From: an uncultured archaeon | Lineage (GTDB): Archaea > Thermoplasmatota > Poseidoniia > MGIII > CG-Epi1 | DNA: 64,000 nt | Reading direction: 5' to 3' | NCBI GenBank assembly: GCA_964578995.1 | Contig: CAZOEZ010000001.1 | Span: 19,627-83,626 of the forward strand | Part shown: positions 1 to 64,000 of the stretch, piece after piece | Layout of the letters: each line of letters opens with the position of its first letter | How positions within the stretch are numbered: the first letter of the stretch is position 1 | Notes under the pieces: generated by a model | Database searches by the model: none | What the model saw: only the letters and a program-made list of their open reading frames with translations | What the model was told of the DNA's origin: nothing | Translations under genes and position numbers: made by a program

Positions 1-85
1 ATGGAAAGAGTTGTTCTTGTTAAAACCGAACTTGGTGAAAAAACAATAATTGAAAAATTGAGGTATCTAAGATAAGGAGACAGAA

Positions 86-1132
86 ATGAACGGAATCGTA
101 AGTTATGGGGCATATGTACCCAGTCATAAAATTGAAACTGGAGAAATTGCATCTGTATGGGGTGCTGATGGAAGCGCTTGGGCCAAAAACCTAAATGTTT
201 ACTCGAAATCTGTACCAGGACCTGATGAAGATGTGATAACTATTGCTGTAGAAGCTACAAGGCAAGCAATGAAAAGAGCAAATCTAAATGGAGATCATAT
301 TGGAGCTATATATTCAGGTTCTGAATCTCATCCATATGCTGTGAAACCAACTTCAACAATCGTTGCTGAAGCAATAGGTGCCACACCAAATCTAACTGCA
401 GCAGATTACGAATTTGCGTGTAAAGCAGGCACTGCAGCCATTCAAACATGCCTAGGTATGGTTGGTGATAAACAAATAGAAAACGGAATTGCCATTGGAG
501 TTGACACTTCACAAGGAGCTCCTGGCGACGCCTTAGAATACAGTGCATCGGCAGGTGGTGGTTCTTTTGTCATCGGAAGTAAGAACGTTATTGCAACAAT
601 TAATGACACTACATCTTACACTACAGACACACCCGATTTTTGGAGAAGAGAGGGGCAAAAGTATCCAAGACATGGTGGACGTTTTACAGGTAAGCCTGCA
701 TTCTTCAAACATGTTATTAGTTGTGGAATGATGATGATGGAAAGGGCAGGGACTGAAGCAAAAGACTATGATTATATAGTTACACACCAACCCAATGGGA
801 AATTTCCAATAAGAGCAGCAAAAACCCTAGGATTCACAAATGAGCAATTTGAAACTGGACTACTTACGCCAAGGATAGGTAACACATATTCCGGTGCTGT
901 ATTCTTAGGACTTGCAGCTATACTGGACATTGCAAAACCAGGAGACAGAATCTTAGCTGTGGCTTATGGCTCAGGAGCTGGAAGCGATGGTTTTGATCTT
1001 ACTGTAACTAATAAGATTTCTAAAATGGACCGAAGTGAAACAGTTGAGGATATGATTTCCAGAATGAAAATTGTTAATTATGCAACATATGCAAAATACC
1101 GTGGTAAACTAAACATGGGGGCTACAAAATGA
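86..1132 (+). CDS. hydroxymethylglutaryl-CoA synthase, archaeal type
   Basis: 348 aa. The N-terminus [10 protein letters not shown] and the catalytic-Cys region match the archaeal HMGCS/thiolase superfamily. It is the first gene of the conserved archaeal HMGCS-thiolase-DUF35 operon. A GGAGA Shine-Dalgarno sits 7 nt upstream of the ATG. Confidence 0.88.
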
Positions 1133-2295
1133 GAGAAGTAAGCATAATAGGTATAGGCATTACAAAATTTGGAGAATTATGGGACAAATCTTTACGCCAG
1201 TTAGGGCTAGAAACAGGACTTGCCGCAATAAGCGATGCAGGAATTACGAGTAAAGACATTGACGCCTTGTACATAGGAAACATGGCTGCTGGATCAACAC
1301 TACAACAAGAGCATGTAAGCGCATTAATGGCTGATTATTGCGGTTTAGCAAGTCAGAACGTCCCAGCAACGAGGGTAGAGGCTGCATCGGCCTCTGGTGG
1401 CTTAGCAATTAGACAAGCATACATGGCTATTGCTGGAGGTTTCATCGATATTGCAGTCGTAGGTGGTGCTGAAAAAATGACTGACGTCAGCGATTCAGAA
1501 TCATCATATACTGTGAGCATGGGTTCAGATGAACAATGGGAATCTAAAGCAGGAGCAACATTTGCTTCCTTGCATGCAATGATGACTCAAAGTCACATGC
1601 AACAATATGGAACTACAAGAGAAGAAATGTCCGCTGTATCTGCAAAGAACCATTACCATGCCTCTATGAATCCGATGGCTCAGTTTCCATTTGCAATCAG
1701 CTCAGAGGCCGTATCTAATTCGGGACTTGTATCAAGTCCACTAAGAATGTTAGATTGCGCACCAAACAGTGACGGTGCGGCAGCCGTTGTCCTTTGTGCT
1801 ACAGAAAAAGCAAAAAAATATGGAAAAAAATCTATTCGAATCATAGGCTCAGGTCAAGCATCAGATACTTTGAGCTTACACCATCGAAAACATCTAAACC
1901 AAATGCCTGCGATTAGAGTGGCTGCAAAAAGAGCATTCAAAAGCTGTGGTAAAAAGGCAAAAGATATTGACCTTATTGAGGTCCATGATAATTTTACAAT
2001 CTCAGAAATTATAGCTTTAGAAGAAATAGGTATTTTCAGAAGAGGAAAAGCTGCAGCTAAAATACTAGAAGGTGAGACGAAACTAGGAGGAAAAATACCT
2101 ACAAACACGAGCGGTGGGCTAAAGGCCCGTGGACATGCGCCGGGCGCTACAGGAATAGCACAAGTAGTTGAAGTCGTACAGCAATTAAGAGGTGAAGCTG
2201 GTGACAGACAAGTTAAAGATGCAAAAATAGGTATGGTAGAAAATCATGGCGGTACTGCTGCTACGGCAGTCATACATATATTGGAAGGTGAATAA
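1129..2295 (+). CDS. acetyl-CoA C-acetyltransferase (acetoacetyl-CoA thiolase)
   Basis: 388 aa thiolase fold, with a C-terminal GHAPGATG motif. It overlaps the HMGCS stop by 4 nt (ATGA), which indicates translational coupling. Confidence 0.88.
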
Positions 2296-2744
2296 TGTCG
2301 GTACCTCGATTTTGGAGAGAACTGGATACCCGGTACAATCTGATAGGGTCATACTGTAAAATAACAAAAACATACCACTATCCAAGAAGAAGCTTCAACC
2401 CAGAGGCTGGAAGAGAATCTATAGGTGGCATGGAGGATTATCAATTCAAAGGCACAGGTGAGATAGTTACTTCAACCGTTGTATACCAAGCCCAAACAGG
2501 CTATGAAATGTTTGGACCCTATTGTATGGCTATAGTAAAATTAGATGAGGGGCCAATGATGACGACACAAATCGTAGATTGTGATCCGAATATAGTCAAA
2601 CCCGGTATGAAAGTCAAATCTGTTTTTAGAAAACTAGGAGAAGATAGTGAAAGTGGAATATTGCACTATGGAACCAAATTTATTCTAAGTGAAGAAATAG
2701 AAATAGAAGAAGATAATGAAAATCTTCCTGATATAGAAGTTTGA
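2295..2744 (+). CDS. DUF35 OB-fold protein, scaffold partner of the thiolase/HMGCS complex
   Basis: 149 aa with the DUF35 C-terminal OB-fold pattern (YCMAIVKLDEGPMMTTQIVD...KPGMKVKSVFRK). It overlaps the thiolase stop by 1 nt. The N-terminal Zn-ribbon cysteines appear to be largely missing. Confidence 0.75.
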   Translation: MSVPRFWRELDTRYNLIGSYCKITKTYHYPRRSFNPEAGRESIGGMEDYQFKGTGEIVTSTVVYQAQTGYEMFGPYCMAIVKLDEGPMMTTQIVDCDPNIVKPGMKVKSVFRKLGEDSESGILHYGTKFILSEEIEIEEDNENLPDIEV

Positions 2745-2790
2745 GTGTTCGAAACTTATATATCTGTAGCCAATAAGTCCAATTCTATAA

Positions 2791-4743
2791 ATGGTTAAAA
2801 AAACCAAAAAATTGGCAGACCCACGAATATGGGTCAAAGATTTAGATATCGAATCAACTGAGGATATTGCAGTCCCGAAAATGCTGATCGATCAGGTTAT
2901 TGGCCAAGAACAAGGAGTTGAAATTGTACGTAAGGCCGCAGAACAAAGAAGACATGTAATGCTTATTGGAGATCCTGGAACTGGAAAATCCATGCTAGCT
3001 CAGTCGATCTCTGAACTCCTACCTAAAGAAGAATTACAAGATGTACTAGTTTATCATAATCATGAAGATAATAATGAACCAAGAGTTAGAATTGTGCCCT
3101 CTGGAAAGGGAAAAGAAATTGTCCAAGTTCAGAAAGCTCAGGCAATGATAGAAAAAGAGAAGAAAGCAAAATCCCAAATGCTTATCGTATTCGCAATAAT
3201 TGGTTTTGGAGTTCTATGGTTCATAACTGCTGGATTTAATCCCATGTATATTTTCTACAGTCTAATTGCCGCAGCTTTTGTTTTTATGGCTATGAGATAT
3301 ACAAACCAAAGAAATGAAACTGCAAATATTCCTAAGGGTTTGGTACTGCATGAAAAAGAAATGCATGCACCATTTATTGACGCGACAGGAACACATGCAG
3401 GTGCATTATTAGGCGATGTTAGACACGATCCCTTTCAATCTGGAGGACTTGAAACTCCAGCTCATGACCGTGTTGAAGCAGGAGCAATACACAAAGCTCA
3501 CAAAGGCGTTCTGTACATAGATGAAATCAATTTACTCAGAATTGAATCACAACAATCACTCCTAACTGCGATTCAAGAAGGAGAATTCTCTATCTCAGGT
3601 CAATCAGAAAGGTCTGCAGGCGCAATGACAAAGACTGAACCCGTACCTTGTAATTTCGTACTTGTAGCTGCTGGGAATCTAGATGCAATTAAAGGAATGC
3701 ATCCAGCACTGAGAAGTAGAATCCGAGGTTATGGATATGAAGTTTACATGAACTCGACTATCCCTGATTCCCAAGAAAATAGGGAAAAATTAGTCAGGTT
3801 TATTGCCCAAGAAGTTGCTAAAGATGAAAAAATTGGACATTTTTCTAAAGAAGCAATTGGAGAAATAATACATGAAGCACAACGCAGAGCTGGGAGACAA
3901 ATGCATCTTAGCTTAAGGCTTAGAGAACTAGGAGGTTTAGTCAGAGTTGCTGGTGATATTGCAATGGAATTAGGTGACGATACCATTACTGCAGAACACG
4001 TTGTTAAAGCTAAAAGAATTGCAAAACCACTAGAACAACAGATTGCAGATCGTTATGTTGAACGCAGAAAAGACTACAAAACATATTCCATTGAAGGAGC
4101 TGAAATTGGAATGGTTAATGGACTAGCTGTAATGGGAGCAAATTCAGGAATGTCTGAAATGGCAGGTATTATGATGCCCATTGTTGCAGAAGTAACGCCA
4201 GCACAATCAAAAGATAGGGGGAAAGTTGTTGCTACTGGAAAACTAGGTGAAATTGCCAAAGAGGCTGTAGAAAATGTATCTGCTCTAATAAAAAAATATA
4301 CTGGCGAGGATATTTCAAAATATGATATACATGTCCAATTTGTAGGTGCTTATGAGGGTGTTGAAGGTGATTCGGCATCGGTATCTATTGCCACTGCTGT
4401 AATCTCAGCTTTAGAGAATGCAGAGGTTGACCAAACAATGGCTCTAACGGGATCACTAAGCGTAAGAGGTCAAGTACTACCTGTAGGTGGTGTTACTGCA
4501 AAGATAGAAGCTGCCGCTGAATCTGGTGTTACAAAGGTACTTATCCCTGCTATGAATATGCAAGATGTTCTCTTGGAATCAAAGTACAAGACCATGGTAA
4601 AAGTCATACCAGTTGCTACTCTAAAAGATGTTTTAGACAACATCTTGGTAGCTGGACCTAGAAAAGAAGGACTTTTGAAAAATCTAACTAAATTCCTGCC
4701 GGGGTCAAATATAACTGGCAACACTATTAACACTCCAGCCTAG
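2791..4743 (+). CDS. lonB: archaeal membrane-bound Lon protease LonB
   Basis: 650 aa. Walker A GDPGTGKS. Two TM helices are inserted in the AAA module ([31 protein letters not shown]). The Ser-Lys dyad is present ([18 protein letters not shown]). Confidence 0.9.
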
Positions 4744-5555
4744 TATAATCTGACCTGTCCAAACTCATTTAATTTTTCAACTAAAGCGTCCATATCCTCT
4801 GATGTAGCCACAATAGATGTTCCTAAATGTGCAACAGACGAAACCGAACCAATTGGCATTTCATCAAGAATTTGTGATATATTGTCATTAACTAATCCTG
4901 ATTTTTCTGTAAAAAGGCGCCCTATTTTTATTGAAGATCTTATATTTGGTTCAGCAATCTGAATACCTAATGCTGCGGAATTAATAATCTCAATCCACTT
5001 TTCATCAGCAATAATCTTTGATGTATCACGACCTATTCCTGAAATGCAAACTGCAAATTTTTCACCAATAGAGAAAGATTGAGTTTCTCCCTTATACCCA
5101 GGAGTTTGTCTCACAACTATTGAGGGAAAAACACCAGTTCTTATTGATTCAGCTATAGCAACAACGTCTCCTAAACCTGTTCTGAATTCAACCTCAGCCT
5201 GATGAGAGGCCTTTACACATAAGTCAAGGTTCTTCTCTAATTCCATACATGCCGCTAGAGCTGAAGCACCAGAAATACCAAAACCTGAACCTAAAGGTAA
5301 ATCATGTCTAAGATAAACTGTTAGACCCTCGTCCTTAAAGCCAAGTAATTCTAACGCTCGTAGGGTAACTGAATCCTCCACTGAACTTCCACCCTTAACA
5401 ACTACATTATGTTTAATCTCAGATTGCTCCCTTACGACCGCACAGTGTACTCCCTGTGGTAAAACTATACCTACACCCGTAGAACCCATGGTCAACAAAT
5501 CTGAATCTGGCCAAATTGCAAAAGTTAAACTTATATGTCCCGGAGCAAAACTCAT
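4740..5555 (-). CDS. GHMP-family kinase, possibly pantoate kinase or an archaeal small-molecule kinase
   Basis: 271 aa with the GHMP motif [15 protein letters not shown] and a GTGLGD-like motif (RTGLGDVVA). The substrate cannot be assigned from sequence alone. Confidence 0.55.
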
Positions 5556-6721
5556 AGTAATCCTTTATACAATTCTACTGTCTTTTCTATAGTTTTAGAC
5601 CAAGTTCTTTCTGTCGACGCATATTTAAAGGCAGAATCGGATAATTCGCCTAAAAGTTTTTCATTATTAATAATTTTTGAAATTGCGTCAGCCATTTGAC
5701 CAGATCTTACAAGTAAAGCATGGCCTTGAGTTGCTTCCTCAACAGAGGGTAAAAGTGTAGCAACAACAGGAAGCTTGCAGCCCATATACTCATAGATTTT
5801 CAAAGGTGAAAAACCATAATCTACATTAGGGTAAGGGGCTAAACCTATATCTGCTTCAACCAAAAGACTAGGAACCTCATGCCTCTCCAAGCGACCAATG
5901 TGATGTAAATTTCTCAATTTAGGAAGATTATAGCCATAACCTCCACCCGCAACAATGACATTTATGTTTGGATTAACTTTAGCAATCTCTACTAATTCCT
6001 CTGTACCGTGCCAAGGACCTAAAGCCCCTACAAAAACAACCATCTTACCAGATAAACCTAACTTATCTTTAATCCCCAAAGGTTTAGTTTTAAGATTGAA
6101 TAAATCATCCTCATATCCATTCTGTATTACTGAAAAGTTCCTAGCTTTAGGATTCCATTCAGATATTTGATCTCTAAGTATCGAACTAACTGTAAACCCT
6201 CCATCAGCCAATTCTATTTGATTACGGCAGGAACGTATTGCCTTTTCATGATAAGGCCATAATTTTGCAACCTTAGTAGCTGATAATTCAGATCTCATCC
6301 AATTATCATCAACCTGAAGAACTGACTTGATACCTAATTCCGAAGCTGCTTGGACACCAGAACCCGCAAAAATATAACCTCTATCATGAACTATGTCAAA
6401 TTCATTAGCTTCTATTTGTTCAACCACCTTTTGATATGCATGTTTTGTAAATATTATCCTTTCAAATGGAATCCCAGGATTAACTATAGAAACAAAACTC
6501 AAATTAGAACTGAAATCTGAGAGGTTAATCGCTTTTTCATCGCACCTACAAAGTAATGTTACTTCTATACCTTCTTTAGCAAGCCCATTGGCTAAGGCTA
6601 ACTGATGAAGTGTCTGCCCTAAGGTGTCTGGAACCCTCACAGAGGGTGCTACCATCAAAACTTTCACAGATATATAGGAATGAACAGGTTTTAGAACTGT
6701 CGCCATAGGCCATTGTGGCAA
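5552..6721 (-). CDS. glycosyltransferase family 4 (GT-B)
   Basis: 389 aa with the GT4 C-terminal pattern (KIYEYMGCKLPVVAT, E-x7-E region). The start is more likely the ATG at 6706 (MATVLK). Confidence 0.7.
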   Translation of the reverse strand: MPQWPMATVLKPVHSYISVKVLMVAPSVRVPDTLGQTLHQLALANGLAKEGIEVTLLCRCDEKAINLSDFSSNLSFVSIVNPGIPFERIIFTKHAYQKVVEQIEANEFDIVHDRGYIFAGSGVQAASELGIKSVLQVDDNWMRSELSATKVAKLWPYHEKAIRSCRNQIELADGGFTVSSILRDQISEWNPKARNFSVIQNGYEDDLFNLKTKPLGIKDKLGLSGKMVVFVGALGPWHGTEELVEIAKVNPNINVIVAGGGYGYNLPKLRNLHHIGRLERHEVPSLLVEADIGLAPYPNVDYGFSPLKIYEYMGCKLPVVATLLPSVEEATQGHALLVRSGQMADAISKIINNEKLLGELSDSAFKYASTERTWSKTIEKTVELYKGLL

Positions 6722-7806
6722 ATATAGCTGTAATTTGTGACCGCGAATTCTTTAAGCCGTTTGACCAAAGAGTCTACAAAGAAGTTTGTACCATGAAAAA
6801 AGCAGGCCATAATATTGAGATTATCACACCTCATACATCGACCAAGGAAACAGATTTTGAAGGTATTAAAGTACACTGTGTGGGCACGAATAGCATTATT
6901 GGTTCTGTAGCTCTTAAATTAATAAATAAAGCCTTGAAAAAAGACTACGATCTATTTTATTGTCATGAACTAGACCCTCTGATTTACAGCATTCTTTTAA
7001 AAGGACTAACAAAAAAACCTGTAGTCTGGGACTGTCACGAATATTTAGTCCCAATGAAACTTGAATTGCAAGGAAAAATAGCATCGAAGATTACAGAATT
7101 AGCAATTTCTATTTGCGCACCCAGAGTCAATCATATCATAACTGTCGATAACAGATTAGCTAGGTCACTTGCAAATTTTGGAAAGGTGACTGTTATTCCC
7201 AATTATCCTAGCATATCTAATTTTGATATAACCTTAGATAAGGAACAAAACGAAATTGTTGCCCTCTATGTGGGAAGTTTAACTGAAAAAAGAGGAATTA
7301 AGATTCTTCTAAAGAGTATTAAAAAAGTTAGAGAAAAAAGAGACCTAAAACTCAGAATTGCAGGGGATTTCTATGATAATGAACTAAAGGCTTGGGCTAA
7401 GTCGTATGATAAAGAAAATAATTTAGATATTGATTGGTTGGGTTGGGTTGATTATAGAGAATTAGCACCAGTCATAAGAGACGCCGACTTTGGACTTTTT
7501 GTGAACCAGCCAGGACCTAGATATCTGAAAGGACTCCCAACTAAAATATTTGAGTATATGATTATGGGACTACCTGTAGTATCTGCAACAGGACCACTTC
7601 TAAAGGCACTAATTGAAAAACACGAGATTGGATTGACTGTAGATTCAACCAACATAGATTCCGTTGCAAAAGGAATGGAAAAAATGGCCAAACGAACTGA
7701 TCTCAATGAAATGGGAAAACGGGGAAACCAAGTCGTAAAGGAATCATATTGCTGGGAGGCAAAAGAAATTAAATTGTTGAAAATTATAGAAAAACTGACT
7801 AATTGA
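6715..7806 (+). CDS. glycosyltransferase family 4 (GT-B)
   Basis: 363 aa with GT4 motifs (LYVGSLTEKRGIKILL, KIFEYMIMGLPVVSA). The track start is a GTG. It is divergent from the upstream GT4 with almost no spacer. Confidence 0.65.
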   Translation: MANIAVICDREFFKPFDQRVYKEVCTMKKAGHNIEIITPHTSTKETDFEGIKVHCVGTNSIIGSVALKLINKALKKDYDLFYCHELDPLIYSILLKGLTKKPVVWDCHEYLVPMKLELQGKIASKITELAISICAPRVNHIITVDNRLARSLANFGKVTVIPNYPSISNFDITLDKEQNEIVALYVGSLTEKRGIKILLKSIKKVREKRDLKLRIAGDFYDNELKAWAKSYDKENNLDIDWLGWVDYRELAPVIRDADFGLFVNQPGPRYLKGLPTKIFEYMIMGLPVVSATGPLLKALIEKHEIGLTVDSTNIDSVAKGMEKMAKRTDLNEMGKRGNQVVKESYCWEAKEIKLLKIIEKLTN

Positions 7807-9346
7807 GTTCACCGCGAACAAACATAATGTAGCGTTGTTCTTCATTCTCTTCAAAAGGATGTTGACCTATATTTCTTTGGTAAGCTACACCCATCCATGA
7901 ACCGTCTGGCGAAATAACTGTCTCAAAGAAATCATGCAGTGCATGAACATCACTATTTACTTCTTCATAATTTGTAACTGTGTGCAAAGGTGTTGAATCT
8001 GCTATCTCAAATTCCCAAGTGTCATTTAATTGTGGATTGTCTAAATATGCAGAATAAAGATACCAAGGTGTTCCTTCAGTATAGCCTGTGGAATTACCCG
8101 TTGCATAATCTAAACCATAGAAAGAAACAGCTATGCGATTTGTTTCACTTATAGACACAAAAGGATACATGGTTATTCCATCCCAATCAGGGGTTATTTC
8201 CCAAGTTGACCAATTAACTCCATAATCATAGGACAAAGCTATATTCATCTCCCATGCACCTACTTTCCCATCAGGGCAGTCCGCCCATACTACTGCAACG
8301 GTACCTTGTTCATTGGTATTGACCAAAGGATAACCTTCTGGTGGATTACCTTTTCTCTCACCAACGACTACAGGATCTTGCCAACTACCGTCTGATGGGC
8401 CTGGACCTGTACCCCTACCATAGTCATCACTTATCCTTACTATGACTGTGCCTGAAGTAGTATCTGCATTTTCTTGAGCCACATAAACATAGGAACCATT
8501 ACGTTGTGCTGCAATAGTAGACCAGCCTCCCGGCATAGAGTAACATTGCGAAAATGTAGTTCCACCATTTTCTGAATGATAATACCAATAACGCCCTGAA
8601 TCTATAGTACATTCTGGTGGAGGGGCTCCTGAATTACCCAAATAGTGAATTATGCCATCACCCTGTGCTGCTAACCATGGCCTATCATCTGCAGCCATGG
8701 AATTCATGCGTTGACAGACTCCCAGTTCATAGGAATTACCACCATCTGAAAATATATGCCACCAATTGTCTTCTAAAGTAGTATCTAAATAGTATATCAT
8801 GTCGTTAGAATCTACAGAAATATCACCTTCATCTCCTAAACATTCTGAACCACCAGCTGCATAATTAGCCATCAACATATTTCCAGGAGTTGGGTCAAAT
8901 TTATCTCCATGATCCCAAGTAAGGCCACCATCATTTGTTTTCCAAAACCATGAAGCCCAATAATCCCAGGATGTACTCTCACCATCTGTACAAGCATACC
9001 ACAATCCTGGATCATCCGGGTCAAGGAAAATAGGAATAGGTGCATCTTCACCACCCCACCTCAGATCCTTATGTGCTGTAACAAACATATTCCCTTTAGA
9101 ATCAAGTGAAAGACTAGGCTCATACCCAATACCGTATTCAGGATGTTCCTGCCCATTATTCTCATCAATGCATTCTTCATGTCTAGGCATGAAGACTGGT
9201 TCAAGCCATTCAATTCCTTTATTAGATTTTATTATGTCATTAATTTTCTGATCTATACCCTCATCAAACAATATGATAATCCCAGAAGCGGTTAGCATAG
9301 TAACGACAAAAGCAGCAAAAAATTTCTCTTTACCATAAACAAACAT
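7799..9346 (-). CDS. secreted BNR/Asp-box repeat beta-propeller protein (sialidase-like fold)
   Basis: 515 aa with an N-terminal hydrophobic anchor or signal sequence. It has three Asp-box motifs (TNDGGLTW, SENGGTTF, SYDYGVNW). It is rich in W/G/D. Confidence 0.55.
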   Translation of the reverse strand: MFVYGKEKFFAAFVVTMLTASGIIILFDEGIDQKINDIIKSNKGIEWLEPVFMPRHEECIDENNGQEHPEYGIGYEPSLSLDSKGNMFVTAHKDLRWGGEDAPIPIFLDPDDPGLWYACTDGESTSWDYWASWFWKTNDGGLTWDHGDKFDPTPGNMLMANYAAGGSECLGDEGDISVDSNDMIYYLDTTLEDNWWHIFSDGGNSYELGVCQRMNSMAADDRPWLAAQGDGIIHYLGNSGAPPPECTIDSGRYWYYHSENGGTTFSQCYSMPGGWSTIAAQRNGSYVYVAQENADTTSGTVIVRISDDYGRGTGPGPSDGSWQDPVVVGERKGNPPEGYPLVNTNEQGTVAVVWADCPDGKVGAWEMNIALSYDYGVNWSTWEITPDWDGITMYPFVSISETNRIAVSFYGLDYATGNSTGYTEGTPWYLYSAYLDNPQLNDTWEFEIADSTPLHTVTNYEEVNSDVHALHDFFETVISPDGSWMGVAYQRNIGQHPFEENEEQRYIMFVRGELN

Positions 9347-9479
9347 ATTATTATTTGTAATCTGGAGGGATATATAGAATAGTATGGATGCTAATATTTT
9401 ATAGTCGCGGAAAACTATACTAACTCCAGCATAATAGGAGAGGTCCTAATCTGCTAAGATTAAAAAAGCAAGGTGTGAA

Positions 9480-11372
9480 ATGGCAAGTCAACCACAAAGT
9501 TATGGTTCTATACGAGAATTCCTAGATAATTTGCCAAATCAACCATGTATCTGGCAACCCGAAAATGCTAATATTTGTGTCACTTGTTTGAGGATAAATG
9601 AACCTGTTGCAAGGGTTTGTTCTGTTTGGGCTCAGGCACTTGAAGAAGCTCCATTAGAAGAAATAGATTTTGAAGAAGAAGTACGATCCTTACCATCAGT
9701 CGTTGAAATCGAAGATGAATTCGAAATGGCAGAGAGTGTTGTCCCTACTTTAGGAACCACAGCTGCTGTTGCTGAAGTCGATATTGTTGAAACTAGTACT
9801 GATTGGGATATGGTTGCAGAACCTGTAATTGAGACTCCAACAGAAGAAATCACAGAAGAGGCCGTAGAAGAAGTCATTGAAGCTACTGAAGAAGTGGCGG
9901 AAGCTACGATTACAGAACCTGTCGCTGTTGAAGCTACTGAAGAAGTAGCAGAAGCTACGATTGCAGAACCTATCGAAGTTGAAGCTACTGAAGAAGTGGC
10001 GGAAGCTACGATTGCAGAGCCTGTCGAAGTTGAAGCTACTGAAGAAGTGGCGGAAGCTACGATTGCAGAGCCTGTCGAAGTTGAAGCTACTGAAGAAGTG
10101 GCGGAAGCTACGATTGCAGAACCTGTCGCTGTTGAAGCTACTGAAGTGGCTTTAGATACCATACAAGATGCAGTAGATGCTGAAACTATAGCTCAAGAAA
10201 AAGTTGAAAGTGCATCTGAAGCCGAAGAAGTTGCAGCCGAAGCTGTAGTTGAAGCCGTAAATACTGAAGCTGAAGCAGTTGAAGCATATGCAGATGCTGT
10301 GAAAGAAGAGGCCCAAGCTGCTGAAGCTGTAGTTGAAGCCGTCGAAGCTGAAGATGTAGCTACAGAAGCCGTAGTTGAGGCTACAGAACAGGTTACAGAA
10401 TTAATTGAAAAAGAAGCTGATGAAAGCGAAATACAAGAAGCTATAACTGAATTGAAAGAGAGTGTGGAGAAACAAGAAGAAGCTGAAGAGGTTCTAGCTG
10501 AAGCTGTTGTTGTAGAAGAAACTGCGGCAGAGGAAGTAGAAATTACATCAACTACTGAAAAAGAAGCTGCCGAAGTTTTGGAGAAAGCCATCGTAATTGG
10601 TGAAAAAGCTAGTGAAGATCTTGAAGAAGCGATAACCCAGGAAGAAGAGGCTGAAGAAGAAGTTAAAGAAACCATTGAAGCTTCAAAAGAATTAGGAACG
10701 GATGATGACGAAGCTGACACGGGAAGTGATGAGCCATTCATAGAGGGCGACAATGTAACTCATGGCGTTTATGGAAATGGCACTGTGTTGCAAGCAACAA
10801 AGGCAGGTAAGCATTGGTCTGTAGAAGTTGATTTCGAAGAAGGAAAGCGTAGAATTTTGGGAACATTCCTTACTCTAAACGAAGATAAAACTACAACACC
10901 AGAACCCAGCGAAGAATCTTTCAAGAAACCAGAATCTGAAGAAGAAAAAGAAGACGAAATAACCAAAGTCGTAGCTGATGTTGTGGAAGTAGACTATGGG
11001 GCATACAGTCCTGGAACTAAAATCACTCATGGAATCTTTGGAAAAGGTGAAGTTAAAGATAGCAAACCTAAGGGAGACAATTACAAATTAGAAATAGAAT
11101 TTGAAGATGGAAGTATGAGAAATCTACTTTCAACCTTTGTTGATATCTTTGATAAGGATAAAGATGTTTCTGAAACTACCGATGAAGTAGCCGAGGCTGT
11201 AGTTGCTGAACCTGTAGAAACTAAGACTACCGAAGAAGTGCTCGAAGCTGAAGCTACAGTTCTTGACACCGATGTTATTTACAGTAGACCTAAAGAAAAA
11301 GAGAAAGAAACAATACTTGATTTATCAAAGCCTGAAGTTCAAGATGCTGAGATGGTCGATGATGATGAATGA
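9480..11372 (+). CDS. hyper-acidic repeat protein with an N-terminal C4 Zn-ribbon-like motif and two Tudor-like domains (UvrD-C-terminal / RNAP-interacting-domain-like)
   Basis: 630 aa. The N-terminus carries C-x9-C-x2-C-x9-C. About 300 aa are E/A/V/T low complexity, including five perfect 17-aa repeats. Two copies of VTHGVYGNGTV...VEVDFEEGKRRIL...F are present, the second being ITHGIFGKGEV...LEIEFEDGSMRNL. A Shine-Dalgarno AAGGTG lies upstream. Confidence 0.6.
   Translation: MASQPQSYGSIREFLDNLPNQPCIWQPENANICVTCLRINEPVARVCSVWAQALEEAPLEEIDFEEEVRSLPSVVEIEDEFEMAESVVPTLGTTAAVAEVDIVETSTDWDMVAEPVIETPTEEITEEAVEEVIEATEEVAEATITEPVAVEATEEVAEATIAEPIEVEATEEVAEATIAEPVEVEATEEVAEATIAEPVEVEATEEVAEATIAEPVAVEATEVALDTIQDAVDAETIAQEKVESASEAEEVAAEAVVEAVNTEAEAVEAYADAVKEEAQAAEAVVEAVEAEDVATEAVVEATEQVTELIEKEADESEIQEAITELKESVEKQEEAEEVLAEAVVVEETAAEEVEITSTTEKEAAEVLEKAIVIGEKASEDLEEAITQEEEAEEEVKETIEASKELGTDDDEADTGSDEPFIEGDNVTHGVYGNGTVLQATKAGKHWSVEVDFEEGKRRILGTFLTLNEDKTTTPEPSEESFKKPESEEEKEDEITKVVADVVEVDYGAYSPGTKITHGIFGKGEVKDSKPKGDNYKLEIEFEDGSMRNLLSTFVDIFDKDKDVSETTDEVAEAVVAEPVETKTTEEVLEAEATVLDTDVIYSRPKEKEKETILDLSKPEVQDAEMVDDDE
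9879..10150 (+). repeat. 51-bp tandem repeat, five full units plus a partial one; units 3 and 4 are identical
   Basis: The unit gaagctactgaagaagtggcggaagctacgattgcagagcctgtcgaagtt repeats head-to-tail at 9879, 9930, 9981, 10032 and 10083. It lies inside the acidic-protein CDS and encodes ATEEVAEATIAEPVEVE. Confidence 0.9.
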
Positions 11373-11863
11373 AACTTTATTCTGAAAGATTAATCTTTCG
11401 TCAATTCAGAGCTGATGATAAAGAAATACTGATTGAATTACTAAATGATAAAGACGTAAGTAAATGGACGGAAAGAATTCCATTTCCTTATGAGGAAAAA
11501 CACGCTATTTGGTGGATTAATAACAAGCCTAAGAACAATTATGTATATGCAATTATTAGAAAAAATGGGAACTGCCTAATTGGTGGCACTAACATAACAT
11601 CCAAGGGAGAAATTGGTTGTTGGATTGGAAAGAGATACTGGAAAAAAAGATTTGCCACGGAAACTGTAGAAAGACTGGCACAATTTGGATTTGAAGAATT
11701 GAAATTAGAAAAAGTATGGGCTGCGACACACAAGGATAACAAAGCACCTATGAAAGTTCTAGAAAATCTTGGCTTCTCTAGGGTAGATGATAGACCATAC
11801 TATGTCGAAGGCATTGGCGATACTAAGATAAGACCACACTTTGAATTGACAAATAGCCCTTAA
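11369..11863 (+). CDS. GNAT family N-acetyltransferase (RimJ/RimL-like)
   Basis: 164 aa with the GNAT fold pattern (GCWIGKRYWKKRFATE, acetyl-CoA binding region). It overlaps the upstream stop by 4 nt. Confidence 0.75.
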   Translation: MKLYSERLIFRQFRADDKEILIELLNDKDVSKWTERIPFPYEEKHAIWWINNKPKNNYVYAIIRKNGNCLIGGTNITSKGEIGCWIGKRYWKKRFATETVERLAQFGFEELKLEKVWAATHKDNKAPMKVLENLGFSRVDDRPYYVEGIGDTKIRPHFELTNSP

Positions 11864-11889
11864 ATCAACCCCTCCTGTGAAATATTTGT

Positions 11890-11965
11890 GGCCCTGTGGG
11901 GTAGTTTGGAATCCTTGTTGCTTTGGGAGCCATAGACCCCGGTTCAAATCCGGGCGGGGCCACCA
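11890..11965 (+). tRNA. tRNA-Pro (anticodon UGG), probable
   Basis: 76-nt cloverleaf. Acceptor GGCCCUG/CGGGGCC. D-arm GGGU/AUCC with a GG-containing loop. Anticodon loop UUUGGGA flanked by GC/GC. T-arm CCCGG-UUCAAAU-CCGGG. Discriminator A and an encoded CCA. One U-C mismatch in the anticodon stem lowers isotype confidence. Confidence 0.65.
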
Positions 11966-11970
11966 CTTTG

Positions 11971-12987
11971 TTAATACGCTGATTTTGTTGTTGTTATGAT
12001 TACAGCTGCAATCTTGTACGGATCTCCATTTGACGATGGCCTACGATCTTCAAGCCTCCCCTTCCAACCATCTTCTACAGTACCAACAGGTATCCGAATA
12101 GAGGCACCCCTGTCTGAAATACCATATGAGAACTCATGAATCGACTGTGTTTCATGAAGGCCAGTTAATCTTTGCTCATTATGGGCGCCATAAACGTCCA
12201 TATGCTTCTTAATATTCTTTCCAAAAGCCTCACATACTTTATTGAAAACTTTTTCATCACCACATTTTCTTAGTGTGCCGTCTGAGAAATTTGCATGCAT
12301 ACCTGAACCATTCCAATCTGTAGCCCCTAGCGGTTTTGGATGCCATTCTATAGCAATACCATATTTTTCAGCATTTCTTTCAGCTAAATATCGAGAAACC
12401 CATATCTCATCACCTGCATTTTTAGCACCCTTCGAAAATATTTGGTATTCCCATTGACCCGCTGCCACTTCAGCATTAATACCTTCTACATTCAAACCAG
12501 CATCTAAACACTGGTCAAGATGATCTTCTATTATCTCCCTACCAAAAGTATTCTTTGCACCAACAGAACAATAGAATTGACCTTGAGGTGTTTGATCTCT
12601 TGGAAAACCTAAGGGCAAATCTGTCTCCGGATCCCAAAGGAAATATTCTTGCTCAAATCCAAACCAGAAATCACTGTCATCATCATCTATAGTGGCTCGG
12701 GCATTCGTAACGTGTGGTGTACCATCTGCATTGTAAACTTCATTCATTACTAAATAACCATTTTTCCTATCTGGATCTGGATATATTGCAACCGGTTTAA
12801 GGAGACAATCTGAATCATTTCCCTCCGCCTGTCTAGTAGAACTTCCATCAAATGACCAATCAGGACAGTCCTTTAATTTCCCTGAAAATTTATTTCGAAT
12901 CAACGTTTTACTTCTAAGACTCTGTGTTGGTTCAAAACCGTCTAACCAAATATATTCTAGCTTTGCCGTCTTACTCATAATAATCAT
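11971..12987 (-). CDS. glnA: glutamine synthetase, type II (eukaryote-like GSII)
   Basis: 338 aa, collinear with eukaryotic GS. Matching segments include EYIWLDG...LRSKT, WSFDGSSTRQAEG, FGFEQEYFL, AEVAAGQWEYQI, WNGSGMHANFS, RLTGLHETQSI, RGASIRIP and EDRRPSSNGDPY. Confidence 0.85.
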   Translation of the reverse strand: MIIMSKTAKLEYIWLDGFEPTQSLRSKTLIRNKFSGKLKDCPDWSFDGSSTRQAEGNDSDCLLKPVAIYPDPDRKNGYLVMNEVYNADGTPHVTNARATIDDDDSDFWFGFEQEYFLWDPETDLPLGFPRDQTPQGQFYCSVGAKNTFGREIIEDHLDQCLDAGLNVEGINAEVAAGQWEYQIFSKGAKNAGDEIWVSRYLAERNAEKYGIAIEWHPKPLGATDWNGSGMHANFSDGTLRKCGDEKVFNKVCEAFGKNIKKHMDVYGAHNEQRLTGLHETQSIHEFSYGISDRGASIRIPVGTVEDGWKGRLEDRRPSSNGDPYKIAAVIITTTKSAY

Positions 12988-13004
12988 CTATAGATTGAGA
13001 CATA

Positions 13005-13016
13005 CTATATAAAAAA
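13005..13016 (-). promoter_or_regulatory. archaeal TATA box for the glutamine synthetase gene, on the minus strand
   Basis: Read on the minus strand it is TTTTTTATATAG, centred about 24 nt upstream of the glnA ATG at 12987. This is consistent with a leaderless or short-leader transcript. Confidence 0.4.
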
Positions 13017-13077
13017 CACTCTATATTTAGTTTAAAAGAGCAAAAAATAAGAAATAAATGATTATATACATAGTAAT

Positions 13078-13087
13078 TTATATATAG
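13078..13087 (+). promoter_or_regulatory. archaeal TATA box for the Lrp/AsnC regulator gene (leaderless)
   Basis: TTTATATATA is centred about 26 nt upstream of the ATG at 13108. There is no Shine-Dalgarno, consistent with a leaderless transcript. Confidence 0.4.
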
Positions 13088-13107
13088 GATGAACAAATGT
13101 TCAATTT

Positions 13108-13554
13108 ATGGAACTAAACAATAAAGATTCTGAACTTTTGCGATGCCTAAACAAAAATGGGAAAGCCTCACAAAGAGAATTGGCAGGTTTAACTGGGCTA
13201 GCTTTAGGTACCGTAAGTAACCATCTCAAATCTCTTGAAAAGAAAAATATCATCAGAGGTTACCTTCCAGATATTGATCCGGAAAGTGTAGGATTTACTC
13301 TTACGTCTACAATAAATTTAAGAATAAAGAAAGGTAAAATAATGGAAGTTCAGGCATCGATAGCTAAGCATCCAAGAGTCTATGCAGTCTATGATATTAC
13401 TGGTGAATGGGACTCATTAGTCCTAGCACGCTTTAAGGATAGAGAAGAGATGGATCAATTTATAAAAACTATATTATCACAAAAAAATATTGAACGTACT
13501 AGCACCTCTCTAGTACTTAATAATGTTAAAGAAGAACCCAGAATAATATTGTGA
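13108..13554 (+). CDS. Lrp/AsnC family transcriptional regulator
   Basis: 148 aa with an N-terminal HTH (SQRELAGLTGLALGTVSNHLKSLE) and a C-terminal RAM/ACT-like domain. It is divergent from glnA. Confidence 0.85.
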   Translation: MELNNKDSELLRCLNKNGKASQRELAGLTGLALGTVSNHLKSLEKKNIIRGYLPDIDPESVGFTLTSTINLRIKKGKIMEVQASIAKHPRVYAVYDITGEWDSLVLARFKDREEMDQFIKTILSQKNIERTSTSLVLNNVKEEPRIIL

Positions 13555-13590
13555 GAATTATTATATCATAGTCCATAATTAAGGAAATTA

Positions 13591-15000
13591 ATGAGGTGTG
13601 CAACTTTACTTCTTATTTTTACCTGCCTGATTATATCAATAAACGGAGAATCTGCAGAACCTGAACAGGTACATCTTGCAACAACAGGAATACCTGGAGA
13701 AATGGTAGTTCAATGGGGTACTGAAGAAGACACTACTTTCTCCTGCCCATCTGGCAATACTGTAGAATACGGAACCGATAACGACAATCTAAATCTATCT
13801 GAAAATGGAAATAATGATATGTATCTGTGGACTACATGTACACACACCACCTTGTTATCAAATTTAAACCCAAATACAACTTATTATTATCGAGTAGGTG
13901 AAGATGGAGAATGGAGCAACATTTATTCCTTCAAAACACTAGAAGAGAATCCTGGCAAAATTACAATTGGTGCTATTGCCGACCATGGAACCTCAAGTAA
14001 TGCTCAAGAAACCACTAGCCATATGGAAGGTGAAAATCTTGATCTAGTTATACATGCCGGAGATATATCCTATGCAAATGATGCCGGCTCAGGGAATGGG
14101 GTAGGTGACCAGAGCGTATGGGATGAATACCAAAACCAGATTGAAAGTTTAACATCAGAATCCCCTCATATGTATGCACCTGGAAATCATGAAGAAGATT
14201 CTGAGCCTTATGAATTTGATGCTTATGAAAGCAGATTCTTTAATCCAGGTCCAAACAGTTTTTGGTATAGTTTTGATTTTGAATTCATCCATTTTGTTTC
14301 TATTTCATCTGAGCATGATTATGAACCTGGAAGTACTCAACATACTTGGCTCAAAAATGATTTAGAGGATGCTAACGAAAATAGAGAAAATTATCCTTGG
14401 GTAGTCGTATTTGCTCATAGACCAATGTACAGCTCAAATGGGGATGGCGATGGCCATGGAAGTGAAATAGAATTTAGAGAAGCCATGGAAGGCTTGCTCT
14501 TTGATTACCAAGTTGACCTTGCAATTTGGGGACACGACCATCATTATGAAAGAACATACCCTGTTTTTGAAGAGGATGTTTATTCAAACAATAGTGGAAG
14601 CCAAAAAGACCCCTTTTACAAGCCAGGAGCTACAATCCACATAGTTGCAGGAATGGCCGGTAGATCTACATATGATGGATTGGAAGAACCACAGCCTTTG
14701 TGGTCAGCATATAGAGAAGTAACATACGGATATACTTTGTTTGAAGCGACGAAGACCAGCATAAACTACAAATTTATAAGGAATAGCGATTTGCAAATTG
14801 CCGATGAATTCTGGCTTGTAAATGAGATTGGAATACAAGAGCCTATAGAAACTCCTGGAACAAACTATAATCAAACAAACCAAACGGAAGATACAGGCCT
14901 CATCAACCAAATAAAAGAACTTAATTACCTAGGGGCACCGTTTAGTATTATAATTATAGCAATAACTGCTATATTTAATCTAAAGTTTAGAAAAAAATGA
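13591..15000 (+). CDS. secreted purple acid phosphatase-like metallophosphoesterase
   Basis: 469 aa with a signal peptide. PAP motifs present: GDISYAND, GNHE, FAHRPMYSS and GHDHHYER. A C-terminal hydrophobic anchor is present. Confidence 0.8.
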   Translation: MRCATLLLIFTCLIISINGESAEPEQVHLATTGIPGEMVVQWGTEEDTTFSCPSGNTVEYGTDNDNLNLSENGNNDMYLWTTCTHTTLLSNLNPNTTYYYRVGEDGEWSNIYSFKTLEENPGKITIGAIADHGTSSNAQETTSHMEGENLDLVIHAGDISYANDAGSGNGVGDQSVWDEYQNQIESLTSESPHMYAPGNHEEDSEPYEFDAYESRFFNPGPNSFWYSFDFEFIHFVSISSEHDYEPGSTQHTWLKNDLEDANENRENYPWVVVFAHRPMYSSNGDGDGHGSEIEFREAMEGLLFDYQVDLAIWGHDHHYERTYPVFEEDVYSNNSGSQKDPFYKPGATIHIVAGMAGRSTYDGLEEPQPLWSAYREVTYGYTLFEATKTSINYKFIRNSDLQIADEFWLVNEIGIQEPIETPGTNYNQTNQTEDTGLINQIKELNYLGAPFSIIIIAITAIFNLKFRKK

Positions 15001-15315
15001 ATTCGCGTCTTCAATTTGATTAATCGTAAGGCCACGGCCCAAAACACCATTCCAACGTTTTTCTAATTTGCCATTTTTGAAAATGGCCATAGTGGGGAGA
15101 ACATTTACATCAAAAGAATCCCATAATTCTGAGTCTACATCTGTAATATCCGCAACAAAGGCCGATTCAATCTCTCCATATTCCTTCCAATTATTAAAAA
15201 AAGATATACAATAAGGACACCAATCAGCTGAAAAAAAGACAATGGATTTATCCTTATGTTCCTTAATATCCAGATTATCAAAATTAGAAGCGTACAATCT
15301 TGGTAAATGCTTCAT
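14980..15315 (-). CDS. thioredoxin-like protein (CPYC active site)
   Basis: Contains FFSADWCPYCISF in a thioredoxin fold. The start is set at the internal Met (MKHLPRLY), whose ATG overlaps the upstream gene's TGA (ATGA). The track ORF extends to 15399 through alternative start codons. Confidence 0.65.
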   Translation of the reverse strand: MKHLPRLYASNFDNLDIKEHKDKSIVFFSADWCPYCISFFNNWKEYGEIESAFVADITDVDSELWDSFDVNVLPTMAIFKNGKLEKRWNGVLGRGLTINQIEDANSFFSKL

Positions 15316-15914
15316 CTCTTTTTCCAACACATAAAGATTTCTCGATTTGCACGTGGTTCTATTGATTCTTGAGGCATTTCCTCTGCTTCCAAATCCCAAT
15401 GTAAACTAAATAATTTGTGAAGATCCATGATGTCTACTCCCCAAGGAGGCCCTCCTTCTTCAACTTCTTTATCTAATGGAAAAAACAGCCCCAATAGTTG
15501 CCCTTCTGGTTTCAATAGTTGCCAAACAACTCTATCATATTCAAAGCGCCGCTCTGGACTAATTGCACAAAAGCACGTGTATTCCATAACATAGTCAAAT
15601 TTGCCATGCATTTCTTCAGGCAAATCAAATACATCCTCACGTAAAACTTTCAGTGAAACATTAGCATTTCGTGCTTTTTCTCTAGCTTCTAAAACGGCTG
15701 CCTCTGCAAAATCAACTGCAGTGACTTCAAAACCAGCCTTAGCAAAAGTTACGGCATCATAACCCCTACCACAACCAATTACACAAATTTTTCCTTTGGG
15801 AATCTCAGAGGCTAACCTCTCGAAAAAAGGAGTGGGGCCTCCTAAATCCCAATTATCCATATCAGTTTCGTAACAGGCTTCCCAGAATTCAGCTGTGTTT
15901 ACGGGGTCTTCCAC
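15312..15914 (-). CDS. thiopurine S-methyltransferase (TPMT)-family SAM-dependent methyltransferase
   Basis: 200 aa, collinear with TPMT/Tmt ([40 protein letters not shown]). Confidence 0.7.
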
Positions 15915-15991
15915 AATATTCGCAAAAAGAGGTATTGTTAAAAGATAGGGTCAAACCTTTTGGAGACCTTTCTTTATTGTACATAGATAAT

Positions 15992-16471
15992 ATGACCACT
16001 GTCTTAATGAAAACAAGTGCTGGAGATATAAAAATCGAATTATTCGATGATAAAGCACCTAAAACAGTCGAAAATTTCTTGAAATTAGTCGACAAAGGAT
16101 TCTATAATGGATTACATTTTCATAGAGTAATCAAGGATTTTATGCTACAAGGGGGATGCCCAAATTCTAAGGATCCAAACAACCCTAAAGCTGGAACGGG
16201 AGGTCCTGGTTATCAGATAAATTGTGAATTCCACCCAGAATTGAAACATAATAAACCTGGATTACTTTCAATGGCAAACGCAGGACCAAATACAGGAGGC
16301 TCCCAGTTTTTCTTGACGACTGTTGCTACTCCCTGGTTAGATGGTGCTCATGCAATATTTGGTGAAGTTACAAAAGGAATGAATGCAGTCAAAGATATAG
16401 AAAATTGTAAAACGGGCCATATGGACCGACCAAACAAACCTCAACAAATAATATCAGTTAAAAGATCCTAA
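15992..16471 (+). CDS. peptidyl-prolyl cis-trans isomerase, cyclophilin type
   Basis: Cyclophilin signature [27 protein letters not shown]. The start is set at MTTVLMK. The track ORF begins 57 nt upstream at 15935 with a non-cyclophilin extension. Confidence 0.85.
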
Positions 16472-16472
16472 A

Positions 16473-18197
16473 TCAGTCCTCTGAGACTGCCAAATTAGTA
16501 TCAACATAAGGAACGTCTAAATCAAGCTGCACTATGTACAATCCTGAAGTTATACAAGAAAGATATACATAACCATTATGATATTCTGATGTCCAAAGGA
16601 AAGGAACCCAACCAAAGTCATAGAATTGTGAAGGTAAAGGTTCACCATCGGCTCCATGCGGCAAGTAATAGGCAACTGTTGCCTTAGTATAAGTGTCATC
16701 CAAATATCCATTGCCAACCATTAATGTTTCAACATCTAATACCCAGAGACCTGTGTGATAGTTACCCATGTAAATCCGACCATCCCATGTCCCTCCGTGT
16801 GAAGTGTCTCCCCCACCGGATGTATCAAACCAGACAGTATCTGCATTATGTGGAGAAAATAGAAGCCATTCTTCGCCACCAGGAATATGGTGATCTGCAC
16901 CAAAAGGATTCTCCCAAGAACTCAGAAGTTTAGGTTGAAATGTAAATGAATTACCATTTATTGTATATTCGGTAGTATCCAAAAGATAGGATAAGCCTGT
17001 TCCATTAGTTGTTTCCAAGACTTCTGTAGCAATAAAAGTCATATGAATTGGATCTTCACCCATCCCTAAGTGGCTACCATCAACCATAACGGGATATGGT
17101 TCTGCATAGTGAATGTAGCTTGCTCTTCCTCCATTAACTGATGAAGAATTACTGGCAGTACCCGAATCAGGTTCACCATCACCATTAAGATCTGCAAAAT
17201 CCATCCAATAACCTACTTCAGGTGCCCTCCAATTACAGACTACGACTGTGTGCGTATAGCAAGCCGTAGCATAAGCAATGTAATCGGGGTCATCTGGATG
17301 AGGAACGTCACTAACATCAAATATTCTAAGACCTGCTTCCCAATAAGCTCCATAAATGAACGTTCGACCAAATCGAGGATCATTTGTATCAGTTCCAGGC
17401 CATTGTTGAACAGTCATATCATGAATGTAAATCCAACCTCCTCGAGTTGTCTCCCAAGATACTTCGGCTTCACCTACTTTGAAAATGCGAGGTAAATCTC
17501 CATATCCTGCAAAGTTTAGATGTGCTATTGTAATTCCACCACAGGCATCTCCCGTCCCAATATCACAATCTTCATAGTCTGGATTTGCTACAAAGATATA
17601 CCACTCATCTTTAATCATATATGTATAAAGATTATGAGGGCCAGAAGGATGATCTGTATCATACCATGAATCAATCCACTGTGGATCAAATTTGTCTGTA
17701 ACATCTACTAAATTAACTGAAACTTGTGCAGGATCATCCCATTCACCCACATTTGGATCGGACTGTCCAGAATCAACTATCTGGTTTTGACATATGATAT
17801 ATTCTCTCCCATTATATTGAAGATATTTAATATCCAAAACCTGAGTGTAGGGGTCATTGTACCAAGCTGTAACTGTAGTATTACTAGGGTCTGTAACATC
17901 TATTATATGAAAACCTTTCCAACCAGCCTGGTAAGCATAGGTCTTACCATCTGGAGATAATGCAACTTGAACCTCAGCATTTCCTGGTTTAGTCAAAGGA
18001 TTATAACTGACAAATTCCACATTATCTGTCCAAAACTGGTGTTGAGACGCATTACGATGATCATGTCCCTCATCTTGGACTAAAGGATCAACCATATTAT
18101 TCAAAACATTTTCCTTATTATCTGAATTATCAAGGCAGCCTGAAAACATTGAGGCAAGCACAAGGCATAAGGCAAGAAACATCTCCTTAGACTGCAT
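16473..18197 (-). CDS. secreted LVIVD-repeat beta-propeller protein
   Basis: 574 aa with a signal peptide. It has recurrent LVIVD-type motifs (GFHIIDVTDPS, GLRIFDVSDVPHP, GLWVLDVETL, GLYIVQLDL). Confidence 0.6.
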   Translation of the reverse strand: MQSKEMFLALCLVLASMFSGCLDNSDNKENVLNNMVDPLVQDEGHDHRNASQHQFWTDNVEFVSYNPLTKPGNAEVQVALSPDGKTYAYQAGWKGFHIIDVTDPSNTTVTAWYNDPYTQVLDIKYLQYNGREYIICQNQIVDSGQSDPNVGEWDDPAQVSVNLVDVTDKFDPQWIDSWYDTDHPSGPHNLYTYMIKDEWYIFVANPDYEDCDIGTGDACGGITIAHLNFAGYGDLPRIFKVGEAEVSWETTRGGWIYIHDMTVQQWPGTDTNDPRFGRTFIYGAYWEAGLRIFDVSDVPHPDDPDYIAYATACYTHTVVVCNWRAPEVGYWMDFADLNGDGEPDSGTASNSSSVNGGRASYIHYAEPYPVMVDGSHLGMGEDPIHMTFIATEVLETTNGTGLSYLLDTTEYTINGNSFTFQPKLLSSWENPFGADHHIPGGEEWLLFSPHNADTVWFDTSGGGDTSHGGTWDGRIYMGNYHTGLWVLDVETLMVGNGYLDDTYTKATVAYYLPHGADGEPLPSQFYDFGWVPFLWTSEYHNGYVYLSCITSGLYIVQLDLDVPYVDTNLAVSED

Positions 18198-18841
18198 TGT
18201 TCTCGCAATATCAGCGCTTATTTATAGAGTATCTCATCTTCAAAAATATGCAACTGGGGCGTGCTATGGTATTGATAATTGCCACTCTCATTGTGAGCTT
18301 GTCAATAACTGCCCCTAGTATTTCAGCCCATTCTGGCGGTATTTTTACAATTGTAATCTCGAAAAATGGAATAGCTCCAACTAATGCAAATATGATGATA
18401 AATGACACTGCAAGATGGATTGATGTAGATAGTACCGAAAATGTGACGCATAGAATTTTTGTAGATGCAAATGGAAATGGAAATTATTTTGAAGATAATG
18501 ACTGGGATTCAGGGAATTTGACTAATTCCTGTGAAACTGACGCAAATGGAACCAAAATAGATGAAGATTGTAATGCCTTTTTCGATGTACCTTTCAACTA
18601 TACTGATGCTGACGGAAAATATCCTTTCGTCGATATAGTTTCAACAGGTGAAAAAATCTATGGAAATATAACTGTTAATCCTGATGTCCATTTAACACCA
18701 GGATTCCAGAATGAAGAACCTGAAAAAGATGTGGACACCGAGACTGAACCTCAATGGCTACTTATTATCGCTGCAATTTCAGGTATGGGGGCTGTGATTT
18801 TAGGTGCCATGATTGTCTTTGGCAAAAAAAATGAAGAATAA
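18197..18841 (+). CDS. secreted, membrane-anchored hypothetical protein (N-terminal signal, C-terminal TM)
   Basis: 214 aa. The track start is TTG. A likely start lies at MQLGRAMVLII (about 18248). The N/D/G-rich ectodomain is followed by the C-terminal TM WLLIIAAISGMGAVILGAMIVFG. Confidence 0.4.
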   Translation: MFSQYQRLFIEYLIFKNMQLGRAMVLIIATLIVSLSITAPSISAHSGGIFTIVISKNGIAPTNANMMINDTARWIDVDSTENVTHRIFVDANGNGNYFEDNDWDSGNLTNSCETDANGTKIDEDCNAFFDVPFNYTDADGKYPFVDIVSTGEKIYGNITVNPDVHLTPGFQNEEPEKDVDTETEPQWLLIIAAISGMGAVILGAMIVFGKKNEE

Positions 18842-19358
18842 ATATAACCAAGACATACTGAAAGGCATTTTTCTAGGCTTAGTTTCAGTGATGATCTTAA
18901 CAAGTATTTACTATCTTAATACAAAAGAAATAGAAGAAATGGAAGAAAACCCCTACCTCAAAAGTGACATATGCTATTATGCCGTGAATGGAATTAAATC
19001 TGATTATCATTATCATTTTCAACTCAATGTAACTATTAATGAAAACAGAATTGAAATCCCTATGCACATAGGATTTGAAACGGATGAAAACGGGAATGCA
19101 ACTTTCCTACACCCAATACACACCTATGACAACAGCGGAAGAATACATGTTGAAACACCCCAAAACGCTACCGCAAAACTTGGATTCTTCTTCAATATTT
19201 GGGGAAAGGATTTTTCAAAAGATAAGATTTTAGATTACAGTGTAGATGAACAACATTCTCTTGAAATGTCTATAAATGGAAACAAAGTAGATACTTTCGA
19301 AGAAACAATACTTGAACCATATGCATTCATTGATATTGAATACTCTGAAACAAACTAA
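18813..19358 (+). CDS. hypothetical protein with an N-terminal class-III-like signal / TM
   Basis: 181 aa. A charged N-terminus (MKNKYNQDILKG) is followed by a hydrophobic stretch (IFLGLVSVMILTSIYYL). Confidence 0.4.
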   Translation: MSLAKKMKNKYNQDILKGIFLGLVSVMILTSIYYLNTKEIEEMEENPYLKSDICYYAVNGIKSDYHYHFQLNVTINENRIEIPMHIGFETDENGNATFLHPIHTYDNSGRIHVETPQNATAKLGFFFNIWGKDFSKDKILDYSVDEQHSLEMSINGNKVDTFEETILEPYAFIDIEYSETN

Positions 19359-19389
19359 AGTTTATTTCACCACCCCAACTTGCTGAAAC

Positions 19390-20853
19390 ATGTCATCTGT
19401 AATTGATGGTTTAAAACCTGAATTAGTGTGGAAGCATTTTGAAGATATAACCAAGATTCCAAGACCCTCTAAACACGAGGAAAAGATACTAGAATACTTA
19501 AAGAATTTTGCAAATAAAAGAAATTTAAAAATGAGGGAGGATTCTACAGGAAATATTGTAGTTCTCAGACCGGGTAGTAGTGGTGGAGAAAATGCACCAA
19601 TTATCATAATTCAGAGTCATGTAGACATGGTTTGTGAAAAAAATCGTGACTCCAATCATGACTTTATGAACGATCCACTCAAATTGTACATTGAAGATGG
19701 ATGGCTCAAAGCGGAAGGTACTACTCTTGGAGCTGATAATGGAATAGGTGTTGCAGCTGCTATGGCACTCTTAGATATGCCTGACACTGTAGAATTACCC
19801 CCCTTAGAATGTCTCTTTACAGTAGATGAAGAAACAGGATTAACTGGTGCTTTTGCACTTAGTGGAGAAATAATTAAAGGAAGAACCATGCTAAATCTTG
19901 ACACCGAAGACTGGGGTGAAATCTGCATTGGTTGTGCAGGTGGTGGCGATTCAAGTATAGATCTCCCCATAGAATACCAAAAGGCGCCATCCGATTTTCT
20001 CTCTTTCCAATTATCTATCGAAGGACTACAGGGTGGACACTCGGGTGTTGAGATACACGAAGAAAGAGGAAACGCTGTAGTTTTCCTGTCCTCGGTATTA
20101 AGTGCGCTCCAAGGCACAGACTACCGCCTTGTATCTATTCAAGGTGGTGACAAACACAATGCAATACCAAGAGAAGCATTTGCCACAATATTAATTAGTC
20201 CAGAAGCTGTATCTGAAGCACAAACAATTGTATCAAACAGAGAAAAGTCATTACAGAAAGAATTTGGAACTGTGGAAAAGAACATGAAAGTAATCTTGTC
20301 AGGACTAGAAGATTCTCCTGATAAAAGTCTAAAATCTGAAAGTCAAAACCGAATTATAGGGTTACTACGAACATTACCTCATGGAGTACTCAAATATTCA
20401 CATGATGTTGAAGACTTAGTTGAAACATCGAATAACTTAGCCTCAGTAAAAAACAACGGAGGGGAAATAAATGTTATTTGTTCAACACGATCCTCAATTT
20501 CTGATGCACTAGAATCACAAAGAGAAAGAATCGCAATCATGTCGAATGCTTATGGTGCTAAAATAGAACAAGATGAAGCCTATCCTGGATGGGCACCTAA
20601 TGTCAATTCTCCAATACTAGAAACAACCACAAAAGTTTACTCAGAGATATTAGGAGGAAAACCAAATATCTGTGCCATTCATGCCGGTTTAGAATGTGGC
20701 GTTATTGGAGAAAAAGTAGATGGAATGGATATGATTTCTTTTGGTCCAACAATAAAAGGACCACACTCGCCTGATGAAAGAGTTGAGATATCTTCTGTAG
20801 AAAAATTCTGGGACCTACTATTGAAAATATTGAAAGAGCTTTCAAAGAAGTGA
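19390..20853 (+). CDS. pepD: aminoacyl-histidine dipeptidase PepD (M20 family)
   Basis: 487 aa with PepD motifs IIIQSHVDMVCEKN, LGADNGIGVAAAMALLD and FTVDEETGLTGA. Confidence 0.85.
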   Translation: MSSVIDGLKPELVWKHFEDITKIPRPSKHEEKILEYLKNFANKRNLKMREDSTGNIVVLRPGSSGGENAPIIIIQSHVDMVCEKNRDSNHDFMNDPLKLYIEDGWLKAEGTTLGADNGIGVAAAMALLDMPDTVELPPLECLFTVDEETGLTGAFALSGEIIKGRTMLNLDTEDWGEICIGCAGGGDSSIDLPIEYQKAPSDFLSFQLSIEGLQGGHSGVEIHEERGNAVVFLSSVLSALQGTDYRLVSIQGGDKHNAIPREAFATILISPEAVSEAQTIVSNREKSLQKEFGTVEKNMKVILSGLEDSPDKSLKSESQNRIIGLLRTLPHGVLKYSHDVEDLVETSNNLASVKNNGGEINVICSTRSSISDALESQRERIAIMSNAYGAKIEQDEAYPGWAPNVNSPILETTTKVYSEILGGKPNICAIHAGLECGVIGEKVDGMDMISFGPTIKGPHSPDERVEISSVEKFWDLLLKILKELSKK

Positions 20854-20857
20854 AAAT

Positions 20858-21499
20858 TTGATTCAAAAACTTCAGAAAAGATTAGATGGAAAACTACCCG
20901 GAATTGAGTCATGGAACAGAATGGCTGTAAAATCTAGAAAGGGTGAAAATATAGAAAGTGAAAGCCTGCAAAAGTACAGTGACTGGATTTCAAAAGACAA
21001 ACTAAGTAATATGAAAAAAGCCGCTGTTCTAATCGGGCTTTTCAAAAAAAATGATGATTGGTGCTTCTCTCTAATTCGGCGACCGATGAATGAAAAGAAC
21101 CACCCTGGGCAAATAGCACTTCCGGGCGGTGCCATGGAAAAAAATGAGACTCTTATGAATACTGCATTAAGAGAAGCATTTGAAGAAGTTGGGATAAAGC
21201 CAGAGGATGTTGAAATAATAGGACAACTAACTCCAATACCAGTTCCTGTATCAGAATACTTGATTTATCCATTTGTAGGAGTAATTGATTATGAACCTGA
21301 ATGGGTACTTAATGAAGACGAAGTTGAAGAATTATTTATACTGGAAATGTCTGAATTAATTAATTCAGATAATGGATACACTGAAATGTGGAATTTGAGA
21401 GGAAATAAAGTAGAAGTTCCTATTTTCAAAGTTATGAATGAAACTGTATGGGGAGCCACGGCCGCAGTATTAAGTGAATTAATTGATGTTGCAAAATAG
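20858..21499 (+). CDS. Nudix hydrolase (CoA pyrophosphatase-like)
   Basis: 213 aa with the Nudix box LPGGAMEKNETLMNTALREAFEEVGI. The track start is TTG, so the start is uncertain. Confidence 0.7.
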   Translation: MIQKLQKRLDGKLPGIESWNRMAVKSRKGENIESESLQKYSDWISKDKLSNMKKAAVLIGLFKKNDDWCFSLIRRPMNEKNHPGQIALPGGAMEKNETLMNTALREAFEEVGIKPEDVEIIGQLTPIPVPVSEYLIYPFVGVIDYEPEWVLNEDEVEELFILEMSELINSDNGYTEMWNLRGNKVEVPIFKVMNETVWGATAAVLSELIDVAK

Positions 21500-21506
21500 T
21501 GTTTAT

Positions 21507-22424
21507 TTAACTGAAAATTGAATTTATTGGTTCTACCAAATAAACCGAGAATAAGTCACCAAACAAAGCAGAAACAAAAAAAGCCAAAGTTAAAGGAATA
21601 ATATAGGGAATTTTGAAGGTTATCCACGGGTTGGTAATTCCTTTCCCCTCTAATTTGTCCCATTCAGATTCTGAATCGGATTTGTGTTTAACAAAAGCCA
21701 CCATAACTACCTTCTCTCCTATAACTTGTTGCATTGGCCAGACAAAACTCTCCCGGGCAGATTTAAGAGGCATCTTAGTCCCAAAGAATATTTGAAAATA
21801 TGGTTTTTCGATATTTCCCCTAACCATATTGTAAAGTGCTAGACCGATTGGAATAAGCAAATAAAGTAAGAGAGAATTCATAAATATCACAAAAGGATAT
21901 GGAAAACCTCGTGTTTCAAAAGCCATCATAGGATCTCCATTTATTGAAATTGTAAAAGGTGCTACTAAACCAATAGTCATTATTGCCTTAACATCTGCAC
22001 CACCAATAGTTGGACCAAGATAGTACCAGACATACATCAGGATTATCAAAATAGAGATTGATAAAATATCAATTAATTTGTAATTTTCGCTAGATATTTC
22101 TTCTGAATCGACTGTTAGCAAAAAATATAATGCTGATAAGATTGCTAGAACTTGAAACACCCTCCAGAGCATAGCCTGATTGTCCTCTAAGACATATTCA
22201 TCAATGAATGCATTGTAGAACAACACAAATGTTGCGAAAAGTAAAGCCCAAACATGATATCCCCAATCTTGTGTAGACAAATCATAAATTAATAAGACTG
22301 AAGCAATACTACCTGAAATAAGCCAAACCTCGTTAGGGACTCTACGCGTCTTCAAATCTGTCCAAGAGCCATAACAAAGCATGGCAGAACCCAAAGAGAA
22401 GCGAAGCAAGTCAAGCATTTCCAT
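21507..22424 (-). CDS. A24-family prepilin / preflagellin peptidase-like membrane protein (PibD/FlaK-like)
   Basis: 305 aa and polytopic. The first catalytic Asp sits in WTDLKTRRVPNEVW. The second sits in the GGADVK motif, equivalent to GxGD. Confidence 0.55.
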   Translation of the reverse strand: MEMLDLLRFSLGSAMLCYGSWTDLKTRRVPNEVWLISGSIASVLLIYDLSTQDWGYHVWALLFATFVLFYNAFIDEYVLEDNQAMLWRVFQVLAILSALYFLLTVDSEEISSENYKLIDILSISILIILMYVWYYLGPTIGGADVKAIMTIGLVAPFTISINGDPMMAFETRGFPYPFVIFMNSLLLYLLIPIGLALYNMVRGNIEKPYFQIFFGTKMPLKSARESFVWPMQQVIGEKVVMVAFVKHKSDSESEWDKLEGKGITNPWITFKIPYIIPLTLAFFVSALFGDLFSVYLVEPINSIFS

Positions 22425-22515
22425 ATCTACGCCATAATGAGGGCTATTAATTTATCTTCTTTCAAAATTCTTTTTGGAAAAGTATTATAATAAATCCAGT
22501 TAAACACTTTTTAAT

Positions 22516-23631
22516 ATGGATGAGAAAAATTCAGTATTGACCTCTGAAATGGAAAGTGATATACCTATGTTCAAAGGCTTCTGGATAAGAGGTTTGGCTG
22601 CATTAATTGATTATCTTCTAATATCTTTTGGTACTCTTATTATTTTCTTAATTGTTGTGCTGTTTTTTGGCCAAATATTAGGTGTAGAGGGCTACATTAT
22701 AGGATTTTTATTAGCATGGCTTCTAGTGGTAGCAATAGGTATTGGTTACAAACCAGGCATGGAAGCCTCATCATTTCAGGGTACATTCGGGAAATATTTT
22801 CTTGGAATGAAAATAGTTAATAGAGAAGGTCATCGAATTACGCTTAAAGATGCGATTATTCGTTTTGTTGTATTTATTGTGAGTAGTGGTACCCACGTAC
22901 TTTTCTTAGGATCAATAATGATTGGATTTGATGAAAAGAAACAAGGGCTACATGATATGGTGGCAGACACATATGTAATCTCCAAACATCATTATGGCCC
23001 TGTAAATTTAGAAGGTAAAAGTATATTTGAAAAATTGAATAAAACTTATGTCTCAATAGGTGCTGCCTTTTTCCTAATTGTAGGTGTTTTATTATCGAAT
23101 TATGGAACAAGCATGATAGTTGAATCATTTGAACATCTAGAAGAGGCATCGGATGAAGAGTTTGACTGGAGGGGGGCTGATTCAACAAGTACTAATAAAA
23201 TGTCAATTAAAACACATGAGTGGATGGGGTATGAGGTTTTCATAAAAGGAAATGTTACTGATGAAGGTGAAGTAGCTGATGAAGATTGTGAAAAGGCTAG
23301 AAATTTTGTTCTTGAATCACCAGACAAAGAAAATGTTTTCAGCGTAAACTGTGATGATGCTGGTGAAAGAACAAATGAAGGATATGTAAAGATTGGAGAT
23401 TTTTGTGATTCTCAATCATGCAGTGATGGTACCTATACTTGGGACACGGATAACAACATGGTTTACGTTTATGATTCAGGAGAAGGTGTCTATCACTTGA
23501 TACAATTTAGCTACTTGATAAATATAGGGATAACTATTATTGGTTTTTCTGTAGGATTTCTATTAACCGGCATAGTCCTGTTTATTCTAATTTTCTTCAT
23601 AAAACCAAAAGAAAAAGGCGAAACAAGTTAA
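22516..23631 (+). CDS. RDD-family membrane protein with a Cys-rich extracytoplasmic domain
   Basis: 371 aa. The N-terminal RDD domain (RGLAALIDYLL, HDMVADTYV) is followed by a Cys-rich region and a C-terminal TM. Confidence 0.55.
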   Translation: MDEKNSVLTSEMESDIPMFKGFWIRGLAALIDYLLISFGTLIIFLIVVLFFGQILGVEGYIIGFLLAWLLVVAIGIGYKPGMEASSFQGTFGKYFLGMKIVNREGHRITLKDAIIRFVVFIVSSGTHVLFLGSIMIGFDEKKQGLHDMVADTYVISKHHYGPVNLEGKSIFEKLNKTYVSIGAAFFLIVGVLLSNYGTSMIVESFEHLEEASDEEFDWRGADSTSTNKMSIKTHEWMGYEVFIKGNVTDEGEVADEDCEKARNFVLESPDKENVFSVNCDDAGERTNEGYVKIGDFCDSQSCSDGTYTWDTDNNMVYVYDSGEGVYHLIQFSYLINIGITIIGFSVGFLLTGIVLFILIFFIKPKEKGETS

Positions 23632-23657
23632 TTATACATCTATCCTAACCTAAAACA

Positions 23658-25334
23658 GTGGACATAACAGATAAATTCTTGCCAAATGAGAAATTTCTCA
23701 AGAAATACGACGATATTACAATCGATGGAAAATCTGGATTCTCTGTTGTTGTGACTAATCTACGCATTTTCATGGCGAACAAATATGAAATGTGGGATAT
23801 TCAAACGGATAAGATAGATTATCTTGGTAGGGCCTTCATTCCAAGATTCGCATGGTGGTGGCAAGTTCTATTCATCCCCATGGCGATGATTATGGTTGGG
23901 AATCCTGCAATATTCGGATTGTTTATGCTTTTATCTGTTGCAAGACAATACATAAGAGTTGAAGCATTAATTATTGGAATCTATTCAAAAGAATGGAAAA
24001 TAAGTAAGGATAAAGAAACTCTAGATTTAATGTCCGACAATATTAGAGCAAATTCAATTGTTGGATTAAAGAGGAGCGATGGTAAACAAATATTAGATGC
24101 AGACAATGTTAGTGGAGAAGAAATAATAGGTTTAGAAGTAACACTTGTAGGTGAAAATGAATCGCGAGCATTGAAATTAGCATGGGTGCTTGCAATTGTA
24201 TCTTTTTTGTTTTATTACCTAGGATCATTTGGTATTAGAAGCGAATTTTGGACATTCTTGTTTGCAGCAGCCGCATTTGGATTCTTTGTGCTACATCGAG
24301 ACAAAAGAAAAACCAATGAATTTCGAAATGTTAAAGCAAAACCTGGTTGGACCTTACAAGCATGGTGTTTTATTCTAGATTTTATGAATATCAGGTTCAT
24401 AGAAGCTAACTGGTCTTTCAAAATATTTGATACGAAAATAGAGGCAAGAAGACTAGGCTATCAGCTATGTTGTGCATCCTTATTCATCGGACTATTATTC
24501 ACTCATACACAAGCGAGTATGATTCCTCTTCTACAAAGTATATGTGTAGGAGTACCACTATATTGTACTGGGAGAGTTCTAGCAGGAATACCTCGACATG
24601 AGTGGCGAATGGTTGTTAGAACCGCAGGGGCTGCTTTTGTGGCATTGGTTATTGTTTGGCCATGTTTAGCCCTTATACCTCTGTACGAAACTGCTGCAGT
24701 TAAAATACCAAAATCATATATTCAAGGAGACTCGGGAAATGGTTGGAAAAGCGTAATGAATGAATATGATGTATATGGACTGGGTTTAGCTTCAACCACT
24801 TTCGTGCTTTATGCAGATGACGGCATGGATGAAGAAGAAAATCAAGATGGGTTCCCCGCATTGTTGTTCATAATTGCCATAAAAGTACCTATAAATCTTG
24901 AAGAGAGGGACATGCTTGATGTTCTAGATGAACAATTCAAAGAAATGGCAATTGAACAAGAAATTGACCTTGATTCCGAAATTGATAAAGGAAGTAGACT
25001 CACTAAACAAGGATACAATACACAATATTCTATATACAATGGCACTGCCAAAACAGATGAAATAGGATTTGGTGGTTATAATAGAAGTGTGACCGAAGGA
25101 TCAGAGAGTAGATACATTGGTGAAGTATGGAAAGCTCCGGAGTATGATTTAATTGTAGTTGCTATGGGAATTGCTGTAATATCTGAAGAGGAACTCAATG
25201 ATCAAACCGGAATTGGAATCATTGATGAAGTAATAGATATCATACCAAATAATCCAAACGATACTACAGACACAAAGAATTGGTTAGAACTGCTCGAACT
25301 TATACCTGAAGCAGTTTGTTATGATACAACTTAA
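23658..25334 (+). CDS. polytopic membrane protein with an N-terminal bacterial-PH (bPH/YdbT-like) domain
   Basis: 558 aa. The N-terminus DGKSGFSVVVTNLRIFMANKYEMWDIQTDKIDYL fits a bPH/GRAM-like fold. Many TM helices follow. Confidence 0.45.
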   Translation: MDITDKFLPNEKFLKKYDDITIDGKSGFSVVVTNLRIFMANKYEMWDIQTDKIDYLGRAFIPRFAWWWQVLFIPMAMIMVGNPAIFGLFMLLSVARQYIRVEALIIGIYSKEWKISKDKETLDLMSDNIRANSIVGLKRSDGKQILDADNVSGEEIIGLEVTLVGENESRALKLAWVLAIVSFLFYYLGSFGIRSEFWTFLFAAAAFGFFVLHRDKRKTNEFRNVKAKPGWTLQAWCFILDFMNIRFIEANWSFKIFDTKIEARRLGYQLCCASLFIGLLFTHTQASMIPLLQSICVGVPLYCTGRVLAGIPRHEWRMVVRTAGAAFVALVIVWPCLALIPLYETAAVKIPKSYIQGDSGNGWKSVMNEYDVYGLGLASTTFVLYADDGMDEEENQDGFPALLFIIAIKVPINLEERDMLDVLDEQFKEMAIEQEIDLDSEIDKGSRLTKQGYNTQYSIYNGTAKTDEIGFGGYNRSVTEGSESRYIGEVWKAPEYDLIVVAMGIAVISEEELNDQTGIGIIDEVIDIIPNNPNDTTDTKNWLELLELIPEAVCYDTT

Positions 25335-25498
25335 TTGTTTTTGCCAGATGCAGTCGATATCAAGGGGAATGAAACGTAGTCGCCTTCCCAACGAACTTCA
25401 GCATCTTCATCAATTAAACCGGCATCAGCTAGTTTACCCATCACAATTTCAGCATGCTCCTTAGGAACGCGCATATATTTTTTTTCTTCATCGCTCAT
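25331..25498 (-). CDS. small conserved-looking protein (55 aa), similar to the N-terminal domain of Trm5/TYW2
   Basis: Not in the ORF track because it is under 60 aa. Sequence: MSDEEKKYMRVPKEHAEIVMGKLADAGLIDEDAEVRWEGDYVSFPLISTASGKNN. The ATG lies 2 nt after the ALDH7 stop on the same strand. Confidence 0.35.
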   Translation of the reverse strand: MSDEEKKYMRVPKEHAEIVMGKLADAGLIDEDAEVRWEGDYVSFPLISTASGKNN

Positions 25499-25500
25499 AA

Positions 25501-27012
25501 TTAACCGAATTTTATGCCCTGTGCTAATGGCAATTCATCCGACCAATTAAGTGTATTGGTCTGTCTTCTCATATAAACCTTCCATGAATCTGAGCCGGCT
25601 TCTCGTCCACCACCTGTATCTTTTTCACCGCCAAAAGCACCACCTATCTCTGCTCCACTAGTACCAATATTAACATTAGCTATTCCACAATCACTTCCAG
25701 CATGTGATAGAAAATTTTCGACAGATTGCATGTCCCTCGTGAAAATAGATGACGATAAACCTTGATCTACTGAATTATGCATATTTATTGCCTCATCAAT
25801 AGTTTCAAATTCAAACAAATAAAGTATTGGTGCAAATGTTTCTTCTCTTGCAATTTCCATTTCCTTGTGTGCCTTCACAATGGTAGGTTCTACAAAGAAA
25901 CCAGAAACATCTATAGTTACACCTCCACAAAGTATTTCTCCCTTTTCTTTTTTAATAGTGTCCAAGGCATCAACAAAGTCATTAACTGCATTATTGTCAA
26001 CTAGTGGACCCATAACTGTCTTTGAATCCAAGGGATCTCCTATTTTTACTTGGGAATAGGCCTTGACTAAACGCTCAGTAATATCTTTTGCAATGCTCTT
26101 ATGCAAAAATAAACGCCTTGTAGTCGTACATCTTTGTCCAGTAGTACCTACAGCTCCAAAGACTACTGCACGCAGGACCAACTCTGGATCTGCATCAGGC
26201 ATTACAATTATCCCATTATTCCCACCTAATTCTAGTAAAGAACGCCCTAATCTTTTGGAAACAGCCTCTCCTATCTTACGACCCATGTTACAAGAACCTG
26301 TAGCTGAAACAAGAGGGACTCTACGGTCATGGATTAACATTTCTCCGACATCTCTGCTTGAACCAACTAACAAAGACATAACACCACTCCATCCCAACGG
26401 CTCCATTACACGATTGACTATTTTCTGAATCGCAAATGCTGTAAGTGGGGTTTTTGAGGAAGGTTTCCAAACCATAACATCTCCACACACTGCTGCAATC
26501 ATTGCATTCCATGCCCATACAGCACCTGGAAAGTTGAAGGCTGTAACAATACCTACAACGCCTAAAGGATGCCATTGCTCATACATCCTATGATTGGGGC
26601 GTTCAGAATGCATCGTTTTACCGTAAAGTTGCCGGCTAAGTCCAACTGCATAATCTGCAATATCAATCATTTCCTGAACTTCGCCTTCCCCTTCTGCTTG
26701 GATTTTACCCATTTCCCATGATATTAATTTGCCTAACGCTACCTTATGCTCGCGAAATTCATTAGCCAACAATCTGACTACTTCTCCACGCTTAGGGGCT
26801 GGTTCCATCCTCCATTTTTTGAATACGCGTGTAGTATCCTGCATTATCTTTTCATAATCTCCAGAATCGCACTGTTTGATGCTAGCAATTACGCTACCAT
26901 CTGCTGGCGTTACTGATTTCAGTTCACTTCCCGAACCTAACCATTCTGTTGAAAATCCACCTAAATTAAGGTCATCAATACCTAGCTCACTGAGAAAATC
27001 AAGCTTACTCAT
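25501..27012 (-). CDS. ALDH7-family aldehyde dehydrogenase (alpha-aminoadipic semialdehyde / piperideine-6-carboxylate dehydrogenase-like)
   Basis: Collinear with ALDH7A1. Matching segments: ELGGNNGIIVMPDAD, FGAVGTTGQRCTTTRRLFLH, ETFAPILYLFEF and SGAEIGGAFGGEKDTGGGREAGSDSWKVYMRRQT. The start is set at MSKLDFLSELGI. The track ORF extends to 27054. Confidence 0.85.
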   Translation of the reverse strand: MSKLDFLSELGIDDLNLGGFSTEWLGSGSELKSVTPADGSVIASIKQCDSGDYEKIMQDTTRVFKKWRMEPAPKRGEVVRLLANEFREHKVALGKLISWEMGKIQAEGEGEVQEMIDIADYAVGLSRQLYGKTMHSERPNHRMYEQWHPLGVVGIVTAFNFPGAVWAWNAMIAAVCGDVMVWKPSSKTPLTAFAIQKIVNRVMEPLGWSGVMSLLVGSSRDVGEMLIHDRRVPLVSATGSCNMGRKIGEAVSKRLGRSLLELGGNNGIIVMPDADPELVLRAVVFGAVGTTGQRCTTTRRLFLHKSIAKDITERLVKAYSQVKIGDPLDSKTVMGPLVDNNAVNDFVDALDTIKKEKGEILCGGVTIDVSGFFVEPTIVKAHKEMEIAREETFAPILYLFEFETIDEAINMHNSVDQGLSSSIFTRDMQSVENFLSHAGSDCGIANVNIGTSGAEIGGAFGGEKDTGGGREAGSDSWKVYMRRQTNTLNWSDELPLAQGIKFG

Positions 27013-27090
27013 ACAACCCTTATTTAATGGCAAAATAAAGAGCTTAGCATGCACTGTTCATTTTTAATCGGACCCTTAATTCAGAGTACA

Positions 27091-27762
27091 ATGTCGGAAG
27101 CGAGACCTGAACTTCAAGGATACGACCAAGAACAAATTGAAATGATGAAGGAAGCTTGTATCCTTGTGGATGAAGAAGACAACATACTGGGAAAAGATAC
27201 TAAAATTAATTGTCATCTAGGTGAAGGAAAACTTCATCGAGCGTTTAGCATTCTTTTATTCAATAATTCTGGTAAATTATTAATTCAGAAAAGAGCTTCA
27301 GAGAAAATAACATTCCCCTCTATTTGGGCAAACAGTTGTTGTAGCCACCCTCTCCATATTGATTCAGAAGTAAATGGAATTGATGGTGCTAAGACAGCTG
27401 CTAAAAGAAAGATGGAACAAGAGTTAGGTATTGAATCTGAACAAATAAAACTAGAAGAGCTTAAGTACATTACTAAAATGGTGTACAAAGCCAGAGCAGA
27501 TGAAAAGTGGGTTGAACATGAAATAGATTATATCTTTGCAATAAAATGTGATCTTGATATTAACCCGAATAAAATTGAGATTGAAGAAACAAAATACGTC
27601 AACTTAGAAGAATTGGAGACTTTATTTAGTGACAAAGAGGCCAAAATAGGCCCTTGGTTCAGATTAATAAAGGAAAACTTTTTGAATGACATTTGGAAGG
27701 CTTTGGATAACTTAGGTGAAATAGGCGACAATAAAATACACCATATGGGAAATTGTGAATGA
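27091..27762 (+). CDS. idi: isopentenyl-diphosphate delta-isomerase, type 1 (Nudix fold, eukaryote-like)
   Basis: Collinear with IDI1. Matching segments: CILVDEEDN, HRAFSILLFNNSGKLLIQKRASEKITFP, NSCCSHP, WVEHEIDYIF and PWF. The start is set at MSEARPE. The track ORF starts at 27049. Confidence 0.85.
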   Translation: MSEARPELQGYDQEQIEMMKEACILVDEEDNILGKDTKINCHLGEGKLHRAFSILLFNNSGKLLIQKRASEKITFPSIWANSCCSHPLHIDSEVNGIDGAKTAAKRKMEQELGIESEQIKLEELKYITKMVYKARADEKWVEHEIDYIFAIKCDLDINPNKIEIEETKYVNLEELETLFSDKEAKIGPWFRLIKENFLNDIWKALDNLGEIGDNKIHHMGNCE

Positions 27763-28739
27763 GTTTAAAGAAAAAAATAGCAGTTAAAGCAGAGCCGATA
27801 GAAAAGGCACTTAGAGAATACCTGAAAATTAGAGAGCCAAGAAAACTTTACGATGCGACTGCACATATTCCATTAGCAGGAGGTAAAAGATTGAGACCTG
27901 TTATGGCACTCATAACTTGTGAAATGGTGGGTGGAGACGCTGAAAAAGCAGTACCCTTTGCTACTGCTTTAGAAACTATACATAATTTCACCCTTGTACA
28001 CGATGATGTAATGGACGATGATGATCTTAGACATGGTGTAGATGCGTGCCATACAATATATGGATTATCTACAGCAATACTCGCTGGTGATACACTTTTT
28101 GCATATGCTTTTGAAATGATAACTGATTGTGATATTGATGATGAAATAAAAGCAGACTTGGTTAAAAATGTAGCATATGTTGTAAGAAAAATTGCTGAAG
28201 GACAGCAAATGGACATAAATTTTGAAGAGGAAGAAACCGTAGATGCAAAAGAATATTTAGAAATGATACGGCTGAAAACCTCTATCCTCTTTGGGGCTGC
28301 AGCGTATGGTGGAGCTAAAATAGGCGGAACTAGTGAAAAAGAAGCAAGAAAACTTGAAGAAATGGCTACAAATGTTGGCCTAGGTTTTCAGATTTGGGAT
28401 GATTATCTCGATGCAACTGCCTCCGAAGAAATTTTAGGTAAACCATCTGGTTCAGATATACGGCAAGGCAAAAGAACATTATTAGTTATCGAAGCATTAA
28501 ATCGAGCTGAAGAAAGTGATCGTAAAAGACTCATAGACATTTTAGATTCCAAAAATACAGATAAGCAAATAAAAGAAGCTGTAAATATAATGAATCGATC
28601 TGGGGCATTAGAAGAATGTCATAAACAAGCAAATGAATATTTGGAAGACGCCCGAAAAACGTTGTCAGACTATCCCCAAAGCGAAGCGCGTGAATTATTT
28701 GAAGAACTATTGAAATATATGGTTACAAGAGGACATTAA
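27759..28739 (+). CDS. idsA: short-chain (E)-prenyl diphosphate synthase, GGPP synthase type
   Basis: 326 aa with FARM LVHDDVMDDDDLRHG and SARM GFQIWDDYLD. It overlaps the idi stop by 4 nt. Confidence 0.85.
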   Translation: MSLKKKIAVKAEPIEKALREYLKIREPRKLYDATAHIPLAGGKRLRPVMALITCEMVGGDAEKAVPFATALETIHNFTLVHDDVMDDDDLRHGVDACHTIYGLSTAILAGDTLFAYAFEMITDCDIDDEIKADLVKNVAYVVRKIAEGQQMDINFEEEETVDAKEYLEMIRLKTSILFGAAAYGGAKIGGTSEKEARKLEEMATNVGLGFQIWDDYLDATASEEILGKPSGSDIRQGKRTLLVIEALNRAEESDRKRLIDILDSKNTDKQIKEAVNIMNRSGALEECHKQANEYLEDARKTLSDYPQSEARELFEELLKYMVTRGH

Positions 28740-28780
28740 ACTACCTAATCACGTATATACTGGTTACAAGTAGGACGAAT

Positions 28781-30199
28781 ATGGGGGATTCTGAAAGCTC
28801 ATGGAGCTCTACCGTAATTAATGAGCAACTCCGTAAAAGGCTTGAATCACACAAGTCTGCAAAAGTTACTAACTTGGATTCGCAGCCCTGTATTGCTGTT
28901 AACATGCCATCTGGAAAAAATTTAACCTTTGATGGTGAAGCTGGCGATAATTTTGGAGGATTCAATAATGGAACAAATATTGTCCTAAATGGTGACGCAG
29001 GAAGATTTGTTGGAAACGGAATGAGTAAAGGTGAAATTATCGTAAATGGTAATTGTTATGATGGTGTTGGGCATTGTTTGTCAGGTGGTACTGTTGTAAT
29101 ACAAGGTTCAGTAGAGGGAAGTGCAGGACCTTCAATGAAGGGCGGTGATCTGATTATCTCAGGGAATATTCAAGGAGATTTAGCCACCTGTATGAGTGGT
29201 GGAAATCTAATTGTTTGTGGAGATGTTAGAGGAGATATAGGAAGAATGATGAGTGGTGGAAGAGCATTTATTTCAGGTGATTTCAATGATAATGAAAATC
29301 TAGAAACCAAGAATATAGCCCCAACTGATTGGAAAGCTATTCAAAAAACTCTCAGAGACTATGGTGTTGATCCTAATGGATTAAATTTTAAAACAGTTAG
29401 TGGAAAATTCAAACACAAAAAACTGCGAAAAGAAAAAACTGAGGATTATTCTATTGGTGATACATTAATGCTAGTTTATGCCAAACTCAGTAGAAGACCA
29501 AGAACTGTTAATCTGGATGATTTAGACTTTTCACTATCAATTGGAAATAATAAAGAACAACCACTGAATCTAACTATTCCATTATTATGGACTGGTAATA
29601 ATGCACCAATTTATTCAACGTGGGGAATAAATGAAAAATTTCCTAGTAATTTAGATTCAGCTAATATGGCTATAATCGATTTGAGTGCCACTGAAATAAA
29701 TCGAAGATTGGATATGAGAAGGCCAAACGACTTGGCTTTTGTTGTAGAATTAATCAGACAAAGTACTGCCAAAAGAATACCAATTATGGTTAGACTGGGT
29801 GCGGGTGACGTAGAAAATGACTTGAAAATAGTGGCAAAATCCGGGGCCGAAGGTGCAATTTTAACAAGTCGAGAAATGCCTCTCGAAGCTGCTGTAACTA
29901 CAGCAAGAAATTACAGAGAAAAACTTATTGTCTTAGCATCATGTCAAACATTAGATTATGAAATGGCTACTAAACTTATGGCTTTAGGAGCCTCGGGCCT
30001 ATTTTTTGAAGGTGATTGTACAAATGAGAGGCTGAAAACTTTCGGAATGAAGTTATCAGAAACTATTGGGTCTTTAGGTATTGGAAATATACGAGATTTG
30101 AATCCTGAAAACCTTAGAACAAACAATCAAGATACGGCAGCAATGACTGGCGTCCCAATAGCTGGATACGATTCTGTACTGCCTATGTGGCGTCACTAA
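28781..30199 (+). CDS. protein with a GXGXG-motif domain (glutamate synthase domain 3 / FwdC-like) fused to a degenerate GltS FMN-domain-like C-terminal half
   Basis: 472 aa. Repeated G-x-G-x-G beta-helix motifs fill residues about 50-170. The C-terminal half resembles the GltS FMN domain (IPIMVRLGAGDVENDLKIVAKSGAEGAIL, ALGASGLFFEGD) but lacks the GGTGA active-site motif. Confidence 0.55.
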   Translation: MGDSESSWSSTVINEQLRKRLESHKSAKVTNLDSQPCIAVNMPSGKNLTFDGEAGDNFGGFNNGTNIVLNGDAGRFVGNGMSKGEIIVNGNCYDGVGHCLSGGTVVIQGSVEGSAGPSMKGGDLIISGNIQGDLATCMSGGNLIVCGDVRGDIGRMMSGGRAFISGDFNDNENLETKNIAPTDWKAIQKTLRDYGVDPNGLNFKTVSGKFKHKKLRKEKTEDYSIGDTLMLVYAKLSRRPRTVNLDDLDFSLSIGNNKEQPLNLTIPLLWTGNNAPIYSTWGINEKFPSNLDSANMAIIDLSATEINRRLDMRRPNDLAFVVELIRQSTAKRIPIMVRLGAGDVENDLKIVAKSGAEGAILTSREMPLEAAVTTARNYREKLIVLASCQTLDYEMATKLMALGASGLFFEGDCTNERLKTFGMKLSETIGSLGIGNIRDLNPENLRTNNQDTAAMTGVPIAGYDSVLPMWRH

Positions 30200-30249
30200 G
30201 GATTGAAAACTGAATCTGACGCAAATTGGCCAAACTATGCAATCCCAGT

Positions 30250-30786
30250 TCAGGCCTTCATCTGAGAGGAACGTAAATAAGCCCAAGTAGAAACGGATGT
30301 CAACAAAGCTGAAACTGTCATCACTGTTTCATATTCATCCCAACTTGTAGCTATTATTACCAAAGAAACTAAACCAATAATTCCTGCCCAGAATTTTGCT
30401 TTATCTGGATCCTCCGTAAAGAAAGAATGATTTTTGCCTGACATGAAAACCCAAATTGTAACAAAAACCATAGCTGAAATCAAAATTGATGTTGAAAGCG
30501 CACCATTCGTGTTCTCAATATTTGTATCTGGGCTAAGAACCGGAATTTTCATACCTTGGGATATTACTAGAACCAAGTAAACTACAAGAGCACCATATCC
30601 TACTCCTGCAACCAGATAAAGCATACCTCTTTGTGAATCTTCACCCTGTGAATCTCCATTAAAACCATCTGAAAACGTTGCTTCGGAAGAAGAACTCAAT
30701 TCATTCTCACGTCGAATTTCTTCGGCGCCATCTTCCTCTATTTGTTCTTGTCCGGGCAACGTTTCGTCGATGTCCAAATCATCCAT
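30250..30786 (-). CDS. hypothetical membrane protein with an acidic N-terminal cytoplasmic region and about 4 TM helices
   Basis: 178 aa. The start overlaps the stop of the upstream wHTH gene. Confidence 0.4.
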   Translation of the reverse strand: MDDLDIDETLPGQEQIEEDGAEEIRRENELSSSSEATFSDGFNGDSQGEDSQRGMLYLVAGVGYGALVVYLVLVISQGMKIPVLSPDTNIENTNGALSTSILISAMVFVTIWVFMSGKNHSFFTEDPDKAKFWAGIIGLVSLVIIATSWDEYETVMTVSALLTSVSTWAYLRSSQMKA

Positions 30787-31292
30787 TATTCTTCCTCCTT
30801 CAATGGAACAATATTATGGCCCTTAAAATCGAATTCAACGGAACGTCTGACTAAACCTTTCAGGGTTAATGAAGTAACGCCTAAATCTCTAGCAACATCA
30901 TTGGCAAATGTTCCCTCAGAACCAATCAGCTCAATAATCTTTGATTCAAGTGACTTAAACTTCTTTTCAGTCATCAAAACAACAGTTAGAAGCTCCTGTG
31001 TTTCATCGAAAGTTAGCGAAGTTGATATCTGAAAAGCATTATAGAATGTACGATAACCCTTTTCAGGTCTTCCGCTTTCATTGTTTACCTCCCATCTCGA
31101 TTCAACCAACTTGAATTTTTCAAAATACGTAATGGCAGCATAAGCACCCTCGCCGTGTTTCGAAACTAAGTCGCTAATCATGGTCCAACCCTCAGCTAAT
31201 GTAGTGAGTACATCACGTCTTTCTTTAGAATCAACTGCTCTAAAAAGTGCCACTAACTCGGCAGGGTCATTAATGAGTTTTACGCGTTTCAT
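30786..31292 (-). CDS. putative winged-helix (ArsR-like) DNA-binding protein, tandem wHTH
   Basis: 168 aa with two HTH-like segments (RRDVLTTLAEGWTMISDLVSKHG, TFANDVARDLGVTSLTLKGLVRR). Confidence 0.4.
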   Translation of the reverse strand: MKRVKLINDPAELVALFRAVDSKERRDVLTTLAEGWTMISDLVSKHGEGAYAAITYFEKFKLVESRWEVNNESGRPEKGYRTFYNAFQISTSLTFDETQELLTVVLMTEKKFKSLESKIIELIGSEGTFANDVARDLGVTSLTLKGLVRRSVEFDFKGHNIVPLKEEE

Positions 31293-31353
31293 CTTTACTA
31301 TATTTCCTTATACAACATTCCCTATAAAATAACAGTATGCACCCTTTTCAGAG

Positions 31354-33936
31354 TTAAATTTCTCCTTCTAAACCACATTCTGAACACTGAATTTGCTGCG
31401 TGCCAGAAATTTTAGGAATCTCCATATGTGCTGAACATTCAGGGCATTCAATGGTCATAGTCTCCAGAGGTGGTAGAGTTGCAGACTTAACTACTTTCCG
31501 AACTCTGCGTTCCTTTACAGGAGAAACTTCAGGAACAACCGATTCCATGAACCCAGATCCTGAAACAGGTTCGGGTTTAGCTGGTGGCTCATATGGTAAA
31601 GAATCATCCCGTCTCATATAGAAAACTGCACCTGCTATTCCTATAACTAACAGTAATCCTGCTCCTGCAATCAAAGGAATTGGCAATTCAGATTCAGATT
31701 TATCTCCTGATGGGGATTTTCCATTATTAGGTGTGGAATCGGCTACTATCGTGACCGTACAGGTATCTCTAGCAACGAGCCCATCATTATCAGTTACTCT
31801 AACAACTACTAAAAATGATGAATCAGGTGGTGTGTAATTATAGGAATGTACTGCAGTGCTTGAACCTTTAAAATCAACGGAATCGATATCTCCTGTAGTA
31901 CTATTGAAATCCCATTCATACAATACTATCCGCCCTCCTCCTTTATCACTAGCTAGCGCTGTGAACAATAAGTCATCCTCAAGTACCGCTTCTTCATCAC
32001 ATATTGCTGATACTATTGGTGGGGAAAGTATTTGAATGCTAATAGTAATAGACTCACTTGAAGCCCCTAATGAATCTGTAACCGTGAGATAAACATCATG
32101 CTCTCCAATATCTGCATCTGTAGTCGATACACTAGAACCATTATCAGAACTCTCATACAAATTTTGGCCATTGGCAAACAACAAAGACTCAGTTGTCCAA
32201 ATATAACTCAAAAGATTACCATCTGGATCTGTAGCATCTCCGAATAAAATAACACTATCACCAGCCACTACTGGATTAGGATTAACATCAACAGAACTAA
32301 GAACAGGAATGCCATTAATCAATACATTAGCTGTAACATTAGATGACCAAAAACCAATATCATTTATTGCTCGGAAAGTTATTGTGTGTTCACCTCTCGA
32401 TAACTCAGAGGTAGTAAATGTTGATTCCTCGGAAAGTTCACCATCTAAGCTAGAAAGCCACTGATATCCTATTACTTCAGTATCTTCTGAAGCTTCGGAA
32501 ACGGCTGAACCATTAAATTCAATAGATTCTCCCTCACTAATGACACAATTAGAAAATGATAAGCAGCCTGTGATAGAACCTATGCTTGCCTCCGGAAAGT
32601 CACCAATACCAATATTCATTGTTGATAATTTGCTCCAGCGACCTTCATTGTCTCTTGCGCTAAACGATATGACGTGATAACCCATACTCAGATTAGATAT
32701 TGTAAAATTAGATTCAAGAGATAAATTTCCATCAATATCTGAAGACCATAAATATTCCTCAATAGAACCATCCGAATCAATAGCTGAACCTATCATAGTA
32801 ACGGGTGTGTTAGGCAATGCCGTTGTTGGATTTATAGACTCAATATTTGCTACCGGTGCCTGATTGTCTAATTGACGTTCATAATAAATTGCTAAACCGT
32901 TTGAAGTACCTACTACTATATTTTCCCCACGATAAGACATTGCAACACTAAGAACATCTCCAAAGGCAGATATTCGCCACAATTCATCGCCATTTGATAC
33001 ATTAGCTAAAACTAATTTTTTGTTAGTTGAACCTGCAATCAGATACTTTGCATTTCCATTGAAATCAATTTCTGTAATTATGCCTCCAATATTTTTGTCC
33101 CATGCCTTAAATTCAGTAGACAAGTCAAGAACTGTGACTAAGCCTTGATCAGTTCCAAATGCATAATAATTCGAATCAAAACTACCGGAAACGCAAGTAA
33201 CTTCATCTTCTTGTCCCCATTCCAAAACAGGAGTGTCTCCCTCTGATTCATAAACATAAACTTTACCATTCTCAGAACCGATAATTAGATAATTACTATC
33301 ACCTGAAAAATCAAGACCTGTTATTTTACCGTCCAGAGTTCCTGAATGATACCATGATGCTGAAGAACTTGAGGTATTATAAACATATACATTACCATCT
33401 TCCGTTCCCGATGCAATATATTGATGATTTGGAGATATTGCAACAACAGTCATAGTATCACTTGCGTGATTGTCAACCCATATTCTATCATCTGAATTAG
33501 TGTTGAAATAGTATACATTTCTAAAATCGCTAACGGCTAAATAATTGCCATCAGGCGTCATATCAAGATCAACAACACTCAAGAAAAAATCGGTCTTTTC
33601 CCAATTTTTTGAACCTTCTTCCCACAAAGTCACAGTCGTATCTGTTTCTTCAGCAGTTACAACAAAACGGCCGTCTGAAGACATATCCATTGCCGAAATA
33701 CCCTGACCTACTGTTTTTGTATTATATGGGCTAGAAGTATGATTTCGCCAAAGTGAAATACTTTTCGCATAGGTTGCAGATACATTAACAGAATCATCAG
33801 ATATAGCTACTGCAGATATTCCAGATGATGTAGAATATTCCCAAAGTGGTTCCTTTTCAGCCTCAGCACTTGAAAAGACACACGTAAAGGCGACTAGCGT
33901 CAACATTACTAAACTTATTTTTTTCATTGGGAACAT
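31354..33936 (-). CDS. cell-surface protein: beta-propeller (PQQ/WD40-like) repeats plus PKD/Ig-like domains, a C-terminal TM and a cytoplasmic C4 zinc ribbon
   Basis: 860 aa with a signal peptide. It has repeated NVYVYNT and KVYVYESEGD propeller blades, Ig-like domains, the TM LLLVIGIAGAVFY, and the tail CPECSAHMEIPKISGTQQIQCSECG. Confidence 0.6.
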   Translation of the reverse strand: MFPMKKISLVMLTLVAFTCVFSSAEAEKEPLWEYSTSSGISAVAISDDSVNVSATYAKSISLWRNHTSSPYNTKTVGQGISAMDMSSDGRFVVTAEETDTTVTLWEEGSKNWEKTDFFLSVVDLDMTPDGNYLAVSDFRNVYYFNTNSDDRIWVDNHASDTMTVVAISPNHQYIASGTEDGNVYVYNTSSSSASWYHSGTLDGKITGLDFSGDSNYLIIGSENGKVYVYESEGDTPVLEWGQEDEVTCVSGSFDSNYYAFGTDQGLVTVLDLSTEFKAWDKNIGGIITEIDFNGNAKYLIAGSTNKKLVLANVSNGDELWRISAFGDVLSVAMSYRGENIVVGTSNGLAIYYERQLDNQAPVANIESINPTTALPNTPVTMIGSAIDSDGSIEEYLWSSDIDGNLSLESNFTISNLSMGYHVISFSARDNEGRWSKLSTMNIGIGDFPEASIGSITGCLSFSNCVISEGESIEFNGSAVSEASEDTEVIGYQWLSSLDGELSEESTFTTSELSRGEHTITFRAINDIGFWSSNVTANVLINGIPVLSSVDVNPNPVVAGDSVILFGDATDPDGNLLSYIWTTESLLFANGQNLYESSDNGSSVSTTDADIGEHDVYLTVTDSLGASSESITISIQILSPPIVSAICDEEAVLEDDLLFTALASDKGGGRIVLYEWDFNSTTGDIDSVDFKGSSTAVHSYNYTPPDSSFLVVVRVTDNDGLVARDTCTVTIVADSTPNNGKSPSGDKSESELPIPLIAGAGLLLVIGIAGAVFYMRRDDSLPYEPPAKPEPVSGSGFMESVVPEVSPVKERRVRKVVKSATLPPLETMTIECPECSAHMEIPKISGTQQIQCSECGLEGEI

Positions 33937-33985
33937 TACCTAACTTAACAGTCTCTCTAATAATAGGGGGATTATTACAGTGCGC

Positions 33986-34594
33986 CTAACCCCGCATAAG
34001 GTTGTAACGCCCTCTAAGTTCTAGAACTTTAAGCGCCTCTAACACTGGTTTTGATTTAGTCCATTTTGAGTAGGCTGAGAGGAAAATATCTCTACCCTTA
34101 ATTTCAGAATGATGAGAATCTAGAGATTCAAGAAATACGCGCAAATCCGATGCTCTATCTTCATCATCCTCTGAAATGCTTGACAAACCAAAGTCTATTG
34201 CATGAATTTTATCAGTAACCAAAAAATTACTGGTCGTAGGATCTCCATGAACTACGTGATATGAATGAATTTTTGATAATAATTCTGCCGTTTTGACTAG
34301 ACAATTCTTGAAATCCTTTCCCCTCAATGCCTTTTCGAGAGTTGAACCCTCAATATATTCCATAAGTAAACTATTGTCTGAGGTGTTCACACTGTAGATA
34401 GCTGGTACTGAAATGCCGTTAGAAAGTAATCTTTCCATAATGCGTGATTCACTTCGTAATCTCTCCACGACTAACCTTTTTTCCAAGGAAGGATGGCGAT
34501 ATCCACGCTTGTTCCTAACTTTTGATATAACTATTTGACCATTCCATTCTACAGTCTCAACGATAGCTTCAGCACCTCTGAATTTCATCTCCAA
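33986..34594 (-). CDS. bud32: KEOPS subunit Bud32 (Kae1-associated RIO-type kinase)
   Basis: 202 aa atypical kinase (MEYIEGSTL, HGDPTTSNFLV, IDFGLS). It overlaps Kae1 by 10 nt. Confidence 0.8.
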   Translation of the reverse strand: MEMKFRGAEAIVETVEWNGQIVISKVRNKRGYRHPSLEKRLVVERLRSESRIMERLLSNGISVPAIYSVNTSDNSLLMEYIEGSTLEKALRGKDFKNCLVKTAELLSKIHSYHVVHGDPTTSNFLVTDKIHAIDFGLSSISEDDEDRASDLRVFLESLDSHHSEIKGRDIFLSAYSKWTKSKPVLEALKVLELRGRYNLMRG

Positions 34595-35568
34595 GTAACC
34601 TCTACCATGTCTGTTCTGTATCTTTGATTAACCATATTATCTTCCTCTGTTATCTGATAATCAGCATTCATCATCTGGTAACCTAACCAAGCAATCATAA
34701 CTCCATTATCTACGCAAAGAGCTCTTTCAGGTACAAAACATTTCACGCCACGTTCACTAGCCATAGTCATGGCCATTTCTCTAAGCCTAGAGTTGCATGC
34801 AACGCCACCACCTAAAACTAATTCAGTCTTTCCAGTATGTGCTAGAGCCCTTTCAGAAACTTCACAAGACATTGCAAAAGCAGTTTCTTGGACCGAATAG
34901 GCCAATTGACCCAAAGAATAACCTGAATCCAACTTCTGTTTTGCAGCCGTCATTAAGCCGGAAAATGCCAAGTCCATCCCTTTGACAGAATAAGGTAAAT
35001 CAACTAGTTCGTCTCCTTCAGCAATCTTTTCAAGTTTGGGGCCCCCTGGAAAACCCATACCAGCTTCCCTAGCAAATTTGTCTAGACCATTTCCTATTCC
35101 AATATCTATTGTTTCCCCAAAGACTCGGTAGCGACCTGCTGCATAAGCAATTACTTGTGTATTTGCTCCTGAAAGATAGAGTAATACAGGATCCTTAGCC
35201 CCTTCAAGAAGACCAATCTCTAAGTGAGCAACACAATGATTTACTCCTAGAAGAGGAATGCCATTAGAATATGCAAATGCTCTTGCAGCAGTAGCTCCAG
35301 TCCTGAGACAAGGTCCAAGTCCCGGCCCTCGTGCATAAGACACAAGAGAAATATCCTTTGAAGATAAATTTGCTTCATCAAGAACTTTTTTGAACAATTT
35401 GGGCAACTCTTCTGAATGATGATTTGCAGCCTCTCTAGGGTGTATTCCTTCACCTTCTTCGGGAATGTAAACCGATCTTTGATTAGAGAGAATAGTCCCT
35501 TCAGAAGTTATTATTCCAACGCCTGCAGTATGAGCTGTGGATTCAACACCTAGAATTATTGTACTCAA
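34585..35568 (-). CDS. kae1: tRNA N6-threonylcarbamoyladenosine synthase Kae1 (KEOPS)
   Basis: 327 aa Kae1/TsaD/Gcp family (GVESTAHTAGVGI, ASKHP fold, metal-binding His pair). Confidence 0.88.
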   Translation of the reverse strand: MSTIILGVESTAHTAGVGIITSEGTILSNQRSVYIPEEGEGIHPREAANHHSEELPKLFKKVLDEANLSSKDISLVSYARGPGLGPCLRTGATAARAFAYSNGIPLLGVNHCVAHLEIGLLEGAKDPVLLYLSGANTQVIAYAAGRYRVFGETIDIGIGNGLDKFAREAGMGFPGGPKLEKIAEGDELVDLPYSVKGMDLAFSGLMTAAKQKLDSGYSLGQLAYSVQETAFAMSCEVSERALAHTGKTELVLGGGVACNSRLREMAMTMASERGVKCFVPERALCVDNGVMIAWLGYQMMNADYQITEEDNMVNQRYRTDMVEVTWR

Positions 35569-36953
35569 TTTTCCTTCTCTTCATCATCATCAACGTCTTC
35601 TTCGGAAGACTCTGAATCTATAATATCTAATTCATCTTCCATTCCTGTGTAAATAATATAACTACACAAACTCATCAATACAAAAATTGCTAATAAGGCA
35701 GTCCAAGAACCCTCAGATTTTGTGAAACTATCGGATGATTCAATCTCTATAAATCTATTCAGAGTTATTGTGTAATCCTCCGTTGAATCGTCAGAATAGT
35801 CCATAATCACTGATTCTACAGCAAATGATAGTGGACCCTCCTTAGTTGCTATCCAAGTTACATTAAATGTCTCACTACCATTAGAAGAAAGCAAAATACT
35901 AGTTCGTGTGTAACCTGATTGAGCATTAATTAACAAATCTAAATTTAAATTATTGAAATTGATATCCGTTGGATTAACTATAGAAACGCTCAAATTAACC
36001 TCCGAAAACTTGGGTGCCTTTTCACCAATCACATAGGGAGTTCCATCAACAAAAATAGTTCCCGACTCAAAAACAACATTAGTATGATTCAAATTGAAAT
36101 TTTCAGTAATGTCTATATTGTTATCAATATGGCCTTCCCAAGACCTCTCAACATATCCAAATCCAAGATTTAAGTAAAATGTAAAACGAGATTGATGGTC
36201 AACAATCTGGCCTGAATTATCAATTTCATACTCCTTTGCCCAATTCCAAGAACCAACCATCCTTTCACCATCCCATTGCCTAACTTCAAAACCTGTGATT
36301 GGCAAATTTGTAGATTCCTCAAAAGCTGAAAAAGTAACCCACCATTCCTGTGTCATTCGTGTACTACAATTATAATAGAATATAGATTCCATATCTGGAT
36401 TTGAACCAATTGATCTCAAACCTAATGTATAATTCCTTATGCTTACCCCCGAAAGCTTGAGATTAGTGTCTTCTGAAAATATACCATAATTAAGCATACT
36501 AAAGCCCTCAAGCGCTAAACCTGAAATATCTGCATTACCGCCTACCAGCCATATCATACCATAATATATTGTTGAATCATATATGGATAAATTTCCTGCG
36601 TCTGAAACTAAAGTATAAGGTGAGATTATAGTATCATTGCTATTATTTCCAAATGAGTAAACCATAGTGCTCACTGTTGTATTAATAAAATTCAATTCAC
36701 CACCGGGATTAATTCTTATTTCTGAAGTTGTTAAATCTAAAGTCTGATTAACATTTAAATTAGAATCTTTGATAGTTAAATGACCATCGATAATAATATC
36801 TCCTTGTAACCAAATTTGATCATCTTCAAAGATAAGGACCTGATCCTTAGATACCGTCAAATTTTCAAAATTGTGTTGTTCGGATACTGCGCCTAATGTG
36901 AAAAAGAATATCGTGAAAACGAAAATCGCACCTACCAAGGTCAAAACACGCAT
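35565..36953 (-). CDS. secreted surface protein with a C-terminal TM and an acidic cytoplasmic tail
   Basis: 462 aa. Contains a signal peptide, an N/S/T-rich ectodomain with probable beta-helix repeats, the TM ALLAIFVLMSLCSYIIY and the tail DELDIIDSESSEEDVDDDEEKEN. Confidence 0.5.
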   Translation of the reverse strand: MRVLTLVGAIFVFTIFFFTLGAVSEQHNFENLTVSKDQVLIFEDDQIWLQGDIIIDGHLTIKDSNLNVNQTLDLTTSEIRINPGGELNFINTTVSTMVYSFGNNSNDTIISPYTLVSDAGNLSIYDSTIYYGMIWLVGGNADISGLALEGFSMLNYGIFSEDTNLKLSGVSIRNYTLGLRSIGSNPDMESIFYYNCSTRMTQEWWVTFSAFEESTNLPITGFEVRQWDGERMVGSWNWAKEYEIDNSGQIVDHQSRFTFYLNLGFGYVERSWEGHIDNNIDITENFNLNHTNVVFESGTIFVDGTPYVIGEKAPKFSEVNLSVSIVNPTDINFNNLNLDLLINAQSGYTRTSILLSSNGSETFNVTWIATKEGPLSFAVESVIMDYSDDSTEDYTITLNRFIEIESSDSFTKSEGSWTALLAIFVLMSLCSYIIYTGMEDELDIIDSESSEEDVDDDEEKEN

Positions 36954-37004
36954 GAAATTCTAAAGGAAAGGCCATATAAATCCAATACATGATAATTTGA
37001 TAGT

Positions 37005-37862
37005 GTGAAACTGGTTTTAAAGGGAGCTTTATTTGACATAATAATGAAGCGGCTTTTAGGACTAATTGTGATGATTGCTCTGCTCTCACAACCTTTGGTC
37101 AAAAGTGAAATAGATAGTTATGTAAGCTATCCTGGTAATATTCCTGATTTTCACAATTTCAGTACTCCTCAATTAGAACCTGGAGAAAACGGTGATTTCA
37201 GTTTAAATGTTCTTAATCGTTATAATGAAACTCTGGAAAATGTGATTATCGAGGCTGAGATTTATCATAGGGCTGACATAGATGAATCAGAATCATTAGG
37301 TAATATCCCTAGCAAGGAAAGACCATACATTAGCAATACAAAATGGGCATCAAATCTAGATGAAACAGAAACGTCCCAAGAAACAAGTGATACCAAAAAG
37401 GCGACTTATGATGTCGGCGAGTTCGAATCTAATGAGACTATAACACTAGAATTCAGAATTAATACTAAAGAAGATACAAAAGAAGGCACGTATTTTGTTA
37501 AATTTTCAATGAATTTTGTACATAACGATACCGAAAGACAAATGCAATCAAGAGGGCATTGGAGCATGGAACTTTGGGAAAATGCAACGACCGATGTACC
37601 AGAAGGATCTCCAGGAAATATCAACCTAGATGTTTTGGGAGTAGATGGAATAATACCTGATTCTTCATTTGGAGTCAAGAAACCCATTCCAAAATGGCCA
37701 CTATATCTTCTGATTACACTTACTATTGTTTTTGCAGGTCTTTCTGTAGTCTTTTACCTAGAAGAAGAGGGAAACTATCCTGAACTAAATAAATGGCTTC
37801 AGAAGCAAAGGGGCAAACTTAACGAGCTTAGGTTGCGCTTTAAGTACAGAAAAGGCAGCTAG
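37005..37862 (+). CDS. secreted hypothetical protein with a C-terminal TM anchor
   Basis: 285 aa. The likely start is at MKRLLGLIVMIALL (about 37044). A C-terminal TM LYLLITLTIVFAGLSVVFYL is present. The 3' end overlaps the convergent GGR gene. Confidence 0.4.
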   Translation: MKLVLKGALFDIIMKRLLGLIVMIALLSQPLVKSEIDSYVSYPGNIPDFHNFSTPQLEPGENGDFSLNVLNRYNETLENVIIEAEIYHRADIDESESLGNIPSKERPYISNTKWASNLDETETSQETSDTKKATYDVGEFESNETITLEFRINTKEDTKEGTYFVKFSMNFVHNDTERQMQSRGHWSMELWENATTDVPEGSPGNINLDVLGVDGIIPDSSFGVKKPIPKWPLYLLITLTIVFAGLSVVFYLEEEGNYPELNKWLQKQRGKLNELRLRFKYRKGS

Positions 37863-38963
37863 AGAAGCATAATCTAAATCTCCTGTTTTCTCTATTGCTT
37901 CTTTAACTTTGGGTTCCCCCAATATTGAAATTATCTCTGATAATTGATTGTCTGTTAAACTCAAAAACGCTCGTCTAAGGTGATACCCCTTAGACAACTC
38001 ACCGCCAATTCTCTGTTTCAAGAGTGATTGGTAAGGGCTCAAAGTTTTGGAGTCTAGCTTTCCTTTCTGAAACGCTTTATCAGCAACCTCAAAAGCGGCA
38101 TCAGCCGAAATTAAACCAGAATAAATCCCACCACCAGAAGTAGGTTTGGCCATGCCTGCAGCATCACCTGTTAAAAGTACATTATCTGCATAACTAGGTT
38201 CTCTTATACCAAAAGGAATAAGGCCACTAACACGATTTACTATTTTTGCCCCACCAAGCAATTTTGAGGGTGCTCCTTTATGAAAATAGTCTCTGAAGAA
38301 GTTCTTAGGACGGTCCGGGAGAACAGTAGCCATCCCAATTCTTCCCTCGTTAGGACCTGTGGGGATACCCCAACCAAAAAAACGAGGCGCTAATTCTGAA
38401 CCAACAAAGAGATCAACATGATTGTCTCTACCTTGATAACCTTCAACATCAGCTCCAAAGGCTGCCAAAACTTCTCTTTTACTGCTAAGACCTGCATCAC
38501 GAGCTACACGAGAAGCAGGACCATCTGACCCGATTAAGAGGCGCGTCTCAAGCTCAATTTTCCCATTCTTACTTTGTATCGTAGCTATTATCCCATTTTC
38601 TGACCTACGGTGACTAAGGTACCTGTGACCTTCCCTCAAATCCACACCTGCTTCTACAGCCTTATTGGCAATAGATCTATCCAAATCTGGCCTATCAATT
38701 ACTAGAGCTTTAGTCTCAGAGGCTTGGAAATCTAAGAATGAATCGTTAGGACCCCATAACCGAGCACCGTTCATTTCTTGAAGAATAGGACGTTTATAGC
38801 CTAAATAATCAAAGGTACGGGGCGTGATCAAGCCGGCACACTGACAAGGTTCGCCTACTCGCTCATGCTCTTCGACTAAGACTGTTGAATAACCTGCTTG
38901 CGCTAGGTTCCAAGCTGTTCTAGACCCGCTAGGGCCTGCCCCTATGACTAATGCATCAAGCAT
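37785..38963 (-). CDS. geranylgeranyl reductase family FAD-dependent oxidoreductase (archaeal lipid saturation)
   Basis: 392 aa with an N-terminal Rossmann fold LDALVIGAGPSGSRTAWNLAQAGYSTVLVEE and a GGR-like PCQCAGLI motif. Confidence 0.8.
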   Translation of the reverse strand: MLDALVIGAGPSGSRTAWNLAQAGYSTVLVEEHERVGEPCQCAGLITPRTFDYLGYKRPILQEMNGARLWGPNDSFLDFQASETKALVIDRPDLDRSIANKAVEAGVDLREGHRYLSHRRSENGIIATIQSKNGKIELETRLLIGSDGPASRVARDAGLSSKREVLAAFGADVEGYQGRDNHVDLFVGSELAPRFFGWGIPTGPNEGRIGMATVLPDRPKNFFRDYFHKGAPSKLLGGAKIVNRVSGLIPFGIREPSYADNVLLTGDAAGMAKPTSGGGIYSGLISADAAFEVADKAFQKGKLDSKTLSPYQSLLKQRIGGELSKGYHLRRAFLSLTDNQLSEIISILGEPKVKEAIEKTGDLDYASLAAFSVLKAQPKLVKFAPLLLKPFI

Positions 38964-38972
38964 TATGCCTTA

Positions 38973-41900
38973 TTACTCGAGGGGGACTAAATCTATTTGG
39001 CAGCTATCTGTCAACCCAGCATCTGCTAATGATAAATTAACATCTACTGACGCTCCATTGAGCATAACTGCAAAATTTGAATGTGGTAATTGGAACTTAT
39101 CAATACAATTCTGCAACAATTTGTTAACAGGCATATTAGAAGGCACCTTGACATTTGCAGTCTTACCATCTACTGTGGATACTATAACAACTCCAATCTT
39201 AGAAGGTACTCCTTCATCGGGTTCGTCAATTTGACCATCACCATCATTATCTTTGCCATCTGATCCTTGAATACGAGCTCGCCTTCTTCTGACAATTGGA
39301 ATTGCGACCATCATAATCACTAGTCCAACTCCTGCCAAGAATGGCCAGAGTAATGGTACTCCCTTAATCAATTCTCTTTCCTGCAAGTCTGAAATGAATT
39401 CAATTTCTCCAAGAACTGCAGGCAATACCAGAGGTATAGTTTCCATATGCTCATCATTATCTGTGCCACCGCCTAAGATAGACTCATCACAAGTATTACA
39501 TTGATTTATTTCAAAACTACCACTTCCAGCATCAATAGTAAAAGTCAAATCAAGTTCATCCTTATTATCCTCATCTGGAACAGTCCAAGTGAATTTTACT
39601 TCAGTTGTATCTCCTTCGTTAATTGATTCACCTACTGAACTAGTTAATTCAGTACCTGTACCATCCTCAAACACAACAGTTAACGGTTTACTACTAATTT
39701 GCCAATCTGCATTACCTATATTCTCCAAAGTAACCGTTATCTCAACATCTTCTCCAACCTCAGGATTACGCGGATCCATTGCAACTTTCTTAATTTTGAA
39801 ATCTGGTAATATTTCGAATTTTACTTCTTTACTACTCTGTTCGAACACACCGGAACGTGGATACTCATTGTCTGTATAACGACCTAATTCGTCAAACATG
39901 CGATCTGTCTCGCCTGAAAAACCATCACCATCTGATTCACATTCGAAGTCTTGTATATTGTAATCGTCACAAATTGGATTGACTTCAGCTCTGAAAGTAG
40001 TCCATTCTTCCTCTGTTGCCTTCCAACGGAATCTTACATCTGTTGTTTCACCTGCATCGACATCAAAGTCAACATAATCTTTGTTTGTACGATCCTTGAG
40101 GATTTCATTATCTGCACTGCTATCTGCTGTGATATACAACCGAGCGCCCTGAACATCTGCAGCTCCAGTATTACTTACAGTAACTGTGAACGTTACAATA
40201 TCATCAACATTTGGTGTCTGTGCACTAGAACCTGCATATTTGGTATCTACTCTCATTGCATCTATAGCAAGATCAGGTTTTACTCTTAATAATTCCGAAT
40301 AACGTGCATCATTATTGTTCTCATTAGGTTCAAGTATCTCTCCATTATCGTTATCCTCATCATAATCTGAACGAACTTCGACATACCATTCTCCACCCTC
40401 AATCAACCAATCATCCGAAGCAACAGTCTTTTGGTTATTGGACTTGATATTCGTTGTCTTGTCATAAAGTGACTTGATGTATCCCTTTGCTTCATCCAAC
40501 TCAAAACCAGCTATCATCAATGCGTCAATCTCATTTTGGGTTTCAGGTGATTTCTTAGGATAATAGAAAATCTCAACACGGACGTCATCTGCATCTGCAG
40601 TACCTATATTCTCAACATCAACTAAGATAACAACGGTGTCTCCATCCTGAACCTGAGAAGCATTACCTATTGCACCATCAATCTCTAAGAGAATATTAGA
40701 TTGTTGAATAGTAAGTTCGGGCCTCTGCACAATTACAGTTAATGTAAGATCTTGAGTGGCACTAGGGTCGTCCTCTTCATCTCTAACTGATATCTGTATG
40801 GTGTAATTACCTTCGTCGGCTTCATCGGCAACTTCAACAAACACCCAAAGATCATCAAGCTCACCATCTTCAATAGATAGACCTGATGTTGTTGACCACG
40901 GTGAAGATTTAGAGCTGTCCTGCCAGTAAGTAACTTCCCAATCATCGTCTAGTGTGGAGACTGTTTCAGGTATGAATATATCTGGATTAGACCCTGTATT
41001 ATCCAATTTAACCTTAAATTTTACACTATTCTTCGTAGCTGAACCCTCATATTCAGGATAAATTTCCTGAACAAGATCAATAGCTGTAGCTGCCAAACTC
41101 CTTGTTGGAGCTGCAATATTGATTGTAACAATTGTAGTACTCTGTGTTTCTTCTTCAGCGTTTCTGACGGTGATAGACATAGTATAATTACCTTCATCGA
41201 CCACATCTGCATCTACTTCAGCAATAAACCAGAGTGATTTACTTTGATCTTTCTCTAAAGCTTGACCCGTAGCACTCCATTTATCGCTTGAAGAACCTGG
41301 ATTACCTGAATTCTTTGTAAAGAAATCTGATTCCCAACCAGAACCGAGAACATTGTCTAATTCTGCTGTAAATTTATCGTCGTGTGAACCTGTGTTAGTT
41401 ACAGTAATCTTGAAACGAGCTGTGTTCTTTTCTTCATTGTCTATTTCAGGAGATAAAGTAACTTCTTCTTCACCTGATGTAACTGATAAAGTTACTGCAC
41501 GTATTGGTTCTCTTACATCCAATGTAGTTTCTGCTTGAACCGCTGGTTCTGCTCCATTACCTGCAGATGCCTCAGTAATAACTGTGTAATTGCCAGCCTC
41601 TGAATCCACATCCGGTGTTATACAAAGATAAAGATATTTTGATTCTCCTGCACCAATGCTACCTGAGAAACTACCGCTTGAACATGAAGCAGAAGTGAAT
41701 ATAGAAACTGTCCACTCATCAGGATATGACGTAGCAACTGTTTCAACATTTACATTATCGTTTCTGTTACCTGTATTGACCAATTTGAGAGTGAATTTCT
41801 CTCTACGATCGTTTGCACTATCTTCTGTTGAAGGATAAGTAATAAGTGTATCACTACCAACTACTGTAAGACTAGCGCCATAAATCTGACCTATCTCTGT

Positions 41901-44693
41901 TGTCAATGTAGTAATCGCACTCTGTGCTAAATCACCAGCAGATTTTGCCTTAACCTGAAATTCATACTCAGCGGACGAGTCTTCAAGCGCGTCTCTTTCT
42001 TGAGCTGATAAGTTGTCTAAATCATATTCTGGTAATGCACAAGTTATGGTTATAGTTGCAGTGGCATCCTTTGCTAATTCAACTTCTGCAGGATTTGCTG
42101 TTACCCAATTAAGGTTATCTGAAAGTATAGATATCAAAATTGTATCCGTACCATCTCCTGTATTCTTAACATCTACACTGAAAACAGCGGAAGAACCTGG
42201 AATCTTCTCAATGGCCACTACATCTGCATTAATCTCGACACCGCGAGAAAGCTCAACTTTAACTGTCAAAGTTAAAGCGTCCTGTGATTTAGTTCCGTTC
42301 GCACAATCATCACAATTGGAAACTCCTGAAACATTTACAGAATAATCACCTTTTTCAGTTCCCTCTGGAACTGTTATTGAAAGCCCGACTAATCCTGTCT
42401 TCCCTTCCTGAACATTAAGGAAAGATGTGTTGAATTCTAGGGCAGTCCATCCAGACGGTGCTGTAACGGACATTGCAACAATATCATCTCCTGTTCCCAA
42501 ATTTTCTACACTTATAGATACGCTAACTGGAGTTCCAATAATTGCATCTACAGTACTGGAATCAACTGAAAGATCAATCCAATATTCTTGGTTAACAATA
42601 GTTGTAACGGCTACTGTAGTATTGACCCACTTTGGTGGATTTTCATCGGCTGCACCGAGTGAAGATGCTGTAATATTAGTCGTAAATGCCTGATTTTGCT
42701 CACCGGAAGGAATAGTGATAGTCAGATTAACTGTCTTTTCACTACCGGCAGCAACATCTTCGACATACTCTGATTCAAGTTGAACTATCCAATTTACAGG
42801 ATAATCATCAATCGAAAGTTTGAAAGAATCGGAACCAGTACCTTTGTTCTGTACCCTCATAGGATATATCAATTCAGAACCAGGATCTCCAGCCTTAGAA
42901 GAAACAATCATGTCAACTTTATACTGCTTATTTACAGAAACTGTAACTGAACTAGTATCATAAGCTGATGAAGAATCTTCTGAAGTTCCATTAACAGTTA
43001 TTATATTGTCACCAACGACTGCGTCTTCATCAATATTCACGGTCAGATTAACAGTTGTGCTTTCACCCTGCTCTAAATCTACATCTTCAACAATTGATCC
43101 CCAAGAGGCCATCTCTCCTTCAAGAGATAATGCAACTGTATCATCTGAATTACCTTTATTCTTTACTGTAATTGAATAACTTAATTGATCGCCGGGATCT
43201 CCTGATTGAGTTGTATCCCCTGAAACAGAAACAGATACTTCATAAATCTGATTAACGTTAAGAAAGACATCACGGTATTTACTAGTAGTTGCATCCTCTG
43301 ATGTCGCCTTGATAGTTATTTTATATCCATTTTGAGCCGATGTATCCTCTGGTGCTGTAACTCTCAAAGTTGTTGTTGTATTTGCTCCAGCTGCGAGGGT
43401 AAATGATGATTCACCTAAAGTACCCCAAGTAGCATTTAAACCTGTTAGAGACAATGAGATTTCATCTTCTCCATTGCCCTCATTTTCAATTGTTAAATTA
43501 TAAGTCACTTCGATTTCAGGATTGGCAGACTGGGTATCTCCACCAACAATCGTAATTTTTGGATCATAGTTTTGCAATACTGTTGAACGCGATGTAAATG
43601 TTTTGAAAACTGAAGTGTTCTCTTGTGACGATACCTTAACCTGTATAGTAGCAACAACATCTGCTGCCGCATCCTGTGGTGCCTTAACAACCAGTACATC
43701 TGTCAAAGTGATATTCTCATCAACACCAAGACTACTTACCTCATCATTGTCCAAAGAAGCTTCCCAACCTGTTGGTACACCGTCAGTGACTACAGACAAG
43801 TCAAAAGAGTCAACCGCATTACCCTTATTTGTCACCTTAAACGAATAATATACGCGCTTTCCAGCCTCAATATCCTGCGCACTAGAACCTACCTTTGTAA
43901 CCTCAAGTGCAGGCAATTGATTAACACGAACTGTAACTGAAATCGAATATGCCGTCTCCCCATCCTCTGAATTAGCATAGAAATTTATACTTTTCAATCC
44001 TGCAAGAGCTTCGATGTCTGGTGTAACACTGAAAGTAACTGTTGCTGATTCATCTTGATCTAAACTTACTGAACCTGGGAGCGTAAACGACCAATCGCTA
44101 GTACCAACTGAATCTTGAGAAAATGTTATGGTATCTTCAGTATTTCCTTTATCATTGACAACTGTAATCGAAAAAGTTGCATCATTATTAGGATCAACAC
44201 TGATTTGTGTTGTTCCTGCTGACAGTGAATTTCCATATATTTTCTTAACTTTAGAACTACCTGCTGCAGTTTCGTTATTGCTAGATTCTCCTGCTGACTG
44301 ACAATATACTGTAAATTGTTTAGTTTGACCGCCTTCTGCATTAGTCCTATTTCCTATCTCAACATAAAGTGTAACTGTTCCTGTAGATTCGTCACTAATA
44401 CTAATCTGGCTAGGAAGAATATACATTTCCCATCCTGTCGGAATTGTTGATGACATTCCTAAATTATATGTGTCATCTTCTGTACCATCATTATCGATTG
44501 TTACTGTATAAGTTAGTGTGTCTTCAGGTTCACCTTCTTGTTGTGTAGGAGATATTGTAACTGCATGTTCATAATCTACAGCCACAGCTCCGCCTGAGAT
44601 TAATACACAGAATAAACCTGCCATGACAAATGTCAAGGCGATTGCTAGCCAATTGGTTTGGTTTAAGCTCATTGCTATTTCCATCCATTTCAC
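38973..44693 (-). CDS. giant cell-surface adhesin-like protein (about 15 CARDB/DUF11-type Ig-like domains) with a C-terminal TM and a ubiquitin-like cytoplasmic tail
   Basis: 1906 aa with a signal peptide. It has recurrent V-x-N-x-G-x-x-x-D modules (ITVKNKGNSDDT, VDVKNTGDGTD, VDVENIGTADADD and others). The TM is LLWPFLAGVGLVIMMVAIPIV, followed by RRRR and a 75-aa beta-grasp-like tail. Confidence 0.7.
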   Translation of the reverse strand: MKWMEIAMSLNQTNWLAIALTFVMAGLFCVLISGGAVAVDYEHAVTISPTQQEGEPEDTLTYTVTIDNDGTEDDTYNLGMSSTIPTGWEMYILPSQISISDESTGTVTLYVEIGNRTNAEGGQTKQFTVYCQSAGESSNNETAAGSSKVKKIYGNSLSAGTTQISVDPNNDATFSITVVNDKGNTEDTITFSQDSVGTSDWSFTLPGSVSLDQDESATVTFSVTPDIEALAGLKSINFYANSEDGETAYSISVTVRVNQLPALEVTKVGSSAQDIEAGKRVYYSFKVTNKGNAVDSFDLSVVTDGVPTGWEASLDNDEVSSLGVDENITLTDVLVVKAPQDAAADVVATIQVKVSSQENTSVFKTFTSRSTVLQNYDPKITIVGGDTQSANPEIEVTYNLTIENEGNGEDEISLSLTGLNATWGTLGESSFTLAAGANTTTTLRVTAPEDTSAQNGYKITIKATSEDATTSKYRDVFLNVNQIYEVSVSVSGDTTQSGDPGDQLSYSITVKNKGNSDDTVALSLEGEMASWGSIVEDVDLEQGESTTVNLTVNIDEDAVVGDNIITVNGTSEDSSSAYDTSSVTVSVNKQYKVDMIVSSKAGDPGSELIYPMRVQNKGTGSDSFKLSIDDYPVNWIVQLESEYVEDVAAGSEKTVNLTITIPSGEQNQAFTTNITASSLGAADENPPKWVNTTVAVTTIVNQEYWIDLSVDSSTVDAIIGTPVSVSISVENLGTGDDIVAMSVTAPSGWTALEFNTSFLNVQEGKTGLVGLSITVPEGTEKGDYSVNVSGVSNCDDCANGTKSQDALTLTVKVELSRGVEINADVVAIEKIPGSSAVFSVDVKNTGDGTDTILISILSDNLNWVTANPAEVELAKDATATITITCALPEYDLDNLSAQERDALEDSSAEYEFQVKAKSAGDLAQSAITTLTTEIGQIYGASLTVVGSDTLITYPSTEDSANDRREKFTLKLVNTGNRNDNVNVETVATSYPDEWTVSIFTSASCSSGSFSGSIGAGESKYLYLCITPDVDSEAGNYTVITEASAGNGAEPAVQAETTLDVREPIRAVTLSVTSGEEEVTLSPEIDNEEKNTARFKITVTNTGSHDDKFTAELDNVLGSGWESDFFTKNSGNPGSSSDKWSATGQALEKDQSKSLWFIAEVDADVVDEGNYTMSITVRNAEEETQSTTIVTINIAAPTRSLAATAIDLVQEIYPEYEGSATKNSVKFKVKLDNTGSNPDIFIPETVSTLDDDWEVTYWQDSSKSSPWSTTSGLSIEDGELDDLWVFVEVADEADEGNYTIQISVRDEEDDPSATQDLTLTVIVQRPELTIQQSNILLEIDGAIGNASQVQDGDTVVILVDVENIGTADADDVRVEIFYYPKKSPETQNEIDALMIAGFELDEAKGYIKSLYDKTTNIKSNNQKTVASDDWLIEGGEWYVEVRSDYDEDNDNGEILEPNENNNDARYSELLRVKPDLAIDAMRVDTKYAGSSAQTPNVDDIVTFTVTVSNTGAADVQGARLYITADSSADNEILKDRTNKDYVDFDVDAGETTDVRFRWKATEEEWTTFRAEVNPICDDYNIQDFECESDGDGFSGETDRMFDELGRYTDNEYPRSGVFEQSSKEVKFEILPDFKIKKVAMDPRNPEVGEDVEITVTLENIGNADWQISSKPLTVVFEDGTGTELTSSVGESINEGDTTEVKFTWTVPDEDNKDELDLTFTIDAGSGSFEINQCNTCDESILGGGTDNDEHMETIPLVLPAVLGEIEFISDLQERELIKGVPLLWPFLAGVGLVIMMVAIPIVRRRRARIQGSDGKDNDGDGQIDEPDEGVPSKIGVVIVSTVDGKTANVKVPSNMPVNKLLQNCIDKFQLPHSNFAVMLNGASVDVNLSLADAGLTDSCQIDLVPLE

Positions 44694-44754
44694 CAGAACA
44701 TAGGTTATAAAGCTTAGTGAATAATTATTAATAATAGTTGCTAATTATTACTAC

Positions 44755-45045
44755 ATGAGTAGTTCGTATTCCCTACCGCCTATACTAGTCTCACAAATAG
44801 AGGCTCTCGTCGACTCAGGGCACTTCAGCAGCCGTTCTGACGTAGTAAAAGAAGCTTTAAGATTTATGATTGAAAAGAAAAACCATCTTAGGCATGCATC
44901 GGCCGTAGAGATGTACAAAAAAGGTAAGGCCACACTGACAAAAGGAGCTGAGATTGCAACTGTTTCACCAGATACTTTCAGGAGTATTTTGAATGATCAA
45001 GGTATAGTAACACCAGATACTGTTGAATGGGAATCGATTGAATAA
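44755..45045 (+). CDS. ribbon-helix-helix (ParD/CopG-like) plus UPF0175 fusion protein
   Basis: 96 aa. The N-terminus PPILVSQIEALVDSGHFSSRSDVVKEALRFM fits a ParD-like RHH. The C-terminus EMYKKGKATLTKGAEIATVSPDTFRSILNDQGI fits UPF0175. Confidence 0.55.
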   Translation: MSSSYSLPPILVSQIEALVDSGHFSSRSDVVKEALRFMIEKKNHLRHASAVEMYKKGKATLTKGAEIATVSPDTFRSILNDQGIVTPDTVEWESIE

Positions 45046-45055
45046 TCTTTTATAT

Positions 45056-46159
45056 ATGTATCCTGCTGAAAAAGAATATTCAGATGCTATCAAATGGCTT
45101 GATACATTAAACCAAAACAAGATAGTTCCAGGACTTGAAAGAATTACTAAATTAATGGATGCACTAGAAAATCCTCAAAAAAAGTTGGAATTAATCATAA
45201 TTGGGGGAACAAATGCAAAGGGAAGTACTTGTTTTAACCTAAATCATAATCTTACAAAGAACGGATTTAGAATAGGCTGTTTTACTTCACCGCATATACA
45301 TTCTGTGAGAGAAAGAATTAGAATAGGAAAGGATAAAATCAGTATAGAAGAATTTACAGATGTTCTATATTTACTAAGAGACATTGTCAATAAAAACAAA
45401 ATCAAAGCTACATATTTCGAAATATTAACTGCAGCCGCATACCACTACTTCCACCTCAAAAATGTAGATTATGCTATAATGGAAGTAGGTCTGGGTGGCG
45501 AATGGGATGCTGTGAACATAGGTGATGCTAATATTGCAATTTTGACGACTTTAGGCATAGATCATGTAAATTACCTAGGCAGTGAATTAGAGGAAATTGC
45601 TGCAACAAAAGCCAAAATAGTACGAAAAAGTAGTATAGTAATTACGGGATGGGACAAAAAATATCACAAATATATTCCTAAATGCCAAAGTCTTATACAC
45701 AATGGCTACGTTGAAAAATGGGTTAAAGAGACAATGAATATAATAGGAATAAAACAACCTGTAGAAATGATAGAAATCCCTGGAAGATATGAAAAAATAG
45801 ATGAATTTATCCTAGATACTGCACACAATATGCAAGCTATGCAATATTTGATTTCACATAATAAAGAATATGATAAGATTATTATAGGTATGATGAAAGA
45901 CAAAGATATTGAAAATATAATTGATTGCTTACCAAAAAAATGTGAAATATTGGCATGTAATCTAGAAACTGAAAGATCTGCAAGCTCTAATGAATTAGCC
46001 ACAGTATGCCAAAATTTAGGATATGAATGTAAAAAATTCAATAATGTAAAACAGGCTATAGAATACTCAAAAAATCATAAAACACTGATAACGGGTTCAT
46101 TCTATACTGTTTCTGAAGCTCGAAAATTTCTAAAACTAGAAGGACATAGCGAAATATAA
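45056..46159 (+). CDS. Mur-ligase-family protein, folylpolyglutamate synthase / dihydrofolate synthase-like (FolC)
   Basis: GTNAKGST P-loop and Mur ligase middle-domain motifs. The start is set at the ATG (MYPAEKEY), because the track start at 45023 is a TTG overlapping the upstream gene. Confidence 0.65.
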   Translation: MYPAEKEYSDAIKWLDTLNQNKIVPGLERITKLMDALENPQKKLELIIIGGTNAKGSTCFNLNHNLTKNGFRIGCFTSPHIHSVRERIRIGKDKISIEEFTDVLYLLRDIVNKNKIKATYFEILTAAAYHYFHLKNVDYAIMEVGLGGEWDAVNIGDANIAILTTLGIDHVNYLGSELEEIAATKAKIVRKSSIVITGWDKKYHKYIPKCQSLIHNGYVEKWVKETMNIIGIKQPVEMIEIPGRYEKIDEFILDTAHNMQAMQYLISHNKEYDKIIIGMMKDKDIENIIDCLPKKCEILACNLETERSASSNELATVCQNLGYECKKFNNVKQAIEYSKNHKTLITGSFYTVSEARKFLKLEGHSEI

Positions 46160-46184
46160 AATATCAGGGTTATCTAAACAAATT

Positions 46185-47132
46185 ATGAATAAGACACTTA
46201 CACTCTGCTTGGTCACTCTTTTTTTGGGTTCGACCTTTAGTGGATGTCTAGACAGTGGCTTATTCTCAAATAACGATGAAAAAATTATCGTAGCTCCAAC
46301 CTGGACAAAAGGTGACTTTTGGCAATATAGTGTAAAAACTCAAAATATGGAAATATCAACCACAATGGTAGTATCAATTGATAATGATGCAACTGATTAC
46401 TATGTTGGTGCAGGCTCACTAGAAGATGCAAAGAGACACGCTGTTCTGAACCACAACCCCGCCCTAGGTCGTGTTCAAATATCAGATTTTGCTGTTTATG
46501 AAAACAATATACCTCAAAAGATAATTGATTTTCCCCTAAAATCTGATAAAAGCTGGTCATTCAATCTTTATGGTGAAGACTTTGTAGCAAGTGTCTTGAC
46601 TATTATCAGAGATGAAAATACAGATATTGATATATCTGCAACCAGTAATAGTGGGGCTACTATCTTGTACCATTACGACACCGATGCCCGATGGTTCACA
46701 TACTTTCAATATACTAACGCAAACGGCGAAGATGTTTTAACTATGGATTTAGCAAATTATGGCCGTGGATTTACAGGGAATGCATATTTCTGCAGGGGTG
46801 GAGATTTGTATGACGAAGAATTCAATGGCCCTGATTTAGAAGTTTATGATACTGTATATGTCAACGAAGGTCATGAGCGATACGGAAATTGGAACTATAT
46901 CCTTTACTTCTTAGAAGCAAACACAGGAGGCTCAGGAAGTGGAGAATTAACACTAAAAGATCATTTGGGAACCGAACTTCTGTTTGAAACTCTTAGCCCT
47001 GGTGTAACTATGAATGAAATGGGAACTGTTGAAGGATCTAGTGGTAATTGGACTTTTGAAATTGCGTTATCTGGTGATTCTTACGTTAGAATGAGAATAG
47101 CTGGTGCAATACAATACACGTATGCAGTCTAA
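46185..47132 (+). CDS. putative secreted lipoprotein
   Basis: 315 aa. A signal peptide ends in a lipobox-like LGSTFSGC. The rest is W/Y/G/D rich. Confidence 0.4.
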   Translation: MNKTLTLCLVTLFLGSTFSGCLDSGLFSNNDEKIIVAPTWTKGDFWQYSVKTQNMEISTTMVVSIDNDATDYYVGAGSLEDAKRHAVLNHNPALGRVQISDFAVYENNIPQKIIDFPLKSDKSWSFNLYGEDFVASVLTIIRDENTDIDISATSNSGATILYHYDTDARWFTYFQYTNANGEDVLTMDLANYGRGFTGNAYFCRGGDLYDEEFNGPDLEVYDTVYVNEGHERYGNWNYILYFLEANTGGSGSGELTLKDHLGTELLFETLSPGVTMNEMGTVEGSSGNWTFEIALSGDSYVRMRIAGAIQYTYAV

Positions 47133-47672
47133 TTATCTGACAAATAAACGATACTTTTGATCGCTCTCTTTAATCTCACTTTCAATTCTTTGAGATATAT
47201 ATTTTTCAGGATTCCTAAAATTAGGTATCTTTTCTTCCATTTCTTTGAAATTACTGTAGGGCCTATTACTAACAATCAAGTTCATTGTTTTCTTACCAAG
47301 GCCTGGTATTAGTTCAAGAGAATGATATCTACGTGAAATTGGACCTGCATGATTATAAAATTGGATGAATTTCTCTTCATTTTCTTTTACTATCTCATCT
47401 AATACAAAACCAAGTTCAGATTGGGCTGTATGAGTAAGCTCAACAAAATTAACCCTAGCTCGAACATGATCTATCTGTGTTCTTTCCTCGGTTTCTTTAC
47501 CAATATAACATCTATCACCAATATTTATAGCCGCACCAGTTATTGGTTTCATATCAAATATTTTGAATTCTTCTATGCCTAAACCATATACTACCGGTTC
47601 TCTTCGGAAACGTCGTTTACTATCTGGCCTTCCCTCAGGCAATACATCTAAAACGTAAGCGTAATCTTCCAT
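47133..47672 (-). CDS. DUF655 RNA-binding protein (OB/S1-like plus HhH), a conserved archaeal neighbour of rpoF
   Basis: 179 aa, beginning MEDYAYVLDVLPEGRP...VYGLGIEEFKIFDMKP. Confidence 0.65.
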   Translation of the reverse strand: MEDYAYVLDVLPEGRPDSKRRFRREPVVYGLGIEEFKIFDMKPITGAAINIGDRCYIGKETEERTQIDHVRARVNFVELTHTAQSELGFVLDEIVKENEEKFIQFYNHAGPISRRYHSLELIPGLGKKTMNLIVSNRPYSNFKEMEEKIPNFRNPEKYISQRIESEIKESDQKYRLFVR

Positions 47673-47675
47673 AAA

Positions 47676-48173
47676 TCATGCACCCGTTGTCTCCTTAACA
47701 GCAGAAATAATGGAATCAATTTCATCACGACCTAAGGAAAAACGCTCTCTAGCAAATATAGAACGGACATCATCAGGATGCATTGGTAGAATATCTGCAA
47801 TCTTTGCAGCATAATAATCATCAACATGTTCTAAGGTAATGACTTTTTCTATAATAACTTTAGATTCTTTAGGATTACTTTGAGAGACTAGACGAACATG
47901 ATCTAAAGCCAATTTATGTTCATATTGAATTTGCTCAATTAAATTCATTCTCTGTGAACTACAAGAATCACATGTAGGACCTACTGGTACCTCTGGTTCT
48001 TCACCATCTTCCGAGCTTTCGGATACTACAGGTTCAGGTTCAACATCTGGAACTGGCTGGAAATGACCACAATCAACACATCGGAGTCTATTTTCTCTAA
48101 TGCTTAATTCTTTTTCGAGAAGCTCTTTGACATCCCCTAGTGGAACTGGTTCAGGTTGTGATTCTATATCCAT
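47676..48173 (-). CDS. rpoF: DNA-directed RNA polymerase subunit Rpo4/RpoF (Rpb4 homolog) with an inserted Zn-ribbon / acidic segment
   Basis: 165 aa. The C-terminal HRDC-like region (AAKIADILPMHPDDVRSIFARERFSLGRDEIDSIISAVK) matches Rpo4. A roughly 50-aa insert carries C-x2-C...C-x2-C. Confidence 0.6.
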   Translation of the reverse strand: MDIESQPEPVPLGDVKELLEKELSIRENRLRCVDCGHFQPVPDVEPEPVVSESSEDGEEPEVPVGPTCDSCSSQRMNLIEQIQYEHKLALDHVRLVSQSNPKESKVIIEKVITLEHVDDYYAAKIADILPMHPDDVRSIFARERFSLGRDEIDSIISAVKETTGA

Positions 48174-48183
48174 TTTATCTCCT

Positions 48184-48477
48184 TTAATTAGCCTTTCTTA
48201 AATGTTCAGGACGGACTATCAAGTCCTTATCCATATTACCTACACGGGTACGTATAACATATGCTTTTCCCTGAATTCTTATTACTTTACCAGTCAAACC
48301 ATGGAATCTATGATGAGGTTGCCCCCTATGATAAGATGGATCTATTACAATATTAACAGTATCTCCATCTTCAAATGTCTGTAATGAACGTGTTATTGGT
48401 GATAGCCCACGCTCTCTAGATGGGCGAGAAAGTTTATGGCGTGAACCACTCCGCAATCCTTGGGACCGTTTAGTCAT
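48184..48477 (-). CDS. rpl21e: ribosomal protein L21e
   Basis: The protein reads MTKRSQGLRSGSRHKLSRPSRERG...HHRFHGLTGKV. The start is set at MTKRS. The track extends to 48546. Confidence 0.85.
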   Translation of the reverse strand: MTKRSQGLRSGSRHKLSRPSRERGLSPITRSLQTFEDGDTVNIVIDPSYHRGQPHHRFHGLTGKVIRIQGKAYVIRTRVGNMDKDLIVRPEHLRKAN

Positions 48478-49738
48478 TTTTTTCCTCTTTGGCTTCAAGA
48501 TGAAGGTTAAGGACGTCCAAAACTTCCACCTTGCAACTAGCATCAATCAACGAAGAGAGACTAGGAACCGTACGGCCTTCGTCCCCACTGACAAGCTCAC
48601 GTATGTATGTGCCGTGCTGTGCCCTGATAACCAATTCCACCATATTGTCTTCAAAAGACAAAACCTCAACATTGTTGATTAAGCGGGGGCGTACCAAGTC
48701 AGCTCGACGATGTGACACACGCGTTGGTGTCCGCTGTTCGATAACTGTGCCCGTCAACCTTTGCGAGCCTTTCTTAAGGCTTTCGATAGAGGTTATATCG
48801 GAAACTGAAACATCTACTCTATAACTTTTGTCGCAAACAGTGTTTTTTAGTTCCGCCACTCTAGGTCTATCTACAAACCTCAGATTATTGACCTTAATTC
48901 TATTATTATTAGCTTCATTGATTTCCTTTTCAAGTCCTTCAAGATTAAGATTTCGAACCTTTGGCATCCTTAACTCTAATACAAATGGTCTCCCATCACC
49001 CAACATTGCAGCATCAATATCTTCTCGCCCCATACCATGGAACAAATCTTCCGCACACAAACTCTCTCGAATAAAATAATTAGCAATTAAAGATTGAACT
49101 GAATCGGGATATAATTGTCCTGTATTATCACATTTTCTACATCCTATCCCCTTACAACTACTACAAGGCCAGCGTGTCTGTGGTACTGTTCTATCAAATT
49201 TGTTATAATTACCCTCTATGAAAAGTGATTTGATCTCCAAGTCAATCGTATCATAACTAGTATCTATAATTGCTACTGCATCAGGACTTTCTATCTTAGC
49301 TTCTATCGCTGTATTCTTCCAAACTCCTATTCCAGTCTCACGATTTAATTGAGATTTAATTGATTCTCCAATGTTTTCTCCAAAGACTAATTGAAAATTC
49401 GATTCTCTTGATAATAAATCCCTATCGACAATCGTGCCTATCTTAAAACTAGAAATAGAATATTCAGACATGGAAGTAGATACTAATTCTACAAAATTTG
49501 GTATTTCACTAATCAAACCATCACATATTCTACAGTCAGAATCATCTGAAATAAGAATGGTCTGCAAATCTACTTCTTCTTGAATCTCTAATTGATTTAA
49601 AATTTCGATTCCTCTCTCACGATTATCTAAACCAAAACCTATTTTCCCGACAGTGCGGCCTAAACAAGATAAGCAAAATGGGGCAAAATCTCGTATTTCT
49701 TTCAAATTAAGCATTAGATAAGGATTCCCTGACTTCAA
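48470..49738 (-). CDS. pus10: tRNA pseudouridine synthase Pus10
   Basis: 422 aa. It has N-terminal Zn-binding CxxC pairs plus a THUMP-like domain and a C-terminal pseudouridine synthase domain. It lies in the conserved rpl21e-rpoF neighbourhood. Confidence 0.75.
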   Translation of the reverse strand: MKSGNPYLMLNLKEIRDFAPFCLSCLGRTVGKIGFGLDNRERGIEILNQLEIQEEVDLQTILISDDSDCRICDGLISEIPNFVELVSTSMSEYSISSFKIGTIVDRDLLSRESNFQLVFGENIGESIKSQLNRETGIGVWKNTAIEAKIESPDAVAIIDTSYDTIDLEIKSLFIEGNYNKFDRTVPQTRWPCSSCKGIGCRKCDNTGQLYPDSVQSLIANYFIRESLCAEDLFHGMGREDIDAAMLGDGRPFVLELRMPKVRNLNLEGLEKEINEANNNRIKVNNLRFVDRPRVAELKNTVCDKSYRVDVSVSDITSIESLKKGSQRLTGTVIEQRTPTRVSHRRADLVRPRLINNVEVLSFEDNMVELVIRAQHGTYIRELVSGDEGRTVPSLSSLIDASCKVEVLDVLNLHLEAKEEKND

Positions 49739-50429
49739 TAGCTAACTCTGGTACGTCCGTTATTATAGAATGAACTTCCTGGTTAATAAGATTACGTAGT
49801 AATTCTTTATCATTTACAGTCCAAACTTGAATAGGTATCTGCTTTTTAGAAAATCTAAGTAGCCATCCTGCTTCAAATATTTTATAATATGGTGAAATAA
49901 AGTCAGCTCTTGTTTCAGCAAAGCTACTGCAAGTAAAACACTCATTAATAACATGTAAGAACTGATTAAAGCTGTAAGATGAACCAAGAAGCATGCCTGT
50001 GTTTATTTTTTGATCGAAATCTTTTATTGATTTCACAGCATCTAAATTGAATGATTTAATGGTAAAAGAATCATATTCGAAGTAATCTAAAACCATAGTA
50101 ATTACATCTCTCTCATAACCACCTTCTTTCAACTCGACATCCATCTTAATTTTACCTTTAGCCTGCCAAAGTATCTGTTCCAATGTTGGAATTTGAGAAT
50201 TCATTTCTATAATCTCAGAATAATTTAGATTTGTAATAGGTACATTGTCTATTTCCAAATCGTGGAAACATATAATCTGAGAATCTTTAGTTCTACGAAC
50301 ATCAACCTCAACCATATCAACACCTAAATCTATTGCATCACTAACAGCTTGAAGACTATTGTCCTCACTATTTTTTGAAGTGCGACCCCTATGTGAAATG
50401 ATTTTTGTACCCATTATTGATGCAAGCAC
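49707..50429 (-). CDS. glycerophosphodiester phosphodiesterase (GDPD family)
   Basis: 240 aa (ISHRGRTSKNSEDNSLQAVSDAIDLGVDMVEVDV, ICFHD). Confidence 0.8.
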   Translation of the reverse strand: MLASIMGTKIISHRGRTSKNSEDNSLQAVSDAIDLGVDMVEVDVRRTKDSQIICFHDLEIDNVPITNLNYSEIIEMNSQIPTLEQILWQAKGKIKMDVELKEGGYERDVITMVLDYFEYDSFTIKSFNLDAVKSIKDFDQKINTGMLLGSSYSFNQFLHVINECFTCSSFAETRADFISPYYKIFEAGWLLRFSKKQIPIQVWTVNDKELLRNLINQEVHSIITDVPELAIEVRESLSNA

Positions 50430-50452
50430 ACCGTATGTTTAAATATTAAATA

Positions 50453-51223
50453 GTGTTAGTAGGTGGTAAAGGGATTGCCATGGATAGTGAAGCAGAACAA
50501 AGCACGGGAATGTCCGGCCAAATAGAAGATTTGATTGTTGATTTAGGTAATGAACGTTTTATGACTAGACATGAGGCATTGAACAAGTTAAGAGATATGT
50601 TACCATCTCATGAAAAAGTAATAGCAACTGAATTAGTAAGGTGGATCCAACTCTACGGAAAATCGGATGCTGGTAGTAGTGCTTCCTTCGTAAACAAGGC
50701 CGCTATGGACTTATTCCAAGGAATGACTGAAATGGGATTAGAACCCTTAATCAATGAAGGTTTAACCGAAGGTGATTTCTATGCAAGAAGGAGTGTTATG
50801 GATGCTATTGGAAGAACCGGTAGAATGTCTGTTCTACCATATTTGATTGATGGAATAGAAGATAGTGACAGATATACTAGATGGCAAGCTGCAAAAGGAC
50901 TAGGACGATATGCTGGTTCAAGTGAAGCACGAGAAGCTCTAGTCAAAGGTTTAGCTGACAGTGACCCCTATGTAAGAAGAAGGGCTGGACGCTCTTTAGA
51001 GAAATTTGGTGGCGTTGGCCCTAGTGAAGACAAAGTTGAAGGACCAATGGAAGAAGAAGATGGTGACATTGACGGAGATGGAATACCAGATTCTCAGGAT
51101 GAAGAACCCAGAATAGCAGATTATGATTCAATGACTGTGCCACAACTCAAAAAGGCCCTCAAAGAAAAAGGATTAACCGTCTCAGGTAAGAAAGCTGATT
51201 TGATAGCTAGACTAAAAGAATAG
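50453..51223 (+). CDS. HEAT-repeat (PBS-lyase type) protein with a C-terminal SAP domain
   Basis: 256 aa with HEAT-like repeats (DPYVRRRAGRSLEKFG and others) and a C-terminal SAP motif TVPQLKKALKEKGLTVSGKKADLIARLKE. Confidence 0.55.
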   Translation: MLVGGKGIAMDSEAEQSTGMSGQIEDLIVDLGNERFMTRHEALNKLRDMLPSHEKVIATELVRWIQLYGKSDAGSSASFVNKAAMDLFQGMTEMGLEPLINEGLTEGDFYARRSVMDAIGRTGRMSVLPYLIDGIEDSDRYTRWQAAKGLGRYAGSSEAREALVKGLADSDPYVRRRAGRSLEKFGGVGPSEDKVEGPMEEEDGDIDGDGIPDSQDEEPRIADYDSMTVPQLKKALKEKGLTVSGKKADLIARLKE

Positions 51224-51225
51224 AA

Positions 51226-51882
51226 TCATTCTTCTACATCTCCTTCTATTTCAGATTTAGAAGCTGTTACCACCCCTGGAGTAGGTTGAGAATTAGGGGG
51301 TGCAACTTTAACATTAGAATTCTTGGATTTAGTAGTAACATCGTTCATAGAAAGCAAGGCTATTTCTCTTTTATCAAACCAGAAAATGAAACAAGAAGGA
51401 CAGGAATCTATTGTAACAGATTTTTTCAGTTTTCCATGTTTTAAATCTGCGGCTAAATCAACTGTCAACATCACGGCACCAAAAAATTCACCTATTATCG
51501 GAATTCCACGGGCAAAAAATCCCAGATTTTTTGAAGGATTCAGCATTGCTTCCTCCTGCTTTGCCATGTGTCTACCTCTTTTGTAAAATAGTTCAATTTC
51601 AACCATAGTTTTACTACATTTGGGACAGGCAAGTGAACCAAGGCTACCAGAACTCAGAGTTTCCCATAACTTGTTTTTCCTCAATTTATTGAAGCTTTTT
51701 ATTCCTTTATTTTCAAATGTTTTAAGTTCGTCTAGGCTTATCATAATTCCTTTGCATTTCTTACAGTCAGTTCGTTTTCTCATTCCATATTCTAAAGTTC
51801 GCCCGTAGCGTAGGTTTCCACAACCCCTTGGACAGGGCATCTCTTTCAAAGGCTCTTCTTCAAATCTAACGACTTTTGCCAT
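51226..51882 (-). CDS. protein with two zf-TFIIB-like zinc ribbons
   Basis: 218 aa. First ribbon: CPRGCGNL...CKKCKG. Second ribbon: CPKCSKTM...CPSCFIFWFD. Confidence 0.5.
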   Translation of the reverse strand: MAKVVRFEEEPLKEMPCPRGCGNLRYGRTLEYGMRKRTDCKKCKGIMISLDELKTFENKGIKSFNKLRKNKLWETLSSGSLGSLACPKCSKTMVEIELFYKRGRHMAKQEEAMLNPSKNLGFFARGIPIIGEFFGAVMLTVDLAADLKHGKLKKSVTIDSCPSCFIFWFDKREIALLSMNDVTTKSKNSNVKVAPPNSQPTPGVVTASKSEIEGDVEE

Positions 51883-51883
51883 A

Positions 51884-53224
51884 CTAAGGAGTAGTTCTAC
51901 GCATAGTACGTGGAAAGGGAATTACGTGCTTAATGTGGTTAGAACCACAAATCCAGCTTACGGTTCTATCAATACCAAGGCCAAAACCGGAATGAGGAAC
52001 ACTACCAAATTTCCTAATGTCTAAATACCATCCATAAGATTCTGGTTCTAAACCTTCCTCTCTAATTCTTTCAACAAGCTCATCAGGTGACCAAACTCTC
52101 TCACCACCTCCTATTATCTCACCATATCCTTCTGGTGCCAATAAATCATGACAAACCAATGATTTAGGATCATTTGGATCTGGTCTATGATAGAATCCTT
52201 TCTCTTTTGGGAAATTAGTGATGTAAAGTGGAGATTTCAAATCCTGAGTAAGGGCTTTCTCTTCTTTGTAACCAAAATCATCACCCCAAGACAAATCAAA
52301 GCCCATTGAATTTAACTTGTCAAGAACGTCTTCATACTTCATCCTATCAAATGGCGCTTTGATATTTTCTAGAATTGAAATATCTCTTCCAAGAAATTCT
52401 AATTCTGGTTTGTTAGATGACAAAACCTCTTTGAGAATATGCATAACCATTCCTTCTTCTAAATCCATCATCTGATGATTATGGAGCCAGGCAGACTCAA
52501 CTTCAGCATGCCAAAACTCAGTCAAATGACGGCGAGTCCGAGATTTTTCTGCCCTAAATGAAGGCGCAAGTGTGAATATATTCTCTAAACCAAACATTGT
52601 TGCTTCTGCATAAAGTTGCCAAGACTGACTCAAGTGGGCATAGAATTTCTGACCACTTTTCTCATTGTCATCATCATATGAAACATTGAAAAGTGTAGAA
52701 CCGCCTTCACAGGCTGATGTAGTGAAACTGGGGGATTGTATCTCTGTAAATTCCAAATCACTCCAATAATCTCTGAATGCTTTGAATACTGTTGAACGTA
52801 TCTTAAGAGCAGCCACCATATTTCTACTGCGTAACCACAAATGCCTGTTATTCAGAAGGTGCTCGTCACTTTGATCTTTAGTTATGGGGAAAGTTTCAGC
52901 AAAATGAAAAACCTCGAATTTACTTGCTCTAATTTCCCAACCCCCTGGAGCTCTATCGTCCTTTACAGGTTCACCCTCAAGAATAACTGAAGACTCGATT
53001 AAGGCTTTACTTGCTCCATCAAAATCAGACTCCCCTACTTTATCCTTAGAAACTGTGCACTGGACAATGCCTGTTGAATCTCTAACCACCACAAAAGCCA
53101 ATTTACCTGAGGAACGTGTTCTGTATATCCATCCCCTAATTTTAACGGATTTCTTTGATTTACCTTTCAATATGTCACTAATGGGCGTGTACTCGTCACT
53201 GTTTGGAAACTCTGGATACTCCAT
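51884..53224 (-). CDS. asnS: asparaginyl-tRNA synthetase
   Basis: 446 aa class IIb. Matching segments: PSFRAEKSRTRRHLTEFWH, LAPEGYGEIIGGGER and GFGLGIDR. Confidence 0.85.
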   Translation of the reverse strand: MEYPEFPNSDEYTPISDILKGKSKKSVKIRGWIYRTRSSGKLAFVVVRDSTGIVQCTVSKDKVGESDFDGASKALIESSVILEGEPVKDDRAPGGWEIRASKFEVFHFAETFPITKDQSDEHLLNNRHLWLRSRNMVAALKIRSTVFKAFRDYWSDLEFTEIQSPSFTTSACEGGSTLFNVSYDDDNEKSGQKFYAHLSQSWQLYAEATMFGLENIFTLAPSFRAEKSRTRRHLTEFWHAEVESAWLHNHQMMDLEEGMVMHILKEVLSSNKPELEFLGRDISILENIKAPFDRMKYEDVLDKLNSMGFDLSWGDDFGYKEEKALTQDLKSPLYITNFPKEKGFYHRPDPNDPKSLVCHDLLAPEGYGEIIGGGERVWSPDELVERIREEGLEPESYGWYLDIRKFGSVPHSGFGLGIDRTVSWICGSNHIKHVIPFPRTMRRTTP

Positions 53225-53296
53225 TAATATGCGATTAAATGCACTTCATAATACTTTCCGGTGATAATTCTATTTAGTTCAATCTGATGTATATCT

Positions 53297-53506
53297 ATGT
53301 TAGGCATTATTTCATGCCCCAAATGCAAACATGTTTGTGGAGTTGATTTAGACTACAAAAGTAAAAAATGTGCAAAATGTGATTATAAAATGAAGATTAA
53401 CAAAATAAGAATTTGGGTAAAAACAAATGATAACTTAGACTTACCTGAATTAATAAATAAAGTTAAAAAAGAAATAGCTGAACCTTCTATATCTTTAGAT
53501 TATTGA
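53297..53506 (+). CDS. small zinc-ribbon protein
   Basis: 69 aa (CPKCKHVCG...CAKCDYKM). Confidence 0.4.
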   Translation: MLGIISCPKCKHVCGVDLDYKSKKCAKCDYKMKINKIRIWVKTNDNLDLPELINKVKKEIAEPSISLDY

Positions 53507-53552
53507 AGAGGTCTGATTTTATATACGGTGCGCGAGTGCGACCAACCTAATA

Positions 53553-53657
53553 ATGAAGAGAAGCTCTCGAGTTTGGAAAAAAGCCGGAAAGCAGCGTTGG
53601 AAATGGCGTAAGAAGAAAATGCGCCGTAGAAAACGTGAAAGAAATCGTAACAAGTAA
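53553..53657 (+). CDS. rpl41e: ribosomal protein L41e-like small basic protein (34 aa)
   Basis: Not in the ORF track. Sequence: MKRSSRVWKKAGKQRWKWRKKKMRRRKRERNRNK. The pattern RWKWRKKxMRRxKRxR matches archaeal/eukaryotic L41e. Confidence 0.6.
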   Translation: MKRSSRVWKKAGKQRWKWRKKKMRRRKRERNRNK

Positions 53658-53710
53658 TAGTTGAATTAATCGAGATATTTCCTTATAATGGCATGACATG
53701 AGGGTTTAAG

Positions 53711-55324
53711 ATGCCTGTAATAAATATTGAATTTGATGACCTAAATCGGATGCTAAAAGAGCCCTTAGATTCTGAGAGTTTTTCAAAGATTATTTCACAG
53801 ATAGGTGCAGATCCTGACGAAATTAATGAAAAAGATGCTATTGTCGAATTTTTCCCAGACAGGCCTGACTTACTATCCACAGAAGGAGTTGCAAGGGCTA
53901 TTAGGGCATTTACAGAACAACCATTAGGTCTTGTAGATTACAAGACAAATGCGGCTACGACACATATGCTTGTGTCTCCCGATGTTTTAGAGATTAGACC
54001 TTCTGTTTTGGGCGGTATTGTAAGAGGTATTAAACTTGATGATATGGCAATAAAATGTTTAATGGAGCTCCAAGAAAAGTTACATGTAACACTAGGCCGT
54101 AAAAGAAATAAAGTTTCTATTGGAATTCACGATTTAGAAAAATTAGAAGGGCCATTCAACTATACTACTTGTTCCCCCCATGAACCTGCTTTTGTCCCCC
54201 TCCAAAAAGATTACGAAATGACACCCGAAGAAATTCTAAAAGAACACCCCAAAGGAATCGAATATGCACATCTTCTGAAAGAATTTAAAGAATATCCTAT
54301 AATTACAGACTCAAAAGGTGAAGTTGCATCTATGCCACCTATCATCAATGGTGCATTAACTACAATTACTGACAAAACAACAGAGGTCCTAATTGATGTA
54401 ACGGGTTTGGACCAAAATGCTGTAGAAGCATGCTTGAATATCGTTGCAGCAGCACTAGTCGAAAGAGGTGGAGAAATTGAACAACTAGAAATTAGATATC
54501 CTACTGAAAAAATAATAGTGCCCCAGATGGAACCAAAAACGCATAAAATTAAAAATGATTATTTGGTAAATTTACTAGGTCTTGATGTTGAGAATTTTGC
54601 TGTATTCAAAGCATTTAGAAAATGTGCCATGGAACCGGATCTAAAAGACGGAACTTGGCATGTAAAAACACCTGCCTATCGCGCAGATATAATTCATCCA
54701 ATAGATTTACTCGAAGAAGTAGCAATAGGTTTAGGATATGACAATTTACCTGAGCAACTACCAAAAGAAACCCGATTCGGTGATGCATTAGAATCAAGAA
54801 AACTAGAGAAAAATTGTAGAGAAACAATGCTCGGTATCGGATTTCAAGAAGTTGTAACTCTCACACTTACATCCACTAAAATGCTACATGAAACCACAGG
54901 AAGAGAAAGCAACTATGAAGCTGAAGTCTCAAACCCTGTTACTGAAGACTACCATATGCTGCGATCAAGTATCCTACCAAACCTGATAGAATTGCTGAAA
55001 AGCAATAGACACAGAGAGTTGCCACAAAGAATATTTGAAGTTGGACAAGTGGTAATTGAACATAGTAATCGCACATCACTAGCATGGGTTGAACTGGCAA
55101 GTAAATCTACTTTTTCCAGTGCAAAAACAACTGCAGAAATCATATCAAAGAGACTTGAATTAGAGGGGGAGCCTACCGAATATGATGATTCGCTTTTTAT
55201 TCCTGGAAGATGTGTTCAGATTAAATCCGAAAATGCTGCACTGAAATATGGCGAAATCCATCCACAAACACTGGAAAAATATGAACTTGGTTATCCTGCA
55301 ATTGGCGGGGAAATAATTTGGTGA
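53711..55324 (+). CDS. pheT: phenylalanyl-tRNA synthetase beta subunit
   Basis: 537 aa archaeal PheT with B3/B4 and B5 domains. A GAGGG Shine-Dalgarno lies upstream. Confidence 0.88.
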   Translation: MPVINIEFDDLNRMLKEPLDSESFSKIISQIGADPDEINEKDAIVEFFPDRPDLLSTEGVARAIRAFTEQPLGLVDYKTNAATTHMLVSPDVLEIRPSVLGGIVRGIKLDDMAIKCLMELQEKLHVTLGRKRNKVSIGIHDLEKLEGPFNYTTCSPHEPAFVPLQKDYEMTPEEILKEHPKGIEYAHLLKEFKEYPIITDSKGEVASMPPIINGALTTITDKTTEVLIDVTGLDQNAVEACLNIVAAALVERGGEIEQLEIRYPTEKIIVPQMEPKTHKIKNDYLVNLLGLDVENFAVFKAFRKCAMEPDLKDGTWHVKTPAYRADIIHPIDLLEEVAIGLGYDNLPEQLPKETRFGDALESRKLEKNCRETMLGIGFQEVVTLTLTSTKMLHETTGRESNYEAEVSNPVTEDYHMLRSSILPNLIELLKSNRHRELPQRIFEVGQVVIEHSNRTSLAWVELASKSTFSSAKTTAEIISKRLELEGEPTEYDDSLFIPGRCVQIKSENAALKYGEIHPQTLEKYELGYPAIGGEIIW

Positions 55325-55722
55325 AATTACCTGTTTGCTTTGAACCCAAATCTACAGCTACGGTTTTCAGAAGATTATTAGATGAATTGGGATATCAATA
55401 TAAGAGAACTAATGTCAACCGAACATATAGTAGTGTTGCTATTGTAATAGCACTTGAAAGAACAGCAATGGTTTACAGGTATGAAGTCGATGAAATTGCT
55501 GCTGTAGTTGACATATGGAGTGAAAGACCGAGCTCAGGAAATATAACCTATATCGAAATCAAAGGAAAAAATGAACTGGATAACAGAAATATATTGAAAT
55601 TGTTTTCAGAGAAACTCCCTAGAAAGCCGTGGGAATATACAATAGGACAAAAATTAAGAAATGGATGGTTTAGTCAAGGAATATTAGGGGCCAAGAAATC
55701 TTGGTATAAAGTAATAAAATGA
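55318..55722 (+). CDS. hypothetical protein, translationally coupled between pheT and priS
   Basis: 134 aa with no recognisable motifs. It has a TTG start and overlaps both the pheT stop and the priS start. Confidence 0.4.
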   Translation: MVKLPVCFEPKSTATVFRRLLDELGYQYKRTNVNRTYSSVAIVIALERTAMVYRYEVDEIAAVVDIWSERPSSGNITYIEIKGKNELDNRNILKLFSEKLPRKPWEYTIGQKLRNGWFSQGILGAKKSWYKVIK

Positions 55723-56921
55723 GCTTGTTAAAAGATATTGAACCTATTAAAACCAAAGATTACCTTAAAGATAAATTTCAAGAATATTACAAAAATGCAG
55801 ACATTACACTTCCTCCTAGATTTACTTCAAGAGAATGGGGTTTTCTTAGATGGAAAGGCGGAATAATGAATCGGCATGTGAATTTTCGCACCATTAAGGA
55901 AGTTAAAACCTACTTGGCAAGAATTGCACCAGCACATTGCTATCATTCTGTAGCATATTACAAGGATCCGAGCAAGAATACTATGGTTGACAAAGAATGG
56001 CAAGGTGCAGATTTAATTTTTGATTTAGACGCTGACCATTTGCCTGAAATGGAAGATGTCAAAAAAGGGAAAATACCTTTCTCTAAACTTATGGGATATA
56101 TCAGAGAACAAACATACAGACTTGTAGTTGATGTTCTATTAGGCGATTTTGGATTGAGTGAAGAAGATTTATTGATTACATTTAGTGGAGGAAGGGGATA
56201 TCATGTTCATGTAAGAACTCCTGAATTGCTGACATTACCATCAGGAGCGAGACGAGAAATCGCAGACTATCTCACTGGAAAAGGTTTAGACTTGAACAAA
56301 ATATTAATTGATGCAGGATATACAAAGGAATATCCCATTAGAGGAAAAGGCATTGAAAGAAAAAATCTAGGTATTGAAAAACTACCTAAAAAAGACGCAA
56401 AAGGCTGGCAGGGAATTATCACCAGATACATTCACCATACCCTAGACGATTTAAGAGAAAAAAATGATGATGATGATGAGAAAAAAACCATTATGAAAAA
56501 ATTTGGTGTTTCGAACGATATGCTAGATTTCAAGGATAATAATGATAATATATTCAACAAACTTCCTAAAACACCAAAAAGACTATTTGTAAAAATTGCC
56601 TTAAAAGAAACTGCAATACACCCTGATGAACCCGTAACAGGAGACATACACCGACTAATCCGTTTACCTGGTTCTTTACATGGCGGATCAGGGCTAAAAG
56701 TTACTACTATGGATTCTAAGAAATTAGAAAGATTTGACCCCATGAAAGATGCAATTGCATTCGGCAATAATTTAGTTAAAATACGATCAATTGTCAGTCA
56801 CCCTGTGACAATGGGAGATGGACTTGCTACTCTAAAGCCTGAAAGTGTTGCTGAGTTACCAGAAATGGCAGCAATATATTTTATGGCCCGTAACTGGGCC
56901 CACTTAGTCCTTGAAACATGA
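55719..56921 (+). CDS. priS: DNA primase small (catalytic) subunit PriS
   Basis: 400 aa with the catalytic IFDLDADH motif and collinear with AEP primases. Confidence 0.85.
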   Translation: MSLLKDIEPIKTKDYLKDKFQEYYKNADITLPPRFTSREWGFLRWKGGIMNRHVNFRTIKEVKTYLARIAPAHCYHSVAYYKDPSKNTMVDKEWQGADLIFDLDADHLPEMEDVKKGKIPFSKLMGYIREQTYRLVVDVLLGDFGLSEEDLLITFSGGRGYHVHVRTPELLTLPSGARREIADYLTGKGLDLNKILIDAGYTKEYPIRGKGIERKNLGIEKLPKKDAKGWQGIITRYIHHTLDDLREKNDDDDEKKTIMKKFGVSNDMLDFKDNNDNIFNKLPKTPKRLFVKIALKETAIHPDEPVTGDIHRLIRLPGSLHGGSGLKVTTMDSKKLERFDPMKDAIAFGNNLVKIRSIVSHPVTMGDGLATLKPESVAELPEMAAIYFMARNWAHLVLET

Positions 56922-57568
56922 TTTGTGGTGTAGATGAAGCTGGAAAAGGGCCTGTTGTAGGGCCTTTAGTTGTTGCTGCTGTCGCTGTAAATAATGCAAA
57001 AGATATAGCAAATTTGGGAATGAAAGATTCAAAACAATTAACACAAAGGAAAAGAAAAGAATTGTATAATAGAATTAAGGCAGAATTCAATTTTGCTGTA
57101 GAAATAATTAAGCCTGAAATAGTAGATGAATATAGAAAGAAAAACAAGTTGAATGAATTAAATCGTGAAGCTTTTGAAAGACTGATTTCCAAACTAGACC
57201 CAAACATAGCTTATGTCGATGCTGCTGATGTTAATGAACAAAGATTTGGTAGTCAAATTAAAGCAAACCTTACCAATAAGAATGATACTGATGTTATCTC
57301 TATGCACAAAGCGGATGCAAAAATAGAAGTTGTTGCGGCCGCATCTATAATTGCTAAAGAAACAAGAGAAAAGGAAATTGAAAAACTTAAGGACAAAATA
57401 GGAGATTTTGGTAGTGGATATCCCTCTGATGAAAGGACAATTAAGTTTTTGAAGAGCTTTTATGCTGATAATGGTAAGTGGCCTACTGGTACTCGTGAAA
57501 GTTGGAAAACTTTGGAACGAATACGACCTGTAAAAACACTTGATGACTTCGGTGAAAATAATGACTAA
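56918..57568 (+). CDS. rnhB: ribonuclease HII
   Basis: 216 aa (GVDEAGKGPVVGPLV, DSK). Confidence 0.9.
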   Translation: MICGVDEAGKGPVVGPLVVAAVAVNNAKDIANLGMKDSKQLTQRKRKELYNRIKAEFNFAVEIIKPEIVDEYRKKNKLNELNREAFERLISKLDPNIAYVDAADVNEQRFGSQIKANLTNKNDTDVISMHKADAKIEVVAAASIIAKETREKEIEKLKDKIGDFGSGYPSDERTIKFLKSFYADNGKWPTGTRESWKTLERIRPVKTLDDFGENND

Positions 57569-57902
57569 CAGCGTAATAAATTTGCTTGGTGAAAAAGTGG
57601 TAGAGTTTAATTCCAGAATAGACAACGAACCTAACTTCTCTAAAATGATTGAGGGAAAGAACAGAACAATCTGTATTTGTGTTTCAGATGGTGATACTTA
57701 TTCGAGTAAATTAGAAAATTTGAGAATTGAAGATTTTGTTAGAACAGAAGATATGAATGCCGATTTAGTAGTAACGGCAAATTCAGAAATTTTATCAGCA
57801 CTAATCCAAAGAGACATTTCACCGGTTAAAGCTTACATGTCTGGTGATTTAAAGGTCAAAGCAAGTTTAACTGACATGCTACTTCTCAAAAGATTATTCT
57901 AA
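57540..57902 (+). CDS. SCP2 (sterol-carrier-like) domain protein
   Basis: 120 aa with a C-terminal AYMSGDLKVKASLTDMLLL pattern. Confidence 0.6.
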   Translation: MMTSVKIMTNSVINLLGEKVVEFNSRIDNEPNFSKMIEGKNRTICICVSDGDTYSSKLENLRIEDFVRTEDMNADLVVTANSEILSALIQRDISPVKAYMSGDLKVKASLTDMLLLKRLF

Positions 57903-58625
57903 TTTTCTAGCAAAGATTGAATTGGATAAAGCTGCAATTTCACTAGGTTTTAGAACCTCTGCTCGTTCATCCATATTTTCTAAATCATCGACCTCGAGAT
58001 CTTTAAAATTTAATTTAAGACAATTACGTATTTTCTTTCTACGATGTGTGAAAATTGATCTAACCACTTCCTCAAACGTATCAAAATCATCCAACTCATA
58101 ATCAGGTGTACGACGCACTAACTGAACTACTTGGGAATGTATTTTGGGCTGTGGTTGAAATGCAGTTTTGGAAACTTTGAAAAGCTTTCTTGTGTCAACA
58201 TAATGATTAGCCATTACTGAAAGTCGACCATAGACCTTAGACCCTGGCCTAGCTACAAGGCGATTAGCAAATTCTTCTTGGAACATTAAAACAGCTCTCT
58301 TCCATTTATAATTAAACAATCTAAAAAGAATAGGAGAAGAAATGGAATATGGTAAATTTGCAACAATAACATCAATTTCAGGGACTTCAAATTTAAGAAT
58401 ATCATCTTCCACTATTTCAGCCCTATCTGCAAATTTTTGCTTAAGAACTACGGCAAGCCATCTATCTTTTTCTACAGCCAGTAATTTTCCTTTATCAACC
58501 AATAATTCAGTTAAAATTCCCCTGCCAGGACCTATTTCAAGTATTTTTTCACCATCTTCTATAGACGCTAATTTGACAATTTTATTAGCAATATTGTCAT
58601 CTATAAGGAAATTTTGTCCTAACAT
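57894..58625 (-). CDS. rsmA: 16S rRNA (adenine1518/1519-N6)-dimethyltransferase KsgA/RsmA (Dim1)
   Basis: The protein begins MLGQNFLID and has VLEIGPGRGILT and VANLPYSISS. The start is set at MLGQ, because the track extension to 58700 runs through tRNA-Val. Confidence 0.85.
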   Translation of the reverse strand: MLGQNFLIDDNIANKIVKLASIEDGEKILEIGPGRGILTELLVDKGKLLAVEKDRWLAVVLKQKFADRAEIVEDDILKFEVPEIDVIVANLPYSISSPILFRLFNYKWKRAVLMFQEEFANRLVARPGSKVYGRLSVMANHYVDTRKLFKVSKTAFQPQPKIHSQVVQLVRRTPDYELDDFDTFEEVVRSIFTHRRKKIRNCLKLNFKDLEVDDLENMDERAEVLKPSEIAALSNSIFARKLE

Positions 58626-58644
58626 CTTCTGTTTGCGCCTTGAA

Positions 58645-58720
58645 TGGTGGGCCGGGGCGGAATCGAACCGCCGATCTTCGCCTTGTAAGGGCGACGTCAT
58701 AACCCCTAGACCACCGGCCC
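58645..58720 (-). tRNA. tRNA-Val (anticodon UAC)
   Basis: Perfect cloverleaf. Acceptor GGGCCGG/CCGGCCC. D-arm GUC...GAC. Anticodon stem UCGCC/GGCGA with loop CUUACAA. T-arm GGCGG-UUCGAUU-CCGCC. Discriminator A and an encoded CCA. Confidence 0.88.
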
Positions 58721-58817
58721 GAGTAATAAGCTATGTCCAAGGGGTGGGGTCTGTGTAAACACTGTAGTACTAAATGCCATCCCTCAATTATAAATACAGT
58801 TTTGTGTCCAACGCCGT

Positions 58818-60380
58818 ATGCTTCAGCAATTAGAGCAGATGGGTATTCAACCATCAGCTGTACATTGTAATCTTTCACAAGATGAATGGAGAGAGCAAGA
58901 ACTAAAGAGAAATGAAGGAAGGCTGTCTGATAATGGAACTGTTATTGTTGATACTGGAATTTATACCGGCAGATCACCAAAAGACAGATTTATAGTAAAG
59001 AATAAATCAAATGAAAATCTTGTAGATTGGGGGGAAATTAACCAACCACTTAGCGAAGAAGCATTTGATGATTTAGAAGCTGCTGTAAAGAGGGAAATGA
59101 ATGCTAAAGAACTTTTTGTTTTTGATGGTTTTGCTGGCGCTGATAAAAGATACCAATTACCTCTTCGCGTAGTGACACTAAAATCTTGGCAAGGCCATTT
59201 TTCACATAATATGTTTATACGTCCTAATGATGAAGAATTGAAGGGATTTAACCCTGAATTCACTATCTTAAATGCTTATTCTACGAAAGTTGAGAATTGG
59301 GAAAAATTAGGTTTGAATTCACCTGTTTTTATTGTACTGAACTTAGAGAAGAAAATAGCCATTATCGGAGGAACAGAATATGGCGGTGAAATTAAGAAAT
59401 CAATATTCTCAGCGCTAAATTTTTACCTACCATTAGAAGGCGTTATGCCTATGCACTGTTCAGCAAATATAGGCAATGATGAAGATTCGGCACTATTCTT
59501 CGGTTTGAGTGGTACAGGAAAAACAACGCTTTCAACAGATCCAAATAGAAGATTAATAGGAGACGACGAACATGGCTGGTCTGACAACGGAATTTTTAAT
59601 TTTGAAGGTGGATGTTATGCAAAAACAATCAATCTTGATCCAACCAAAGAACCTGATATTTACAATGCAATCAAACCGGGTGCATTACTTGAAAATGTGA
59701 TAACAGATGAAAATGGTGTTGTTGATTACAGTGATGGTTCAATAACTGAAAACACAAGGGTCTCTTACCCTCTCAATTATATTGAAAACATAGAGCCGAC
59801 CGAACAAGGAGGTCACCCTGACAATGTGATTTTTCTTACTTGTGATGCATTTGGAGTTCTTCCACCTGTTTCTAAACTCACCCCCGAAATGGCAATGTAT
59901 CATTTTCTAAGTGGATATACTGCAAAAGTAGCCGGAACTGAGAGAGGTATTACTGAACCTGTAGCAACATTCTCAACATGTTTTGGGGCTCCCTTTATGC
60001 CTCAATATCCTACTACTTATGCTGAATTGTTAGGTAAAAAATTGAAAAAGCATAACGCACAGGCTTGGCTAGTTAACACTGGGTGGAGTGGCGGGGCATA
60101 TGGTGTTGGTAGTCGAATTGATTTACCTGTTACTAGAAGGATGTTAACTGCAATACTAGAGGGTGAATTGAATAATGTGAACTTTACACCTGATTCAAAT
60201 TTCAAAATATTGGTACCTGAAAGCGTACCTGACGTTGATTCTAATATTCTAAATCCTAGAAATACTTGGGATGATAAAGAAGCTTATGACGCAAAAGCTA
60301 AACAATTGATAAAACTCTTTAAAAACAATTTTACTCAATACGAAAGCTTTGGTGATTATTACAAAGCTGGACCTGACTAA
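58818..60380 (+). CDS. pckA: phosphoenolpyruvate carboxykinase (ATP)
   Basis: 520 aa collinear with PckA ([16 protein letters not shown] kinase-1a motif). Confidence 0.9.
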
Positions 60381-61351
60381 AGATATTCGGAAACCATTTC
60401 TCTTTCGGAAACTAATTCAGTATTCGTCTTAGCTAACGCCCCTTTAGCAAATTCATCATGTTCAAAACCCTCAACTACCTCATAATTACCTGGAGACACC
60501 GTGCGAACGGGCATACCGGCCCATACTCCATCTGCAAAACCATATTGCCCTTTACTGCATACTACTAACGAATGGATTGTATCACTAACAGTGTACAAAC
60601 TCTGGACATGATTGATTAATGCATTAGCAGCAGATGCTGCACTTGAAAGTCCTCTAGCTTTGATTATTGCTGCACCTCTCTTGCCAACGGCAGGTATGTA
60701 TTCATTTTTCAACCAATTATCATCACCAATAACTTCTGTAGCTGGTTTTCCTGAAATCAGTGCATTAGAATAATCTGGAAACATAGTTGGACTGTGATTT
60801 CCAAAGATAGCCATACATGATACTTCAGCAACATCAACGCCTGCTTTTACAGCAAGCATAGAAACAGCTCTATTCTGATCAAGGCGCGTCATAGCTGTAA
60901 ATCTATCTGATCCAAAACGATCTGATTGAGATGCTGCAATCATACAATTAGTATTACAAGGATTACCAACGACTACTATACAACAATTATCTGCTGCATT
61001 TTCTGCGATAGATTTTCCCTGGCCTACAAATATTTTACCATTATCCTTAAGCAAATCTGAACGCTCCATACCGGGACCTCTAGGTTTACTACCAACTAGT
61101 AAACCGAGATTTGCACCACTAAAGGCCTCATCTGGGTTTGATGTTACAATTACATTATCTAAAAGTGGGAAGGCACAATCTTGAAGTTCCATAGCCACAC
61201 CTCCAAGTGCCTCTAACGCGGGAGGAATTTCAAGTAGTTGTAATGATACTTTAGTTTGTGAACCAAACATCTCCCCGGCTGCTATCCTTGGAAGTAAACT
61301 ATAGCCTATCTGTCCTGCTGCCCCTGTTATTGCAATACGTACCGATGCCAT
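60377..61351 (-). CDS. mdh: malate dehydrogenase, NAD-dependent, cytosolic/Thermus type (MDH1-like)
   Basis: 324 aa collinear with MDH1 ([50 protein letters not shown]). Confidence 0.88.
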
Positions 61352-61443
61352 TAGGTTGCTATCAAGATAGGGGTGATAAAATTAACACTAAAGGTTACCC
61401 TAATCACCCATAATCCTTTTAGAGTGTCTGACTATATAGGTGC

Positions 61444-61611
61444 ATGAATGAACAAGTTACGGATGTAAAGAAATATGACATAAACCGAAGAATTTATCTC
61501 CCAAAATGGGTTGAAGAAGATTTAGGATTGATTCCTGGACAATCCTATGTTACATTCGTTCAAGATGGAAGTAATATTGCTATCAAAAAAGTAAGTATCA
61601 GTCTAGCTTAA
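61444..61611 (+). CDS. AbrB/MazE/SpoVT-type swapped-hairpin DNA-binding protein (55 aa)
   Basis: Not in the ORF track. Sequence: MNEQVTDVKKYDINRRIYLPKWVEEDLGLIPGQSYVTFVQDGSNIAIKKVSISLA. A GGTG Shine-Dalgarno lies 5 nt upstream. Confidence 0.5.
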   Translation: MNEQVTDVKKYDINRRIYLPKWVEEDLGLIPGQSYVTFVQDGSNIAIKKVSISLA

Positions 61612-63113
61612 ACTGTTTCTTTAAGCCACCGAAGGTCACTTTGGTAAAGCATTCGAATATCTTTTATGCCTAAATGCAACATAGCTAGTCTCTCTAAACC
61701 CAAACCCCAAGCTAACACAGGGCATTCTATTCCAAATGGAGCTGTAACTTCAGGTCGGAATATCCCTGCCCCTCCTAACTCAAGCCACTTATCACCAAAG
61801 CGAACTTCGACTTCTAAAGACGGTTCTGTGTAAGGAAAATATGCAGGTCTAACTCTAACATCATGGAATCCCATTCTCCTATAAAATTCCTTTAGAACAC
61901 CAATAAGCATTCCAAAATTAGCTTCAGGTTCAACAATTATGCCTTCAACTTGTGTAAATTCAGGTAAATGTGTAGCGTCCAAAGCTTCCCTCCTAAATAC
62001 TCGACCAACACTAAAAACACGAATCGGTGGCTCAGGATTATCTGATAAATAACGGATAGTACCAACTGTTGTATGTGTTCTCAAAAGTGCCTGCTGAGCC
62101 GTTTCCTTACTCCAATTACTGCCCCATCCAGTAGACTCAGTCTTGCCTCCGTCCTCATGGATGGATTTAACCTGATCTAACAAATCTTCATCATTTATGA
62201 CAAAAGATGCGGGTTCAGAAAGATAAAATGTATCTTGCAGCTCACGCGCAGGATGATCTTGTGGTATGAATAAAACATCCATATTCCAAAATGCTGATTC
62301 AACGTAATCACCCTCTATTTCTGTGAACCCCATTTGGAGAAATATAGAACGAATATCTTCGGTGAATCTCGTCAAAGGATGAAGTGTTGCAAAATCAGAA
62401 GCCTCAACTCCAGTGTCTGTGCTATATCTTTGGAAATCTTTTCCTTTCCATTCTCCGGATTGAAGCATTTCTGGCGTTAATTCACCTATAAGATTATCAT
62501 CTGTATTTTCAATATCAAATTTTTCACCCTCTTCAGTCAAATTAAAAATACGTGAAACTTCCTCTTTTGTCTCTAAAACCTGCCTACCTTTAAGTAAAGC
62601 AAGACCCTCTTTGTCTATTTCACTCTCAACCATAGGTTTTCGACTTAGAATTACCAAAACATTTTCATCAGGAGTTTCATCTATATTTCCCGTAGGCAAT
62701 AATTTCAATCCATCTTCTGTTTTTTCTAATTCAGCAAATTTCTTCCTTTTCAGCCAACCAATAACTACTTTCTTTTCATTATCGTCTAAAGGTAATTCAT
62801 CAACTAAAGACTCACCCATTTGATTAAGCCATTCTACCGCCCTTCGCTCAGGTAGGCCCTGTTCGGCATATTTCTTACCTTCTTCATTAGGAAAAAGAAA
62901 AATAGTTGATTCTTCAGATATCTCGACCAATCCCTTACTTCGAAGCCAAGATGCTGCAGACATTGCTTCTTTTTCGCCAAGCTCTGATTTCAGAGAAGCC
63001 TCGTTAGGAGAAAGAGGGCCCTCCTTCAAACATTTCAGCAATTTCAATTCATTAGGAGATAAGTCCACATTAACCATTGTATTAGGTAGTTTATTAATCT
63101 GCTCGAAAGCCAA
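61608..63113 (-). CDS. pheS: phenylalanyl-tRNA synthetase alpha subunit
   Basis: 501 aa archaeal PheS with class II motifs (FRPEVTAPFGIE, GWGLGLERLAML). Confidence 0.9.
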   Translation of the reverse strand: MAFEQINKLPNTMVNVDLSPNELKLLKCLKEGPLSPNEASLKSELGEKEAMSAASWLRSKGLVEISEESTIFLFPNEEGKKYAEQGLPERRAVEWLNQMGESLVDELPLDDNEKKVVIGWLKRKKFAELEKTEDGLKLLPTGNIDETPDENVLVILSRKPMVESEIDKEGLALLKGRQVLETKEEVSRIFNLTEEGEKFDIENTDDNLIGELTPEMLQSGEWKGKDFQRYSTDTGVEASDFATLHPLTRFTEDIRSIFLQMGFTEIEGDYVESAFWNMDVLFIPQDHPARELQDTFYLSEPASFVINDEDLLDQVKSIHEDGGKTESTGWGSNWSKETAQQALLRTHTTVGTIRYLSDNPEPPIRVFSVGRVFRREALDATHLPEFTQVEGIIVEPEANFGMLIGVLKEFYRRMGFHDVRVRPAYFPYTEPSLEVEVRFGDKWLELGGAGIFRPEVTAPFGIECPVLAWGLGLERLAMLHLGIKDIRMLYQSDLRWLKETV

Positions 63114-63858
63114 TATTACCTAACTCTTTAATTACATCCTCAAAAACAGTCTCGGGTTCTTTATCATTTGTATTTAAAACAATATCATAACCATCTAAAT
63201 TCCCATAATCAAATCCATACAAACCAGAGTATCTATGCCTATCATCTTCATCTCTACTCTGATTCTCTATAAAATCAGATATTATTTTCTGTTTATTCTC
63301 AATATCAAGAAGTTTTATTTCTACTTCTAATGCTTCTAAATTGTCATAATCTCCTCTTGGAATTTGATTTTTCCCTATCGAATAAGCATCCTCACCAGCT
63401 TCTCTCCTCAAAAAACGAAGGGCTTGATCTCGGATTGAACACTGGAAATAAAGCCTGACTAAATTTTTCTTGCCTAAACTTTCCATAAAATTACCCATAT
63501 AGGCTGGCTGTCTGCCCTCAATGACGCCCAAATTAGATTTTATTTTAGCCCCAGTAATCATCTGACATGTTTTGTAATCAATATCTACATCAATTCCTCT
63601 TTCAACCAAAAGTAAACGAGCTTGTTCTGCTACTGTTATTCCTCTATCCTTGGCAGCTTGCCTGAATAATGAACCTACAGAGTGAAACGAACCTCCCCAA
63701 AAATCTGCTAAACGTTTGGCTTGTGTAGATTTACCTGTTAATTGATCGCCAGCAATCAAAATCATAGGCTTATCAGTTATATCTTTTCTAAGTAATTCTA
63801 TAGAATTCTCTCCGATGTATGTCTTGAATGCAGATTCAATACCTGAAATATAATCCAC
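63094..63858 (-). CDS. cytidylate kinase-like P-loop kinase (bacterial Cmk type)
   Basis: 254 aa with P-loop IAGDQLTGKST and a Cmk-like C-terminal RDEDDRHRY motif. The start is possibly at MILIAGD. Confidence 0.5.
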   Translation of the reverse strand: MDYISGIESAFKTYIGENSIELLRKDITDKPMILIAGDQLTGKSTQAKRLADFWGGSFHSVGSLFRQAAKDRGITVAEQARLLLVERGIDVDIDYKTCQMITGAKIKSNLGVIEGRQPAYMGNFMESLGKKNLVRLYFQCSIRDQALRFLRREAGEDAYSIGKNQIPRGDYDNLEALEVEIKLLDIENKQKIISDFIENQSRDEDDRHRYSGLYGFDYGNLDGYDIVLNTNDKEPETVFEDVIKELGNIGFRAD

Positions 63859-63898
63859 TAATCTGAGGTCTCTGTAGTACTATTTACCTTTTTGGGGT

Positions 63899-64000
63899 TT
63901 AACAGGTAAATGAGGGGTCAAGATGGCCTGTAGAAGGATCACCAAAGTCAATAATCCGCCCATCCCAGTCTTCTTCGGCAACTAAGGCAATCAAACTATT
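63899..64000 (-). CDS. 3' end of a gene continuing beyond the window (partial, function unknown)
   Basis: An open frame runs in from the window edge and ends ...DPSTGHLDPSFTC with a stop at 63899-63901. Confidence 0.25.
   Translation of the reverse strand, partial: NSLIALVAEEDWDGRIIDFGDPSTGHLDPSFTC

Follow-up and report, generated by a model that had tools for sequence, protein, structure and literature searches.

Glutamine synthetase (GS) is the point at which ammonium enters cell material, and the Poseidoniia are among the most abundant archaea of the ocean. The stretch of DNA analyzed in this work (64,000 nt, hereafter the window) carries a type II GS gene (GSII) whose stop codon lies next to the 3' end of a tRNA-Pro gene, and the question is how such an enzyme came to occupy such a place. 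The first-pass annotation had described it as a eukaryote-type enzyme, probably acquired horizontally at the tRNA. Our overall reading, to which we assign a probability of about 0.75, is that the gene is a marine GSII derived from an old transfer, that it resides in a fixed slot of Marine Group III (MGIII) genomes and that it has been swapped in place there by recombination.

Organization of the locus

The host is an MGIII (Poseidoniia) archaeon. Among the matches listed, the closest labelled relatives, at 93-95% identity, come from an MGIII single-cell genome and from MGIII MAGs, and the window contains core archaeal genes, among them PheRS, AspRS, primase, L21e and Kae1. The features around the GS gene are as follows.

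11369..11863, + strand: GNAT acetyltransferase (Acetyltransf_3; Pfam PF13302, 1.5e-26)
11890..11965, + strand: tRNA-Pro (UGG; anticodon TGG) with encoded CCA (ARAGORN; Rfam RF00005, 47.7 bits)
11966..11970: 5-nt spacer from the tRNA 3' end to the GS stop codon, read off the sequence
11971..12987, - strand: GSII ORF, type a allele, 338 aa (ORF translation; Pfam, NCBIfam and PDB matches)
12988..13107: divergent GS/lrp intergenic region (alignment of seven MGIII loci)
13108..13554, + strand: Lrp/AsnC-family regulator of the haloarchaeal Lrp type (Pfam HTH_24 and AsnC_trans_reg domains)

ARAGORN, Rfam and the ORF translation confirmed the coordinates of the 338-aa ORF ending 5 nt from the tRNA, and its divergent pairing with an Lrp/AsnC regulator, also claimed in the first-pass annotation, was borne out by the HTH_24 and AsnC_trans_reg domains at 13108-13554. 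The true start of the GS is probably the ATG at 12978 (MSKTAK...) rather than 12987, judging by where homologues begin and where the TATA box lies. The 5-nt gap is ordinary in a genome that is 96% coding: gaps between ORFs of the window have a median of 2.5 nt and measure 5 nt or less in 31 of 56 cases. Around the GS gene, Rfam detected the tRNA alone and no riboswitch, and tblastn found no second GS in the 64-kb window. In all MGIII loci tRNA-Pro and GSII are convergent neighbours, with a spacer that, in related loci, differs by GS type (mostly 8-16 nt, up to 75 nt). The GNAT gene lies upstream of tRNA-Pro in all related loci with enough left flank and is itself mosaic in some locus pairs.

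An intact type II glutamine synthetase

The ORF encodes an intact type II glutamine synthetase, predicted to be active. Both of its Pfam domains score over their cut-offs (Gln-synt_N, PF03951, 46.4 bits; Gln-synt_C, PF00120, 72.4 bits); the NCBIfam GlnII model, covered at positions 3-331 of 333, gives 364.7 bits, compared with 58.5 (type I) and 49.3 (type III); and a PDB search returned GSII structures at 1e-88 to 1e-72 and GSI structures at 1e-10 or weaker. All three sets of scores agree with the earlier statement that the enzyme is a GSII and unlike the GSI of archaea, and the motifs quoted in its support (EYIWLDG, FGFEQEYFL, WNGSGMHANFS, RGASIRIP and EDRRPS..DPY) are all present in the translation. 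Its length falls within the short GSII span of about 330-370 aa. In an alignment with the maize enzyme 2d3a, residues D47, E112, E114, Y139, E173, E180, H231, R273, E279, R293, R298, E313 and R315 are the same, and all four GS types found in MGIII (see below) retain these catalytic residues; we take their roles at the metal, ATP, glutamate and ammonium sites to be those known from the maize and human structures. Two PROSITE GS signatures, in the form in which we presume them to be defined, match at positions 46-63 and 218-235. By homology, the enzyme should be a decamer, and it would make glutamine from glutamate, ammonium and ATP.

The protein misses the curated equivalog cut-off of the GlnII model (364.7 versus 500 bits), and NCBI calls its relatives merely "glutamine synthetase beta-grasp domain-containing protein", as might be expected if it were a GS-like amide ligase with another substrate, e.g. 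a gamma-glutamyl-polyamine synthetase, instead of a true GS. We regard this as very unlikely, given that the metal-, ATP-, glutamate- and ammonium-site residues checked and the presumed PROSITE signatures are those of a true GS, that the protein aligns over its full length with solved GSII enzymes, and that known GS-like ligases score low in the same scan (gamma-glutamylputrescine synthetase, 28.7 bits). The marine clade to which this GSII belongs is a divergent branch of GSII.

A marine GSII clade shared by bacteria and archaea

The window GS is 80-95% identical to its counterparts across MGII and MGIII and 74-80% identical to those of marine Bacteroidota, Gammaproteobacteria, SAR202 and Marinimicrobia, while the best cluster representative beyond this marine clade reaches at most 57% and eukaryotic enzymes about 47-50%. 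Mean identities between groups within the clade are 0.74-0.81, versus 0.47 to outgroups. With 74-95% identity within the clade and at most 57% outside it, the window GS is therefore not specifically eukaryotic, and the eukaryote-type label has to be replaced by membership of a tight marine prokaryotic clade of GSII. A phylogeny, which the first-pass annotation had suggested as a check, was built by neighbour-joining; it placed the protein in this tight clade (bootstrap 100 in a first tree and 74 in a second, or 98 in the second when the giant-virus-like contig L088 is included), which holds bacteria together with archaea, the monophyly of the latter having a bootstrap of only 32 on a backbone of 29-45. 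The SAR202 and Marinimicrobia contigs are truly bacterial, since RecN comes downstream of their GS gene.

A viral vector was considered and rejected: GSII relatives in IMG/VR are merely 47-70% identical, and the top one by alignment score, L088, falls outside the marine clade. The clade would have spread among bacterial phyla and Poseidoniia by old inter-domain gene transfer, with the gene presumably ameliorated since then to the composition of its host. Our literature search found no paper on the GS type of MGIII and only passing mentions for MGII and for ocean sampling data.

A fixed slot with four GS types

A metagenome scan anchored on the tRNA yielded 73 informative contigs (more than 100 nt after the tRNA). 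GSII follows the tRNA in 73/73 of them, and those reaching further also carry Lrp; the order GNAT, tRNA-Pro, GSII, Lrp is constant as far as the contigs reach. Genome-derived MGIII loci have the same GSII slot beside tRNA-Pro, and Lrp adjoins GSII in all MGIII loci. The same gene at a tRNA-less locus in relatives, which had been named as evidence against acquisition at the tRNA, was not what we found: every MGIII relative detected has the tRNA-flanked slot.

The GSII in this slot comes in four types (a, b, c and d; 71-88% identical), the window GS being of type a. They form two deep lineages, a/b and c/d, which share 71-76% protein identity (bootstrap 82 for a+b and 100 for c+d). Twenty-one residues are fixed between the two lineages, 19 of them within residues 118-223, and the lineage-fixed changes F138Y, A172Q and Y181F adjoin the active-site residues Y139, E173 and E180. 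Among the labelled genomes compared, none offered a donor for types c or d above 81% identity.

The GS/lrp intergenic region and its regulator

The intergenic region has a mean column identity of 81% across seven MGIII loci and contains conserved blocks; the same architecture recurs in about 55 further loci and with all four GS types. Three elements stand out.

13005..13016, - strand: putative GS TATA box TTTTTTATATAG (block invariant in the seven-locus alignment and in all four GS types)
13077..13086, + strand: putative lrp TATA box TTTATATATA (invariant block, ~26 nt before the lrp ATG)
13090..13103: perfect 14-bp palindrome TGAACAAATGTTCA, lying after the lrp TATA box and before the lrp ATG (putative Lrp operator)

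The first two would function as promoter elements of GS and lrp, respectively, and the distance of the second from the lrp ATG implies a leaderless lrp mRNA. The palindrome, to which Lrp may bind, is unique in the window (one exact match, with two-mismatch matches at chance level), and its half-sites TGAAC/GTTCA are kept in all four GS types around a variable 4-nt centre. The best NCBIfam match of the regulator is TranRegLrp_Halo (NF041396) at 119.9 bits, the next scoring 50.7, with an equivalog cut-off of 190 bits. A haloarchaeal Lrp scoring above this cut-off is 39% identical to it in an ungapped alignment, and its identities to haloarchaeal Lrp span 34-39%; a protein search returned only MGIII sequences among the matches listed. 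Lrp, acting at the palindromic operator, probably controls GS expression by nitrogen status. It is conceivable that lrp is native and that GSII displaced an ancestral GSI beside it. No GS gene was found next to the plasmid-borne haloarchaeal lrp copies that we inspected.

Probable replacement of the GS gene in place

The sequences at the MGIII GS slot are mosaic. Genomes whose flanks are 90-99% identical carry GS types that are only 71-76% identical, as illustrated by four pairs of loci (protein identities):

L005 (type a) and L231 (type d): Lrp 98%, methyltransferase 97%, GS 71%
L227 (type a) and L240 (type d): Lrp 95%, methyltransferase 99%, GS 74%
L001, a single-cell genome (type a), and L188 (type d): Lrp 91%, methyltransferase 96%, GS 73%
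L224 (type a) and L179 (type c): Lrp 97%, methyltransferase 92%, GS 74%

At the nucleotide level, flanks that are 90-100% identical enclose a GS region at 55-80%, and identity breaks sharply, just past the tRNA on one side and at the GS TATA box on the other. L005 and L231, for example, stay identical up to 5 nt past the tRNA, diverge from there and become identical again at the GS TATA box, where the smallest exchanged segment has its right boundary; depending on the pair, the segment ends at the GS promoter or past lrp. On a tree of Lrp plus methyltransferase built from 35 loci, parsimony requires at least nine changes between a/b and c/d, and 13 when the four types are counted, with sister pairs at bootstrap 100. 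The ancestral type by parsimony is d for one major flank clade and "a or c" for the clade of the window. The presence or absence of a nearby phosphatase gene needs just two changes on the same tree, and 159 pairs of MGII loci, analyzed as a control, gave no GS/flank discordance. At least nine swaps with near-identical flanks indicate that the GS gene has been exchanged horizontally, most likely by homologous recombination between the conserved flanks, which we infer to have made the mosaics. One crossover would fall in the conserved tRNA gene and the other in lrp or the promoter, so that the GS ORF would be repeatedly replaced by deeply divergent alleles, at times along with lrp, and no integrase or mobile element would take part.

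The loci compared are metagenome assemblies, MAGs and one single-cell genome, and chimeric assembly through the invariant tRNA is conceivable at the level of individual reads: assemblers could have jumped between co-occurring MGIII strains at conserved tRNA or promoter sequence, the tRNA being a near-invariant 76-nt repeat common to all strains and the loci being mostly short metagenomic contigs. Each mosaic contig would, however, need two such jumps, the second in a region with merely short invariant blocks. Furthermore, (i) L229 and L250, from independent assemblies, share the same flank/GS combination and are 98.2% identical over 5.1 kb, (ii) L177, L181 and L245, also assembled independently, have one combination in common, (iii) a single-cell genome carrying type a has flanks that match those of a type d contig, (iv) types b, c and d are found on contigs of 36-406 kb, and (v) the same analysis of MGII loci revealed no discordance. 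Hence we consider it improbable that the swaps are assembly artifacts.

The same boundaries bear on the model of the first-pass annotation, in which GSII would be recent cargo of an integrative element targeting the 3' end of tRNA-Pro. The geometry suits this model, with the GS gene 5 nt past the tRNA and an exchanged segment that begins directly after it. Nevertheless, the called genes and the ORFs that we checked in the 64-kb window include neither an integrase nor a recombinase, and a search for an att-like second copy of the tRNA 3' end, as would mark the far boundary of an island, gave, apart from the tRNA itself, a single chance match with three mismatches inside a Nudix-box ORF. The composition of the GS gene, proposed earlier as a test against its neighbours, turned out to be average (GC 39.2% versus a window mean of 37.3%; GC3 26.3% for both; codon-usage z = +0.53, no anomaly). 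None of the 73 informative contigs showed an empty site, and the right boundary shifts from the GS promoter in some pairs to the end of lrp in others, as expected from homologous rather than site-specific crossovers. A tRNA-targeted island is thus not supported, and among the explanations weighed here we give it the smallest chance. The horizontal history claimed for the gene stands, without site-specific integration; the segment starting a few nt past the tRNA has indeed probably been exchanged repeatedly among MGIII genomes, by homologous replacement, it appears, and not by integration.

Origin of GSII in Poseidoniia

The old transfer invoked in our main reading could have occurred once, in a common ancestor, with subsequent exchange within archaea, or GSII could have been gained several times independently, by MGIIa, MGIIb, MGIII a/b and MGIII c/d, from different marine bacteria. 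That MGIIa, MGIIb and MGIII each have a genomic context of their own fits multiple gains, as do the low bootstrap of archaeal monophyly mentioned above, the one or two informative columns in its favour (zero or one against it), the separation of types c/d from a/b and MGII in the GS tree, and the best labelled match of type c outside MGIII, which is in Cytophagales (78-80%). On the other hand, none of the bacterial sequences among the matches listed exceeds about 80% identity to any archaeal type, which leaves no recent donor in view; the regions upstream of GSII in both MGII and MGIII are enriched in TGAAC/GTTCA half-sites (1.95 versus 0.46 per 209 nt), with 0 matches to a related 9-mer in 36 bacterial upstream regions; and all four MGIII types have one slot and one promoter architecture in common. 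Several independent gains therefore seem unlikely to us.

As for what maintains the two lineages within MGIII, a/b and c/d might be functionally different isoforms under selection, moved as a one-gene cassette that switches nitrogen niche. This is a tentative proposal, which we think has a real chance of being correct while leaning against it. If it is true, the isoforms might differ in ammonium affinity, feedback control or sensitivity to GS-targeting toxins.

Significance and comparison with known systems

The GS found in Poseidoniia is the type II enzyme common to marine bacteria and not archaeal type I, which corrects the textbook picture for this group and affects the assignment of GS genes and transcripts in marine metagenomes to organisms. 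Altogether, our results indicate that a core single-copy metabolic gene can act as an exchangeable cassette in streamlined genomes, and they offer a concrete case of adaptation at the level of alleles, bounded by a tRNA gene and a promoter and equipped with a candidate regulator and operator.

The window GS belongs to the same two-domain fold family as the bacterial GlnII of Streptomyces, Rhizobium and Frankia (structure 4bax; 338 versus 344 aa), aligns with bacterial GSII over its full length at 1.9e-88 and conserves the catalytic residues checked. It differs from GlnII in being only ~48-50% identical, in scoring under the GlnII cut-off, in belonging to a separate marine clade and in its archaeal host. 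An abundant type II GS of marine prokaryotes was first noticed in Global Ocean Sampling data (Yooseph et al. 2007, PMC1821046), and a "GS type II", called "of eukaryotic origin", was reported on an MGII contig (Pereira et al. 2019, PMC6741140). Both reports thus describe, as we do, GSII on prokaryotic marine scaffolds, and the Pereira contig agrees with our MGIIb context (D-amino-acid oxidase, DUF92/COG1836); they do so without the MGIII locus, the tRNA/Lrp flanks or allele replacement. The label "of eukaryotic origin" is not supported by the identities calculated here.

In Halobacterium, Lrp adjoins glnA and activates it (Schwaiger et al. 2010, PMC2894021), an lrp-glnA arrangement also present in other haloarchaea (PMC8229911), and in Sulfolobus a glutamine-sensing Lrp binds glnA promoters (PMC3584215). 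The MGIII pair resembles the haloarchaeal one in its Lrp subtype, by best NCBIfam match, and in its position beside an oppositely oriented GS gene; the lrp mRNA, mapped as leaderless in Halobacterium, is predicted to be leaderless here too. In contrast, the partner is GSII instead of GSI, the Lrp, only 34-39% identical, stays under the equivalog cut-off, and its regulation of GS is putative.

The beginning of variable DNA a few nt past a tRNA 3' end is likewise a feature of tRNA genomic islands. Unlike these, the MGIII locus shows no integrase, att or compositional signal, its slot is never empty, its other boundary is variable and what is exchanged is a single ORF of ~1 kb. A closer parallel is the "overwrite" at the same genomic position proposed for proteorhodopsin genes of Poseidoniales (Rinke et al. 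2019, PMC6461757) and, more broadly, xenologous displacement in situ: in both cases one copy lies in a conserved neighbourhood, the gene is replaced by a divergent homologue, and closely related genomes carry different versions. The nitrogen-niche cassette tentatively put forward above also resembles the proteorhodopsin tuning proposed earlier. What sets the present case apart is that it concerns an enzyme central to nitrogen assimilation and a locus of MGIII, not MGII, with boundaries resolved to the tRNA and the promoter and at least nine events among 35 loci.

The locus and its enzyme

The first-pass annotation had placed a GSII (type II glutamine synthetase) gene 5 nt from a tRNA-Pro and beside a divergent Lrp/AsnC regulator, and these features and their coordinates were all as described:

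11890-11965, + strand: tRNA-Pro, anticodon TGG, with encoded CCA (Rfam, 47.7 bits)
11971-12987, - strand: glutamine synthetase (GS) ORF, 338 aa; 5 nt separate its stop codon from the 3' end of the tRNA
13108-13554: Lrp/AsnC regulator gene (lrp), divergent to GS, by domain match

The GS gene belongs to a known family of enzymes: the 338-aa protein contains both glutamine synthetase domains and scores 364.7 bits with the NCBIfam GlnII model, versus 58.5 and 49.3 bits with those of types I (GSI) and III. GSII structures in the PDB were matched at 1e-88 to 1e-72, GSI structures at 1e-10 or weaker. At the metal, ATP, glutamate and ammonium sites, the thirteen residues checked do not differ from those of the maize enzyme, and the protein fits two PROSITE GS signature patterns. 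Its start codon is likely the ATG at 12978, given the homologue N-termini (MSK...) and a conserved TATA box about 31 nt upstream of that ATG.

The closest labelled relatives, 93-95% identical in GS, are MAGs and a single-cell genome of Marine Group III (MGIII). The window represents core archaeal chromosome: among its genes are those for PheRS, AspRS, primase, L21e and Pus10, as well as a Kae1-type gene accompanied by a RIO-type kinase. Coding sequence makes up about 96% of it and the median inter-ORF gap is 2.5 nt, so that the 5-nt gap between tRNA and GS is by itself uninformative.

Several other genes of the window deserve mention. A 630-aa, extremely acidic protein (9480-11372, +) carries about five tandem copies of the 17-aa unit EATEEVAEATIAEPVEV and is matched by the PcrA/UvrD tudor domain of Pfam; MGIII relatives keep this protein, in highly variable form. 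A purple acid phosphatase gene (13591-15000, +) lies between lrp and a thioredoxin gene; one major MGIII flank clade has it and the other lacks it. The 472-aa protein at 28781-30199 (+) has Pfam and NCBIfam matches confined to its first 170 residues, with a GXGXG domain that also occurs in subunit C of formylmethanofuran dehydrogenase and at the C-terminus of glutamate synthase. Next to an ArsR-family gene lies one for an 860-aa protein (31354-33936, -) that has many beta-propeller matches. A 1906-aa protein (38973-44693, -), which has a CARDB domain and Ig-/fibronectin-like matches that are weak or faint, is probably a surface protein.

A GSII of marine prokaryotes

Scanning a single genome from each species returned 588 relatives. 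The best 80 of these comprised 41 Poseidoniia contigs plus one partial contig (MGIII, MGIIa and MGIIb; 80-95% identical), the rest being marine Bacteroidota, Gammaproteobacteria, SAR202 and Marinimicrobia (74-80%). The GS-bearing bacterial contigs are genuinely bacterial, those of SAR202 and Marinimicrobia having RecN after GS. In the neighbour-joining tree the marine clade has a bootstrap of 100 and a long stem; its groups are about equidistant (mean identity 0.74-0.81), and mean identity to outgroups, Streptomyces and yeast among them, is 0.47. The best representatives from outside the clade, among 1.8 billion cluster representatives searched, were at most 57% identical. The high identity within the clade, its bootstrap and the remote outgroups mark the enzyme as a marine prokaryotic GSII that has spread over phyla and domains by horizontal transfer. 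The annotation's "eukaryote-type GSII" thus holds as to GSII, by models and structures, and not as to being specifically of eukaryote type.

Type II GS was reported in 2007 as unexpectedly abundant on bacterial scaffolds in ocean data (PMC1821046), and a 2010 GSII phylogeny still knew of none from Archaea, according to its authors (PMC2978018). The gene had been noticed in Poseidoniia before: a GS type II was briefly mentioned for an MGII contig (PMC6741140). Extensive early bacterial gene transfer into MGII/III is also documented (PMC4122925).

Two further observations concern this clade. GSII is followed by RecN, at about 9090-10800, in both L043 (binned as SAR202) and L045 (binned as Marinimicrobia), and their GSII are sisters (bootstrap 96); the common arrangement and sister relationship suggest inter-phylum transfer or a binning error. 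A giant-virus-like contig (L088; IMG/VR IMGVR_UViG_3300035696_000745, 64 kb) encodes a GSII at 7995-9023 that is sister to the entire marine prokaryotic clade (bootstrap 98); it shares 64-71% identity with members of that clade and no more than 54% with other GSII. The contig further encodes a GIY-YIG endonuclease, Thg1, PARP, Kelch repeats and a PheRS of the monomeric kind.

The slot between tRNA-Pro and lrp

Scanning metagenome contigs with the last 25 nt of the window tRNA-Pro yielded 77 contigs, 73 of them informative, with more than 100 nt downstream of the tRNA. GSII lay immediately past the tRNA in 73/73, with Lrp beyond it where the contig extended far enough. The slot GS falls into four discrete types.

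GS types in the MGIII slot, by identity to the window protein
a: 90-100%; the window's own type
b: 85-88%; the type of L006, a deep-branching MGIII locus
c: 73-75%
d: 71-73%

Types c and d form one clade (bootstrap 100) and a and b another (bootstrap 82), while the backbone linking both to MGII and bacterial groups is weakly supported. Catalytic residues are kept in all four types. The a/b and c/d clades show 21 fixed differences, of which 19 fall in residues 118-223 and three adjoin active-site residues.

The annotation, noting that tRNA 3' ends are classical integration sites, had suggested horizontal acquisition of the gene. No repeat of the tRNA 3' end was seen, the sole match with three mismatches lying inside a Nudix-box ORF, and no integrase occurs among the called genes and checked ORFs of the 64-kb window. 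GC (39.2%), GC3 (26.3%) and codon usage (z +0.53) of GS are all average for the window; the order GNAT gene, tRNA-Pro, GSII, Lrp is kept in every MGIII genome locus, L006 included, and no empty slot was seen among the 73 informative contigs. A tRNA-targeted island therefore finds no support. What stands of the proposed horizontal acquisition is the spread between phyla and domains, together with probable swaps within the slot.

GSII occupies two other stable contexts in MGII genomes, and adjoins tRNA genes in two separate contexts (MGIII and MGIIb). Many MGIIb genomes (L007-L034) have tRNA-Ala(GGC) 230-430 nt upstream of GSII and tRNA-Arg(TCT) further up (e.g. L007:6123-7741); in L021 GS is inverted, with a convergent tRNA-Ala (L021:9018-9092) 7 nt past it. 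A search of the MGIIb loci for copies of the tRNA-Ala 3' end gave one chance-level match with two mismatches, in L008, and nothing else.

Probable replacement of GS between conserved flanks

GS types do not track their flanks, as seen in pairs of loci with near-identical Lrp and methyltransferase (MT, from the flank beyond lrp).

Protein identity in pairs of MGIII loci (GS type in brackets)
L005 (a) / L231 (d): Lrp 98%, MT 97%, GS 71%
L227 (a) / L240 (d): Lrp 95%, MT 99%, GS 74%
L001, single-cell genome (a) / L188 (d): Lrp 91%, MT 96%, GS 73%
L224 (a) / L179 (c): Lrp 97%, MT 92%, GS 74%
L248 (b) / L224 (a): Lrp 99%, MT 98%, GS 87%

In a sliding comparison of nucleotides, the flanks reach 90-100% identity and GS 55-80%. 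L005 and L231 are identical across the tRNA and five more bases, diverge from the GS stop codon on, and are near-identical again from the GS TATA box, which precedes the start codon by about 25 nt; the exchanged unit would be the ORF plus a short leader, about 1.05 kb. Between the window and L232 (type c) the right-hand break comes after lrp, indicating that GS and lrp moved together. On the Lrp+MT tree of 35 loci, parsimony requires at least nine switches between a/b and c/d and 13 among the four types, compared with two changes in presence or absence of the neighbouring phosphatase gene. The same analysis of MGII loci gave 0/159 discordant pairs; the signal is thus not created by the method. 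The GNAT gene (window 11369-11863 and counterparts) is also mosaic, with patches of 46-80% nucleotide identity within a 90-100% background in L224/L179 and L227/L240, so the recombining zone may reach across the tRNA.

The main technical rival is that the mosaics are assembly chimeras. Each mosaic would, however, require two joins, identical flank/GS combinations are seen again in independent assemblies, and one combination occurs in a single-cell genome. The sequences are mosaic, with boundaries at conserved elements and a variable right-hand boundary; the slot is always occupied, and the called genes and checked ORFs of the window include no recombinase. Replacement most likely proceeded by homologous recombination, one arm of homology being the tRNA gene and the other the promoter or lrp. 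Invariance of the tRNA has causes of its own, so that a crossover preference for it would look the same as crossovers invisible inside it. With respect to the literature searched, two things are new: the fixed MGIII module of tRNA-Pro, GSII and Lrp, and the probable repeated in-place replacement of its GS, a new case of a known process.

Proposed regulation and comparison with known systems

The 120-nt GS/lrp intergenic region holds two conserved putative TATA boxes. The perfect palindrome TGAACAAATGTTCA (13090-13103), between the TATA box and the ATG of lrp, is unique within the window, and across all four GS types its half-sites are conserved and its centre variable. TGAAC/GTTCA half-sites are also about fourfold enriched upstream of GSII in MGII (200 nt, L007-L041), and a related 9-mer had no matches in 36 bacterial upstream regions. 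No Lrp gene adjoins GSII in these MGII loci, and the enrichment there suggests a shared regulator encoded elsewhere. In MGII the TATA box is often immediately preceded by the half-sites (e.g. GTTCAnnnGTTCAGACTATAAAC), and in MGIIa a gene for a protein with HTH_3 and CBS domains is found divergently upstream of GSII.

The best NCBIfam match of the window regulator is the haloarchaeal Lrp model (119.9 bits; next 50.7), and it is 39% identical, ungapped, to a true haloarchaeal Lrp member. In haloarchaea this Lrp adjoins and activates glnA, a GSI gene (PMC2894021, PMC8229911), and in Sulfolobus a glutamine-sensing Lrp binds glnA promoters (PMC3584215). From these features we infer Lrp-type control of the MGIII GS. 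The haloarchaeal pair, too, has an Lrp gene beside a GS gene; the partner is GSI there and GSII in MGIII.

Follow-up and report, generated by a model that had tools for sequence, protein, structure and literature searches.

A GXGXG β-helix joined to a reduced glutamate-synthase-type barrel is encoded behind idi-idsA in marine Poseidoniia archaea

Marine Poseidoniia archaea carry a gene, here named gene X, whose product joins a GXGXG β-helix to a reduced barrel that is related to the FMN domain of archaeal glutamate synthase. Both Marine Group III and Thalassarchaeaceae (MGIIb) have gene X fixed directly downstream of idi-idsA. It is best described as a degenerate form of a domain pair that was already known. 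The reading that we favor, with a probability of roughly 0.6, is that gene X is specific to its lineage and descends, without the cofactors, from the archaeal GltB domain 3 and domain 2 module, and that its product is a pseudoenzyme that binds or scaffolds, possibly in connection with isoprenoid supply.

The large subunit of archaeal-type glutamate synthase includes, as separate pieces, GltB domain 3 (GXGXG) and domain 2, which comprises a 2x[4Fe-4S] ferredoxin and an FMN barrel (PF01645). These pieces are encoded by separate adjacent genes or are fused, as in the protein P0157. Gene X is similar to them in that it has the two domains, in the same order, with profile homology of both halves. 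However, it has no ferredoxin domain, its barrel is about 160 residues shorter, no amidotransferase partner lies nearby in the 64-kb window (the whole stretch of DNA that was analyzed), and its product cannot make glutamate. The positions of gene X, of its segments and of its neighbors are listed in Table 1.

Table 1 Features of gene X and of the genes upstream of it, in positions of the 64-kb window.
Feature	Position	Strand	Description
ALDH7-type dehydrogenase	25501..27054	-	NF050084 L-piperidine-6-carboxylate dehydrogenase, 766 bits (cutoff 730); divergent
idi	27091..27762	+	type-1 (NUDIX) isopentenyl-diphosphate isomerase; TIGR02150 177.9 (cutoff 105.8); 4-nt overlap with idsA
idsA	27759..28739	+	short-chain trans-polyprenyl diphosphate synthase; PF00348 E 3e-70; directly upstream of gene X
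Upstream element	28744..28768	+	CCTAATCACGTATATACTGGTTACA; TATA box 28754-28759 (TATATA), 27 nt before ATG
Gene X	28781..30199	+	472 aa; GXGXG β-helix and degenerate GltS-FMN-type barrel
N-terminal module, aa 1-195	28781..29365	+	helix aa 10-23, right-handed β-helix aa 26-178, capping helix aa 181-193
Interdomain linker, aa 209-228	29405..29464	+	Lys-rich; pLDDT about 55; mean column identity 0.35, lowest in the protein
Reduced TIM-type barrel, aa 229-459	29465..30157	+	homologous to archaeal GltB domain 2 (FMN domain)
C-terminal tail, aa 460-472	30158..30196	+	IAGYDSVLPMWRH; mean identity 0.86, highest in the protein

The gene X protein and its β-helix

Homologues of gene X (n=89), nearly all of 470-472 amino acids, come from marine Poseidoniia archaea. 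The loci taken from species-representative genomes (n=42) belong to MGIII CG-Epi1 and CG-Bathy1, to Candidatus Poseidoniia and to Thalassarchaeaceae (44-47 % identity), and the genomes nearest to the window are Marine Group III / Candidatus Poseidoniia MAGs. The window has a G+C content of 35-41 % and is archaeal, with genes for Kae1/Bud32, an archaeal ArsR (PF09824), LonB and Pus10. In public databases the members are named 'hypothetical protein' or, for some members named by JGI, 'glutamate synthase domain-containing protein 3'. A literature search on GXGXG and archaeal glutamate synthase, on Poseidoniales isoprenoid genes and on MGIII glutamate synthase returned nothing on this family. Poseidoniales also have a second paralogue with a length of about 524 amino acids, between GAPDH and pheT.

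Both domains of gene X are under strong purifying selection. Measured against a 92 %-identical orthologue (L012), the dN/dS of the gene is 0.095, with values of 0.053 for the helix and 0.107 for the barrel, which is comparable to that of the neighboring idsA (0.064) and idi (0.124). The AlphaFold model of the protein has a pLDDT of 86.7 and a pTM of 0.85.

The sequence-only reading had described the N-terminal half as a GXGXG domain, and this is borne out by a match to PF01493 (GXGXG) over aa 41-172, with 56 bits against a Pfam cutoff of 32.5, and by the fold of the module, which is a right-handed β-helix like those of GltS domain 3 and FwdC. The ten or more GxGxG turns proposed in that reading were not found; the literal G-x-G-x-G string is absent, and the β-helix consists of about 6.5 coils with a 19-residue repeat (aa 41-173). 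By sequence, FwdC is a closer relative of the β-helix than GltS domain 3 is. FwdC, FmdC and FhcC are the β-helix subunits of the formylmethanofuran dehydrogenase and formyltransferase/hydrolase complexes. Gene X differs from them, as its scores are below the cutoffs of their models (70.9 against 130.65 for TIGR03122, and 55 bits against 340 for NF042910), its β-helix is fused to a GltB-type barrel, and the fwd/fhc context is absent, with no fwd or fhc genes found near gene X.

Conservation is unevenly distributed along the rest of the protein. In the barrel, the mean identity is 0.82 for β1, 0.82 for β3 and 0.70 for the RR.D loop, while the second half of the barrel, formerly the FMN phosphate side, has a mean identity of 0.45-0.6. 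At least 90 % of the aligned members conserve a set of residues that includes D300, R308, R309, D311, R338, E369 and R376; these would be at or near strand ends and β-α loops, as placed by the order of secondary structures in the model and not by coordinates. The C-terminal tail (AGY....P.W) is modeled with low confidence, the pLDDT dropping from 68 to 39. It is common to distant relatives and is the hallmark of a wider 'LPMWxH' subfamily, described below. A tail that is conserved and of low model confidence fits a docking peptide.

Descent and reduction of the barrel

The C-terminal half of the window protein gave no match in Pfam with the threshold relaxed to E<=10, and no meaningful match in NCBIfam. 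PF01645 (Glu_synthase) gave weak matches in 5 of 14 members of the family, the best with an E of 7e-6. A phmmer search of this half against the PDB returned HisF-LUCA alone (E 0.75), and Foldseek against the PDB assigned it to the FMN-barrel/IMPDH superfamily but did not tell IMPDH, GltS, IDI-2 and glycolate oxidase apart, each having an E of about 1e-5. A profile made from the C-terminal halves of the 14 family sequences (profile A2) matched, in the PDB, flavocytochrome b2 (29.8 bits, E 3e-6), glycolate oxidase and, weakly, IDI-2 (1p0k, 17.1 bits); bacterial GltS was not matched there.

When profile A2 was searched against 1.84 billion representative proteins, 349 matched at E<=1e-3. Of these 349, 57 that are among the nearest distant relatives were aligned (A3). 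Glu_synthase (PF01645) was found in 45 of the 57, with a best E of 1e-141, FMN_dh in 34, and GXGXG as well in 18. Six proteins that have the canonical GGTGA motif (P0165, P0167, P0171, P0195, P0196 and P0210) scored 62-76 bits with profile A2, and P0157, which has PAGTGASP instead of GGTGA and matches Glu_synthase with an E of 1e-120, scored 81 bits. These scores of archaeal GltB domain 2 (62-81 bits) far exceed those of the PDB barrels. Furthermore, hhalign of profile A2 against eight canonical archaeal proteins with Fer4 and GltB domain 2 (A4) gave a probability of 99.5 % and an E of 3e-23 over 241 columns, among them those of the N-terminal PAQLSRPP segment, which is specific to GltB, and of the LRAL..TG..L.G tail. 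Features common to gene X and archaeal GltB domain 2 are the PAQLSRRP segment, an RHxD-type motif, the PIxV(K/R) strand, the KxLALGA helix and the LRAL..TG..L.G tail. The C-terminal half is thus, by these profile comparisons, truly homologous to the FMN domain of archaeal-type GltS, although it falls outside the curated family model, and the proposed alignment to the GltS FMN/TIM-barrel domain is supported. An origin of the barrel from FMN_dh or IDI-2, as the PDB profile matches had indicated, was dropped because archaeal GltB domain 2 scores much higher in the 1.84-billion-protein search and in hhalign.

The degeneracy of the barrel was read from the multiple alignment and from hhalign. The canonical archaeal GltB domain 2 has the motifs AMSfGALS, NTGEGG, QYssGRFGV, EIKIGQGAKPGmGGhL, SPsRHlD, PIxVKL, DGmEGGTGAAP, GGxRxGxDxxKAlALGAD, GCxxCxxCxxGxCPxGIATQ and the LRAL..TG..L.G tail. 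The Poseidoniia family has three deletions. The first, of about 105 residues between β1 (LTIPLLW) and RRLD, takes out the substrate/FMN region with MSfGALS, GEGG, GRFGV and KIGQGAKPG. The second is the 15-residue GGTGA loop, the GGTGA(A/S)P site that follows the strand 'D..i.vDG'. The third, of roughly 38 residues, is the Fe-S Cys loop (GCxxCxxCxxGxCPxGI). In addition, the FMN phosphate loop GGxRxGxD is replaced by SCQTLD in gene X (family consensus ILAxxxxLD), the His of RHxD is Arg, and the Lys of VKL is R338. The only cysteines in the barrel of gene X are C388 and C413, neither of which is conserved across the family.

The gene X protein thus appears, from these alignments, to be without FMN, Fe-S and 2-oxoglutarate sites and to be trimmed to a minimal barrel. 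The loss is deeper than the degenerate C-terminal domain first described, and the FMN and Fe-S ligands, whose conservation was checked by alignment, are missing. It had also been proposed that MPLEAA stands in the place of GGTGA; GGTGA is indeed absent, but MPLEAA pairs with the 'GIPtlaA' segment just after the GGTGA loop, the loop itself being deleted. Because the substrate/FMN region, GGTGA and the Cys loop are deleted and GGxRxG is replaced, gene X could not be a component of a glutamate synthase, in agreement with the sequence-only reading, which doubted that it is an amidotransferase component and offered a possible structural or regulatory partner in its place.

Outside Poseidoniia, the nearest relatives of gene X (E 1e-34 to 1e-10) are GltB-domain-2-like proteins with the 'LPMWxH' tail, for example P0097, P0099 and P0109, and the fused P0100, P0116 and P0133. 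Like gene X, this intermediate subfamily has the C-terminal GY..LPMWxH tail, lacks GGTGA, and has a GXGXG partner that is fused or directly upstream. Unlike gene X, its proteins are still recognized by the Glu_synthase model of Pfam (E down to 1e-62), the aligned members keep the region from β1 to RHLD and, in most, the Cys loop, and their genes do not adjoin idi-idsA. On sequence grounds, a graded series is formed by canonical GltB domain 2, this intermediate subfamily, and gene X as the fused, reduced end. At two of six loci of intermediate relatives there is a B12-radical-SAM neighbor, which is not Tes-like by NCBIfam.

The sequence-only reading regarded the fusion as reversed and unusual. 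However, the GXGXG gene is directly upstream of the domain-2-like gene in all four stand-alone relatives, and the same order is seen in fusions, namely P0157, a GXGXG-2xFer4-Glu_synthase protein, and the further GXGXG-Glu_synthase fusions P0100, P0116 and P0133. GXGXG before the FMN domain is the normal archaeal order, as in gene X. No amidotransferase gene was found near these four stand-alone intermediate relatives.

Genomic neighborhood and promoter

Gene X follows idi and idsA on the same strand. The longest ORF of idi begins at 27049, but the start at 27091 is favored by the lengths of the homologues (221-223 aa) and by a TATA-like box. The best NCBIfam matches of the idsA product are IdsA and GGPP synthase, both under their equivalog cutoffs. 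It has a Phe at position -5 from the first DDxxD motif, and it probably makes GGPP. The placement of gene X 41 bp after a GGPP synthase, in the same orientation, was confirmed as 41 nt from the stop codon of the polyprenyl synthase. Other isoprenoid genes in the window encode HMG-CoA synthase, thiolase, a GHMP kinase and a geranylgeranyl-reductase-like flavoprotein. The window also contains a GlnA-like gene.

When co-occurrence was checked in other genomes, gene X was found directly after idi-idsA in every case. The order ALDH(-) / idi(+) idsA(+) X(+) is present in 39 of 39 species-level genomes that have upstream sequence, and these loci span gene X identities of 35-96 %. The genes downstream of gene X vary; one clade has an insertion of 1.7 kb there, and in another clade DAO/lipA replaces the membrane-protein/ArsR pair. 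Gene X diverges the fastest of the block, Idi included; its lowest identity is 35 %, compared with 66 % for IdsA and 75 % for ALDH.

An intact GltB domain 1/2 partner was sought both in the 64-kb window and in four related loci, and none was found. A scan of 38 large ORFs from the 64-kb window gave no match to Glu_synthase or GATase_2, a tblastn search of the window with canonical and intermediate GltB domain 2 queries returned gene X only, and the Pfam lists of gene calls from the four related loci contained no further GltB-like or GATase_2 gene.

The sequence upstream of gene X is also conserved. Of 35 distinct orthologous loci, 27 have an element, CCTAAT..C(C/G)TAAATAC.GGTYACA, with its TATA box (TAAATA) at -27 (+/-1 or 2). 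TATA boxes at similar distances precede other genes in the window, such as PEPCK. These sequences suggest that gene X has its own promoter and a leaderless mRNA. The remaining eight loci form a clade with 67-79 % identity. In them, the stop codon of idsA is 1-5 nt before the start codon of gene X, and since there is no spacer between them, idi-idsA-X is a true operon in this clade. The 41-nt spacer of the window has no T-run terminator, so that read-through from idsA into gene X is possible. As gene X has its own TATA box in most lineages, that of the window included, its co-regulation with idi-idsA is not required.

Possible role and significance

The gene X product would do no redox or amidotransfer chemistry, and it would act as a binding or scaffolding pseudoenzyme. 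By analogy with GltS and the Fwd/Fhc complexes, the rigid β-helix may buttress the barrel. Conserved residues with a charge in the first half of the barrel (D300, R308, R309, D311, R338, E369 and R376) make up one candidate site for a ligand or a partner, and the conserved, flexible AGY....P.W tail is another. Judged from the position of the gene, the most likely process would be the supply or hand-over of isoprenoid diphosphates, from IPP/DMAPP to GGPP; the reasons for this are the fixed position and the operon arrangement in one clade. However, the whole four-gene block is syntenic, including the unrelated ALDH, so that the adjacency may reflect slow rearrangement and not a shared function.

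In falling order of likelihood, the rival explanations are coincidental synteny, a neo-enzyme, a relic of IDI-2, and a working GOGAT subunit. The first, which we judge possible though unlikely, is that gene X serves another process and adjoins idsA because the block was never broken. This agrees with the conserved promoter that gene X has of its own in 27 of 35 loci, with the equal synteny of the unrelated ALDH, with the occurrence elsewhere of homologous two-gene modules in varied contexts without isoprenoid genes, and with the location of the Poseidoniales paralogue of about 524 aa between GAPDH and pheT. On the other hand, idsA and gene X were kept together while the downstream genes were reshuffled at least twice, and the spacer was wholly removed in one clade, giving an operon.

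The many conserved Arg, Asp and Glu residues of the barrel could reflect a new catalytic site as well as a scaffold. Gene X would then be an enzyme with a new, cofactor-independent active site for a (di)phosphorylated substrate of isoprenoid or lipid metabolism, an explanation that we find improbable. The seven charged residues named above are conserved in at least 90 % of the aligned members, and the dN/dS of gene X is as low as that of the neighboring enzymes. Marine Group II/III archaea have a membrane-lipid pathway with gaps, including no recognizable G1P dehydrogenase (PMC6962369), and these unexplained gaps in lipid synthesis also speak for this explanation. However, R308 and D311 (RR.D) are inherited from the canonical RHxD and are not newly evolved; the second half of the barrel, where phosphate-binding loops are normally found, is the least conserved in the barrel; and gene X diverges faster than the adjoining enzymes. 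There is, in the same vein, a slim prospect that the trimmed, cofactor-free barrel now binds or converts intermediates of the isoprenoid or glycerol-phosphate type, as a newly acquired role, and that it forms with idi-idsA a lineage-specific module of the membrane-lipid pathway of Marine Group II/III.

It is very doubtful that gene X is a relic of the type-2 IPP isomerase (IDI-2), an FMN-dependent TIM barrel, left after a type-1 idi was acquired. Gene X is close to idi, and one family member matches TIGR02151 (E 2e-6). The window protein has no match to this model, its similarity to IDI-2 is in the fold alone, and the FMN-binding loops are absent from it. The same family profile gives 62-81 bits with GltB domain 2 and 17.1 bits with IDI-2, the hhalign match to GltB domain 2 (E 3e-23 over 241 columns) includes GltB-specific segments, and the fusion partner, GXGXG, pairs with GltB and not with IDI-2. 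The barrel of gene X descends from GltB domain 2.

That gene X is a working subunit of an FMN-dependent archaeal glutamate synthase or related oxidoreductase with partners elsewhere, as the JGI name of some members and the GlnA-like gene in the window might be taken to indicate, is hardly credible and already contradicted, as every defining motif is deleted or replaced, the Cys cluster is absent, and neither the 64-kb scans nor the four related loci contain a GltB-like or GATase_2 gene.

As a cofactor-less descendant of the GltB module, gene X bears on three aspects of the biology of these archaea. If members of its family were counted as GOGAT, nitrogen assimilation in Marine Group II/III would be misjudged. 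Its invariant place behind idi-idsA in abundant uncultured ocean archaea makes it a candidate accessory factor for isoprenoid supply, although this is only a lead. Finally, the family would represent the graded reduction of an FMN/Fe-S module to a pseudoenzyme under strong selection, with the intermediates still present in today's metagenomes.

Related modules and paralogues

X is the fusion of a GXGXG β-helix with a degenerate barrel of the glutamate-synthase FMN type. The pairing of a GXGXG protein with one resembling GltB domain 2 is a widespread archaeal module, which occurs as two genes or as a fusion (loci L008, L009, L054, L055 and L011). The GltB-domain-2-like partner has no GGTGA motif and ends in GY..LPMWxH, and the Cys loop is mostly retained in the aligned members (P0097, P0099, P0100, P0109, P0116 and P0133). 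No amidotransferase gene is present in the neighbourhood of the module loci. A B12-binding radical SAM gene of 530–550 aa follows the module in two of the six loci examined, and Na+/H+ exchanger genes lie close to it in three.

Candidatus Poseidoniales have a second paralogue, made of GXGXG plus barrel and as degenerate as X, which sits between the genes for GAPDH and pheT. No gene for this paralogue was found upstream of pheT (53711) in the window. In the β-helix of X, cysteines 37, 92, 99, 137 and 146 are all kept within the MGIII clade, and more distant clades have Ala, Gly or Ser in their place.

Features of the window and of compared loci
Feature	Location	Strand	Size or protein
Isoprenoid/lipid genes other than idi-idsA	window 86-2295	+	
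	window 4740-5555	-	
	window 37785-38963	-	
Glutamine-synthetase-like ORF	window 11971-12987	-	338 aa
Type-1 idi, longest ORF	window 27049-27762	+	
Element upstream of X	window 28744-28768		25 nt
Very large ORF	window 31354-33936	-	860 aa
Very large ORF	window 38973-44693	-	1906 aa
Second paralogue, Poseidoniales	L006 8001-9581; L007 5228-6808		about 524 aa; P0085, P0112

Other genes of the window

The IPP isomerase of this archaeon is of type 1 (NUDIX); the FMN-dependent type 2 enzyme is the form found in most archaea. The longest idi ORF is probably over-extended at its 5' end, and a start at 27091 agrees with the lengths of homologues and with a TTTTTAAT box located about 25 nt upstream. 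Further isoprenoid/lipid genes within the 64 kb comprise an HMG-CoA synthase-like gene, a thiolase, a GHMP kinase and a geranylgeranyl-reductase-like FAD protein.

The glutamine-synthetase-like ORF is short, and its match to Gln-synt_C, a profile of 344 positions, is limited to the first 155. Related loci differ in the two very large ORFs. The smaller protein has a signal-like sequence at its N-terminus, and in L001 and L002 the relatives that occupy its position have matches to PKD-domain families.

Binning of the compared loci

Two versions of the syntenic idi-idsA-X locus, L046 and L047, occur in one MGIII CG-Bathy1 MAG (MIYU01). Their X proteins are 96% and 36% identical to that of the window, and the presence of both versions in one MAG points to a mixed bin. 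The contig of L036, labelled Pirellulaceae, is probably mis-binned, since this locus is 100% identical at the protein level to an MGIII locus.

The element upstream of X

The element CCTAAT..C(C/G)TAAATAC.GGTYACA, with a TATA at -27, recurs among loci L012-L052 at about -37 to -13 relative to the X start. It is kept across lineages despite an identity of only about 45–60% between the X proteins. Because it contains a direct repeat, CCTAAT / CCTAAAT, the element may be something beyond a simple TATA box, with a possible role as a regulator-binding site.

Follow-up and report, generated by a model that had tools for sequence, protein, structure and literature searches.

A narrowly distributed HEAT-repeat protein of Marine Group III archaea with exchangeable SAP and HhH-like C-terminal modules

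Organization of the HEAT-SAP locus

The window (the whole 64,000-nucleotide stretch of archaeal DNA analysed here) contains a gene for a 247-residue protein in which a set of HEAT repeats is followed by an acidic linker and a C-terminal SAP domain. The gene and its surroundings include the following features.

50435..50456, no strand assigned: conserved 22-nt intergenic element ATGTTTAAATATTAAATAGTGT, a putative promoter, between the divergent GDPD gene and the HEAT-SAP gene
50480..51223, plus strand: coding sequence of the HEAT-DxDxDG-SAP protein, 247 aa, with a TAG stop codon at 51221-51223
50486..51001, plus strand: HEAT-repeat alpha-solenoid, aa 3-174, about nine helices, from Pfam, AlphaFold2 and Foldseek
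51062..51112, plus strand: invariant acidic loop G-D-I-D-G-D-G-I-P-D-S-Q-D-E-E-P-R, aa 195-211, inside a flexible linker (aa 175-213)
51119..51220, plus strand: C-terminal SAP domain, aa 214-247, basic (pI 9.5)
51226..51882, minus strand: convergent neighbour coding for a double zinc-ribbon protein (Zn_ribbon_TFIIB, PF13453, 6.7e-07)

An open reading frame at 50453..51223 on the plus strand had been described in the initial annotation, and it is present with the C-terminus given there, DYDSMTVPQLKKALKEKGLTVSGKKADLIARLKE*. Its mechanical start is a GTG codon at 50453. We place the coding sequence at 50480..51223 instead, because this GTG lies within the non-coding intergenic element and its position is occupied by CTG in distant orthologs, and because the ATG at 50480 is kept in all orthologs compared; a relative with 95% identity (P0001) begins at the same ATG. 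The ATGTTTAAATATTAAATAGTGT element is nearly invariant among 14 MGIII loci, where it lies 20-45 nt upstream of the conserved ATG within intergenic sequence that has otherwise diverged. It includes a TATA-like box, TTTAAATA, at 50438-50445, and the element is a putative archaeal TATA/BRE promoter. Inspection of the protein sequence by eye revealed no apparent signal peptide or transmembrane segment.

The neighbouring genes in the window are archaeal informational genes, namely those for an archaeal-type Pus10, L21e, RpoF/Rpb4, a DUF655 protein, a class-II aaRS, PheRS-beta, PriS and RNase HII. Since the HEAT-SAP gene itself is monocistronic and both flanking genes are read from the other strand, gene context gives no indication of a partner. 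Rfam and tRNA scans of the window returned two tRNAs only, and nothing near the HEAT-SAP gene. In all loci examined the HEAT gene, on the plus strand, occupies the same syntenic slot between a GDPD gene and a class-II aaRS gene, both on the minus strand. The convergent double zinc-ribbon gene to which the initial annotation drew attention does lie next to it in the window, but it is a lineage-specific insertion rather than a conserved partner: it is found only in the closest relatives of the window and is absent from loci L001-L007, which have the class-II aaRS gene directly next to the HEAT gene. As it is missing from most of the orthologous loci, we rejected the zinc-ribbon protein as a functional partner.

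Distribution of the family

Among 5.8 billion proteins searched there are 191 homologs at E<=1e-3, all of them from marine sources. An exhaustive profile search covered 1.84 billion 50%-identity representatives, and its best 150 matches include two full-length members (P0080, with a C-terminal SAP domain, and P0121, with an HhH-like module) together with fragments, the rest being long generic HEAT proteins. Thirty species-representative genomes carry the family and are assigned to Marine Group III euryarchaeotes, the CG-Epi1 lineage or Candidatus Poseidoniia, with one labelled Thalassarchaeaceae. Within the reach of these searches, full-length members are confined to MGIII (Poseidoniia), and the family is a narrow one. 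No relatives on viral contigs were found in IMG/VR, and a viral origin is not favoured by that search. Literature searches on HEAT and SAP in archaea and on MGIII CG-Epi1 returned nothing directly relevant, and the HEAT-SAP architecture was not found in the searchable literature. As far as could be found, the combination of HEAT repeats, a DxDxDG loop and a SAP or HhH-like module is undescribed, although it is built wholly from known domains.

The HEAT solenoid

The HEAT repeats that were proposed initially are genuine. Pfam-A HEAT_2 (PF13646) matches aa 89-173 (50744-50998) with 55.5 bits (E=6.9e-15; cut-off 27.7), and HEAT_PBS (25.9 bits; cut-off 20.9) and Pfam HEAT (24.5 bits) match as well, while the N-terminal ~88 aa correspond to family-specific helices. 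An AlphaFold2 model built with 27 orthologs as input (mean pLDDT 81.5) predicts an alpha-solenoid over aa 3-174, mostly at pLDDT ~87-96, followed by a flexible linker modelled at low confidence (aa ~175-215) and a two-helix SAP domain. When the full model was compared with the PDB using Foldseek, the best matches were alphaRep and designed HEAT scaffolds (E ~3e-5); the search returned designed alphaRep, HEAT and ARM scaffolds and gave no functional lead. From its sequence and predicted fold the solenoid is most likely a protein-binding scaffold, and it bears no signs of enzymatic activity.

We considered whether the HEAT domain might itself be an enzyme or lyase, of the CpcE/F bilin lyase, NblB or deoxyhypusine-hydroxylase kind, with the SAP domain being incidental. 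Weak NCBIfam matches to CpcE and NblB and the appearance of human DOHH at Foldseek rank 35 (18% identity) point in this direction. The scores fall far short, however, at 27.2 bits against a cut-off of 330 for CpcE and 17.1 bits against 300 for NblB, and structurally the protein is closest to designed binder scaffolds. The His-Glu iron-binding pattern of DOHH is absent, since the histidine is not conserved in either of the two His-Glu pairs (aa 30-31 and 44-45) and varies to N, S or T in orthologs. Nor are these archaea known to have a phycobilin system. On the scores and the non-conserved His-Glu pairs the lyase and hydroxylase readings are effectively refuted, and we consider an enzymatic role highly improbable. 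A relationship to condensin or cohesin HEAT subunits (Cnd1, HAWK) was also rejected, as the Cnd1 match (12.3 bits against 26.4; E=0.17) reflects generic HEAT similarity only.

The SAP domain and the acidic linker

At the C-terminus, the SAP assignment of the initial annotation passes the Pfam threshold by a wide margin: PF02037 matches aa 214-247 with 49.9 bits (E=2.1e-13; gathering cut-off 23.9), covering profile positions 1-34 of 37, and the SAP domains of orthologs have similar Pfam scores. AlphaFold2 predicts the expected two helices at aa 220-229 and 238-246 (pLDDT ~86-89) joined by the loop K230-G231-L-T-V-S-G236. Thirteen positions are invariant across orthologs, including L223, L227, L232, G236, L241 and L245. 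The nearest sequence among solved structures is the yeast Tho1 SAP domain (1h1j, E=1.5e-4), with similarity that reaches into the lead-in 'ADY-S-TV-QLK', and the SAP domains of MKL1 and Ku70 are also close. The profile match and the predicted fold confirm this module as a bona fide SAP domain.

The segment joining the solenoid and the SAP domain had been described as a poly-acidic linker. The acidic stretch EEEDGDIDGDGIPDSQDEE is indeed present, but it is not merely acidic, as it holds an invariant DxDxDGxxDxxD motif. The pattern G195-D-I-D-G-D-G-x-x-D-S-x-D-x-x-P-R211 is invariant in 27/27 aligned SAP-form orthologs (columns G195, D196, I197, D198, G199, D200, G201, D204, S205, D207, P210 and R211), and the motif also occurs in every sequence read of the HhH form described below. 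The residues D196-I-D198-G-D200-G201-I-P-D204-S-Q-D207 fit DxDxDGxxDxxD, the thrombospondin-type-3/DxDxDG calcium-loop pattern, exactly; Pfam TSP_3 gives a weak match to a single repeat (16 bits against a cut-off of 25; E=0.0098). The linker has a pI of 4.05, and in the AlphaFold2 model the acidic loop has a low pLDDT of 48-59. It is reasonable to infer from this pattern that the DxDxDG loop may bind divalent cations.

Exchange of SAP and HhH-like modules at one locus

The orthologs fall into two classes, one of about 250 aa that ends in SAP and one of 312-335 aa that lacks it. In the longer class the invariant acidic motif is followed by a lysine-rich tract (16 K/R in 40 aa) and then by a module of about 70 aa containing '...DDLKxIKGIGPFLEEKLNALGIYTYEQISKMTPELEDQVNEAIEFFPGRIKRDEWVKQAK'. 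An absence of the C-terminal 35 aa from orthologs had been named at the outset as a finding that would speak against the proposed architecture. These residues are absent in ~40% of the orthologs, but in those the SAP domain is replaced by a module of the (HhH)2 class and not simply lost. The split is 60 SAP to 47 HhH among 107 clusters; among the species representatives 18 have SAP and 10 have the HhH-like module (28 complete sequences), with two more cut off by contig ends.

In a neighbour-joining tree built from the shared N-terminal part (~200 aa), the 60 SAP and 47 HhH tips are interspersed, and parsimony requires about 10 switches between them compared with a mean of 35 under random assignment. 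Pairs of proteins with different modules can have N-terminal parts that are as much as 93-97% identical. On long MAG contigs that are otherwise collinear, the module-coding segment alone is replaced, as in L029 and L031 (~85-90% DNA identity) and in L006 and L004 (~75-90%). The pattern is thus reproduced on long MAG contigs, and we rejected assembly chimerism as the cause of the swap. In the P0030/P0060 pair the DNA is ~96% identical up to mid-gene and then ~80-85% identical across the module and on into the aaRS gene; this pair involves a short, low-coverage contig that is possibly chimeric.

Because they occupy the identical syntenic slot, the SAP and HhH forms are orthologs or alleles and not paralogs; paralogy is rejected, there being one copy per locus, and in 370 kb of MGIII DNA scanned in six frames with HMMs there were neither remnants of the other module nor extra copies. 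Our conclusion is that the two alternative C-terminal cassettes have been transferred repeatedly between MGIII lineages by homologous recombination in the conserved sequences on either side of them. That SAP is replaced rather than lost argues that the C-terminus is a functional, exchangeable anchoring cassette, and the presence of two unrelated small modules at one position implies a shared, exchangeable role. The repeated exchange at one orthologous locus constitutes a natural experiment, and it suggests that the SAP and HhH-like modules are functionally equivalent there.

The HhH-like module

The HhH-like module has an NCBIfam match to the C-terminal extension of alphaproteobacterial NuoE (PRK12373, 4.5e-20); further NCBIfam matches are to the corresponding extensions of S2, L21 and the phasin PhaH from Alphaproteobacteria. 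Matches to the Pfam HhH models are below threshold only. Marine Thermoplasmatota commonly have stand-alone versions 80-130 aa long that share 60-80% identity with the module found on HEAT proteins. JGI gives stand-alone versions the COG3743 name, 'predicted flap endonuclease-1-like 5' DNA nuclease'. The only solved entries with the module are RC-LH1 protein-O of Dinoroseobacter shibae (8yy9_O) and 9wqv_a, both at ~1e-13. The function of the COG3743 module has been called obscure, and the one solved complex that contains it leaves it unresolved (PMC12079452).

The best structural match of the module is the mitoribosomal protein mL85. Its placement in the (HhH)2 fold has support at moderate Z, and this (HhH)2/SAM-like class includes DNA binders, ribosome binders and protein binders such as NusA AR and SAM domains. 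A literature search on COG3743 found nothing directly relevant. The module is widespread in bacteria (on NuoE, S2, L21, phasin and RC-LH1 protein-O), and the exchange at the HEAT locus provides a route to its function.

Other SAP proteins of Poseidoniia

The SAP domain is usually regarded as a hallmark of eukaryotic chromatin proteins, and the initial annotation considered it rare in archaea. This does not hold for Poseidoniia, in which SAP is found on eL32 in more than 60 marine contigs and on other small proteins. A search with the SAP module alone yielded further proteins whose signature is nearly the same. One of the matches (P0411) is encoded within the main ribosomal-protein operon, with L6 on one side and L32e on the other. 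In two error-prone assemblies the reading frames of this region suggested a split fusion, with L047 being too error-ridden to serve as sole proof. A reconstructed query of SAP, acidic linker and L32e identified 73 metagenome loci, of which more than 60 match essentially the whole query. The fusion is uninterrupted in 22/22 loci translated, on contigs with GC contents from 0.39 to 0.62, and its product matches both Pfam SAP (4.3e-16) and Ribosomal_L32e (3.3e-34). The N-terminal SAP of eL32 is 71% identical over 34 aa to that of the window protein. No literature mentioning both SAP and L32e was found.

Two small proteins extend this set. P0404 is a 68-aa ORF with an acidic segment and a SAP domain, starting right at the S3Ae stop codon. 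P0350 (107 aa) carries the HhH-like module and SAP in a single protein, and the two are therefore functionally linked. SAP is thus a recurrent and mobile module in abundant uncultured marine archaea, present on a HEAT scaffold, on eL32 and in small stand-alone proteins. The SAP-eL32 fusion and the exchange of cassettes between orthologs are the more notable by-products of this analysis.

Possible roles of the HEAT-SAP protein

The reading that we favour is that of a cytoplasmic, MGIII-specific HEAT adaptor anchored to nucleic acid, with its C-terminal module placed on dsDNA as a chromosome tether. We give this a probability of about 0.4. The small basic module (SAP, or the lysine-rich tract together with the HhH-like module) would bind dsDNA without sequence specificity, and the bound anchor would keep the HEAT scaffold and a protein partner held by it on the chromosome. 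The acidic DxDxDG tether would provide reach, and perhaps also control by cations. That SAP domains bind DNA is well established; they are best documented as binders of dsDNA, typically AT-rich or scaffold-attachment DNA, and both the SAP and HhH classes are known from established work to bind nucleic-acid backbones. It is because of what is known of these domains that dsDNA is favoured as the target of the anchor. If the anchor does bind DNA, the proteins are candidate nucleoid-organising or nucleoid-recruiting factors in a lineage, Poseidoniia, whose chromatin biology is to our knowledge unstudied.

The attachment of the COG3743 module to bacterial S2, L21, NuoE and a phasin, and the SAP domains on eL32 and beside the S3Ae gene in Poseidoniia, are in keeping with binding to RNA, the ribosome or protein in place of DNA. 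Both modules are recurrently joined to ribosomal proteins, and association with the ribosome or rRNA is therefore a serious rival, albeit one that we consider less probable than a chromosome tether. The module would then dock the HEAT protein on rRNA or the ribosome, and the solenoid would act in translation or ribosome biogenesis. Consistent with this are the closely related SAP domain at the N-terminus of eL32, the acidic and SAP ORF starting at the S3Ae stop codon, and the occurrence of the HhH-like module as a C-terminal extension of S2 and L21, with mL85 as its best structural match. The translation and RNA genes near the HEAT gene (Pus10, L21e, RpoF, aaRS and PheRS-beta) point the same way; this adjacency carries little weight, because these neighbours are transcribed in the other direction and synteny extends over the whole 12-kb region. 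Against a ribosomal role, the SAP domain sits on a long acidic tether in both eL32 and the HEAT protein, an arrangement that suits reaching away from the ribosome surface and not contact with adjacent rRNA, and its best-documented ligand is dsDNA.

A further alternative is that the C-terminal modules are handles for protein-protein interaction, through which a soluble HEAT adaptor is recruited to a protein complex. The COG3743 module is present on subunits of membrane complexes (NuoE and RC-LH1 protein-O) and on a phasin, and the fold class to which it belongs contains protein binders. Such docking would, however, require the same partner to be bound by two unrelated modules, and the basic SAP domain and the lysine-rich tract beside the HhH-like module point instead to a polyanionic ligand. 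We know of no well-established role of SAP as a pure protein-binding module, and we regard this alternative as unlikely. Some weight beyond the DNA, ribosome and docking readings is left for functions that we have not foreseen.

A broader proposal is more speculative still. Poseidoniia of Marine Groups II and III might share an exchangeable SAP or (HhH)2-like anchor on an acidic or lysine-rich tether, by which the large ribosomal subunit (through eL32), the HEAT scaffold and other cargo would be tied to the chromosome, with the DxDxDG loop acting as a cation-dependent switch. We think it improbable that the whole of this scheme is correct. If it were, ribosomes and adaptors would be physically organised on archaeal DNA by a eukaryote-like system based on SAP, with the HEAT protein as one of its cargo-recruiting arms.

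Comparison with known proteins

The HEAT-SAP protein resembles eukaryotic SAP proteins (Tho1/SARNP, Ku70, PIAS and SAF-A) in having a terminal SAP helix-loop-helix, a flexible linker and a larger functional domain. It differs from them in its archaeal host, in the PBS-type HEAT solenoid to which SAP is joined, in the invariant DxDxDG loop preceding SAP, and in having orthologs with an exchanged, HhH-like module in the place of SAP. Closer at hand, the SAP-eL32 fusion and the small SAP proteins (L048-L119, P0350 and P0404) share with it a closely similar SAP sequence, the class of organism and the acidic tether, but their cargo is a ribosomal protein or none rather than HEAT repeats, and SAP is N-terminal in eL32 and C-terminal in the HEAT-SAP protein.

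With the PBS-lyase-type HEAT proteins (the parent family of alphaRep; CpcE/F and NblB) the window protein shares the HEAT_2/HEAT_PBS consensus D-x-D-x-x-V-R-x-x-A-A-x-A-L-G, whereas it lies far below the lyase cut-offs and has an N-terminal ~88 aa and a DxDxDG and SAP tail of its own. The COG3743-type extension of NuoE, S2, L21, PhaH and RC-LH1 protein-O is, like the SAP domain of the window protein, a promiscuous terminal appendage on a flexible linker. It is absent from the window protein and is mostly bacterial, yet it occurs as a stand-alone protein in marine Thermoplasmatota.

SAP domains and HhH-like modules elsewhere in marine archaea

Many marine Poseidoniia archaea (loci L048–L119) encode a ribosomal protein eL32 (L32e) with an N-terminal SAP domain, the two being joined by a D/E-rich linker of about 40–90 aa. 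Both parts of the product match their Pfam profiles (SAP, 4.3e-16; Ribosomal_L32e, 3.3e-34), and the open reading frame is uninterrupted in 22/22 translated loci, with contig GC values from 0.39 to 0.62. A search of the searchable literature for SAP together with L32e found no such paper.

SAP-eL32 fusions and small SAP or HhH-like proteins, by locus
L046:4001-4658, SAP-eL32 fusion, locus of first detection
L048:1501-2154, SAP-eL32 fusion
L049:1204-1860, SAP-eL32 fusion
L105:1501-2250, SAP-eL32 fusion
L042:5001-5324, P0350, 107 aa, N-terminal COG3743 HhH-like module and C-terminal SAP (Pfam, 9.3e-11)
L045:4001-4207, P0404, 68 aa, acidic N-terminus and SAP domain
L043:5001-5282, P0295, stand-alone COG3743 HhH-like protein
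L044:5001-5303, P0297, stand-alone COG3743 HhH-like protein

SAP domains are also present in two small proteins. The gene for P0350 lies immediately upstream of a YchF/OLA1-type GTPase gene, and the P0404 reading frame begins where the gene for ribosomal protein S3Ae has its stop codon (overlap TGATGATGATG), reflecting either translational coupling to S3Ae or a fusion broken by a frameshift in the long-read assembly. Stand-alone COG3743 HhH-like proteins (also P0298, P0320, P0283 and P0307) are common in marine Thermoplasmatota, and at 80–130 aa consist of essentially just this module. They share 60–80% identity with the module that replaces SAP in the HEAT-HhH orthologs of the HEAT-SAP protein, a similarity that makes them possible cassette donors for those forms.

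One sub-clade of HEAT orthologs (P0052, P0061, P0064 and P0065) has an extra tail (...DDSLHSNFGGGFG) positioned C-terminal to SAP. P0065 retains this tail and lacks SAP; it may thus represent either a third kind of C-terminus or a deletion.

Flanking and other genes of the window

50435-50456, 22-nt element ATGTTTAAATATTAAATA(G/C)TGT, in the gap separating the divergent GDPD gene from the HEAT gene
51226-51882, (-), 218-aa double zinc-ribbon protein (TFIIB-type ribbons, PF13453, 6.7e-07)
53297-53506, (+), conserved Cys-rich ORF, 69 aa, motif CPKC...CAKC
38973-44693, (-), 1906-aa protein with repeated Ig-like/CARDB/NPCBM_assoc/DUF11 domains

The 22-nt element contains two overlapping TATA-like boxes and is more strongly conserved across MGIII than the flanking intergenic DNA, a pattern pointing to what is probably a compact bidirectional promoter. 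The zinc-ribbon protein has a central hydrophobic segment, and its gene is inserted exactly where the 3′ ends of the HEAT and aaRS genes abut; it is confirmed only in L009–L011, the closest relatives of the window, and is missing from L001–L007.

The Cys-rich ORF sits between the aaRS and PheRS-beta genes, and most related loci examined have a gene call of this size in the corresponding place; the L001 homolog has a weak DUF1922 match. The domain repeats of the 1906-aa protein suggest a surface protein, and related loci carry homologs of it in the equivalent place. Ubiquitin-like domain profiles match its C-terminus (aa ~1836-1903) with scores slightly over the cut-off (Rad60-SLD, 27.2 bits versus 23.8; TUG-UBL1, 24.3 versus 23.3).
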